Source: Adineta vaga (Eukaryota; Animalia; Rotifera). From it: a DNA stretch of 64,000 bases. The position numbers were made by a program, and so were the translations under genes. Of this stretch, positions 1-64,000 are shown in pieces; position 1 is the stretch's first letter; each line of letters opens with the position of its first letter. The notes below the pieces were generated by a model that was given only the letters and a program-made list of their open reading frames with translations, ran no database searches and was not told where the DNA came from. The stretch spans positions 11,098,001 to 11,162,000 of the forward strand of contig CP075496.1 in NCBI GenBank assembly GCA_021613535.1. The letters run 5' to 3'.

Positions 1-198
1 AAGTTTAATCAATAAGGAAGTATTCCGTGACGCTGGTCTTCGACGAAAAGCTCTTCGAGATGCCAAAGACAAATTCGAAGAACGGTAAAAGAAAATTTCA
101 TTCCTTAATTTCAAGACAAAAAACCTTTTTCTCTTCTCGTTTCTATTAGATACAAAACAGGCAAACATAAATGGTTTTTCCAAAAATTACGATTCTAA
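1..198 (+). CDS. RPL27: 60S ribosomal protein L27, 3' end (exons 1-84 and 150-198)
   Basis: Spliced translation ...NKEVFRDAGLRRKALRDAKDKFEER|YKTGKHKWFFQKLRF* matches the eL27 C-terminus; GT..AG intron 85-149. Confidence 0.97.
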
Positions 199-393
199 AC
201 CAATGGAAATTTATTCTCAATATCGCGGAACTTTTTTAACATCATCCGAAAGATTTTGTTTTCTGTTTTGATACAAAATAAGAAAGAAAAAAAAAGAAAT
301 AAAACTAACAACACCTATAAAATAGAAAGAATAGGAGAATAAAGAACTCTATCTACACAAAACATCATCATTCTCTCTAGATATTTGAGTATA

Positions 394-4410
<4,017 letters not shown>

Positions 4411-4597
4411 AAAACATTAGTCACTCTTTTTTTCTTCTTCTTTCCTGTGTATCTTATTAAAACATCTTTTTGTTTTTATATTCTTGCACATAAATATAAT
4501 AATAAAAACGAAAGAACGTGTCATTTCATTTCATTTCAACGTCAAGAAGAAGACGATAAGACGAAAAAGTGGGTGTGTGAAATATACGAAGTCATCA

Positions 4598-5524
4598 TGA
4601 CAACTCTTTCGGATCCAGTGCTAATTATATTTGGCACATTCATCTTGCATCAAGTCATATTTTGGATTCATAATGCAATTCTCTTACTATTCACATATGT
4701 CATCTATCCGGATCGTTCGAAAAAATATAAAATTCAAAAAGTTGTATTTTACGACGCTTTTTGTCTCTGATGTAAACAAATCTTTTCTCTAAATAGGATG
4801 TTTATGTTGATTGGAAATCAATTAAAGAATGTACCAAAACAGTGATAATCAATCAAATATTTGTTCTTTTTCCTGCTCTTGTAATTACTTGTCCACTATT
4901 TATGCATCTGAATATTCGATGGCACATACCCATTCCTCCCTGGTATGGTAGTAATTAAGATTTCAATGATCTATTTATTATTTATTAAGTAAAATAGGTA
5001 TCGAATTCTGTTCGAATTATTTTGCTTCTTGGGTGTGACAGAAATCTTTTTCTATTATAGTCATCTTGCGTTGGTAAGCACTAAGACTAAGATGATTTAA
5101 ATGGAATAAATACATTCTTAATTTTGATAGCATTTTTCATCTGTTTATGAATATATTCATAAAAAACATCATCGATTTCGTGCTCCAATTGGTATGGCAG
5201 CTGAATATGCACATCCAATTGAATTCATTGTATCTAATATAACTCCAGTCATTGCTGGACCATTATTATTTCAATCACATCTATTAACTACATGGTTATG
5301 GCTTGTTATTGCACTTACGGGAACAGTAAATCATCATTCGGGATATAAATTACCTGGCATTTGGAAGTGGATTATCTAATCCAGCTTTTCATGATTTTCA
5401 TCATGCAAAATTTACAAATAATTTTGGTCTTTTGGGTATATTAGATCGTGTACACGGAACTGATACAGCCTGGCAAGCGAAAAAAGCGAAACAATATCAA
5501 CAAGGGAAGAAGAAAGAAAAATAG
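4598..5524 (+). CDS. Fatty acid hydroxylase/sterol desaturase family protein (FAXDC2-like); apparent frameshift near 5360
   Basis: His boxes FYYSH, IHKKHH, HHSGY and (in a shifted frame) FHDFHH; AAEYAHPIE; NFGLLGILDRVHGTD. Confidence 0.85.
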
Positions 5525-5797
5525 AAATAAGATATTTTTATTGATGTTACGCAATTTTACTTCTTTTTCTTTGATTTATTATTACAAATAAAACTATTTT
5601 TTGTCGAGATTTTTTTTATTAACTACGGAAAGACAAAAATACACGAGTATAGAGGAAAATCATAATTCTATACCAAGTGTGCATAAAGAATACATTGACG
5701 AAAGAAACAAGAAAATAGAAGGGGATGGCGCGCGCAGCAAAAAGAAAATACAATATAGAATAAAGTAAAGTAAAACTTCGAAAGAAGGAGAGCAGAA

Positions 5798-6739
<942 letters not shown>

Positions 6740-7451
6740 TGTGGCTTAAAAATTCATTTTTTAATAACTGCGAAAAAGAAAAAGGTTATTTACAATTATT
6801 TATTATGAATTAGATTGTAATAAAATATGTATGAAAAATAAATGATTAATTTTTTCTTCTTCTTCAAACATCGAACGAATCCAAAGAGAATATTATCTCT
6901 TATAATTGATGAACTTGAAAAAATCTCAAGAGTATTGCATACATTCAAGTAAATTTACAATTAGAATATTGTTCTGCTTTTTTCTTTTCTTCAACGAGTT
7001 AAAATATTCAAAAGTTTCAATGATAGTTATGAAATATTTTCTCTTGTGTTCTCTCTCTCTCTATCACTAATTTTCTATTCTTATCTATAGTTCCGCATAC
7101 TAACTGTCATGTTTAATAGTGATCACTATTTGTATTGACCTGAGTTGTCAAAGCATTCATGCAAAAAACTTGTGCGTGTTTGTTAAGATGAAAGTAAAAA
7201 CAAGGTAGTCGAATTAAAATATTCTATTACTCTAATAATTTCATTTCAAACATATTGTTCCGAGACAGGTAAATCAGTTTGAAGAAGGGGAAAAACAAAA
7301 GAGAGTCGAATTTCTTACTTTAATATCAAGCTTCAGAATCTAGTCATTAAGTTCTCTTGTTGAACTGCTTCTCAAATGTTCTCTGTTACTAAGAAACAAT
7401 AATAACGACAACAATGTATCCGAGAAGTTGTCAACGATAGTGATAATGATA

Positions 7452-7496
7452 TGTTGTTGTTATTGTTATTGTTGTTGTTGTTATCGTTGTTGTTGT
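7452..7496. repeat. Imperfect (GTT)n/(ATT)n microsatellite
   Basis: tgttgttgttattgttattgttgttgttgttatcgttgttgttgt. Confidence 0.8.
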
Positions 7497-10400
7497 AGAA
7501 AAGAAAGGTATGAATTTCACGGCACACACCACAGATCTGAAGAATATAGAAAAGAAAATTTCTTGCAATCTTTTTATGTTTCTTCTTCTCGTATGGAAAC
7601 ATAAAATGGAAAAGAGAGAGAGAGAGAAAAAGAAAGTTCTGTGCAGACATGCGTATGTTCGTGCGTCAGCATAGTTAGCATTACTATGAAAAAAAAAGTA
7701 AGAGTAGTTGTAGCAACGGCGAACAAAAATAGAAAGAAAATAGTTATGATAATACAGAAAAAAAGAGCGGAAGTGATTTTGAGCTAAAGTGAATTCCCAC
7801 CGTTTGTTTTCGATGTCATTTCCTACTAGACTTCTTAGGATCATAAGACTCAATGATTGATCGATCGAGCGCGTAAGCGAGAATGCTAACGAACATCTAA
7901 GCGAACGAAAATAAGAGACCATTCTAGTTCTTTTTTTTTCTTTTCTTGCATCGATCGATCGATCGGAAAAGAATGAAGATATGATGATGATGTTACTTAA
8001 CTATATCATCAATTCAAAATTAAATATAAAGACAAGATGTTATTCTTCTATTTTTCAAGAAGATGTCCTAGTTAAAAAGCAAACTAGATAAGACAAATAG
8101 ACTAGTAAATATTGTTTTCATCATCTTCTCTTTTTACTTCGTTGTTATATAAATGAGCAAATAATGAAAAGCAAAAAAAGAAGAAAACGTCGAAGAAAAG
8201 AATACAGCATTTTTTTATTGTAAATTGACCTCATAAGAGCTATTCAATTATTTACTGGAGAAACAAACGATTAGTAACAAGAAAAAAGGGAGCTGTTAAG
8301 CACTTTGCATTCGGCAATATTTTCAACTAATTCAGACATTTAGTTCATGGGAAGAAAAATAACTTTTATTGATGAATGAACGTTTAGTTCGTCGAAAATA
8401 TTATCAAAGATTTCCTTCAACGAAATCAAAAGAAATAGATTGGAGCAGTATGTCAAGAACGAGAGAGAAAACAACAAGGTAATATGATCTATATCGTTCT
8501 TATAAACAAAAAACTGATGGTAATGGTTGATATCGTTTTTAATTATCTATCTTTCGTGCGTATATTCATCTTGATGTTTATCTGCGACGACTGCTGATCT
8601 CCCTGAGTTTTGCCATTGGGAGAATTAACACGTGTCGACAATGATCTATTCTCTAGATGATTAGAATCTTCTGTCTGTCGTTTTGCTGACTAATCGCGAT
8701 TAACATATCGATGTCCATGACACAAAATTACCAATACATGGCAAACAAAAAACCTAAATTTTCCACACATATTTTGACATTTTGTTATCTGAACGTTTGT
8801 TTCGAATGTCGTGGAATCCTCCTGAGATCTTTCGAACGACGACGACGACAACGACGACGATGACAACAAGAGTTTTGTCTCATCGATCATCAGATAATCT
8901 ATACATATATTGGAAACTGTAAAATGAATTTCTAATAGAATTGACTGCCTTACTGAATGACATGTATTTCTTCTCTGATTAATTTCGTTTAGATTTCTAC
9001 TATCAAGAGACTCATTCGACTACTATCAGAACTCTACGAGAACGGCATTAATTGAGAGAAATCTTCAGAAAGAAAGAAAAAAAGAAAAGAGAAGCAATCA
9101 AGTGAGAGAAATATAATGAAGACGTATTGTAGAAAAAAACATAACTCAATCGTCGTTATTTAGATAGGCAAAAATGAGACTACACAACAAAATGATAGTG
9201 GAAGAACGTTAGTACTAAACTTAGAACTTGTAATTTCTACTAACTAAATCATTTATTAGCGAACAATTGAATCGTTTTCTTATTAAATATATTTTCTATA
9301 CACTTACACATATATGAAAGAATGAAAACTAGTTTATTTTACGATCAAAAACAACCAGAATGTGAACAATATGGTCGTTCATTTAAAACAATACCAATGA
9401 TTTTAAAACGTTTTGACAATGTATACAAGCAGAAGAAGATGAAGAGCAATGAATCGATCGATTCTTTTGCTTACTCCGGATACAATGTAAACTTAGTATG
9501 CTAATTCAATACATTTTATCTATGGATCTATATATGTTAAGACTATTAGAAGACGAAAATTCAACTAAATGTCATCTTAAATAAAACAACTGATTATATG
9601 CTGCAATTTGTTTCTTCATGCTCGATATAGATGATTATTAGTAAAGAAAATATCAATCAGTTTCCGTTTAAAATTTTTACAATAACAAGAAAATAGATTG
9701 CTCTTTCTTAGTTTGTTTGTCAACGATGATAACAAAAAAAAATATAGAACTAAGACGTCGTAGAGATATAATTGACTATTCTGATCGATCGTCCAAGTCA
9801 GCAATTTCAATATTTATTGACTAAAATAATGCTCCATGCTTAGAACAAAATTGGATCTTGCTCGACAAGTAATCAAGAAAAAAAAAGCTCCCACTCATAA
9901 ATATACTGTTATATCGAACGTGCTTCTTCCTTTCTTCAATAAATCGTTTGACATCGAATCTATCTATAGAGATACATAATATAATAGATACATTGGATAA
10001 AATATTTTCAGAAGATATGGATTATAAGATAATGGAAGAAACGCCCATTATATACTTAATATTTGACACTCTTGTCATCGATATGTTACGAATGAATGGA
10101 TCATCAATTTTCATGTCGGATCTATTTTCTTATACACTTGACAAAAAAATCCATCCTTATCTGGCAAAAGTTGTCCTTCTTTTTCTTTTCTTCTGAAGAT
10201 TCATGCTAGAAGATAATTATTATCTATTTCTCTGATTATTCAAAAAAGAAAAGTTTTTCGTAACTATAGTGAAATAAAAACAAATGATTATAGGAAGCAT
10301 AGGTAGGTGAATTAGATATCTAATTGATTATTTTTACAGATGAATGATTAAGAGGATTTCCTATATCTTGATAATTTTTACTTAATTCTATCGATTTATG

Positions 10401-12523
10401 TGGATGATTTGTGCACGATCGCATTTTGATTTTACTTACGAGATTATATTGAAGACGAATTTTATTGAACTGAAGCGGAATAACTCTTTTCTAATGTTAC
10501 ATTGACAATAAAAAGAATAGGGAAAAAACTGAAGACAACATGGTTAGTCTTTCTCGTTTCTTGTTCTCTCTTCCTCTTCTTCTTCTTCTTCGTCGTCGTC
10601 GTCTATCTTCTTACTTCTCCTTTTTCTCCGTATGTTATCCACATTTTCTTCGCTTCAGATGAAATAAAAAAACAAGTAGTAACTCGTTGTCTACTTCTCA
10701 TCAATATAGACAAATTTTTATCTTTTGATGCAAAAATATCACATAGAAACAAAAAAATTTACATGACAACCTGAGAATCATATATCTAAATATCTATATA
10801 CAATCATTTAGGGGAACATCTTTGTTAGATATCTGTATCTAAAGAAATTACAACATTATAAACAAGGAGAGAGCGAGAAAAAGTGAGATTAATCATTATC
10901 TATAAATATATTTACCATCTGGATAGTATAAAACAATTTGCTATCATTTTACCTATATAATGATGATATTCTTCATAGTTTTTCATGTCTTGGATAAATT
11001 ACCAAATGTGTGCGTGAAAAAGAGTTATGTTTTATGAATGAGACTCCTTCGAGATTTGTTTTTATTCTACTTGTATAGAAAAAGATAGAAAAATAAGGTT
11101 AAAATAAAACATGATTTCCCTTAAGAACTGCACATGTGCAAGTTGTGATTGACGTGATAGGTGAAAAATTACTTATCTTTTATGCATAATTTTTAAAAAT
11201 TACACTAAACTATCATCGTTTTATTTTATCCATAGAGAATGAGTTATATGTAAGTCTATTTCGATCTTTGCTGTTTTCGTCTAGGGAAGCTTCTTAACAT
11301 ACTAACCGGAGACAAGACTTGTAATTCAATTGGTTAAATATCAAGTATTTTTCTATTATCTCTACAGATTATATATTCGTTGATATATAGACATCGGCAG
11401 TTAACTCTTAGGTCGGAAATTGAATTAGTTTGACATAATCGAACGATCTATGAAATCGACTGTTCGGCTTCTGTTAGTCGATGATCATGTAAACTTAATC
11501 TCATAAATTAGACTGTTATAATTACTTTTTGTTCTTTGAGAAGATACTTTCTGATTAGTGACATGATCTTCTAAAAAGCAATTTCTATGAATCCTATTTA
11601 TTTATTTATTTCTCATCGATTGAATCAACTCTCCTGATAGATATACTGAGTTTTGTTTTCTAATGTAGAAAAAAAAACGAACATATCTTCGAATAATTAC
11701 ATGTCCATATGTTGAGAATAATCTTATTGAGATTATTATTGAAGCATTAGATTGAAGTGATAGTCTAAATTCGAGTGATTCTTAGATAAGTACCAATGGT
11801 CTTTTCATTAGTGTCTTGCTGAATTCTTGATTAGAAATATTCCTTGAAGCATCGATAATAAGATAAAGTTTTTTCATCGTGTTTTTTTTAGTAGATGTTA
11901 TCTTCATTCTGGAAAGGGAATTCTTTTGAAGTCATATGAGTGTATCAGATCGTCAATAATCAAAAGGTTATTAAAATTCGTGAATATGTACATGCTAAGA
12001 ATGTCTCCAATCAACATCGTATTCAAGAATACGAAATAAATTATTTGCATTTCTGCTAAAATATAGAAAAAAACAAAACCAAGTTTTATTCAATAGATGT
12101 TCGTGTATTCTCAATCACAATTAGCATCAATAATATAATCCAGTTGCTATTTACCAAGAACTTTCTATTCTCAAGGAATACAATAGATTCATGATTATGG
12201 CATGAAAACGTATTCAAAATATATCTATCAGTCATCTAGATCATGAGTTACTTTCTATGGCTTAATAATTATAATTAAAAAGTATAGAATATGATGATGT
12301 TAGATAGATAATCCTGATTTACGTATAAGATCAATAATGAAATGCAAACCAAGGTTTTTTCTTGTTGAAAGACATGATGACAAAAAAGACGTTTTCTTTA
12401 GATTTTTGTGTAAATCTGAAGTTCACTGTTTCCTTTCTTGTACAGAGGAAAACCTGAGCAGCAATGTAAAGTGATCAAGTATAAGTCAACATTTAGAATA
12501 CAAATTCTTTTTACAGAAACGAT

Positions 12524-13754
12524 TTAATTATCGATTAAAGAATTTTTCAGACAATCTCTGTACCAAACGAAACGAAGACAATCAATATTACCGCCATACT
12601 TGCCGTAGACGAAGCCGACAAAATAATTGGCAATCTTTTCTGTTCTTATTATACCTTCTGTGATGCCAAACGATTCGCTATGACCATAATTTGTTTCAAA
12701 TTCAATACCGGCAATGATTTGAATTACACTGCTGCCTACTTTTAAACGAATTGTTCGATTTTGTTCATAAGTAGTCACTCGCGTAATGGTTTCATTCTTA
12801 TCTAACGACATCTTTTTGGAATTTTCTGGCAAACGAACATGATTCTCACATCCATATTCCTGTCCATATCTACCATGAGAATAAAGAAATTTTATACAAC
12901 CTAACGTGTCTCTACCTGAAATAATTTGTAATGAAAATTCTTTCTTTTAGTACATTTATAGACTTACCATCTTCATCTTTGATAGTGAAAGTTTCGACAT
13001 CAGTTATCCTGTGACTGAAATCAAGATCAGCGATTTCAGCATCCGACTTTAAATGGTTCCCTCCGTACGTATTACCATGAAGCATGCCTCTTTTAACGAC
13101 GAGTATTCCTAGAAAATATTTCAGCTAGTTTTAATTAATTTTAATTTCTAATTTACTTTCAGATTGATATACATTGTCAGAGGATTTGTCATTCAACATC
13201 CAAATTTTCAGCGACGCACAAATGAGTATTACAATGACAATAAACAGACAAAGATCATATTTTGTTACATAAATTCTACCAATTTTATAGATAAATGATC
13301 GAGATTTAGAAGATTTATTGATTTTTTTCTTCATGAATGAACTAACAACTTGAAGATTAGATTAAATAACTAGATAAATATTAAAAACATAATATCTATC
13401 AAATTTACCTGATTTCGTTTTACAATCTTCATTTTTCAATGTTTGTTGATATTGTTTATAGTCTAGAAGATAAATTTGATTCTTAATATGAATGCACATA
13501 TTTAAATAACCTTCAAGTTTTCGAACAGCTTCGAAACAATTCATTTCTTGAAATGTTTTGATAAATAAATTCAAATCTTGCTCGGTAATTTTCTTTTGTT
13601 GATAGAATGATTTTATGGTCAATAACACATCGATAAGTATTGTATCGTTATGTAATTTTTGTATTAAAAGTCCACAAAGACGTTGTCGATCGTTTTCTGG
13701 TGCAATATTTCTTAATTTCAATAAGAAATTTTGACAATGAAAGTCTTTATTCAT
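12524..13754 (-). CDS. DED - TM - jacalin-like lectin protein, paralogue 1 (5 exons; extra intron inside the lectin)
   Basis: DED-like exon MNKDFHCQNFLLKLRNI...MNCFEAVRKLE; TM LCLFIVIVILICASLKIW; lectin GMLHGNTYGG...IIAGIEFETNYG...VYGKYGGNIDCLRFVW. An open frame can be spliced using an AAG acceptor near 13350. Confidence 0.8.
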
Positions 13755-13927
13755 CTAAAACACGATTCAAAATTATCATATTGATCTACATTCGAACTAA
13801 AGTATACACATTCGTGACTATGAATATGAAATGTCTTTCTTTCTCAGCTTATAGGATTTTTATGTCAGACATATCACAAAGAATACAGTTTGAACACAAA
13901 TTGAAACTTCTTTCATTCGTAGTATGT

Positions 13928-15273
13928 CTATTGAGCAAATAAATCGTCATTAATATGAAGTATAACAGTGTCGTTAAGAGAAAGTCGTTGATATTTATAA
14001 AATTGAAATCCATTTATATAATTATTTTTAATCAGTCCTTCAACATACCAATGAATAAAATTGTCAGTCAGATATTTACATTTATTGTTAGTATCTTTTC
14101 CGTATAGATGCTTTTCAGTTCCAATACCAATTAGTAAACCTTCGATATAAGTTGATTTATAATTTTTATCATTGAAATATTGAGTAAATTCTCTGATACG
14201 TCGCGTCGGATCGAATGTTAAGAGCGTTTTATTGGTTCCTGTACAATTATAGCTAAATTGATGTTTGAAAGTTTTGTGATTTGAATAAATAAATTCAATA
14301 GAACATATAAGTTTGCTCGTATGATTGAGTTCAATAGATGTCAAATGATCATTATATGTGAGAGAAAGATTTTGAGCATGACTGATCCGTTGACCATCTG
14401 TAATTGTAATATTAGAACATAATTCATCTTTTTTTATTATATATACCGCTAAATACGAGAACACAAATATATTATTTTAAACGTCAATGATTTGAAGAAG
14501 AAAAAACATACCGGAATCAGTTTTTGATCTTATAGGAGGTTTATGAAGTTTTTTTGGAAGAACAACCCATAGACAAAACACAAAAATTGAAATCATGAAT
14601 ATAGACATAAAAAATAAACTAATAGTTAATGATGATTTATAAAATCGTGGTGGTAAACTCGGTGAAATATGTTTTACTACTTTATTATTAGATTCTTGCA
14701 ATCGTGATAGACAACTATCTGAAATATTCGTCGAATAAATGTTTAATATTCAATCACAAAGACTAATTGGTATATATACCTGATACTAATGAATGTATCT
14801 CAAAAGTTGCACATTCATCATCATCATTATCCACGATAGTACTCCGTTGGTTAATGATTTATGTGACCGTTTTGCTGATTGAAATTCTGAAATACAAACA
14901 ATTCTGAACATCGATTTACGAAAATGATCAAACATATATTAGATATGATACACTTCAATATGAAATCTTTGCTTATTATAATTGACAAAAGAATTCGAAT
15001 GTGATCAACAAACAAACCTCGAAGTTGTCTAACAGCACTATGACAATTGATAGCATCAAATGCTTTGATTAAAAAATCGAGATTATTTTCCGTAATATTC
15101 TCTTGTTGAAATAATGTCTCGATAATATTTAATGTTCCATGAAGTGTTATATCATCACGATCATCTCGTGATACAATTGTACCAATCACAAAATGAAGTA
15201 AAGTTCGTTCTTCACTAGATATTTCACTTTGGAGATTGATTAATAATTTTCGACAATCGAATTGTCGATCCAT
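13928..15273 (-). CDS. DED - TM - divergent jacalin-like protein, paralogue 2 (apparent frameshift in exon 2, ~14845)
   Basis: DED exon MDRQFDCRKLLINLQSEIS...INCHSAVRQLR; TM LTISLFFMSIFMISIFVFCLWVVL; beta-rich last exon aligning to the paralogues (SLTYNDHLTSI, IEFIYSN, YINGFQFY). Confidence 0.75.
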
Positions 15274-16542
15274 CTGAAATCTATGTAAAACATATGTGCA
15301 GTCATGAAATCCAAAGATGAAAAAAGAATTAAAAAATGTAATATTAACAGGATAAAGATGAAATCCTATAAAGTTTATAGTGATTTTTATTGAAGTAGAA
15401 CGATGGGAAAAAGAGATAACGAATACAGACGAAGATAAATCATTCAATCAATTGAGAGAAGCTAATCTTTTATATGACATCATCACGCTTTTTTCCCAAC
15501 TTTAAAGGGTAAACTCATTCTTATGATTCAAGTCCATCAAGATGTGTAGCAGTAGTACCGCTTACTCATACCATGTAAGGTTATTTGTAACATTGTACAA
15601 TCTTGAATCTATAGAAACTAGTCCTATTTTCGATATGAATGTGATTATACATTTAGTCAATGATTACTACGATGCAGACTAATGAAATAACCTTACTGAT
15701 GTAGAAAGTATTGAAAAAAGAAACTCTTCGTCCACTTGGCATACCAAACAAGTAATGGGAAAAGTTTACGTGACTGATTTGTATACCAATTACCTATCAT
15801 AGATAGCCCGTTATCTTATTTCATTGATGCACCAATTAAAAGATTTAAAATTAGTTCTAATACGTGTATATTTATAAAGAAAAGATTTGGTTTTACCGAA
15901 AAAGTGTAATAAATAGATATTAGAAAACAAGATGCTAATAAAAGAAATGGACGTATGAATAAAGCGTGGAAAGAAAACGTATAAATATAATAATTAGCCA
16001 TGATAATTGGGAAACAATTTTTCTTTCCCATTGTAAGATTATTCTGTTTGAATACTAAACATATGAGAATGATGTCATTTTTGTTGTAATTCTATAGAAA
16101 TTGTTTATCTTTTGTAAATTAGCACAAATATATAATTCGAGAACATTGTATTCACCTTTTTTCTACGTTGAAATAGTTATTTTTACGACATATGATACAA
16201 TTTATGTAGATAAACATTTTAAAATGCGTAGACGAATTTGATATAATCTTCGATAATATTTCACTGCATGGATACGATAAATATAGATCATGGGAAAAAA
16301 TGTACGTAGATGTAGGAAGAGAAAAGAAACGCCTTATCTTTTGCCTGTCTACGTTATACGATATTTTTATGGCCCGAATTAGTTTTTATTATGTTCGTGA
16401 TATGGAATAAATACTCGAATTTAGATTCATCTGTAAAAATTCCGTCAAATTTGAATGTATTAAATTCTACTTTTATTTAACGATATATATTTATCAATCA
16501 TATTGACTATTTAAAAATACATGTTTGGGAATTTATTTCTTC

Positions 16543-17905
16543 TTAATATGATGAGAGAGTAGCAGTAGTTGACGGTGATGTAAGTCTATACCAAACAAAC
16601 TGTATTGCATCAATATATCCAGCACCTCTTCCTCGAATGTACGCTAGTGTATAAGTTGAAAAAGTCTCATTCACTACTATTGCATTTGAAGAACCAAAAA
16701 GTTCACTAAATCGTCCTCTATCTGTAAAAAAACGTAGACCAACGATCAGATAAGTACCATTTGGTGAAAATGGATTTGCAATAGTACGTGTACTCGTATA
16801 AATTGATACACTATCGATATGTTCGTCAGACTCTAAAACGAATGTCGACGTATATGGAGAAGAACGATATACTTCGGAACCATGCTGTTTAGATTTATCA
16901 TTTGTATAAGAGAATGTCACGAAATCTAAAACATCAGATGTCCATCCAGCGCTAATACTCATTATCTTATCATTAAAATTTAATGAACAATCTTTAGCAT
17001 CATTGAATTCATTACCACCGTCTATATTTCCATACATAGATCCTGCTTTGATAATTAATATGTCTACAAGTGACAATTAATCGTGTATAGATATATATAT
17101 ATATATTTTGTAGATCTTCGTAAAAACCTACCTGAGTTGGAACGTTTGACTTTGACGAACAGAATAAGTAACAATAGAAAAGCGGAAATACCAATAATAT
17201 TCAAAAAAAAAAGAATAAGTTGACAGATTGTTAATTTTGATTTGAATATTTGTTTGACTAATGTTACATTGACGTTGAAAAGTTTATTATCACAATGTAG
17301 TGATGTTTTCGTTAGATTTATTTTATCATCATTACAACTATTTTGATCAAATGATATTGTTGTAGCTTGACTCGATGTTGATGCACGCTCACTAGAATTA
17401 TGGCTTGCATTCAATTCTGGAGTAGACTCTAAAAGTATTCCAATGAATCTCTAAATCTCTACAATAATAGATAAATCTTACTGGGAAAAACAATTTTATC
17501 TAGTTGATCATTATCATCAAGTATATCGGAAACATTTGTTGCAGTAGTTCCACTATGAACTCGTTGATGTTGAATCAATTGATGTTCTGAAAAAAAACCC
17601 AAATAGAACAATGGTGTTAACTGTGAGCAAAACGCACATTATTACATACCTTTTAGTCGCTTTACTGCTTCATGGCAATGAATTTCACGAAACACTTGAA
17701 TCAAATAATCAAAATCTTGTTCACTAATTTTAGCTTGATCAAAAAGTGTTTCAAGAAGATTCAATGTTCCACCCAATGTTGGATCATCACGTAGTTGTCT
17801 TGGAATAGTATCACCAACAATGAAATGTAGACGTCGTCGATCATTATCCGACAAACAATCTTGAAGTTTTAAAAGTAGAGCTCGAAAATCAAATTGCTCA
17901 TCCAT
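16543..17905 (-). CDS. DED - TM - jacalin-like lectin protein, paralogue 3 (4 exons, intact)
   Basis: DED exon 17650-17905; linker NVSDILDDNDQLDKI; TM LTICQLILFFLNIIGISAFLLLLILFV; lectin YGNIDGGNEFND...IVGLRFFTDRG...GRGAGYIDAIQFVW. Confidence 0.88.
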
Positions 17906-18244
17906 GTTTTTATAAATACTTATTACTGTATATATAGTAATATAATATGATTATTACAGTATTTATGGTAATGTAATATGATATATCGATTTTGTTTTCT
18001 ATTGAAAATGAATGTAAAGTGCGAAAAAACCGTCACACTTCAGCACACATTTATTAAATTATTATATTAATAGTGGGTGATAAAAAAGAGATGGATGACG
18101 TATACCATTTATCATAGTATATAGAAAATAAATGTTTACTTTCTATTTCCTTTCTCAAGAAAAACATGAGTCAATATATGATCTAGTGATAGGTGAAAAA
18201 TATTTTTTACCTACAATTTTATTTATCCATACATTCTACATGAG

Positions 18245-19420
18245 CTATTTTAAAATATCCGACACTCGTGTTGTGACATTACAAGGACGAGACTTATACC
18301 AAATAAACTGTAACGCATCAATAAATCCGTGAGATCGACCTCGAGCAAAGGCTAGTTTATAATCTGGATATACTTCGTCGGATCGTGTACTACTTGCTGA
18401 TCCAAATAGTGCACTCTGCCGATTTTCATTTGTATAAAATTGCAGACCAACAACGATTGTAGTTCCATTCGGTTGATAAGGATTAAGAATTTTACGCATA
18501 TCTTTATAGATCGTAACACCTATGATGTTTTCTTCAGGATTCAACATAATTGTATTAGTAAGTATGGATGGTCGAGTAGCATCACCAGTTCCATGTATTG
18601 CTGTTGCACCATTAGAATAGATAAATGTGATTGTTGTAAGTGAATCAAAGGACCATGTCGCTTTAACACCAAGTAACTTGTCGTTTATTGTCAATAAATT
18701 GTTGAGAGCATCATCAAATGGTTCACCACCTAATGGTTCGCCAAAGAAAAGACCTTCTCGAACTATTAAAACACCTAAATGAAAACGTATCATGTAAATT
18801 TTTCGTTAATAGTTAAGATTACATACTTTCTGAACAGTTTTCTTCACGAATAGAAGAATGAAGCGTTATCTCATCAGAGGATATTATTGGAGCGTGACTT
18901 GATGTTGACCCATGTTTGTCAGAATCATGGGAAGCTTCATACTCAGTAGATAAACCTGAAAATATTTATTCATTTCAATATTTTGTATCGTATTCAGTAA
19001 ATTTTACAAATAGTACTGATTTTATCTTCATTATCATAAAGGATATCGGATATCATCTTTGAACCAACATTGTTATTTTCTGATCGCCGTTGTTTTAGTT
19101 TATGTTCTAAAATAATACAGTTTGATTAATGTTGACGAAGAAATATAAAATAAATGCTGCAAACCTTTTAATCGCAGTACGGCATGAGGACAAGGAATTT
19201 TGTGGAACGCGACAATTAAATAATCAAAACATTGACTACTAATTTTACCTCGATCAAAAAGTGATTCAAGAACATCCAATGTTCCACCCAAGGTTGTATT
19301 CTCACGCATAGATCTTGGAACATCGTTGCCCAAAATAAAATGAAGGCTTCGACGATCTACTTCTGACAAGGAATCTCTAATTTCGAGTAACAATCCTCGA
19401 AAATCAAATTCTTCATTCAT
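18245..19420 (-). CDS. DED - jacalin-like lectin protein without TM helix, paralogue 4 (4 exons, intact)
   Basis: DED MNEEFDFRGLLLEIRDSLS...IPCPHAVLRLK; hydrophilic exons 2-3; lectin FGEPLGGEPFDD...VVGLQFYTN...GRSHGFIDALQFIW. Confidence 0.85.
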
Positions 19421-20789
19421 GTCTGACAATTGTTCACTATAATGTGTTTTTGTTTACTAAAACACGTAATATTATCCCGTAGTAGATGAATACGAAAGTT
19501 TGAAAACACTATTGATATTTTATTGCACAATTATTGAATTATATACAAATACTAATAACAGACAGGTAAATAAATATACGTCATTTCACCATGGTAGATG
19601 ACGAATAAGTGTTTACTTTTACTCACATGTTTAAGGTAAGAATAAATCAATGCACGATTTTTTCCTGATCGATGACTAACACGGTCATGCAAAATTTTTT
19701 TGTTAATCCCACATGTGGTTTAAAATAAGATTATCATGCATATTCGCAAGTATCAATGTTATGGAATTACATTCAATTAAAAAGGAAGCATTTTAAAACT
19801 ACTGAGAATAGTATCCTATTCGTTAAGCCAAAGAGTTCATTCATTCACTTGTGTATATACGTGATTTCTTCCATTGAAAAAATGAAATAGCACGTACAAG
19901 AAAACATCGACTTTTCGAATACTCCAATACCGTATTGACGTGGTTCTGTTGTAAAAAATAAAATTAGAATTTAGTCTGTCACTTTTGTTTTAGTATAATC
20001 TAAGTTTTTATCTTCTGCGCGTTTACATTTCGATTCATCATATTCTTGAAGTACTTAATGAATTAATTTTCGTTGATTTTATGAGAGATAGACAATGTCT
20101 TTTGTTTGACCTACTCGATATTGAAACAATGAAACCTAGAATATTTCCAGAAAATATATCAAACAAAATTGTTGGCATAATTTCGAAAAAGAATTTTCCG
20201 TCTAAAATCAAAAGTAAAACTTTAGAAAAATCTTATTCACCATAATCCTGTTATTTAATGACAAGTCGATTTTTCCCTTTGCTTTTATAATGTAGCAAAG
20301 AAAACAATTTTCAATCACTTTATATGAGTCATAATTTTTATCTTTTCTGTTCTTCTTTATGGTTGAATTATCATATAATGCATCAATATCAATAGATACA
20401 TTAATTTAACTCATAGGAATATACCCATGGTTGTTTTTTTCCCAGCTACAATAGTTTGTCTATCATAACGTTATAAAAGTGAATGAGGTTCGATGACACA
20501 ATGCAGTTTAAAAAAATATATGTCTACACAAATAAAATCGACGATAACTATGTCAAACTGGGAAATTCTTATATCATTTGGTTTATAGATGTTGCATAAT
20601 ACGACAGAATCTTCAGCAAAGATAAGACAAATAAACCAATTGAAATTCTCATTGGATAATTTCATATATGATTGAAACTTTAAATAACTTGTAATTATAA
20701 TCAATGAAATATTTTATCTCTACTTTAGATATATCTTCATTTTATAGATACTACGTAATATTCGGTATTGACAACGTATATATCTGATA

Positions 20790-21854
20790 ATGACTAATAA
20801 TTTAAAAAATATTACTCAAGATAAATCAAATGCTGGTGAACATATACATTATGGTCATTTCTCATTGAAAGATGACGATAAATCTCAAGATATAAGAACA
20901 ATTGTTCGTTCAGATAGTCATGATACTTGTAAAGACACATTAAGACGCATTCGATCAGATAGTTCACCTACAAAAATGTATACTTTATACATGTCAATTC
21001 CAATCAGACAACCACACAATCCAAACTTTTTCACACGACATATGGATCAAGATGAAAAGTTAGTTAAAATTGTTACCATTGCAGACACATATAATCATTA
21101 TTGTAATCGTGAATTTGATCGTAAAATTCGACAAATTCAAGGAGATATTTTAATTCATGCTGGTAATTTTAGTAATGGACAAACAACTTCAGAAATTATA
21201 GATGCTATTGCTTGGTTATGTTCATTGTATAACTTCAAATATAAAATTTTCATCGCTGGTAATATAGATGGAATTATTTTAGATGGTGTTCATCCTAAAG
21301 ATTTACAAGACAAATATAAAGAATTGAATCCACGCAGTAAAAATGTATTCTATTTAGAAAATAATATGATGAATTTTCTTGGAATTAATATTTATGGTTG
21401 TCCATATACATCCAAACATTACGGTGGTTTTCAATATTTACCTGAATCACAAGAAGCACGAAAATTATGGGAGAAAATTCCACACAATTGTGATATTCTC
21501 ATTTCACATGGACCACCTGCAGGTATTTGGGACAAAACTTCAAAAGGTATATCAGTGAACTACAAAGAATTTAAATTATACTTTTACTTTCTATATTACA
21601 TAGGTGAACATATTGGTTGTCATGTCTTACGAGACGCAATCGAACAAAGACCATCTTTAAAAGCTATCATATTTGGTCATGTTCATTCTTCTTACGGTTC
21701 TACACAAATAGACAAGAAATGGTTTATCAATACTTCTCAATATCATGGCATATTTCATTACGATAAAGAAAATCAACCATATGAAATTGGCATACGATGT
21801 TCTGATAAAAAAATTACTAGTGTTAATATTATTTCTTCTCAAATACTAGATTAA
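20790..21854 (+). CDS. Calcineurin-like metallophosphoesterase (MPPED/239FB-like) with degenerate metal motifs; probable 57-nt in-frame intron 21547-21603
   Basis: IADTYN, GDILIHAGNFS, KIFIAGNID, IYGCPY, ILISHGPP, IFGHVHSSYG. Confidence 0.85.
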   Translation: MTNNLKNITQDKSNAGEHIHYGHFSLKDDDKSQDIRTIVRSDSHDTCKDTLRRIRSDSSPTKMYTLYMSIPIRQPHNPNFFTRHMDQDEKLVKIVTIADTYNHYCNREFDRKIRQIQGDILIHAGNFSNGQTTSEIIDAIAWLCSLYNFKYKIFIAGNIDGIILDGVHPKDLQDKYKELNPRSKNVFYLENNMMNFLGINIYGCPYTSKHYGGFQYLPESQEARKLWEKIPHNCDILISHGPPAGIWDKTSKGISVNYKEFKLYFYFLYYIGEHIGCHVLRDAIEQRPSLKAIIFGHVHSSYGSTQIDKKWFINTSQYHGIFHYDKENQPYEIGIRCSDKKITSVNIISSQILD

Positions 21855-21899
21855 ACATTCCAATTTCAATTCAATAACAATGTTTCAGTTGTTTATAAC

Positions 21900-22460
21900 A
21901 ACCTAGATGAACAGAAAACATATTTCAGAACAGCTAAAACAATGAAATGAGTCGATGAATGTGTTTTCTCTGATTGTGTATAGAAATGTTTTAAATTTTG
22001 TAAGATTATAATATTAAACGAGATAATTCCAACCAACTGATTCATATGTAATTTCTGATTCTAAAGATGCAGCAAGATATAAATAAGTTATTTATTATTG
22101 AAATAAAGACCAAAAATATTCTGTATCAAATAACAATTGTATAAATTCATGTTTTGTGTCTAAATGATACAAGTTTGATGATATTTCAAGTATATTTTCT
22201 AAATATTTAGGATCTTTTGGTAAATCAGACCATAGAAATTTAGAAAGATGAATGCATTCAGAAATCTCTACAAAATAAATCAAAAATTGTTGGTGTGAAT
22301 CGAAAAATTCAATCTTACTTAATTGACACTTTTGGTTAATTCGTAAAGAAAGTATTTGTAATCATTGTGATTATTTTAGAATAGGAAAGATATCAAGAAT
22401 ACATGATAGAACATCACATAAAGATGAAAAGTGAATAGCAATTATTGCCTGATACAGAAG
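21900..22460 (-). pseudogene. Degenerate fragment of an LRR-like repeat gene
   Basis: Leu/Ile-periodic segments (YLENILEISSNLYHLDTK, LQILSLRIN) interrupted by stops; the family assignment is by eye only. Confidence 0.3.
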
Positions 22461-23439
22461 TTCATTCAGTAGTTTATAATTAGAAAAAATTGCTATTTTA
22501 TAATCCAATTTTAATACTAATACCATAGAAACCGCCATTAGCAAAACTGAAAATTGATGTTAAATTTGCTTTTAATGAAAATCTAATATAGGCAGGTAAA
22601 ACAGTGATTAAAGGATTATCTGTAACAAGACTAATTGTACCTTGTTCATATGATGTTCATTTATCTATGGCTCGATTATTCTCTAAAAGAAAAAAAACAA
22701 TAATAACTCATTAATCGTTCACTCTTTTGAAGAATTCGACGAACGTTGAAAAGCACGATTATATATAATTTTACCATATAAACATCCTCATTACCACTAT
22801 TGATATTTGCTTCAAGGATAACACCATGCATTGTTGATGGAATTGATTGACCACCATTTTATTCATAGAAAAACTTTATGAGTGCGATAGACTTCAATCG
22901 ATACGTAATTCAGACAAAATCTTAAAACGAAATGTTTTTCTTTATAATTTTCTTTGTAGAAATTTATCATTAATAATAAGAGGCTTTCTAGTTTTTCGTT
23001 TGACTGAATATTTGGGATATGGATGTGAAGCAATATTGAAACGATTAATAACTCTTATTTCATTAATAGTATTATTTTATTTTCTGTCGTTGATTTAAAT
23101 TCCTAATCAGATGGTTACAACGATGAAATCTGTTCCTGATCGTTGATTTCGAAAATAGTCTCGGATTTCTCTTGTGAAGTATTCATTTTAGTATCACAGG
23201 TATAATTAGCGTTTATATTGGTTCATAGGCGAGTATGGACAAATACGTAATTGACTGGATTTCTTGAACGAAGAAACATGATCGATCCAAAATCCAAGTT
23301 CAAAGAAACAAATGTGAATGATGCTAGACCATGAAAAACTCTCATCGGTCCAAGTCTCATTATCACAAATGATTGTGTCATTGAATGATCCTCGAATTTT
23401 ACAAACTTGTTTGTTTGACGTTAGAATCCATCGCGTATC

Positions 23440-23736
23440 GAATACTTTTGAGTTTTGGGGGAATTTCGAAAAAATGTTTTTTTGACCTTTGACCCTTCAC
23501 TCCACCCTACCCTAGTGTTATTTTTCAATGTTTTCAATCATTTTTAAGATAATGTTTTTTTGACCTTTGAACTTTGACCTTCGATCCTTCACCCACATCC
23601 CGCCCTCACCTATTACTCCACTCATACCGACACCCGAATAATTTTTTAGTATGGGACCCTTCACCCTGACACAGACACACACATACACAAACTATTTTTT
23701 TCCATATGACCCTCCTTTCAGTGGAGGGAATCAGTT
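23440..23736 (+). mobile_element. 3' part of a non-autonomous Helitron/Helentron-like element
   Basis: Internally repeated TGACCTTTGA(C/A)C blocks, an ACAG/ACAC microsatellite (~23669-23690) and a terminal GC-rich hairpin CCCTCC-N7-GGAGGG (23710-23728); locally higher GC. Confidence 0.5.
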
Positions 23737-23772
23737 AAATATTATATTATATTCTTTACCTATTGATTTGAT

Positions 23773-25027
23773 ATGACAGATAACAAAGATCAAGATTCGA
23801 CATATAATGAATTAGATCAACAACGTTTATTAAAACTTCAACAATATATTCGATTGTATCTAGAAAGAAAAAAATATGCTCCCATGTATGAAAACATGTA
23901 ATAGATTTTTTAATTCTTAATTACCATTGTTTTTAGGGTTCGAAATTTAACAATGATTTTATGCTTACATATTCAAGTATTATCGTTGATGAACCTTATT
24001 GAAGAAATATCTATAAAAAAAGGATAAAACAGAATACGGCAAAATAATTGAATCAATAAAAAAATCTATTCGTCAGTTAGCAAAAAGTGCCGAAGGTATG
24101 TTCCATTCTAAAATTTATAAAGTTAATGCTTTATTTCCTTTAAGGATTCTACATTAACAGCAACAAAATTTGATGAAGCATATAATATAATAATTTTGTC
24201 GCTTGATTGTGAATTTTCAAGATTAAAACAGATTTTTATGAATGAAGAATCCACTGAGTTACAACAAAAATTTGAACAAATACATGTAAATTCATATAAA
24301 TTATTCGTTTAAGATAAAATGAACATCGTATCTTTTTTAGAATGAATATGAGAATGAAAAATTTAAAAAAAGTTTTGGAACAGAAGAACAATCCAAACAT
24401 TTAACTTCTGAACATCCGAAAAAGTATAATATTTATCGTATTCGACAAAGTATTACAACAACCTTTGGTCTTTTGTCATCAATCCAATCAAATACAAATA
24501 CTTCACACTCGTCGTCATCATCATCATCACAGGCCCGACAAAAATCTGATCATGATACGAAACATTAATGTTTAGTGTGGGAGATCGAAAAAAATTATGT
24601 TACATTTTTGGCCATTACGAGATTTAGCAATAAAGATCCATCAATTAAAGGTAAAAATGGAGTTTTTCCTATATTGGATAGAACATATTTGCTGAAACGT
24701 CTTATATCAATTGGCTCAACGCGAGAACTTCCTGGACAAAAATCAATTACAGCATTCAAAAAGTCAAATATTCCGAGTGATTTAAATGGGTACCTCGTTT
24801 TAATTCCTACTGTCGCTGCAGAGAATGTTAAATGGGAAGATCATTATCCATATTATTTTAGTCAAAGTGATCTGATGTATATCAATTTCCGGCTTGCACA
24901 ATTATCCAAAGATATTGATATTGAAGATTATTCAACTTCCGAATCAAGTTCATCTGTACCAACATCTCGACTCGAATTCGAACGAATAAAAGATTGGATG
25001 CTGAACAATAAGCTTGAAAAGACATGA
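23773..25027 (+). pseudogene. Chimeric gene or pseudogene: myosin VI-like IQ/lever-arm segment fused to an unknown C-terminal domain
   Basis: LLKLQQYIRLYLERKKYAP followed by helical KDKTEYGKIIESIKKSIRQL...TKFDEAYNIII, with no motor domain; frameshift in an A-run near 24020 and in-frame TAA at 24566-24568. Confidence 0.5.
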
Positions 25028-26346
25028 GTAACTGCACATAAACCACAACCAGACTTGTGACTTGTGTGTACTTGCTCATATACAACAACACTAATATGTA
25101 TACTTTTTTTACAAGTACATTCGACAACAATGACAATGTAGCCATTGACGAAAATGATACTTCATCACCGAACATCGAAATTATTACAAAAACAAACAAT
25201 GATAATACAAGTCGTGTAAGAATCAAACATTTTTTAATGCGATGTGAAGAATGAGCTATAGTGATAAATTTCTTAGATAAACGATAATATTATTTTTTAT
25301 TCAAATTAATATGATTTAAAAGAAAATACAGTTTTCTCTCATTCAGACGTCGAATTAATTAATTATGCTAAAATCTGCATAAGATTATCAATATTCAAAG
25401 AACTAAAGATTTATCATTAATAAATTGGTTATCTGCTTTATTTCGAACTATAAATAAATCCGCAAAATTCCATCATCTTCGTCATTAACATAAATCCATC
25501 CATACTTTTCATTTCGTTATCTTTATTTTTGAAAATCATTCCTCACATCCATCATCTTTCATTTCCACAAAAACATACCATTCCTTTCGAAAGTACTGAT
25601 ATCATAATATCTATTTTCAATATAATATTTTAGCGAATGCTAATCGCACAGCATTCCGCAGCCGAGTAAAGCTCGAGTATCGTCCAGTTAATGATATTTA
25701 TTCTCTATATTTGAGATTGATGTTATATCAATGAACAATGAATTTTCGCATGTGGTATCCGATGTTCCTGATCAACTTGAGTATTTTAATTCAAATGTCG
25801 ACATCAATTCATCCGTATGTTTAACTAATTTAACACTAGTTGATGTTCACTGTTTGGTTGATGTAAGTTAAATAGTAGATTTTAAATGCTTTTGACTCTG
25901 ATATTACTAATCAGTATCGTTCTAATACTATTGCGAAAAAGCAATGAGTGATCAATAACTTTTTATGATGTGCCAAAAATCAGTATTCTCTGTCCAGTTC
26001 TACGACTTCATTCTGATCCACCCGGATGGTATTATGTATCGGCATGGATTTAATCGATCAGTAAAATAGATAAAATGATCAGTTATTAAATGAAACCTCT
26101 CTTTAATAAATTATATGATTAGAAAATAAAATATTTTAACGGTCAGTTATACTAAACAATCAGTAGAAAAGTCAAAACAGACTAGGGTGTATTCGAGTTG
26201 TCGTTTGTTTAATTTCTTGAGGGTGTGGGTAACAATGGTAAATATATTGAATACTGATCCCACACTTTCACCCTCATTCAAATAAATCTTGTTTTTTCTT
26301 TGCTCAAAACGTCGTTTATTATTTTATGTTTACCTTTATTTTGTAG

Positions 26347-27593
26347 AATATTGAACCAATTGATTTGAAAACAAACACATCGAATTTCATTACATCTAGG
26401 AATAAAATTTCGTTGATTCTTGTGGCATAATATTTCATCATTTTTTCTCTACGACGAATCTTTTCTACTGTTTAGATTCCATCATATGGTAATACAAAAT
26501 GGATATCAGATCAAATTGATTTGAAAATGGAAGAAATTAGTTTCCGATATGAACATTTTATTCTTTTTCGTGATGTGGCTTCCGAATCTGAGAAAATCTT
26601 GGTAAAAGAAAAATTCATTTGTTTAAAAATAATATCAATTTGAATAATTTAATAGAGAATGATTTTACGTGTAGATGTATCTCATGTACCATATCGTTTA
26701 TTATTATATTCACCATTTTCAATTGTTAATTATACCGAGTTAAAGATTGAATTTCAGGTAGAAAGAATACTTTTTTAATATGAAATTGTAAAATTGTATT
26801 CGATTTTAAATAGATTGGGAATAGTCGAATGTTTATTAGTACTTCTCAAACACCAGTTCTAGTTTGTACAGAAAAATTCGAAAGTGAAGATAATAGAAAT
26901 GTAAATATCCAATCAAAATCAAAACAAATTTATATTTCATTATGACATAGGGTCAATTTCGTCTTTATAATGTCGAAGAAGATATCACAATGACAAATTG
27001 GTCGAAAAAATTCTCACTTGATGCTATTAAAAGTATCGATATGATATCGTGTCAAACAGCGAATGATCGTACATATATGGTAAATAAATTTCATTTTTTA
27101 ATGAACATAAAATATGTTTATAAATAGATTTGTGTGGATATTCTTACATCTTCATCGGGTTTGACCATAAGTATTAGATTGACACTAGCAGTACTTCTTA
27201 TAAACAAATCCATTCTACGTTTTTAACAAAGTCTTGTTTCTCAATTAAGAATTATTGTTTGTTTTAAGATTTCGATTGAAATAATTGAAATAGAATTAGA
27301 CAAAGGACAAAACAAATGGATATTGGTGCACCCGGAACAAGCACTTTTATTATTACGTCTATTAAGCATTCAATTCTTACATTTTCTTTTAGATGATTCC
27401 ATTATGGCTGCGCAATCTAAAAAATTGTTTCACACGTATTCGTTATGCACATAATCATGTAACATCTGATCCATTTCCAATTGACGAAGAACGTCAAATA
27501 CGTTTACCTATGAATTACAGCGAATATCCGCTTATTAGTGTCAACATCAAGCACGATCATTTGAATGGAATCAAAGTTATGTTTGAAGACTAA
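26347..27593 (+). pseudogene. VPS13A/C-like gene fragment (SHR-binding/VAB repeats) retaining introns
   Basis: Spliced LLLYSPFSIVNYTELKIEFQ, WSKKFSLDAIK, ICVDILTSSSGLT, KWILVHPEQ|MIPLW, IKVMFED*; no other VPS13 regions nearby. Confidence 0.75.
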
Positions 27594-27699
27594 GACACTC
27601 ATATTATATCATCATCTTTTTTTAAAACTATTTCGTATTAATAATAAATTTAAAAAAATATAGTTTCATAACTATATTTCGATATCCATTGTCGAATAC

Positions 27700-28460
27700 C
27701 TTGTGTTAAAATGTCTGGTTGAAGGATTATCCCAACTGTTACAAATGCAACCAAAAACTTCCACATTGATAAATGGTTTGAAACAGATACAATTAATGAT
27801 TCGGATAAGTGACACTCTTTTTCAGTCCAAAAATAAAGATATTTTAATGAAAAAAATGTTGATGCTAACTGAGATATTGAAGAAGTTATCGATTGAAATA
27901 TATCTGATGAATGTACAATAATACATGAATGAGTAATGTGATGTTTTAAAGTATCCCAAACTAATTGATTCTTCCATAATAATTCAAATAATTCATCGCC
28001 AATATTTCTGAAGTATTAAGATTTGGTAAAACTTCAATTCATTTATAAAAATCATTCATTATTGTTATTGTAGTAAGACGAAATAATTTACAAAGTTGAT
28101 ATGTTTCTGCAAAAACTTATTTTTATTTTAGAACAATTCCTAATAAATCTTCTTACTTGATATGAGATTTTTACTTAATTGTAAACATAAACGATTTAAA
28201 TGATATTATTTTGAAATAATTGAAAATATTTGACTAATTTCTTATGGTACTGAATATAAATGTCAAAGTTTTGTTTTTGCTAATGAACATGGAAGAACTA
28301 GACCTTCGAAATGAAATGATGATAACAGAGAAAAAATTCTATTTTCATCATCTAGATCAATATCAGCATAACCATCAATATTAATTGCAAGATATTCAAG
28401 ATTAAAAAAAAAGGTTTTAAAATTAATTCTAATTCAGAAAAAATCCATTGATAACGAATC
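27700..28460 (-). pseudogene. Degenerate LRR-like gene remnant
   Basis: FFNLEYLAINID, HLYSVP, VLPNLNT segments broken by multiple stop codons. Confidence 0.35.
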
Positions 28461-28465
28461 GATTG

Positions 28466-29300
28466 TAGAGTAAGGTGGGGTGTTTGTGCAAAAATATTAG
28501 TGTATCTCAGTATAATGACTATAAATTTACTAATATCAGTTATTTTGAAAAACTTTCTTTACAAGTTATCTAGTTAAGCATATGCTCTATTGATTAATGA
28601 AAATTGCTTCTCAAAATCTTGTCTGTAAACCTATCGGCATCGGGTTCTTTAAAGACGAGTTTTTGATTTTTTAATTCTCCTACTGTGTTCAAATCGATAA
28701 ACCCGCTTCCCCTCTTAGGGTAAATGTATAATCCTAGCAATTTTTCTTTGTCCCGTAAAACCTAAGTTTTGCAGGATTCTTATGGGTTTTCTCGGTTATT
28801 CAAACGTGAAAAATATCGAATCTTGTTGTAAAGGTAATACCGCAAAAATAATTACAATGAGTTCATGCGCTGTTTTCCGTACATGTACGACAATATTTGA
28901 TCGTCCTTTCCTTATCTGATCCCGCTATAAACTCTAAAAAAATTGAATTTTTGCCGAAACTAAAAGGTTTTCCATGCTTCCACCAATCTATTTTAAGTTT
29001 GGTAAGATCGAGAAGGTTTGGCTGGTGAGAAGAAAAGCCATCTGAAGGTTTTCTATGTGATACGTGAAACCACTGATAGTTCTGTAACATGTTCACAAAA
29101 CCAACAGTGATTTCGCAGGCGGGCGATAGGTTTAGTCTATTTTCTATCAAAATATTCTTAGTTTTGTAGATCAGCTGCTAGTTCAGGATATTTTACACCA
29201 TACTATCGACGGTTCGTCAGTTTTCGAAAAGTTCAGCATGTTCACTAGTAAACTCGTTGTGGTTCTGTATATCTCCTACTGATACAATGACAGATCATGT
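28466..29300. mobile_element. Possible DNA-transposon remnant
   Basis: Begins TA-GAGTAAGGTGGGG with a similar TAGGGTAAA motif near 28716 (TIR-like starts); GC is higher than the flanks; no matching right TIR identified. Confidence 0.3.
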
Positions 29301-29416
29301 CAATACCAAAATCAATACCAATACTATGCTATATATAGGTACAAAAAACAGTAATTTATTACAGATAATATTAACAAGATGAACACACACATATGGTGCT
29401 TTCATGAACATATGAA

Positions 29417-30750
29417 TTAATTTAAAATTTTCGAAATGGGCCCTGTTTTACTATGATGGCGAAATTTAGACCAAACAAACTGCAATGCATCTATATAGCC
29501 ATGAGATCGACCTTTAGCAAATGCTAATTTATAATTGGAAAGTATTTCATCGTATCGTGTACCATTCGCTGATCCCAATAGTTCACCGATTTTATTGGAA
29601 GTTTTATAAAATTGTAGACCAACAATGATTGTGGTTCCATTCGGTTGATAAGGATTAAGTATATCACGTACACCTTTATAAATAGTGACACCTGTAAAGC
29701 TTTCTTTTGAATTTAAACTCATTTCACTGGTGAATACTGATGATCGAGTACCGTCACCAGTTCCATGTGTTGCTGTTGCACCATTGGAATAGGTGAATGT
29801 GATTGCTGTAAGTGAATCAAAAGACCATGACGCTTTGACACCAATTAACTTGTCATTAATTGTCAATGATTTCGTAGCAGCATCATCAAATGGATCACCA
29901 CCTAATGGTTCGCCGTAGAAAAGACCTTCTCGAAGTATGAAAAAACCTACATGAAAAACACGTTAATCATTGTTGAAAAGTAGGACGATAACACTACATA
30001 CGTTCCGAAGTTTCGTCTTTATGAATACAGGAATTTCTCCTTAATACAACAAATACTACAACTAAGATCAAAATACTTATAATATTCAGAAATAAAAGAA
30101 CCAATTGACATATAGTTAATCGAGATTTTATTGTTTGTTTGATAAAAGTTAAATTGATATTCACTATTTTCCTATGAGATTTTATAGAAGTAACTGATAC
30201 TGGTACTTTATTTGCAAGTTCATCATCGTATGTATTTTCAAAGATCGGTTTGCAATGCCGTTGGTCAATGTTGTCGGCTGAACACTTATTGTAGTATTAT
30301 CTAAAATATTTGTTTAAACATAAGCAATAAGAATCAAAACATACTCTTTATAGCGACTCGATCTGTTTCGTTGTCATCGACAATTTCAGAAATTGTCATT
30401 TTAGTTCGACTTATATGACCATTTCTAATCAATTGATATTCTAAAACAATGATAGTATGAGACTAACCATGATAACAAATGAATTTACCTTTTAGTCTTT
30501 TGACACCTTCATGACAATGAATTTCACGAAACACTTGAATCAAATAATTAAAATCTTGTTCACTAATTTTCGCTTGATCAAAAAGTGTTTCAAGAAGATT
30601 CAATGTTCCACCCAATGTTGGATCGTCACGTAGTTGTCTTGGAATAGTATCACCAACGATAAAATGTAGACGTCGTCGATCGTTATCCGATAAACAATCT
30701 TGAAGTTTTACAAGTAAAGCTCGAAAGTCAAATTGTTCATCCATTGGCAT
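29417..30750 (-). CDS. DED - TM - jacalin-like lectin protein, paralogue 5 (4 exons)
   Basis: DED nearly identical to paralogue 3; linker TISEIVDDNETDRV; TM LTICQLVLLFLNIISILILVVVFVVL (~30040-30120); lectin YGEPLGGDPFDD...GRSHGYIDALQFVW. Confidence 0.87.
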
Positions 30751-31077
30751 TAAATCTACAATTCTATAGAAAATAGAATAGTCAAACAATTATGTATGAC
30801 CACCCATACAGTTGTATTTCAACGTGTTAAGTCCAATACTTTATCTATTCATCAAGGTGATCGTGTAAATAAATCTGTCATGCTTGATTGCTTCGTAAAA
30901 TGATCCGTGAGTAACGAATAAACACGAATGCATATTGATAATTGAGATATATATGCAGTAGAGCAAAAATCATTCGTTTGCCACATGTGTTTATGTATTA
31001 TGATCGTGATCGATAACTGATCACGTTGCCTTTCGTCTCTATGCTATAGTTTGAAATTATAAACAGTTACATACACA

Positions 31078-31270
31078 TCTATATTATAAAAGACAAAGTT
31101 TCAGTTCAGTTCAGTTAAGGAACTTTTCTTTGATTGGTCACAGAACGCACAAAAGAATTATACCTATAGCTGCATAGACATCTATCTATATTATAATTAT
31201 AATAGACAAATTGTCAGTTCAGGAACTTTTCTCTAATTGGCCACGGAACACGCAAAAGAATTATACATAT
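31078..31270 (+). repeat. Two diverged ~90-bp direct repeats
   Basis: TCTATATTATAA..AGACAAA..TCAGTT..AGGAACTTTTCT..ATTGG(T/C)CAC..AAC..CAAAAGAATTATAC at ~31078-31168 and ~31185-31270. Confidence 0.8.
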
Positions 31271-31272
31271 AC

Positions 31273-31800
31273 ATACAGTAAAACCTCTCTTTGAGAACAC
31301 CCGCTGTCTATCTGAACACCTTCTGGTCCCCCCAGCGAATTTTGCTGAATTTGCACCCTTCCTCTATAAACCCCCCTTGATTCTGAATGTGAACGCTTTT
31401 TTTAGTCGCATTTATATAGTCCGCCATCATTGAAAGTTGCATAATTGGACTAAAAGAGAAAGAGAGTGAGGAAGAAGAGAAAACAATGATAGAATAAACA
31501 TACATGTAATAACTGAACTGTAGTGTATTTCAATTTTTTTGTTAATTTTGACTATTCTTAATGATCTTATATTAGAAAACGAAATTAAAAACAATTAAAC
31601 AGAATGAAGCTGGTTTAACTTATCGTGAATTATGAGATAAGCTTTCCCTATCTATTGACGACCGAACAGATCGTAAACCTAAAGAAGTATTTAACTTTTT
31701 CTCTTGTAAATCCGTCACGTAGATAGTATATTATTGAATAAACTTAATTAATTCACTTCGTCTTGCATTTGCCATCAGAATAAGTCTCAAGGCGAAACTT
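31273..31800 (+). mobile_element. Tigger/pogo-like DNA transposon remnant
   Basis: TA followed by a CAGTAAAACCTC TIR-like start; decayed CENP-B-type HTH (DLILENEIK..KQNEAGLTYREL*DKLSLSI) at ~31562-31657. The right end is uncertain. Confidence 0.65.
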
Positions 31801-32426
31801 TTGTGAAAGTTGGTCTGTATCATCTAGAACCCTATTTTTCTTGCGGTCAGTTTTTTATATAGGATGTTCAAGAGCGATAGAATTTAATTATTCAAACATT
31901 CAAGTCAAAAACACTCCTAAACAGGGCAAAACGAATAATGAAACAACTATAACAGATAATGCTGTTTATCAGGAAATTGTTTTATAAATTTCATATAGTT
32001 AATTTTATTAGTTCATCATTTTAGCGATACTTTTAGTATTTGATCTTTTTGATATTTAATAAATCAAATAAGAATCTTAGACTTTTAGTGAGTCAAATTT
32101 TCCACTAATCCCAAAATCGAACTATTCACAGGGGCCTTCAGTGCATCTATAGTTATATCTAAAGTAATTTATGAGTAGATGTAAAACTTCTTTATATATT
32201 CAAATCAGGGCTCCGTGTAAGATGAGATGAATTTTTGTCCCATCCTATGATTTTACATACAATTCAAACACTATTTTATGAGCAGACTCTTTACACCATA
32301 GTCAGTTCTACCAATAGCATTAAGTTCTTCATCGGGCAAGTGATAAATAGAAATGAGCATGGTTTATAAAAATGTCATTTTCATCTATTTCAAGAATCAT
32401 TTCGTATCAGACACAACTTTTGATGT

Positions 32427-34080
32427 TTATTTATTCTTAACAGAAATATCTTTCTTTTGTGGAGCAATAGGTGTAATTAAAAATGTAGCAAAAAAAGAAA
32501 GAATAATAAAAATTTGTACGAATAAATGTGTTTGTAATAAGAAGAGTGATTGAATCATTTTGAATTGTGGTAAAATTAACATTGATAGAAGTCGAAGACG
32601 TTCAAGGTTTAAACCATATTTTCTATAAGAAAAGAACAATGACGAACAATTCATTAAATAAGATCAAATTATAAAGTTTACTTCTGATCATAAATAGCAC
32701 CAAACGTTGTTAATGTAAAAAGTAAAATAATTGAATAGAGAAGTAATGGTAAAACCGAATAATTCTAAAATTAAATATAGTAAATTTCGATCATATTTCA
32801 AATTTGAATTTACTTTGGAATCTTTTAGAACTGCACTATATTGAATTAAAGCATACATAAAATGAATGAATGTATAGAATGCTAATTCTGTTGATATATT
32901 TGGATGATAAACTTGAATAGGATAGGATACTTCAGGAAAATCATCACTACCTAATCGAGGTAAACCTGGTTGCCAACCAGGACCTTTCCAAAGAACGGCC
33001 AGTTTATTTTGCCAACCTTCAATTTTGAAGAGTTGTTGACAGATATATTTCAGATGACAGAACTGAAAAAAACACATAAAAACAACAGCTTCATTTTGTT
33101 ATTATTCCCTTACTTGAGTTTCTAATGGATCAAATGTATTAATTGGATGTATAAGACCGTAGGCAATCTGTTCATTTTCACGTTCAGCAGCAAATGTTCC
33201 AAATAAACGATCCCATATAATAAAGACACCAGCATAATTCTTATCAATACAATATGGATTTCGTCCATGATGAACACGATGATGACTTGGTGTATTTAGT
33301 ATATATTCAAATGGACCAAGATTAGAAATTATATCCGTATGAATCCAAAATTGATATAATAAATTCATTTGCGAATGAATTAAAAATATTTGTGGTGGAA
33401 CAAATAATGCTAAAGGTAAATAAAATATCCAGGAACAATATGTTTGTAAAACACCTTGTCGAAGTGCAGTTGATAGATTATAATTTTCTGCAGAATGATG
33501 CGTTTGATGAGAAGCCCAAAATATATTTATTTCTAAAAGTAGAATTTAAAGAAAAATGAGAAGAATGATGTAAGGTTTCAATTACCATGTGCTGCACGAT
33601 GAAACCAATAATATCCTAAATCCATACCAATAAAAGTAACCCAATATGTTATCGGTGAATTCCATGGTAATCGAGGAAAAATATGAACATGATTATAGAC
33701 CCAGATATACGATGATAATTCAATTGATTTAACGAAGAGTCTTTTTTTTCAGAAAAATAAAATATAAAATAACGATATGTTTATGGAATATCATACCTTG
33801 GTATACGTGAAACAATACCTGCAGTCATTGAACTAAATGTATCATTAAAACGTGGTTTTATTTTTCCTCGATACCATGCAATAGCAAATTCTAATATTTG
33901 TAAGACAATAAATAATTGAATTGCCTAAAAATAGTCTATCAACTAATAGAATATTCCTTATGATTCAATATCATTTACTTGAACAACATAGTCTGGGACA
34001 TCTTCCATTCGTTCATAATATGTTTCTGATGGTAAAAGTAAATAGAACATAACTCGAAGAGTTGTAAATGCTGAACCCAT
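32427..34080 (-). CDS. AGMO: Alkylglycerol monooxygenase; apparent 1-nt frameshift near 33985
   Basis: EDVPDYV, YYWFHRAAH, WASHQTHHSAENYNLSTALRQ, YQFWIHT, TPSHHRVHHGRNPYCIDKNYAG, KGPGWQPG. Confidence 0.95.
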
Positions 34081-34829
34081 GTTTGTTTTTCTATTTCTTT
34101 TTTGTATTATAAAAGTAAATTGCCAAAAGATTACTTCGCGAATATATATATATATATATATATATATTTGTGTCTTTCTTTCTTTCTTTCTTTCACTTAG
34201 ATTGTTTTCTCTTCACTATCAGAAAAATAACACAGATATGAAGTCTTTTAACAGAACGTAAAAGAAGAAAAGAAAAACACTACTCAACAACACAGAAAGC
34301 ATGGCAGTACTGTTTGAACAATGATTCAGATATTTATACGAATCGATAAAAAATATCTGCATGGTTTTGTTTTTCAAAAGTTTTGAAGCATCGAAAGTTT
34401 TAACATCATTTATAACTTCCATTTCTAGTCTTTTCTCCAACAAAATTTGTGTTCTTATCTTCATATACTTTACTCTATTTTAGAATATAATAAATTTAGT
34501 CATGATTAACTCGATGTGATAAGAAGGTTGATAGATGATGTGTTGTCTATTTTGTAAATATTGTCTAGTTTATATTCATTGAAGAATAACCAGTGGCTAT
34601 TTTGCATTCAAAATTAGTTTAACAACTATTCAAATCCGTATAAATCTTACGAAAAATTATGAAAATTAATGATAAATATTCTTCGATTCGTTTAAATAAA
34701 AAAACATTTGATATGTAAAAATAATGAGTACTAACAATCTTTATAGACATAGAAGAATGTCAAAAACATCATCATGATGACATATGTTTTAATTTAAAAA
34801 AATAAGAAATTTTGTGACTAAACAATGAT

Positions 34830-35631
34830 TTATCGAAGTCGTCTTGATGGCATCGATGATGGACCATAGAGTTTTTCAGCACGTTTGAGAAAAGCAGATA
34901 CCATTTGACGAACGACTTCATCGAAAAACATATGTGCTAATTTTGCATGTAGCATAGAACGAAATTCAAATGAAACCTATAAATAAATGTAAGAAGAAAA
35001 TCAATAATTATTCAGTATATGATTTTTTATTTCAATAGATTCTATCAAAGAAATGAATATTAACGTACAGAGAAGTCAAGAACACATGATCGAGGTTGCT
35101 TTTCAATACCGGGTAGAAATCGCCATTCTGTAATTAAATGATTGAATAGACGACCATCAGTACACACAGACTGAAAGAAAAATAATCGTATCGTACAAAA
35201 AGTAAATAACAAATATAAGCTATAACAAACTTTCACGAGGGTTGGTTTTTGATAAGTAACTAAAGCAGTATATTGTTCTTTAACTACTTGAAAACCAATT
35301 TCCATATGTGCTTTAAACGAATGTGGATAAGCTGGTTTAATTATATCGGAACGAATACACCAGGGAACAAATTCACGATATCTTTGTACATCAACGACTA
35401 CTTCATACATTTCCACAGCTGTATATCTATACAAGAATAAGAATTGAATTTTGATAGTTAGTTACTCTTCGAAGAAAATTACCCGAGTAAACGTTGTTCT
35501 GTGTATTGTTGTGTTTTGTTTTGTAATCCAAATGGAAATGTTGGTTTAGAAGAACTCATTCCAAATATAGTTCGATGTCTAATGGATATAAGAGACATCG
35601 GGCGTTGACGAAAGATGATATTCCATCCCAT
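34830..35631 (-). CDS. COQ10: Coenzyme Q-binding START-domain protein COQ10
   Basis: YTEQRLLG|[69 protein letters not shown]. Confidence 0.95.
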
Positions 35632-37071
35632 TGAAGCATATAGGTATAATGAGATGCAATGAAAATTACTTGATACTCAACTGGTATTGAAATCAAAATC
35701 AAAACGAAGGAACGATTCTTTCTTGAAAAGAATGTGGTCAATGCGATAGTTTATAAACAACCAATGAAGTAATGTCGATAGATTTCGCAATGTATCAGGG
35801 CAATTTTCTCCACGAAATAGTAGTATTATGTAAAAATAATTATATAGATTATTATTGCTGAAAGATATTTAACAAAGAAAAATAGTTAATTTATTGATAT
35901 AGTATGAATATGAATATACCAACTTCATCTATACTTATGCCCATTAGCATTCTATAGTCATATTTCATTACAGTTACTATAAAATTAAAGTTGTAGGAAT
36001 AACAGAAATAGTTTCACATTCTAACTTTAGTCAAAAGAAATAAAGAATAATCTAAAGTACATATTCTATTCAATTCACGTTCAATTTTAGTCAAGTATTG
36101 AAATTCTTGTTTTCTTTTTAGATGAGGGTGAAGTCGTATCTATTGTACGTCGTGTGTTCGTTGTATATGCCTGCAGACATTCATCAATTTGAAATTGGCA
36201 TGAAGTATATCATCAACCTGTTCACTTCTTCTACTCAACAAGCCAGTCATAGGGTATTAGATAAGTATGTATACATACTCATGCTAGTTGATTTATATCA
36301 ACTAGTATCAGCATGAATAGCTTGTTATGACGATATCGTGTGAGAAGAAGAAAACCGAAAGATCACTTGATCAACAATTGTTCACATGTTATCATTCTCT
36401 TTTGAATTGCTTTTAGTAGTTGTTAGATAATGTAAGAAAAATTCTTTTTCCTTTCATTTTATATAATAGAATTCTAATGGAATTAACTTTTATTCGACAA
36501 GGTTGAACATATTGAACAAAATGTTCTGTACTGGCTTCATTATTAGATTTGCTTTTTCTTCTCTTCCAATGTCGATATAGTCACGCCATGTACATACTGT
36601 AGTCTTGAAATGAAAGGTTTTTTCTTTCTATTCTACAATACAATCTTCTAATATGTAAACATAACCAGTTCGATTTTTTTCTCTCTCATTCTCTTCTCTA
36701 TTCAAGTGAAATTCTCATTCTTGTTTAACTTGTCTTACAAAGTAAATTTTTATTGTATATTTAATTTTTTTAATAAGATTGTGCTTTTCAATTAATTCAT
36801 TCAAATGTTGTTCTTTGTTACTTTTTATAACCTTGTTTAAAAGAGACATCTTCAATTGACTAGTGTCAAAAAAATCAAATCAAAGAAATTTTCTTTCTTC
36901 TTCTCTCTTTCTCTCTCAACACACAAACATTTCGATTAGTCTTACTCTATTCTTCTTATTGTAATAATAGAAACCTTACATAAATAAGTCTCTTTATTGA
37001 ATGTTCTCTTCTTTTTTTAGTTCAGAATTTTTTTCATACGTATGTAGACATTCAGTTCAATAAAAACGACA

Positions 37072-38610
37072 ATGAATAATCATTGTCAACCAATATTTAT
37101 TGATAATCTCTATGGTTCATTAACAATTAATACGAATGATAGTTCATCATGTATTGAACCACGTCAATGGATTTTTTTCTATGATTATGGTTATACATTG
37201 TTGATTCGTTTAATTAATATATCTTATTTACTGTCTCAAGCATATTTAGTTAAGACTTATTCGATTATAAATAAGCAAAAAACACTTATCTATGATTCAA
37301 CAAATATAACATTTAGAAATAATGAAATTCAGTTGGATATTCGTGAGAAAAATTCGAGTGTACTAGTTGAATTAATATCAGTAAAAAAGATCAATATGCA
37401 ACAAACATCCTTTATTATTGATTATGCTTTTCGAGGTAAGATTTATGTAAAGAGAAAAAAAAAGTGATTAATTTCATACACGCTATGAATGAATATTTTA
37501 GAATCGTCTCAATCACGCTATGGTCGACAGATACTTCAAGATAACTCATCATCATTTAATGCGAATCAACCATCATTTATTGCATTAATCTGTGTCATTG
37601 CCGTACTCTTAATCGCTATTATTATTACAATTACTGTTTTTTGTTATCGTCATTGTTCGTATCGACGACAATCGAAAAAACGCTATAAAATTCGTGATAA
37701 ATTTCGACAAGCTTTAAGTGAACAGCAATCGACTGATCAAACACATTTAGCAGCATCAATAACACCGTCGTCTGCTTCATCACATTCGATTCGATCAACT
37801 AGACGTTTATCGTCACATCATCATTTAATGCATATTCAACAACAAACACCATCACTGGGTATTAGTACAAGTACATTACCATCAATATTACCATCGCGAC
37901 GTTTACAACAGTCAATGATGGATGCTTATTTGAATGACTACAAAGCTTTTCAACCAAATACAATCGATCCAAAACGATTAAATTCGTATTTATTTATTGA
38001 TTTGTATTCCACATCAAGTGAAACATTTCCTGATACAATTTCCAAACAACATGCAAATGAAAATACAACAACAAGTGGATATGATACATCCACAGGTGGA
38101 GAAGATCGACATTTTCAAAATCCAATACGATATCGTCGCCGTCGTGGATATTATTATCATCAAAGGCAACGACGTCGTTCAACAAGAACATTAAAACGAT
38201 CTTATGGTCCTCGATTCCTGATGCGTGAACGATCATTACCATGTAATCTTCTTAAACTTCCGCAACTTCGTCAAGATCAAAGTTTCTTAGGCGTTCGAAC
38301 GAGTCACAGTAGTAGTACAAATACTAATCAAGATTTCATTTCTACAAATGTATCGACAACCACAGATGATTATGATGAAAGTCATGCGTATCATGTTCAA
38401 CATAGTCGGACTATGAACACTATCGAAGAAGAAAAACCTATCGTAATTCCAAAATCCTATTCACAACAACCATATTTTTTTGAAATGGTTTCAACAAATC
38501 GTGGTGATGACAGTGATATGCCAAATTATGAAGATATCCAAATTCCATATAAAGCTTGTCCCATAAGAGGTGATGGAATAGCCTATATAAACGATTCAAT
38601 TATTGTGTAA
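37072..38610 (+). CDS. Uncharacterised single-pass membrane protein (beta-rich ectodomain, TM, long low-complexity cytoplasmic tail); 5' end unresolved
   Basis: Exon 37072-37435 spliced to a 373-codon ORF; TM FIALICVIAVLLIAIIITITVFCY followed by basic RHCSYRRQSKKR. Confidence 0.65.
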
Positions 38611-38778
38611 ATTTTGTTTTCTATTTACGTTTTTATGTTATAATAAACAAGAACAAAGTTAAACAACAAAATACATCATCTACTAGGCACTATCAGAAAA
38701 AGCAATACGATAGAAAAAAATTGAATATTGTTCTTTTATCCTTTCTCTCTCTCTTCGCTCTCTCTCTCTCTCCTTTAT

Positions 38779-39356
38779 TTAACGCGTAATTGTCCGAATT
38801 CGAATAGCATCAAAAATCTGATCAATATATTGAACATATCGTCTACCAATGAAAAGGATAGCAGCACCAGATGACAGACCAACTCCAAGACGAAGTGCAC
38901 TACTATCAGGAAAAATTGAACGAACGATTGACATAACTAAAACAGTACTAAGATTAAGCACAGCAGAACCATAGATACTAAAAATAAAGTAATTACTTGC
39001 AAAAAATCATCTCATATAGTAAACATTATCTTACCTGAATAAAAAGCGATCAAAAACATCAGCATTTCGCAAATGTTTAGAAATATATAAATAGACACCA
39101 ATGCCCACATGAGATCCAACCCACAATGAGTTTACTACTGGAACATGTAATTGAGGTCCAAGGATTCTTTTTTTTTCAATGAAAATAGAAGAAAAATGAG
39201 ATTGAGAGATAACGGTATTGAAATAGCAAACCTAGCAAAGGATGTTGGTGCAAGTACATGTGTTGCAAATCCAAAATAGAACGGTGTGATTAATGTAGGT
39301 CCATATTTTGCAAATAAAAGTCGTCGACGAGCACTAGGCAAAGGTGGTTCAGACAT
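38779..39356 (-). CDS. Small multi-pass membrane protein of unknown function (3 exons)
   Basis: MSEPPLPSARRRLLFAKYGP..., WVGSHVGIGVYLYISKHL, IYGSAVLNLSTVLVMSIVRSIFP; GT-AG introns visible. Confidence 0.65.
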
Positions 39357-41014
39357 GATCAATTGAGTTTTACAAAGATAGTGAGTGATGGTAAAGAAAA
39401 GAATAATCGTATTTGAAAAATCTGTATTTTTTCACATATTTGATCCACAAAATAAAGAGCGAATGAAAGATTTGTTTGACTTTTTTTTCTATTCATTTTG
39501 TACACGAAAAGATTAAGGCGCCGCCACTGGTCTCTTCAAACTATAGGGGTTCTTCCTATCGAGACAACTGGGTCAATGATCTTCCAATCGTCAATTTTGC
39601 TTTTCTCTTCTTTCCTTCGTTTCTCCCATTCTCTGTACGAAGGATTTCATATATACTTTGTCTCATCACTTTTTTTGGGATAAGTTATTATTTCTTTTGC
39701 GTTCTTGGTTTCTAATTTAAAAGTAAACTTCTAGTCTTGTTTTATTTGTTTTTTCTTCGATGCAAAAAAACGATAACATGTATAAAGAATCAGTAATGTA
39801 TAAGGAAAAAAAACCTATATGAATAACTGAAAGTATACTTGAGATATATCATATGACGTCAGAAAAATGAAGATTTTTTACTAGAGTATAGTAACCATGA
39901 TTATATTCGCTTTTCTCCTTCCTTCTTTCTTTTACTTCTTGCCTGTAAGAGGTCAATCGTTTTTTTTTGTGTTGAATAAGCGTCGTTAGTGTCGCCGTTT
40001 CGAGAGAATACTATATGCTCTCTTTCGCGTTCTGTTTTCTCGTATCTCAACATCATCCATTTTCCATTTTTGCAAAAAGGAAAAATATAAACAAGTAATC
40101 AACTCAAACAATATTCGGTATAGACAATCGTTCGTTTTCTTTATCGTCTCAGGATAATAGAAACACACTTTTTGACATTAAACAATACAGTTCGAACATT
40201 TGAACTAAACATTTTGGAATAGTATCATACTATATCAAATATTGTTTATTAAAGAAGTAAGTGAACGTCTTGAGAATTCGAAAACTATTCAAAAACATTG
40301 TATTGACAATAAAGTTGTATGAGAATATTGTTGTTCAAATTCATGAAAGCTAAAACTAACTATGAATAGTTGATCTCGTCGTTTATACACGATCGATCTA
40401 ATTTTCTTTTGTATACATTTCTTTTGCACGCTTGAGAAAACAAATTATCATCACATCCTTATATGTATATATAGTATCAATCATCTATACGTTATCGTAG
40501 TCTGTTTTTGCATTTTACCATTACTGTAGAGATTTCCTTTCTGTTAGATTTTGAATTTTGTGTCAATGTATGGATATCCAATACATTTGTAGACTACAAG
40601 TTAGAAAGTCGTGTCTTTATAAGGAGATAAATAAGAAATTCGAGTTTTGAATAAGGTGATGACAATCATAATAGAAAGAGAGAGAGAGAGGAGGAGAAGA
40701 AGAAGGAGCACATGAAGTACTATATCAAAAGATGATAGAGAGTTGCTTACGCTTTCAATTGTCTGTTGGCGGCCCCATTAAATTTACCCTCTTTTCCTTT
40801 ACATATTCGTTTACCGTTCGTGTGCTCTATACATCTTCTCATAACAATACAGGTACAGTCACGCGGTTATTTTTCTTCTTTTTTTCATGATATATTATAC
40901 TGTGACAAATTTTCATTAGTTTATAACATATATACATATATGTGCATATATATATACACCTATGAAATGTTTCATTTCAATATGAATAATAGACAAACTT
41001 TTAGATAAAGTTCA

Positions 41015-42009
41015 ATGTCTTTGAAACGTCCTTTATCACCTGAATCAAATAATAAGAATAATTCGATCACAAATGATGTTCGTCAATTAAAACGTTTTAA
41101 ACTTCATTCAATCATTCAAGAATTGCAAAATGAAGAAGCAAAATTAGTTCTTTTGAAGAAATTACGAGCAAGTCAACAATTATCATCCTCACGAACAAAC
41201 AAAAATTTATCAACAATTACCAATGGTTTTCATTCTCCCACAACAACAACAACAACGACAATAGCATCCGTACCAACACAGTCGAATATCCTATCGATAA
41301 AATCCACACCATTACCAATTACAAATCCAATATCTCAACCACAACCGATACAACTACCTACTACGACAACTACTCCTGTCGTAAATCGTCGAATTCTCCA
41401 TTATTAACAAATGCTAATCGAACATCTTCTACACATGTATTGGAAGAACGTAAAACACAAGCAAAATTAACTTTACGTAAACATCTAGAACGTGATTTAT
41501 TGAATATTCCATTACCAAAACCATCATTACAAGATATTATGTTTATTCCTAATGGAATAAGTCTCGAATTTCAACCATTTGTTGGTCTAGAAGATGTTGT
41601 TCAATGTTTAAGTGAACTACAAAGTGATCGTCATCGTTTACCACAACGTTTTACTGATCATGCTCACATTGATTCACCATACGTATGTGATCAATGTGGA
41701 ACAGATTTCACAATTCGTTGGTGGAAACATATGAATTCGAAATCATCTAGTGACATGATGAATATTCTTTGTGATCGTTGTAAAAAACAAGTTACAAGAC
41801 GAATGTCAAAATCTGAACACTCAGGATTATTAAAACATGTTTTTATTTCTGCCATGGAACAAGAAAAAGAGATCGATAAACATTTCAATGCCCTTATTAA
41901 ACAACAAAAACAAGCATCTCGTTCATCATCGTCAACATCAAAATCTTCGACATCAACTACACGTCAAATACAATCTGTAAAAACGACTTTAACCCATATT
42001 CCGTCTCCT

Positions 42010-42040
<31 letters not shown>

Positions 42041-42417
42041 ATCAAACATCAAAGACGAAACATTCTTTACCACAGACTATTCCTACAAAACTTTCACAAC
42101 AATCCGTACCTTCACGAAAATCAAATCAGATAATGATTCCATCTTCGGCACATGGAAATCGTTCACGAACGACGCATGATAATAAACTATCAATATCATT
42201 GCATCATCAACAACCATATCGTTCATCGACAATCTTACCGCAACAAACGAAATCAAATCAAATGGTTAAAATGACAAAAAATAATGTAAAACAATCATCA
42301 ATTACATCATCATCTCGTTCAATATTTCCTTCTAATCCTGATCTTACTCATTCTTTTTTATCAGCAACTGTTGGAAAACCAACATCTTCGAAAAAACGAA
42401 CATTTCCTAAAAGTTGA
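41015..42417 (+). CDS. GATAD2: Transcriptional repressor p66/GATAD2-like (NuRD subunit), intronless CDS with apparent frameshift near 41380
   Basis: CR1 ELQNEEAKLVLLKKLRASQ; CR2 AKLTLRKHLERDLLNIPLPKP, VGLEDVV; GATA-type finger CDQCGTDFTIRW...ILCDRC. Confidence 0.9.
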
Positions 42418-44106
42418 AATGAAATAAAATTCAAAGATAAAAGAAAAGAAAAATGAATTCATCGAATCAAGAGTCGGTTATATCAGTTGTATAAACGAAA
42501 TATTATTTCTGCTGAGTTGCATAACATTCGAATAAATGATAAAAAATCAATTTAGTCTATAGACGTCATTCATGGTCAACAATTTCATATACTAACATAC
42601 GAATTGACCTTGAATTCTATCAGTTGCAAAAGGACATAAAGATATCAATTTATCGTCTTAAATCGAAATGATGAAGGCATACTGATAGACTAATAGTATT
42701 AGAAACATTTTCATTGATTAGAAGATATCATCAAAACTAGGAAAGCATTTTCAAGCACACAAAACTAATGTTGAATTTGTAGAGAATACAAAGATAAGCT
42801 TCTTTGCTCCTTTCATTGATTATACTAAAGACAACTAACGTTGTTTTGTTGATCAATTCTAACAGACATATCGTGTTTCTCATGTTAATCTCTTAAGAAT
42901 TGCAATGACAACTTTTGCAGTCATATCTCTTTTAATTTAGTATTCATTTTCTTGGATTGCCTAGATTTATTTCATATCAATATAGTCACAGAAAATCATT
43001 ATATAGTCATCAATTGAGAGTTGTTTAAATCGGAATATAAGTATAAATCATCTCGATTATAAGAATGTATTTTCATATACAATTTGTTTAGAATCAAAAA
43101 CAATATATACTATCAATTGATGAAAAGAATATATATGTGTTGACAAATGTATATCAAATTATACATCTATGAAATAAAACCATATCGTACAATTAAATAT
43201 GATTGTTTCTCTTTGGTTAAAACATGCACATTATGATTTCTTATCTATTTAATTAAAATCTTTGTATTGAGCATGTTGAAGAGTTTAAACGTTCATGATT
43301 ACATATTGTTCTATTCACAGTTCTTTATCTTCTCGTAGGTCGTCATCGTAATTCATGAATTTTATCATCATACATCCTTGAAATAATCTCTCTGTTTAAT
43401 TATAACAAAGTTCTGATATATCTTGATCGGATTATCATCTCCCTTTTTTTTTATTAGAATTCTTCTGTTCTCTAAATATGTGATATTGAAGAACATAGAT
43501 CCACGATTACCATATACAACATATGCTCTTAGCACGTCTGATCTCGTTGTCAGAAGTTCGCGAAAGAATTCTATACTCAATTGAAAATAGAGCATGATCT
43601 TTTTCACAAATTTTTGATAAAAAGAAATACACACATAGAGAGCACTCATTGTACGCAATACTACTACTCATTATTCTGTAATCAATGTAGATGTCGCTGT
43701 AGGTAAGATGTTTTCTTTATCTTTTATGAATTATAATTGATATAGAAAGAAAAAATTCTTTTAAACAAAATTTTTCTTAGAAAAAATTGTAATTTTAAAA
43801 TTAAAATAAATATAAGCGTACATTGACATATAGATTCAATTGGCTAAAACAAATCTCTCGTTCTTGGTTAACGAGCGAACGAGCGATGGATGAATTAATA
43901 GTTATAGTTGTAGAAGAAGAGGAAGTAAGTTGAACTTATACATCAAGTAATAGTAGTAATAACCTCATCAATTGATAATGTCGATCAATTTGTTTTCATA
44001 TGTTGTTTTCTAGATCATTTAATCAGACTTGAGTTCGTCTGTTTTCTTTGACATCCTATTCAATCTCTAGTATATGTCGTCTTAAGTTCGTCATCATTTC
44101 ATTTTC

Positions 44107-46740
44107 ATGGGAAATCGATCTGGAAGTTCGCGTTCAAAATCGCGTGAATCAAAGTATAAATATCCAGATAATTATCCTAATAATGTAGGAACACATAAAC
44201 ATAATGGTGGATCTACGAATCAACGATCTTATTCTTCACAAATCAATGGTTATACTCAACATCCAGCTCATCCATATCAGAATAGTTATGGAGTTCCTTC
44301 CATAACGAATACACAAAGTCAATATATACCAAATCAATCACAGCAACAACTACAACAACATCATCATTCGAACAATAATAATAATAATAATACGAATCCC
44401 AAATCGAATCCAAATAAAATTATTTACGTAGCTAATTATGATTTTAATGGAACATCAACAACAGGTGAATTAAGTTTTGTCAAAGGAGATAGATTAGAAA
44501 TTCTCGATCGATACACGTAAGTTCTTTTGAATTTATTGATGAGAATCTTTGACAATGAGATGATTACATTTTATTATTTAGTTATAATGATTGGTGGCAA
44601 GCAAAAAATTTGCGAACAAAACAAATGGGATATGTTCCAGCTAATTATATATCACCATTAAATGATTTAACAGCATATGAGTAAATGATTTCATTTTTTA
44701 ATGGATTATAATTTTGACAGAGATTTAATGATTTATTTTAGATGGTATTTTACTGAAACAAATCGTCGTGATGCTGAACGATTTCTTGAACAACCGCATA
44801 ATGGTAAAGGAACATTTTTAATCCGACCATCTGATACAAATCAAGGTATTTCTAATTGAATTGATTACCAATTGTATATAATCGGTTTTTTTTCTTTCTT
44901 TAAAAAAAAAACAAAAACAAAAGGGCAAGAATCATTATCTGTTTTGGATTTAAGTAAAGATAAACATTTTCATGTTAAACATTATCGTATACGTCGAACA
45001 AATCAAGGAATGTATTATATTAGTAGTAAAACATTATTTTCAAATTTACAAGAACTTGTTGATCATTATCAAAGTAAATAAATCATTCTAAAATTTAGAA
45101 CTAGAAGATTATTTTTTTTTTGTTTTTCAAAGTAAATATTGATGGTTTATGTTGTTTATTAACACGTCCTTGTCGAAAAAGTGAACCAACAGTACCAGCT
45201 GATCGACATGGATTATTAGAATTAGATCGTTTACAACTTACACGAACTGACTTACTTGGAAAAGGAAATTATGGTGAAGTTTATAAAGGCAAATATGGTC
45301 AACGTGATGTTGCTATCAAATATATGAAGACTGATAACAAAAATCGACTTTATAATGTGGATAAATTTCTTGATGAAGCCAAAATAATGAAAGATCTTTT
45401 ACATAAAAATATCGTTCGATTATATGGTGTTTTTACACAAGAAGAACCCATTTTATTGTAACAGAATTTATGATTAATGGCTGTTTATTGAATTATTTAC
45501 GTGATGGACAAGGAAAAAATATTAAATTCAAAACAGTTCTAGATTTTGCTGCTCAAGTAAAGATTATTTAGATTTTTCTTTTGATGACAAAAGATTACAA
45601 GATCTTTTTCTTTATAGATTGCCAATGGTATGGCATATTTAGAACAAAAACGTTATGTACATTGTGATCTAGCTGGTATGTTCATATCATCATATTCATA
45701 CATATACATATATAAGATTAAACAGTCAGTGAATTAAATAATGACTATGCCGGATAACGGGTCATCAGATATATCTGTAGCGTGAAGTTTACTAATAAAA
45801 GATGCGATGATCCTTGAAAAGTAAACAGGAAATTTCACATAAACCGGATCTTTTCTTTATATAACAATAGATTTTCAAAAAATCTTTCTTAATCAAGATA
45901 GGAAGGAAAACGATTCGATTTCATTAATTGATAGGAACTATAAACTACCATTGTATTTGATCGGAGTGTATACTCTAGAACAATTAGAAAAAGCAAAGAA
46001 GAAAAAAAAACGATTATTATAACATTTAGCTATTCCCAATAGATTATCTCGTATGACGTAAGTTTTGTTTGTCAAATGTTTTCTTGATTGTATCGAGAAG
46101 TTATTCTCATGGGTAAAAACATTCATTAGTGAATGTTCTCCAAATTGTACACGAAATAGATTTTTAATAATGTTTCTTTTTGTCTCTTTCAATTTAGCTC
46201 GAAATATTCTCGTTGGTGAATTAGATGTTGTTAAAATCGCTGATTTTGGTTTAGCAAAAATTCTTCAAGGTGGTCGTTTATTAGTAGATCGTGAATCTCA
46301 ATTTCCAATCAAATGGACAGCACCTGAAGCAGCAACAAAAAAAGAATATACAACGAAATCTGATGTATGGAGTTTTGGTATTCTTCTCTATGAATTAATA
46401 ACACATGGTTCAAATCCATATCCTGGTATGTCGAATAATGAAGCTCTACAAGCAGTTCTTAGTGGATATCGAATGCCAAAAGTAAATAATCTATTTCTTT
46501 TTCTTTTGTTAATAAAATATGACAAGAATTTTATTTTAGCCAAATGATTGTCATGAACTTTATTATCAAATAATGTGTTCATGTTGGCAGGAAAATCCAG
46601 ATAATCGACCGACATTTGAAACTCTTTATATGCGTTTTGATGAATTTATGATTCAGGCTGAACCAAGCTATCGAGAGGTATTTACTTCATTTTTTTTTCT
46701 CTTTAAAATCAAAACATATTTGATTGTCATTTAGACGTGA
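44107..46740 (+). CDS. Src-family non-receptor tyrosine kinase (myristoylation motif, SH3, SH2, kinase)
   Basis: MGNRSGS; SH3 [22 protein letters not shown]; SH2 FLIRPSD; [30 protein letters not shown]; C-tail EPSYRET*. Confidence 0.95.
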
Positions 46741-47299
46741 TCTTTTTTCGTCGATGACAACTATCTTTCCGATTCTATCAGGTACATTTCTAAAATGGGG
46801 AAAAAAATCGATAGCGTATGTCTATGCCTTAAAATCGAGTTTCTCTCTTTCTTTCTTCTTTTCTTATTCTTATTCTTACCTATAATTAAATAATACACTT
46901 TGTGCTTGTTCAATAATCACTTCCATCATATTTTCTTTTTGATACCAACAGTGAAAATTGATTTTCTCGTTTCGTCTCTATATATCTATTATAAGATGGT
47001 GTTTGTTTTCCTCGCTACTATAGGAGATCTTTTTCTTTTCGGTCTCGAACAGTGTATTGATGTCGAAAGAAAATAATGAATATGTATTGATCGTTTTCTT
47101 AATGATTCAATTGAAATAATCAAATCGAGTTTCCATTCTGTCATACTTTTCTGTTTGTGTGTATATGTCGTGAATTCAAAAATCAAATAACAAAAAGAAA
47201 ATAAATAAATAAATTGTGTGCAATTATTCTGTATGTGTTTATATAAAGATGACAAAAACAAATCTTTCTAATCAACATCGTTTTTCTTCCAGATAGAAT

Positions 47300-50200
47300 A
47301 TGATTGAAGATACACGTCGTTTAAATTCTTTCCTACGTAAAACACGTCGTGGTCATGTACTCAAAATCACACACGAATTGTATTTACGTACGGATATTCC
47401 ATGTGGATCACATGCATGTCAGCAATGTTCAATTGATCAGACAACTGTACTTGATAAACAGATGAATAATGGAAATAATCTTGTACCAACTGGACATTAT
47501 CTACTTGTTGATACGAATATTATCTTACAACAAGTAAAAGATAGAAAATGAAAAGAAAAACATTTCACATCGGGTTTTTTTTGCTAGGTTGATCTTCTTG
47601 AAGATCCCTTATTCACTAATGTCATTGTTCCACAAGTTGTACTTGATGAAGTGAGCAAAAAAGAAGTGTTTGATGTCAATGAATTACTGAATATCTATGT
47701 TATAGGTTCGACATAAAAGTTTAGCGATTTATAAACGTATACGAAGTATTATTGGAGTTCCAGAAAGAAAATTTTTTGTTTTTATTAATGAATTCAATAA
47801 GTATGGTGTTTTGATCGATATGAGCATTATAGAATATTGTTTATTTTCATATTTAGAAATACATTTGTTTTACGTCAATCAGGTGAAACACCAAATGATC
47901 GAAATGATCGAGCAATTCGAAAAATTGCACAATTCTATAATGAACATTTAAAACAACAGAGTAGAAGAAAAACGACGAATAATAATAGTTATTGAAATCT
48001 TTGTTTTTCTGTTCAGTTGCGATTGTTCTTCTTTCTGATGATGCAGCAAATCGTGATCATGCTCGAAATGATGGTTTACTGGCTTTTTCTCGTAAATTCT
48101 TAATGAAATAATCGATTAGATTGATTCTTTTGAATTTTGAATTTTAGTCAAAGATTATGTGGTAACATTCAATCGTCCAGAATTATTAGATCGTCTTGTA
48201 TTAAAAGAGGAATCTTTTGATTTAGAAAAAGATCTTGGTAAACGAAAAGAGGTAGGAGTTACAAAAAAAACGAAATAGTATTGAGCCTTATTGTTTTCTT
48301 CAAATAAAGATTATCTTTCCTGAACATTTACCCTTATCCGAAGTTCAACGTGGTATCAAATCTGGTAAATATCTTCAAGGAACATTTCAAGCAAGCCGTG
48401 AAAATTATCTCGAAGCGAACGTTTTTGTACAAGATTCTGAAAAGTACAATCAAGTAAGATTAAATTTATTAAAAGAATGATTCTTTGTTTTAAAGAAACG
48501 ATGGATTTTTCTTCCCACTTTCAGTTATTTGTTCAAGGTTATCGAAATTTAAATCGTGCTGTTCATGATGATATTGTTGCAGTCGAAGTTTTATCTGAAC
48601 AAGAATGGGCAATACCATTTAGTTTAGTTATTGATGATAAAGATGATGATCAAGGTGATTTAGTTATTGAACAAGTAATGATATTGATTTTTAAAATATG
48701 AAATGAACGAAAACTATGTTCTTGTTTATCTTTGGTAGGAAGAAACGGGTCTTGTTGTTCCTGGTGTATCATCAAAGAAAACGGCATCTTGTCGTATCGT
48801 AGCAATTATCAAACGAAATTGGAGACAATACTGTGGTATTTTACAAGAATCATTGCCTGGTGTAAGAAATTTATAATCAGTTAATCCTTGAGATATGTTT
48901 ATTTATAATAATCTAGGCGAAATTTCATTTATTTCTTCCTCATGAACGACGTATTCCTAAAATTCGTATTGAAAGTCGTCAAGCAGAAGAATTGAAGAAC
49001 AGTCGAGTCATGGTGCAAATCGATCATTGGCCACGTTTATCTCGATATCCACATGTATGTTTATTATGATTTAGATGAGAACAGGATTAAAAAGTTTTTT
49101 TTTCTTTGATAAAGGGTCATTTTATTAAAGCACTTGGTAAACTTGGTGATAAAGAAACAGAAAATGAAGTTATTCTAGCTGAAAATGATATTCTTCATCA
49201 TGAATTTCCTGAAGCAGTACTTGATTGTTTACCAAAATTACCTTGGATAATTACAGAAGAAGTTCGTGAAATTCTCTAAAATCTAATATCTCATTTTAAT
49301 TATTTTCATTTTATTTAGGATTTAGCTAGTCGAGTGGATTTACGCGAGTATTGTATTGTTAGTATTGACCCACCTGGTTGTACAGATATTGATGATGCTT
49401 TACATTGTCGTTTATTAGAAAATGGCAATTATGAAGTAAGAAAATAAATCGAAATATTCATAAAGAAAAAAGAAATATGATTTGATTTTAGTGTGGTGTC
49501 CATATTGCTGATGTAACACATTTTGTACGACCTAATACAGCTATAGATTTAGAAGCACGTGAACGTGGTACAACCGTGTATTTAACTGATAGACGTATTG
49601 ATATGTTACCTGTATTACTCAGTGGAAATCTATGTTCTCTACGCGGTGGTGAAGAACGGTAAGTGTAAACTCGAATATGTAGAATCTCATTTCAATTTTC
49701 TTTTAGTTTTGCATTTTCTGTTCGTTGGGAAATGACAGCTGATGCTAAAATCGTTAATACAATATTTCATAAATCTATCATTAAAAGTCGAGTATGTATT
49801 TATAGTCATTCATGACATTTATCTTTAATGAAATAATCTAAATAGTCTGCCATGACTTATGAACAAGCACAAACAATCAAAGATGATTCTGGTATGAATG
49901 ATGAAATTGCTCAAAGTTTACGACGTCTTCATTCAATTGCTGCACAACTACGTCAAAAGCGTATGGATAAAGGTGCATTAGTACTTGAATCATCGGAAGT
50001 TCGATTTCAACTTGACACTGAAACACATGATCCATTGAGTGTTATAAATAAAGAATTGAGGTAAATATTCATTTTAATTCTAACGAAAAAATAACTATCA
50101 ATTTCTTTCTATTAGAGAAACAAATTGGCTTGTTGAAGAATTTATGTTATTAGCAAATATCAGCGTCGCTGAAAAGATCTATGAATTATTTCCTGATTGT

Positions 50201-51316
50201 GCGTGTTTACGTAAACATCCTGCACCGCCCATTTCTAATTTTGATCCACTCGTCAAAGCCGCAGAAACGAAAGTAATGGAATCTTCCAATTTCAATACTA
50301 AAACTAACTTACTTGAATATTTAAATAGAATTTTCAAATTCGAGCAAATACAGGAAAAGAATTAGCAGATTCACTTGATCACGCTGTCCTACCTGCTCAT
50401 CCATATTTCAATACAATGCTTCGAATGCTTGCAACACGTTGTATGATGCAAGCCGTATACTTTTGTAGTGGTTTTGAATCTGATCTAAAAAATTTCGAAC
50501 ATTATGGTTTAGCAACACCTATTTATACTCACTTTACTTCACCTATTCGACGGTAAAGGAAAAGATTTGTCGATATAAATCTACCTTTCTTCTTCTTTCA
50601 TACAGATATTCTGATGTTCTTGTTCATCGATTATTAGCTGCAGGTATTCAAGCTGATGCAACCTTTCCTGATTTATTGAATAAACGTGTTTTACAACAAA
50701 TATGTAATAATTTGAATTATCGCCATCGAATGGCCCAGTATGCAGCACGAGCATCAGTTGATCTACATACTCAAGTATATATTCCTCCGTATAAATTTTA
50801 ATCAATCGATTTTCCAATAATTATTTTATAGTTATTTTTCAAAAATATGCATACAGATGAAGATGGTTATGTATTTGCTGTACGAAAGAATGCACTACAA
50901 ATCTTGTTGCCTCGTTATGGATTAGAAACTACATTATTTCTTCGAGATAAAGATGGAAAATCAGTTGGAGATTTCCACGAAGAAGTATGTAGCAAATTTA
51001 TTTAGATCAAAATATGTATTCTATATTGAGAAAAAATTCGAAGTATATAAGAACAGTTGATTATTAATTTTTATTCTTTTAGGAATCAACACAAACAATT
51101 AATAATACTGTTATTCATATGTTCGATCCAGTGACTGTTCAGATAAGTGTTGATAGTAATAATATTCAACGACAACGTATACAAATTCATTTGGTTAAAC
51201 CGATCATAGATGGTTTTAGTGTTTCACCTATACCTAAAAGCAAAACAACCATAGATGAAGTGGATAATACAATAACAGCACCGGTGAAACGTCTGAAAGT
51301 AAAATCATCGAAATAG
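47300..51316 (+). CDS. DIS3: Exosome complex exonuclease RRP44/DIS3 (multi-exon)
   Basis: [74 protein letters not shown]. Confidence 0.97.
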
Positions 51317-51442
51317 AGAAAAAAAATAAACTTTAGTTTTCTTTTGTTCATTTCTTATTATGATCTTTGAAACAAAAAAAAACCCGAAAATAAACGAGTG
51401 ATGATATGTTTTGTTTTCTTTCTTTGTGAAAATTCAAATTGT

Positions 51443-54400
51443 TTATACATTTAGTTCTCCTGTTGGTGTATGACGAGTTGTACTTCGTGGTCGTTTGACG
51501 TATTTAGTTAAAAGTGTTTTTTCATTAGCATTTATTTGTTGACTTGCATTAGATGATTTTCCTGTTACGGGACGTTGTTCAGGATTTTGAACAACGGAAA
51601 CCGTAAGATTTGTTTCCATTGAAGGTACATCAAAATTTTGAGATGCCATCGGTGAAGTGTATCCAGTTTTATAGTTCTGTGGTGGTAATGAGGCACAGAC
51701 AACAGATGATGAGATGGGTGCATTACTTAATGAACTAAAATTTCTTACAGGTACAAGTACTTCAGAACTTAACAGTGCACTTCTCTCCGGTCGACCAGGT
51801 CTTTTCGATGCAGGATAATGCGTAGCAGTTGTACCTTTAACGATACGTTTTCGTGTTTCACGTATATCAAGTACAGTTTGACTTCGTGCCATGGCTTCAT
51901 CATTCGTATTTTGTTGTTTTGATGTTTGTTGAGGTTTTTGTTTTGATCGTGCAATATTTATTTCATGTCGAATATAAGCTTGAGTACGATCATAATCAAC
52001 TAATGGTCGTTTTAATGAATTTAAAATATTATCATCGTTTTCATCGGTGATACCAGATATTTTCTTCACTTCTTTAAATGCTAAACCTCTATAGAGAAAT
52101 TTAGTCTTTGGTATTAGTCGTATATTAGGTAGAACAGGACGATTTGAACCAATTGGATCTTGTAGAATATGTTGTTGTTTCATTGCTCGTATGTCATCAA
52201 GAGCATGTTGACTTCGTTTTGAAATTGGTTTTTTAGGAGCAGGCATACATGTTACTACAGAACGCCACATTGTTTTCGCTTCGCTTTCTTCTTGATTATT
52301 TTCACCTTCACTAAATGTTGTAAGCGTATTATTTATTAATTCATTCTCACTTGAAATGGTTTGAGCATAACCTTTATGACTTGATAGAGAACGATTGGTA
52401 CTAGTATTTCTTTCTTTACTTGAGTTACTTTTAGATTTTAAAGATTTTCGACTTCGTTGCTCAGATACAGTTGTACGAGATCGTTGTGGTCTTTTCGATG
52501 ATGCAGGAGCAGTTCGAATAGACGTTGGTTTACGTGGTGTTGTAGGTTGAATACGACGATTAGATTCAAGTTGTTGTACTGTTATAGGAACAAAATAAAC
52601 GTTTCCGTTATAACCTCTCCAAACCTAGAAAATATTTAAGATAAAAAACATTATATTTTTTGAAATTTTAGATTAAGTTTAAATTAAAACAAAATGATGA
52701 TGAATAATCCCGGTGTTATGGGACAACAAGGTCCTCCTCCTCCTCCCAATCAAATGCAAACTCTTCCTCAAGGACAACAACAAGCAACGACATCTCAAAT
52801 GATGCCTGGCAGTAGTAATCCAGTCATGAATATACAATCACGTCAAAATCAAAACGATGAAATTATAGCACGTTCTCTTGTTCATACACAACGTCTTCGT
52901 GAAAGCCTTCAAATGTTACTTAATACAACAAAACAAGCAGCACATATTGAAACCGATGATCAAACTTCATCATCCACAAATCTTTCTTCTAATTCCACTC
53001 AAGCATCCATACGAAATAGTATTGATCGTCGTTTATATGACATGAGTCAAGCACTTGATCAACTGAATAGTTTAGTTGAACAATATGATTTTAAATTATT
53101 ACAAAGTCAATTGGCTCTAATTAGTCATTATAATGAATTATCATATGAAAAACAAGGTACATTCATGGATGAATGGTCATCACATGCCAAATGGACTGAT
53201 AAATTAGTTGAAATATTTCCATCTGTACATCCAAGTACGCAATTATATCGTCGAAGTAATCCACGAAATATGAGTTTAAATAATCGTTCACGTGTGGATG
53301 GACCATCGGCACCATTTCTTGATCGTATTATTGCTCAATATGATAATCAACAACAACAACAACCAGGAACGAAAGATTATTCCATAAGCGTTCAACGTCT
53401 ATCTGATCATTTAAATATTATTGAATTTAGTTTATTTCGATCAGGTTTAGATATTTATCTCTATCTTCGTCATTGTACAGTGGAAAATGTTCTTGTCAAA
53501 CCATTAAATGAGAAAAAACAATTTTCAAATAATTTCAATAGTAAATTATTAACAAATTATCATGCTTTAGATATTATCGCTGGACATATTCGTGCAGCAG
53601 CTGTTTATTTTGCACCATTTGGTGCACAAACCGATCAAGCATTAAGTAAATTATTAATCTACATAGGTAAATATCAAATGTTACATGCACAAAAATGTGT
53701 TAGTTGTCAGAAACATTTACTCAATGGTTTACAACCAACATGGAGAGATTTCAAATCATTTGAATGTTATCATGAAGAATGTTTAAATTAAAATACAAAA
53801 GAAATATTCAAAACAATTCTTACTCGATCGATTTCAGAAAGAAAACAAAATACTAACATACAATACAAAAACTTTCATTTTTCTCTTACTCTTTTTTTTC
53901 TCTCTTAATGTTTATATGTATATTTCAAGAAGAAGAAATGTTTTCAACAGATGATCGACATTTCAATGCAAATTGATTTCTCTATTTTCTTTCTCTTTCT
54001 AACAATGTCGCTACTCGACGATTATTCATTGCAACTACAACAACCATTCTGAGAGACAATTATCGAGAAGAAAAACAAAAATAAAGAATAAAATGCATAT
54101 ACAAACTCGAAGTGGTTCCATTGGTGTCGGTCGATTTTGTGTAAGATAATAAACTTTCGGATGAAGAAAACCAAAACCAGGTGGTGGATCACTTGAACCA
54201 AGAATTTTTTGAATATCATGATCAAGTCTATTTTGATGTGGATCTTCTGCTTTACTATAAACTACTGCTGCATAATCGTAAACAGATCGTGTAAAATCTG
54301 CTTGTAAACTATTCTGTTGAGCAGATGGAAATGATGGATTCTCTTGTGATCTTTTTATAGAAGCAAAGAAATAGAAAAAAAATATCAGTTAAGTATAAAT

Positions 54401-54633
54401 TCGAAGAAATTCGTTACTTACATGTTGTTATTTATTTCAACTTCTGGCGTTTGTTTTCTTTCGATATGGGTTTCTTCTAAATCATCATTGTTAACAGATT
54501 TATATTCGAAATCATTCGATGATTCAACCTGAATGTCTAGCTGATCGATGTTTTCACTAAGAACAAATGATTTTAATTCTTGACTTTCATCAGGTAATGC
54601 TGTAAGAAATGTTTGGTCGACAATTTCCGTCAT
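51443..54633 (-). CDS. Uncharacterised protein; proposed exons 54422-54633, ~54107-54350 and 51443-52624
   Basis: The frame of ORF 51443-52270 stays open to an acceptor at ~52625; upstream exons join it in phase 0 (EPLR|VWRG). An alternative short terminal exon near 54050 is possible. Confidence 0.5.
52694..53791 (+). CDS. MED27: Mediator subunit 27, intronless CDS
   Basis: C-terminal KCVSCQKHLLNGLQPTWRDFKSFECYHEEC matches the MED27 CxxC..LPPTWRDF..HxxC signature. Confidence 0.88.
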   Translation: MMMNNPGVMGQQGPPPPPNQMQTLPQGQQQATTSQMMPGSSNPVMNIQSRQNQNDEIIARSLVHTQRLRESLQMLLNTTKQAAHIETDDQTSSSTNLSSNSTQASIRNSIDRRLYDMSQALDQLNSLVEQYDFKLLQSQLALISHYNELSYEKQGTFMDEWSSHAKWTDKLVEIFPSVHPSTQLYRRSNPRNMSLNNRSRVDGPSAPFLDRIIAQYDNQQQQQPGTKDYSISVQRLSDHLNIIEFSLFRSGLDIYLYLRHCTVENVLVKPLNEKKQFSNNFNSKLLTNYHALDIIAGHIRAAAVYFAPFGAQTDQALSKLLIYIGKYQMLHAQKCVSCQKHLLNGLQPTWRDFKSFECYHEECLN

Positions 54634-55191
54634 TCTTAATAGAAAGAGAAAATATTTCAGTTAACATTTATTTTTTCTTTCGAAGTTTCAAAATCGAATT
54701 GCTTACATGATTTTTTAGTTAAAAAATGTCATTTCCATTTCGTTCTCTGTCGTCAATGAAAACGTGAAACAAACTGTACGTTTATTCTATGTTTATAACT
54801 TGCACACCTTTTCAGTTATGTCTTATAGACATACTTAGAAATTAAAAGAGAAAAAAAGGTGTATTTATACAATGCATATCACCTCAAGATAATGATTAAA
54901 ATATTTTTGATTTTTCTTCTTAAATAAATATTAACCAAACTGCATGTTGATTTAATGAAGTTTACTGTTTGGGATAGATCACAAAAATCTGAATGAAGAA
55001 CGGACTCTTTTGTTGTTGTTGATCGCACTCTGGAGAATAATTGAATGCTCTTTAAGAGACGTGAATTGTTCTCGATGAACGTTCATTTATTAGAAAGTAT
55101 CAATGCGAAAATTTCTTTTCTTTTCTTTTTTTGAAAATAGAGTCATAGAAAATAAATGAAATAGAAGAGTTCTTTCTTTTGAAAATACAGC

Positions 55192-55792
55192 TTAATCATA
55201 ACCTAGAATCTCCTTTGGAACACGTTTTTTATGTTGCTCATTAAATCGAACTTGTAAACCTTGTATTTCTTGTCCTAAAGTACTTTGTAAACGCCAACCG
55301 TAATCATGACCACGAGAATTAGGAATCTAAACAAAAAAAAATGAATTTTTCAAAGAAAAAGCATTTCTTTATTTCTAACCGTATCAGAAAAACGTGTCGA
55401 ATTTTGTAATGGCGCTCGTTTTGGTTTGATATTACCCTAAATAATCTCAATCATGAATATTCCTTGACAAAATTCAATTAAATATTACTTTTGGATCATA
55501 TTCAGCCATCCAACCATGAATATCTGCCCATTGTTTTCTTGATGATGTTTCTTTATTAATACTTTCAATCCAAATCTGTGCTGCATCCCATGGATTCACT
55601 GCACCATCGTCTAACTTCTGTGTGTTACTACTACTGCCACCCGTCGGTGCTGGCCGTGCTGCACGTACTGGAGCTGGTGGAGCAGCTGGTTCAGTTCGAT
55701 CTCTAGATTTAATTTATCAATCAATAAAATTCGATAGAAAAAAAAGCACAGAAAGATTTCTTCATTTACCCTTTTCGAAGTAAATTGGCCAT
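55192..55792 (-). CDS. C2orf50-like ciliary microtubule inner protein (4 exons)
   Basis: QIWIESINKE..W..HGWMAEYDPK|GNIK..FSDT|IPNS..YGWRLQSTLGQ follows the C2orf50 pattern YDPxGN..FSDTxP..GxRLxxxLG. Confidence 0.7.
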
Positions 55793-56012
55793 AACTACAT
55801 ATACACACAAACACACAGACAGTCTCTATGTTTCTGTCAAGCATATAAGCATACACACATATTTCTTTTTCTTTCTCTCTCTCTCTTCCTCTGACACAAT
55901 AAATTTTACTTCTTTAAACAACTTGAAAAAGTAAAGAAAGAAAAAATTTTCTGCTTTTTTGAATGTCTTTTTTTTCCTCTAATCAACAAAAAATATAATG
56001 TTCACAAAAATT

Positions 56013-56973
56013 TTAAAATGAATGTCTATGCTGTAAAGATGTAAGAACAACGATGAGAAAGCCAGAAAAAATTAAAATTATATTCACAAATGGATTAAAT
56101 TTACTTTTAACAAGATCTCCATGTAGCATATCAATAAATGTTATATAAACAAATGTTCCAGCACTTAAACATTGAAGAATTCCATTGATATATTGTAATT
56201 CAGCAGAATCCGAACTGATTAATAAACTTAATAACACACCTAATGGTCCCATAAAACTCCAAATACACATAGAAAGGAAAACTTGAAGATAATCTTGATG
56301 ATCAATTAATAAACGAAGTGTTACTGAAAAAGCAATTAAAGACATATGAAAACAGATCGCACCCACTAAAACCCATAGTGACATTGTGTCTTTTGCTTGT
56401 CCACCGATGAGAATACCACCTAAGATAAATACGAATATTGAATAAATAGAAGAAAAAAAAACAACGAAATTTGATAACTTACTAAAAAGATAATGAACAC
56501 CAAGCGCAAAAACAAGTGTAACAAGTCGTGTTAATCGATTGTCATGATTACATATTGCAACAGATTCAATTAATTGTTCTTTTCCATCTTTAATATTTTT
56601 ATTTGATAAATAAGTTTCATAGAGATTTACTGATTCTTGGATAATACAAATAAGAAAGAATCCAAGACCAATTAAGATATAACCAAAATTGGTATTATGC
56701 CATTGATGTGCAACAAGTTCCAGTGAATTTGGTAAAATTAACATTAAAAGTGTACCTATGATAAAATGAAATATACAAAAGATTGATTTATTGAATAAAT
56801 CTACCTAAAAGAATGCCACTTGTTAAACAAGAAATAGTACGTTGAGTAAATGAAAGCATATTTCCATGACGTTGTAATAAAAATCGTTGTAAACATATAG
56901 CAATCAATGTCATGATTAAATTTGATGCAAATAAAATAATCATTGACATATATTTTGCTTCTTTCAATTCCAT
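56013..56973 (-). CDS. ZIP (SLC39) family metal transporter, ZIP1-3-like
   Basis: CLTSGILLG|TLLMLILP, GFFLICIIQE, LVFALGVHYLF, AICFH, MGPLG, LQCLSAGTFVYITF. Confidence 0.85.
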
Positions 56974-58435
56974 GTTGATTAAAACAATCTATTCAATAAG
57001 GACAAACAAAAAAAAAGAGAATCAAATATGTATAGATAGTTTATTGGATATCTAAGACTATATACACACATGTATGGTGTCACACAATAATATTTCGAAA
57101 GAAACAGATATTAGGCGCGACAAGTAGTTTTTTCTTCTTTCTCTTTCTCTTCTTTTTCTAGATATTCTTCGATTAAGTTAAATTGCTTCTATTATACGTA
57201 GTTTTTCTTTCTTGTTATTTTACCAATTATTCGAATCTATCGATGAAAATTTCTATAACAAAATAGATTAGATCTCTGGAGGCGGTATGTTATTTATTGC
57301 AATATGTATTAATATGAAACATATTAATTTATAGATATAACAGCTGACACATATTCTTCTCGATAGTATCATGAAATAAACTGAGATAGAATTTACGTTA
57401 TTTGATCTGGTTGTTAATACTCGATAGAATCAAAATTTACGAATGACAAAAAATAATAAATACGAAAAACCAAATAAATGTGTTAAATATCAGTTAAAAT
57501 ATAAGAAAAAGTAATTTATTTAGAGAACTACAGATGTTATTTATCTATTAGTTATTACCAGCTTTTAACTGTTGTATCAGACAAACAATACTTATTTGGT
57601 AATGAGTTATGGCATAGTCGATGCATGTGATAGCAAAGTTGAAGATGAAACTATACATTTTCTGAAGCATTTAACTAATGTATAAGTAAATATGTTTTAC
57701 TTTGCTAGCTGTTTGTTATTTTTCATCTAGTAAAAGATAACCTTTGAGCAATGCACAATGAATGCGCAATACTTCTTTTAACATCAGTCAATATATTCAG
57801 AAAAACAAATCTAATTAACATTCTGTTCTATTATCTGTTGTTTTTTCTTCTTGTAAACTGCTATCCAAAAATACAAACATAGTAGAGAAGGTTGTAGAGT
57901 ATTTTTATATAGATGGAATGAGTTCTCATCTGAGAATGTTTTGTGTGTGCTGAATTATATAACAAGATATTTTTTCATCAATTAAAAACTGAACGAAAAA
58001 AAATCAATTGTTTGTTCATCAAAAGTACACACTTCTTTACACATACAGACGACAACAACTTATTTATACAAATTCGTAATTAATGCAATGAATTTCAAAT
58101 AGATGTATATTTTTAATTGACTACAATTGATTCTCTCAATGAATTAGATAATAAATTGTCAGTTTTACACATAATATATATGTTTGTATTAGACTAGTTA
58201 GATGATTTATTTTTAGTAATAAGCTTTGACTTTGTTGTTTTTACTATTGAAGATGACCTTTATAGATTCGATCAGATGTCTATACGAGACAGTTCTCAAT
58301 ATTATTTCTTCTCATATTTCATCTCTTCTTCTATTTCATTATCATTTGTATGATTTCTCAATCTAGTTCATAAAATGAAAAAATCCATAGACATTGTTCA
58401 TGACAACTGTTATATCCATCTTGAGGGTGTGAGAA

Positions 58436-58460
58436 TGTGTGTGTGTGTGTGTGTGTGTGT
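58436..58460. repeat. (GT)n microsatellite
   Basis: Perfect TG run. Confidence 0.9.
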
Positions 58461-59025
58461 AACATCAGTCAAGTATCAATCCGATCGATTGGTTATCACC
58501 TGACAGAATAACGGTAGATGTCGTTAGATAACCTAATCGAAAAACGCAATAATAACAAAAAAATTGATGAAAGATAAGTTTTTCAATGAATAAATAATTA
58601 TGTATCTGATTAATAGTTTTTTTCTAGTCACCTCGTGATAATTGGACCAGCTAAACAGACATACACAACGAATCAATGACTCATTTCTTCAACTGATATT
58701 CTTTACTTCACTCACTTCAGCGTATTGTTTTCTTTCCTACTGCGAAATAATCGTAGAAAGTCGATGAAATGTGTCAAATGCTATTCTTAACTCTATGAAA
58801 TAGATCAGTAGAAAGATAAACAGAACAGAAAGAAAAAGAAATTGAAAAAAAAAACACGACATGATTCATTCTTAAAACATTGCTATCATAGGATTGTTTA
58901 TCTTCCGACCACTTAATATTTCAAATGCATTTTCATTTTTTTTTCTTCTTTTTTTTAAGATGATTATTTCAATCGATTTCTAACAAGCAAAACAAAATAA
59001 TAAGATTCGTTTTTATTATCTACCA

Positions 59026-62000
59026 ATGGTGGTCGGAATTCCTTCCTCGATTACAATTGTCGAAGAAGAAGATATTCATGTGTGTGAATTACCAAATTCA
59101 ATTCCTGAATCATTACCAATTTCACCTATGATAAATGAATTTCCTATTGATCAAAATCATTTACCTATGGAATATCCATTTGAATTTTTATCAGGTGAAC
59201 AATTAATTGAACATGGAACGGATTTAACTGATAGTTGTATTTATTTAACTTCATATCGTTTATTTATCTTTGCGAATCCAACTTCAACTCATTGTTCGTT
59301 TATTAATTGTCCAATACGTTTAATTGATTGTATTGAAATGAAAGAAAATATCTATTTATATATTCAATGTAAAGATTTACGTTCATTTCGTTTAATGTTT
59401 TTTACAACGGATAAATGTTGTTATTGGTTACGAAAATTAAATGAATTTATATCATCATTAATATGTCTCGATGATTTATTTGCAATTAAATATACGTTAG
59501 CATTATCAAAACAAAATGAATCTATTAAACGTGATTATTTTCGAGAAGAATTTACAAGATTACAATTAGATGTGTCACCATGGCGAACAACGGAAATTAA
59601 TCGAGATTATAAATTATCACCAACATATCCAAATATTTGTGTCGTACCAGAAAGTATCACAGATGATGAAGTTTATGAAGTAGCAAAATTTCGATCAAAT
59701 AGACGGTTTCCAACAATCGTTTGGAGGTATGATTTATTCTTTTTTCTCGTACAGATGATTTTATAGGCAAAGATTTTTTTCTTCTTTGATTTTAGACATT
59801 GTAATGGTGCAGTTATTGCACGAACAAGTCAACCAGAAATTGGTTGGCTTTTTTGGCGTTCAAAAGAAGATGAAAAAATGATTCAAGCAATTATTAAGGC
59901 TTGTAAAATGCCTCTGTCAAAAGATTCTACAACGCCTGAAATCACTTCAAATCGTTTATTAATTCTCGATGCAAGAAGTTATACAGCTGCATTAGCTAAT
60001 CGAGCCAAAGGTGGCGGTTTTGAACATCCACCTTATTATACTGATTGTGATGTACAATTTATGAATTTACCAAATATACATGTTATTCGAAAAAGTGCAC
60101 AAATGTTAAGAGTAGCTGTTGCTAATGCAGCACAAGGAGACAAGTATGTAGATTGTATCTAATCAACTTCTGAAAACTCTTTTGCGTCTTTCTATTTTGA
60201 TAATATTTTATTCTTATCTTATCATTTCATGAACTTGAATGTAGTGAAATGAAAATGATGACCTTTCATTCTATATGATTATCAATATAGGATGATAGAA
60301 AGTATATGTACATACTGATAAAAGTTTCTAATCGAACTTCAATGAAATCTTTTTGAAGACAGATAATTGATTTTTCTCTTCGATTTTAGTTGGCTTTCAC
60401 AACTAGAATCTTCAAGATGGTTACATAATCTATCTGCTTTAATCAATGCGGCATCATTTGTTGTTGCCACTGTTGATAAACATGCACGGCCTGTACTTGT
60501 TCATTGTTCCGATGGTTGGGATCGTACTCCTCAAATTACAACATTAGCAAAGATTATGCTTGATTCATATTATCGAACAATTGAAGGCTTTCAAATCTTA
60601 GTACAACGTGAATGGATCGCATTCGGTCACAAATTTGCTGATCGATGTGGTCATGGAAATGGATCCAGTGATCTTAATGAACGTAGTCCTGTTTTTCTTC
60701 AATGGCTTGATTGTATTTATCAATTATTTGTACAAAATCGAACAGCATTTGAATTCAATGAAATGTTTCTCGTAAGATTTCTATTCATTCATAAATTTTT
60801 TCATAAATTCTCTTTATTGTTTTTTATTTTAGTTAAAATTAGCAAATCATACTTATACATGTTTGTATGGTACATTTTTATGTAATACAGATTTTGAACG
60901 TACAACAGCAGATTTAGAAACACGAACATCAAGTATATGGAATTTATTGAATAACAGTTCGAAGCAATTTATTAATCATTTATTTGATAAAACAAAAAAA
61001 GATGTAAGAATAAGAAAATATTTAAAATAATTTGTATTTTTGTTTGTCATAGATACTTTATCCATCATCATCAGTTCGTGATTTAACTATCTGGTCCAAT
61101 TTATATTTACGTGATATTCGTCATACACCTGTTGGTTCATCTGAACATTCCTCAACATTAATCCCAGCTCGTATTCGTTCATATGAAGATCTTTCGACAT
61201 CAGTAACAACTAATCTTCATCGTTCATCATCAGATCCAAGTTTAAGTAATTCATTACATAGTGAATCACCATTAACCAATCGTCCAAATCAAATTTCTTC
61301 ATCTAATCAACAACCATCTCAATCGAATCGTTTACAAAATTCCACATCGACAAATAGTCTTTTCGGTCCTCCACATCATCTTGGAATAGTGAATGATGGT
61401 AGTCACCAAAATGTAACCAATTCTTGCAATACAAATCAAACAGCTTTACCAATACCAGCTAGTCCTGATAATCGAATAAAACAACAAAGTTTTCTAGCAG
61501 ATGATTCTTCACCTGACATAACACAATTAGCATTATCATTTCAACGTTTTCCATTGAATGTAAATAGTGTTGACAATATTCTACGTACAATGTCACGTCC
61601 AAGAAGACATACGAATTCAACATCTAGTACAGCATCAAGTTTATCTGAAGCATGGTCATTACCCAGAATTAATTCTTCAGATTCGAATCAAGCACAACGA
61701 ATGGTTTGTTTAAGAAGAGATTCTAATATAATTGATTTATTTTCGATGCTTGTTTTTTAGATGCAACATTTGAGTACAAATAAAGTTCTTAAATTAGTAC
61801 GAAAACGTATTGATGTTGATGGTTTAACAAAAATTCCCGATCAAATAACCACAAGAATGGTTCAAAAAGAGCGAGCCTATCAACAACAAATCGAAAATCT
61901 TCATGAACAAATTCGACGAATGCAAAGATTTGTTTATGCATTGATTAATATCAATAATAATCAAGTAAATTAAATTATGTTTCATATCATTTTCGAATAG

Positions 62001-62531
62001 AATTTATTTTCTAGAATATTCCTCCACGTATGGAAACAATATCACAAAGTAATATCAATAGTTTCGAATCATCATCTTGTTCTTCATGGCAAAAAATCGA
62101 TAATAATGATTCAAGTGTAACACGATGGATACCAGATTTTAACGTTCAAATATGTCATGGATGTAATTTAAAATTTCAACAATGGCCAATTTCACGTAAA
62201 CATCATTGTCGAAGTATGTAGAACAAAACGATTTTCAACATTTAATATTAATTCAATTGATCATCTTTTAGAATGTGGCAATATATTTTGTGGTAGTTGT
62301 TCGAATTATTGTAAATTAATTCCAACATTGAGTTTAACACAACCTGTTCGTGTTTGTCATAATTGTTCTCTTACACATGATGATAATCCTTCTACTGCAG
62401 CTAATAATAGTACATCAATTGAATCAACAAGAACGGCTTCACCAATGCCTATTCAAACTGGTTGTCGACAATCTAATGGTACTCCAAATGGATCATTCAA
62501 TTCACCTGGTGGACAGAAAGTTAAAGGATAA
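59026..62531 (+). CDS. Myotubularin-related phosphatase MTMR3/4-like (PH-GRAM, PTP, coiled coil, FYVE)
   Basis: LTSYRLF, ANRAKGGGFE, catalytic VHCSDGWDRT, REWIAFGHKFADR, IDVDGL, FYVE WIPD..CHGC..RKHHCR..C..C..VRVCHNC. Confidence 0.93.
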
Positions 62532-63311
62532 AATCAATTCGTTTCGTTTCTCTAACTCCATGGTTTTGCCCGCGTGACGTTTTCCTTTTCTTTTTGCAAT
62601 CAATAATTTCTTTTGTTTGTGGTACAAATCTTCATGTCTTCTAGACTAGACCCACAATTTATGATTTTCAATCGTCTCTATGAGAACGACAATCTTCCTT
62701 CAACACGTTTGACGTGTTATAACACGTTATTTATTTATTTTTTCCTTTCTCGTTTCTCTATTATTTCTATTGTCACGCAGTGGGTTTCTATTCTTTTTTT
62801 TTTGCTGTTGTTGTTGTTGTTTATATACTTTATTCTTGTGTATATACGGACTTGTTAGTACTAATGAATGCTTGTATGTATGTAACTGGACGTTTTTCTT
62901 TTCCTCTTTTTCGTTTCTGTGATGATAACATCCGCAGCAAATTGTCTATATACCAAGATGTCAATGAGTATACTTGCATTTTCTCCTTTTCTTTTTTTTA
63001 ATCCTTAACTCTTCTAATCTATTTTTGTTCTCTCTCTCTCTTTATTCATTGTCGTCAATAGCGCATATAGTTTTTTCTTCTCTTCTTTCTTTTTTTGTTT
63101 TCCTTCTTCAGTTATGTGCTTTTTTTTTGCACAATTATGTTCAGAAAAAGTGAAACAAAGACGACATTATTAATAGACAATGGTGTGTAATGAATACTCT
63201 CGAATAAATCTATAAATTGAAAGAAACAAGAATCAAAATATTATTTCGAAAGAAAATGGCGCTCTGATTTTTTCGGGTTTTTATTTCATTGAATTTTTTT
63301 TCTGATCGATA

Positions 63312-64000
63312 ATGAAAAATTATATATTGATTGTAAAAACACATCATGGTAATCCAGGAAATAATATCACTGTTGTCATCAAAGGTATCGAAGGACAAAC
63401 AGAACAAATACCAATAGAAAAATCACAGGTGAAATTTCTTATTACGTCCGAATTCATAGTGAATACAAATTTGAAACTTATTTCTAGTCTCATCATAAAA
63501 ATTTTAAAGAAAATCATACTGATCTATTTTTATTATTATCAAATGATCATATAGGCAAGATCATTCAAGTGGAATTTCATACAAATACAAATGCGAAATT
63601 TAAAGAATGGAAATATAGTCATATCTTCATCATTGATGGTTTTATTGTTGTATAAATAAAAAGTTTAAAATACCCACTGTTTACTTTTAGGTATCTATAT
63701 TTATCGAGATTTAGTTTCAACACATTCGCTTTCGTCATCAGTTGACAGTCCATTAGTAATTGATGTTATTGAACCACAAACTGAATCTCAAGGTTTCTTT
63801 TTGATTATAAGGTGAATCTATTTACACAATTCTTTTCACTTTTATATCTAGAGAGTATCTATTATGCATTTATTAAAACTGGCCATGAATCATGTTCGAA
63901 AGGATGTTATCCGAAATTGTCTCTATTCGGTAATAATGAAAAGTATACTGAATATAATATGATGCTAGCTAATCGTATTCTTTCATCATCTGCGAACAAT
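63312..64000 (+). CDS. PLAT/LH2-domain protein, 5' part
   Basis: YILIVKT..ITVVIKGIEGQT..|..FKENHTDLF..IGKIIQVEF..W; a second repeat starts with YYAFIKTG..LSLFGNN. Confidence 0.65.

Follow-up and report, generated by a model that had tools for sequence, protein, structure and literature searches.

Five tandem genes of the rotifer Adineta vaga pair a death effector domain with a jacalin-type lectin and belong to a larger family of predicted innate immune receptors

The locus analysed here raises the question of whether proteins that join a death effector domain (DED) to a membrane helix and a sugar-binding lectin are genuine products of single genes and, if so, what they could do. The window, a stretch of 64,000 nucleotides at 11.098-11.162 Mb of Adineta vaga chromosome 4, contains a tandem cluster of five co-oriented, spliced paralogues on the minus strand (Table 1), and all five lie where the original prediction had placed them. 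They combine a DED with a mannose-binding-type jacalin-related lectin in a common layout: an N-terminal DED, a disordered linker of roughly 100 residues, one transmembrane (TM) helix (absent from gene 4) and a C-terminal jacalin beta-prism. The open reading frame is intact in four of the five. The genes neighbouring the cluster are housekeeping genes.

Table 1. Positions of the five genes and their exons within the window
Feature	Position	Strand	Content	Basis
Gene 1	12524..13754	-	Divergent DED-like domain, TM helix, jacalin; 340-codon frame, intact	
Gene 1, five exons	13511-13754, 13409-13462, 13157-13348 (TM), 12968-13108, 12524-12915	-		
Gene 2	13928..15273	-	DED, TM helix, degenerate jacalin	
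Gene 2, exons	15018-15273, 14780-14886, 14512-14718 (TM), 13928-14448	-		
Gene 3 (I4U23_020711; P0155, 392 aa)	16543..17905	-	Best-supported DED-TM-jacalin gene	
Gene 3, exon 1	17650..17905	-	DED, residues 1-86	Pfam DED, AF2, Foldseek
Gene 3, exon 2	17482..17586	-	First part of disordered linker	RNA joints on both sides
Gene 3, exon 3	17132..17428	-	Remaining linker and single TM helix	Kyte-Doolittle, AF2
Gene 3, exon 4	16543..17063	-	Jacalin-like beta-prism lectin and stop codon	Pfam, Foldseek
Gene 4	18245..19420	-	DED and jacalin without TM helix; 337 or 334 aa	
Gene 4, exons	19165-19420, 19008 (or 19017)-19106, 18827-18955, 18245-18774	-		
Gene 5 (I4U23_020717)	29417..30750	-	DED, TM helix, jacalin	
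Gene 5, exons	30489-30750, 30345-30440, 30002-30277, 29417-29946	-		

The cluster genes are spliced and transcribed, with RNA joints found in genes 2, 3 and 4. The exon-exon joints in runs X1, X3 and X5 read CT..AC on the plus strand, that is, GT..AG on the gene strand, and the DNA run X12 contains none of them. In gene 3, all three introns (17064-17131, 17429-17481 and 17587-17649) are confirmed by RNA joints from X1, X3 and X5, and the exon model reproduces the database protein P0155 exactly. In gene 4, RNA joints define introns 18775-18826, 18956-19007 (alternatively 18956-19016) and 19107-19164, two donors 9 nt apart being in use, and the stretch from the DED exon into the jacalin exon is covered by individual RNA contigs, 477 nt long in X1 and 656 nt long in X3. 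The prediction that DED and lectin exons share one mRNA is thus borne out by GT-AG joints in spliced RNA contigs for genes 3 and 4. Gene 4 has no TM helix because its exon 3 measures 129 nt, not 297 nt, and contains no hydrophobic segment. Transcripts are present in RNA runs with no known infection.

The remaining genes have individual irregularities. Introns 14887-15017 and 14449-14511 of gene 2 are matched by RNA joints in run X5 only, at low depth; its exon 2 is 107 nt long in this haplotype, which breaks the frame, and 2 nt at 14835 are missing from a contig of the DNA run X12, with which exon 2 would be 105 nt long, the length it has in gene 3. Every intron of gene 1 is GT-AG and in phase 1, with in-frame stops in no exon; the public model P0028 covers only its TM and jacalin exons. 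Gene 5 has a 387-codon frame if splicing uses the acceptor at 30277. Were the paralogous site (30300) taken instead, exon 3 would measure 299 nt and meet a stop; an AG 23 nt downstream yields an exon of 276 nt that stays open and encodes the TM helix. For this gene, the public model P0007 (315 aa) leaves out most of the TM exon. The gene 5 DED is 96% identical to that of gene 3 and its lectin 67% identical to that of gene 4.

Pfam, AF2 and Foldseek agree that the N-terminal domain is a DED, as had been proposed. Pfam DED (PF01335) matches the first exon of genes 2-5 (E 5e-10 to 4e-6). The gene 3 exon reaches 39.8 bits against a gathering cut-off of 35.9 (whole protein P0155, 35.5 bits), and the DEDs of genes 2, 4 and 5 lie under this cut-off at 27-35 bits (E 1e-8 to 4e-6; gene 2, 3.3e-6). 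Exon 1 of gene 1 has no Pfam DED match and scores 98 bits against a profile of the family's own DEDs. The gene 3 domain was modelled by AF2 as a six-helix bundle (pLDDT 81.9). DEDs account for all of its best 50 PDB matches in Foldseek (TMq 0.61-0.80), among them caspase-8, cFLIP, FADD, PEA-15, MC159 and vFLIP; the E-values are modest (0.03 to 2), in line with a helical domain of just 85 residues. An E/D-RxDL charge triad in helices 2 and 6 is typical of most DEDs, though not universal. The family DEDs depart from it: the arginine of RxDL is replaced by an invariant cysteine (C77) in the motif C-x-(D/E)-A, and the acidic residues are kept. This substitution points to a divergent DED subfamily, as which we file the domain on its sequence, rather than to the canonical FADD/caspase-8 type.

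The surface through which DEDs associate is recognizable. In FADD, F25/L26 in the hydrophobic patch of helix 2 serve DED-DED contacts; the patch is present here, with F28, equivalent to F25/L26 in our own alignment, nearly invariant among 22 family DEDs and central to the predicted interface. A complex model of three DED copies scored 0.39 against 0.01 for the best control and reproduced the canonical DED-DED contact. In a calibration that used two copies where the model has three, 21 of 30 solved homomeric pairs and none of 23 solved single chains scored as high as 0.39. At least 96% of contacts were common to three runs, with a partner pLDDT of at least 87; the interface places F28/I29 on helix 2, with contacts 28-48 and 29-5. 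The prediction may reflect memory of solved DED filaments.

For the C-terminal domain, Pfam, AF2 and Foldseek likewise converge on the jacalin lectin that had been proposed. Genes 1, 3, 4 and 5 match Pfam Jacalin (PF01419) at 26.6-41.6 bits against a cut-off of 22 (gene 3 exon 4, E 2e-10), and gene 2, at 17 bits, falls under it. The family lectin profile matches jacalin-related lectins in the PDB, and Foldseek aligns the gene 3 lectin with banana lectin, artocarpin and ZG16p (E about 1e-10, TMt 0.80-0.86), the closest animal structural matches including ZG16p and ZG16b. Banana lectin, artocarpin, human ZG16p and pearl-oyster PPL3 share with the rotifer domain the beta-prism I fold; however, they are soluble or secreted single- or tandem-domain proteins, none with a death-fold or TM anchor. 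Of the sugar-loop motifs claimed for all copies, genes 1, 3, 4 and 5 have the GG loop and the Asp of the GxxxD loop; gene 2 has lost both loops. In genes 3-5 the first glycine of GxxxD sits one residue out of place, and in gene 1 and the TM-less subfamily it is canonical. N-glycosylation sequons, which had also been noted, occur at chance level (2 in the gene 3 lectin versus 2.6 expected from composition). Between Adineta and Rotaria orthologues, identity is 88-91% in the DED and 60-63% in the lectin. The only rotifer lectin survey counted secreted proteins alone and reported jacalins as absent from Adineta or Rotaria.

As predicted, there is no signal peptide: the DED starts directly at the N-terminus, with no hydrophobic stretch before it. 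A single hydrophobic helix separates DED and jacalin in genes 1, 2, 3 and 5 and is missing from gene 4, which also agrees with the original prediction. In gene 3 its core spans residues 191-209 (Kyte-Doolittle 19-residue maximum 2.87), and AF2 models a helix over 185-214 with block-mean pLDDT mostly 83-96, within a full-length model of mean pLDDT 77.6 that drops below 50 over residues 99-170. An N-in/C-out arrangement is favoured because of the missing signal peptide, the one TM helix, the folded N-terminal domain of 90 residues and a positive-inside bias that runs through the family: across 44 TM flanks, K+R number 167 on the N side versus 130 on the C side, and D+E 35 versus 67. The flanks of the cluster's own genes are balanced or reversed (K+R 3 on the N side versus 4-6 on the C side); for the type II topology claimed earlier, these local flanks are ambiguous and the sequons uninformative. 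Long TPR_12 arrays are normally cytosolic, and their presence in 12 family members therefore fits badly with a C-out topology family-wide. It is plausible that these proteins are N-in (type II) receptors whose DEDs cluster. Dectin-1 (CLEC7A) is a type II C-type lectin receptor whose extracellular lectin recognises microbial glycans and which signals on clustering; given the predicted topology, the rotifer proteins follow the same order, from a cytoplasmic signalling element at the N-terminus through a signal-anchor TM helix to a lectin at the C-terminus. They differ in that Dectin-1 signals through a short hemITAM and Syk, with no death-fold, and carries a C-type lectin-like domain, with no beta-prism.

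The larger DED-TM-X family around the five genes had been overlooked. The family DED profile gave 56 matches in the A. vaga genome, about 52 of them strong; about 50 DED exons are of this type, and in 44 a TM-bearing open frame lies just downstream. The C-terminal modules comprise TPR (12 loci), NHL propeller (12 loci), jacalin (10 genes), DM9 (3 loci) and a mannanase galactose-binding-like domain, and the five genes form one branch of this bdelloid-restricted family, whose roughly 50 genes keep the DED head constant and swap these modules. Lectin-type modules recur (jacalin, DM9, galactose-binding-like), and bdelloid proteins also carry the same jacalin module after ADP-ribosyltransferase heads. 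At least eight bdelloid species have orthologues of the DED-TM-jacalin architecture, and all named homologues are bdelloid and uncharacterised. The genome also provides a DED-based immune context in two helicase genes with N-terminal DEDs and a RIG-I-like layout.

Taken together, we give about an even chance to a reading in which these are signal-anchor lectin receptors whose glycan-driven clustering builds a DED platform with non-caspase signalling. The proteins would sit in the membrane as type II, N-in proteins, with the lectin, outside or lumenal, binding glycans, most likely mannose-type sugars on microbes or fungi. A multivalent ligand would cluster the receptors, and the cytosolic DEDs could then join through the canonical helix 2/5 versus helix 1/4 surface into an oligomeric platform. 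This platform would signal through other DED proteins of the same genome and not through a DED-caspase, a protein that rotifers lack; its output might be either the induction of immune genes or cell death. Copies that lack the TM helix, gene 4 for example, would be cytosolic sensors or regulators of the same DED network.

The lectins could instead serve cargo sorting, granule packaging or cell-matrix contact, in the manner of ZG16p or ERGIC-type proteins, with the DED as an oligomerisation module only. The similarity to ZG16p and ZG16b, the expression in runs with no known infection and the housekeeping neighbours would suit such a role, which we nonetheless consider unlikely: a lineage-specific expansion to about 50 genes, with tandem clusters, swapped modules and a conserved death-fold, is the usual signature of immune or conflict genes, and the DEDs known elsewhere serve in death and immune signalling.

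Somewhat less probable in our view are organelle platforms similar to MAVS, in which the DED takes signals from the DED-helicases and a lumenal C-terminal domain tunes localisation or turnover, not microbe sensing. An N-terminal death-fold, a long disordered linker and a membrane anchor are indeed the layout of MAVS; the DED-helicases of the same genome could feed such a platform, and some family members (L012, L014 and L020, for instance) have little past the TM exon. However, MAVS carries a CARD and is tail-anchored with a terminal TM helix, whereas the rotifer lectin proteins have a folded domain of about 170 residues beyond it. A MAVS-like tail-anchored adaptor was rejected on the grounds that about 178 residues, including the folded beta-prism, follow the TM helix. 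More generally, the TM helix of most members is followed by a folded domain (170 to 1000 residues), so that they are not tail-anchored, and the interchange of lectin, propeller and TPR modules resembles a set of recognition domains.

The original prediction had the clustered DEDs recruit a DED-caspase with no FADD adaptor between them; spelled out, the proteins would be death receptors that directly activate a DED initiator caspase analogous to caspase-8. The fold is nearest to the DEDs of caspase-8, cFLIP and FADD, the canonical interface is predicted, and A. vaga has a large caspase repertoire; still, we regard this version as very unlikely. Among 70 caspase-domain matches in the genome, none had a DED beside it by Pfam or family DED profiles, and the sole pair within about 4 kb (L003) consists of two separate genes, in which a caspase-like gene with a start of its own comes after a DED-TM-TPR gene. 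Rotifers are also stated to lack a DED-containing caspase-8 (PMC12066828), and the proposed recruitment is not supported. No DED was found next to a Death domain in the genome, and hence no FADD-like gene was seen. Fas, TNFR1 and DR4/5 with FADD/caspase-8 do offer a parallel, as single-pass receptors whose clustering nucleates a cytosolic death-fold assembly, and FADD/caspase-8 DEDs share the fold and the helix 2/5 versus helix 1/4 contact predicted here. Vertebrate death receptors, however, are type I proteins: their ectodomains consist of TNFR cysteine-rich domains, their cytoplasmic part bears a Death domain, and the DED resides in a soluble adaptor and a caspase, whereas the rotifer genes place the DED on the receptor, probably N-in, with a lectin ectodomain, in a genome where no FADD or DED-caspase was found. 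Membership of the TNFR superfamily was rejected: the proteins lack a signal peptide, their only Pfam domains are DED and Jacalin, and the DED precedes the TM helix. The resemblance lies in function alone.

That tethered or soluble DEDs act like FLIP or PEA-15, sequestering other DED proteins and damping signalling, is highly improbable: the structural matches do include PEA-15 and both viral and cellular FLIPs, and a TM-less copy (gene 4) and a degenerate-lectin copy (gene 2) exist, but the retention of folded lectins with a mostly kept Asp loop and the repertoire of recognition modules would be left unexplained. Barely credible is an artefact in which unrelated DED and lectin exons, or decaying pseudogenes, were joined by eye; the gene 2 frame break, the shifted acceptor of gene 5 and the public models that split or truncate genes 1 and 5 invite it, and it is already contradicted by the spliced contigs that join the exons, by the bdelloid orthologues and by four open frames out of five.

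Comparable among known systems are the immune genes called 'direct connectors' in amphioxus and sea urchin, such as DED-NACHT, DD-NACHT and TNFR-caspase (PMC2575513). These likewise combine lineage-specific expansion with a death-fold fused straight to a recognition module, shortening the pathway (PMC2575513); they differ in being mostly cytosolic NLR-type or TNFR-caspase fusions, in lineages that possess DED-caspases. That account mentions no lectin or DED-TM-lectin architecture (PMC2575513). Public annotations already contain the architecture as unnamed proteins, and our literature search found no paper describing the family or its DED-TM-jacalin architecture, in keeping with the original statement that no described family with this architecture was known. 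The family appears to be an undescribed class of putative innate immune receptors.

Database proteins identical to genes of the window bear I4U23_ locus tags of the bdelloid rotifer Adineta vaga, to which the window (contig 4, 11,098,001–11,162,000) therefore belongs. The five co-oriented paralogues originally predicted for the window were recovered on the minus strand at exactly the predicted positions (see table). Pfam places a DED in exon 1 of genes 2–5, with gene 3 scoring 39.8 bits against a cut-off of 35.9 and the other three reaching E-values of 1e-8 to 4e-6; exon 1 of gene 1 is too divergent for the Pfam DED model and reaches 98 bits with a profile made from the family DEDs. The final exons of genes 1, 3, 4 and 5 score above the Pfam Jacalin cut-off, and that of gene 2 falls under it (17 bits). 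A single hydrophobic helix separates DED and lectin in genes 1, 2, 3 and 5, and no N-terminal hydrophobic stretch occurs in the proteins of genes 1–5, in agreement with the expectation of one helix in four of five copies and no signal peptide. Domain searches were run exon by exon for genes 1, 2, 4 and 5, and full-length work was carried out on the gene 3 protein P0155 (I4U23_020711, 392 aa).

The DED and jacalin identities, assigned in the original prediction from motifs, are borne out by structure modeling as well as by Pfam. The AF2 model of the DED, computed from 22 family sequences, consists of six helices (pLDDT 81.9), and Foldseek returned nothing but DEDs among its 50 best PDB matches (caspase-8, cFLIP, FADD, PEA-15, MC159 and vFLIP), with TMq mostly 0.7–0.8 and rmsd mostly about 2–3 Å; E-values start at a weak 0.03, which is common for a helical domain so small. 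The full-length AF2 model of P0155 comprises the DED, disorder at residues 99–170, a helix at 185–214 and a beta-prism whose block-mean pLDDT mostly exceeds 90. This prism aligns with banana lectin, artocarpin, ZG16p and other mannose-type jacalin-related lectins (E about 1e-10, TMt 0.80–0.86). Among PDB sequences, the family lectin profile was needed to match jacalin-related lectins, a single-sequence search with the lectin domain giving no match. In the family DEDs, the helix-2 hydrophobic residue F28 is nearly invariant, and the usual RxDL motif has an invariant Cys in place of its Arg; on these sequence features, we treat them as a divergent DED subfamily. Of the five lectins, only that of gene 2 lacks the GG loop and the Asp of the second sugar loop, and the first Gly of GxxxD is shifted by one position in genes 3–5. 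Judging from these loops, sugar binding by the lectin domains is plausible.

To follow splicing, RNA and DNA contigs were placed on 13800–19700, which covers genes 2–4. In contigs from X1, X3 and X5, transcript-like sequencing runs whose RNA status is inferred from the spliced joints, the skipped parts end CT..AC on the plus strand, corresponding to GT..AG in the gene orientation; the DNA run X12 lacked these joints over the same interval. Introns in the cluster are short (52–131 nt) and of the GT-AG type. Single contigs of 477 and 656 nt bridge the DED exon, both middle exons and the jacalin exon of gene 4, while all four exons of gene 3 are covered by overlapping contigs that break only at heterozygous SNPs, and its exon model is identical to P0155. 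The DED and lectin exons of genes 3 and 4 therefore lie in one mRNA, as the original prediction had assumed, and not in separate mRNAs. The family to which the cluster belongs is real, expressed and lineage-specific.

Gene 1 contains five exons, with an additional intron within the lectin, and a 340-codon open frame; its public model (P0028) includes nothing upstream of the TM exon. In the assembled haplotype, exon 2 of gene 2 has 107 nt and so disrupts the reading frame. An X12 contig lacks 2 nt at 14835, carries several nearby base differences and would bring this exon to 105 nt, the length seen in gene 3; the second allele is therefore probably intact, and the gene 2 alleles may differ in coding capacity. 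Gene 4 exon 3 is 129 nt long versus 297 nt in gene 3 and therefore encodes no TM helix. Two donor sites 9 nt apart are used in gene 4, with or without three linker residues. Exon 3 of gene 5, when read from the paralogous acceptor, is 299 nt long and runs into a stop; an AG 23 nt downstream (30277) gives a 276-nt exon and a 387-codon open frame including the TM helix. The public model of gene 5 (P0007) skips most of the TM exon, and users of the annotation should be aware that genes 1 and 5 are split or truncated in public models. Gene 5 is moreover a mosaic when compared with the paralogues at 16543–19420: its DED is 96% identical to that of gene 3 in protein and 93% in DNA (13 synonymous and 3 non-synonymous codon differences), and its lectin is 67% identical to that of gene 4 and 43% to that of gene 3. 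These mixed identities suggest recombination or gene conversion between paralogues. Elsewhere in the window, three frames of 275–373 aa match no Pfam family at E <= 0.001, and the remaining large frames belong to ordinary genes (metallophosphoesterase, Med27, ZIP transporter, myotubularin).

Features of the cluster and of the family in the A. vaga genome. Coordinates without a prefix are window positions; C denotes contigs of the assembly and L loci taken around family DED exons.
Feature	Position	Strand	Basis
Gene 1	12524-13754	minus	
Gene 2	13928-15273	minus	
Gene 3	16543-17905	minus	
Gene 4	18245-19420	minus	
Gene 5	29417-30750	minus	
Gene 2 exon 2	14780-14886	minus	
Gene 2 introns	14887-15017, 14449-14511	minus	contig joints
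Gene 3 introns	17064-17131, 17429-17481, 17587-17649	minus	contig joints
Gene 4 introns	18775-18826; 18956-19007 (X3) or 18956-19016 (X1); 19107-19164	minus	contig joints
Frames matching no Pfam family	37489-38610, 41440-42417, 51443-52270		Pfam
TPR_12 arrays	12 loci		Pfam on cluster representatives
NHL beta-propellers	12 loci		Pfam on cluster representatives
Jacalin, 10 genes	window (five), C2:15.16 Mb (two), C3:3.86, C1:11.40 and C1:15.69 Mb (one each)		Pfam
DM9 lectin repeats at the end of three DED-TM genes	L034:3568-4080, L031:3528-4025, L030:3511-4005		Pfam
Bacterial-type mannanase galactose-binding-like domain at the end of one DED-TM gene	L038:2506-3048		Pfam
DED-headed DEAD/ResIII + Helicase_C helicases without TM helix, two adjacent genes	L001:1063-7046 (C5:14943562-14949545)		Pfam
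DED-TM-TPR_12 gene followed by caspase-like gene	L003:668-6088 (C3:3843167-3848587)		
DED, TM and NHL exons followed by beta-lactamase ORF	L006:310-4216 (C3:15938709-15942615)		

To assess the extent of the family, the DED profile was searched over the A. vaga genome (assembly G000; 100.8 Mb, six contigs, about 30% G+C), which returned 56 matches, of which about 52 were strong. In 44 DED genes, an open frame encoding a hydrophobic helix lies within a few hundred bases downstream. At 42 loci the sequence downstream of each DED exon was inspected, the larger frames were clustered and cluster representatives were scanned with Pfam, which revealed the C-terminal modules collected in the table. The DM9 and galactose-binding-like ends represent extra sugar-binding modules on the same DED-TM chassis. 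The two helicase genes have a RIG-I-like layout with DEDs where CARDs would be, two in tandem in the first gene and one in the second; these DEDs score above the receptor DEDs on the Pfam model, and Pfam detected no RIG-I C-terminal domain in either gene.

Public DED+Jacalin and DED+NHL proteins were found in A. vaga, A. ricciae, A. steineri, Rotaria sordida, R. socialis, R. magnacalcarata and two further Rotaria species, all carrying only automatic names. Many exon-sized metagenome fragments also matched, and these public protein searches gave no named match outside bdelloids; a word-indexed search limited to the DED region returned 11 proteins, and an alignment query was more useful. Between Adineta and Rotaria orthologues, the DED is 88–91% identical and the lectin 60–63%. 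Related jacalin modules occur behind an ADP-ribosyltransferase (toxin-type) head instead of a DED in P0035 and P0072 (metagenome/Adineta ricciae), and together with DM9 and TPR_12 in P0035 and P0045; the recognition modules are thus common to different head domains. Three public proteins, P0163 ('DED + beta-lactamase'), P0165 ('DED + Mutator') and P0130 ('Hint + DED + jacalin'), look like merged gene models and were therefore left out of the family counts. P0163 (I4U23_016006) probably merges two genes: at its locus (L006), the DED exon is separated by TM and NHL propeller exons from a distinct beta-lactamase ORF with its own hydrophobic N-terminus. The public annotations 'DED + GH16' and 'DED + GH18/CBM' correspond to the putative fusions P0167 and P0169.

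The data demonstrate the architecture, splicing, transcription, the family and its distribution; beyond these we infer a mechanism, and we rate the chances about even that the proteins are glycan-sensing membrane receptors signalling through DED assembly. Because the proteins lack a signal peptide and carry a folded 90-residue domain before their sole TM helix, this helix would serve as a signal anchor that leaves the N-terminus cytosolic. In the flanks of 44 TM exons, K+R total 167 on the N side versus 130 on the C side, and D+E 35 versus 67; in the window genes themselves, the flanking charge is even or tilts slightly the other way, and the long TPR arrays that other family members carry would make odd ectodomains. 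N-glycosylation sequons, which the original prediction pointed out in the C-terminal domain, occur at the composition-expected level on both sides of the helix and give no topology signal, and the argument from glycosylation was dropped; the position of one, NGT at residue 321, is conserved within the gene 3 clade. As for clustering, the DEDs of neighboring receptors would associate by placing helix 2/5 (including F28 and I29) on helix 1/4 of the next copy, as in solved DED filaments. The three-copy prediction in which this interface appears scored 0.39 versus 0.01 for the best control. In the calibration, which used two copies, not three, 21 of 30 solved homomeric pairs reached the mark, as against 0 of 23 solved single chains, and the pass may reflect memory of solved relatives. 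At least 96% of contacts agree between runs, with partner pLDDT of at least 87.

The original prediction held that clustered DEDs recruit a DED-caspase, a step that we now regard as very improbable. None of the 70 caspase-domain matches in the genome has an adjoining DED exon, and a 2025 survey reports that rotifers are without a DED-containing caspase-8 (PMC12066828). The only genomic site with a DED exon and a caspase domain within about 4 kb (L003) was rejected as a DED-caspase, since it resolves into two genes, the second a separate same-strand gene with an N-terminal helical region and a Peptidase_C14 domain. Nor does a Death domain lie near any DED in the A. vaga genome. With neither kind of partner at hand, the receptors would signal through other DED proteins of the same genome, which appear to be the likeliest partners; candidates include a small DED gene at C2:2299804-2300067 and the DED-headed helicases at C5:14.943-14.949 Mb. 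More tentatively, and with odds somewhat against it, these genes may form a bdelloid DED network without caspase-8 or FADD, in which about 50 receptors with a common cytosolic DED and swappable modules (jacalin, DM9, NHL propeller, TPR), plus the DED-headed RIG-I-like helicases, would converge on DED filaments with an immune or death output.

The proposed logic resembles that of Dectin-1 and other type II C-type lectin receptors, and clustering would nucleate a death-fold assembly as in death receptors, while MAVS offers a similar layout of death-fold, linker and TM helix; however, the family shows the defining features of none of the three. Direct fusions of a death-fold to a recognition module are known from amphioxus and sea urchin as DED-NACHT and TNFR-caspase proteins (PMC2575513), in a report that mentions neither a lectin nor a DED-TM-lectin. 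The only rotifer lectin survey (PMC8878817) was restricted to proteins with signal peptides and listed no jacalins for Adineta or Rotaria; the family, having no signal peptides, was thereby excluded. A search of the pathogen-challenge study PMC11258130 for DED and jacalin entries yielded no usable rows. No account of the family turned up in full-text searches pairing DED with jacalin, bdelloid or rotifer; the DED-TM-jacalin architecture is unusual and undescribed in the searchable literature.

DEDs are textbook parts of soluble adaptors and caspase prodomains; here the DED sits directly on a membrane lectin, in a lineage without a DED-caspase, and is the common head of about 50 genes with swapped recognition modules. 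Bdelloids are an asexual animal lineage known for pathogen pressure, and their immunity has so far been discussed mainly via horizontally acquired genes. The interest lies less in the five genes than in this fifty-gene DED-headed repertoire in an animal without caspase-8 or FADD. If the network reading is true, bdelloids would possess a class of innate immune receptors that has a death-fold as its head and runs parallel to TLRs and C-type lectin receptors. Should the proteins be receptors, they would represent a new wiring of pattern recognition to death-fold assembly, raise the question of what a DED filament signal targets without caspase-8 and FADD, and provide a candidate endogenous receptor repertoire for bdelloid immunity.
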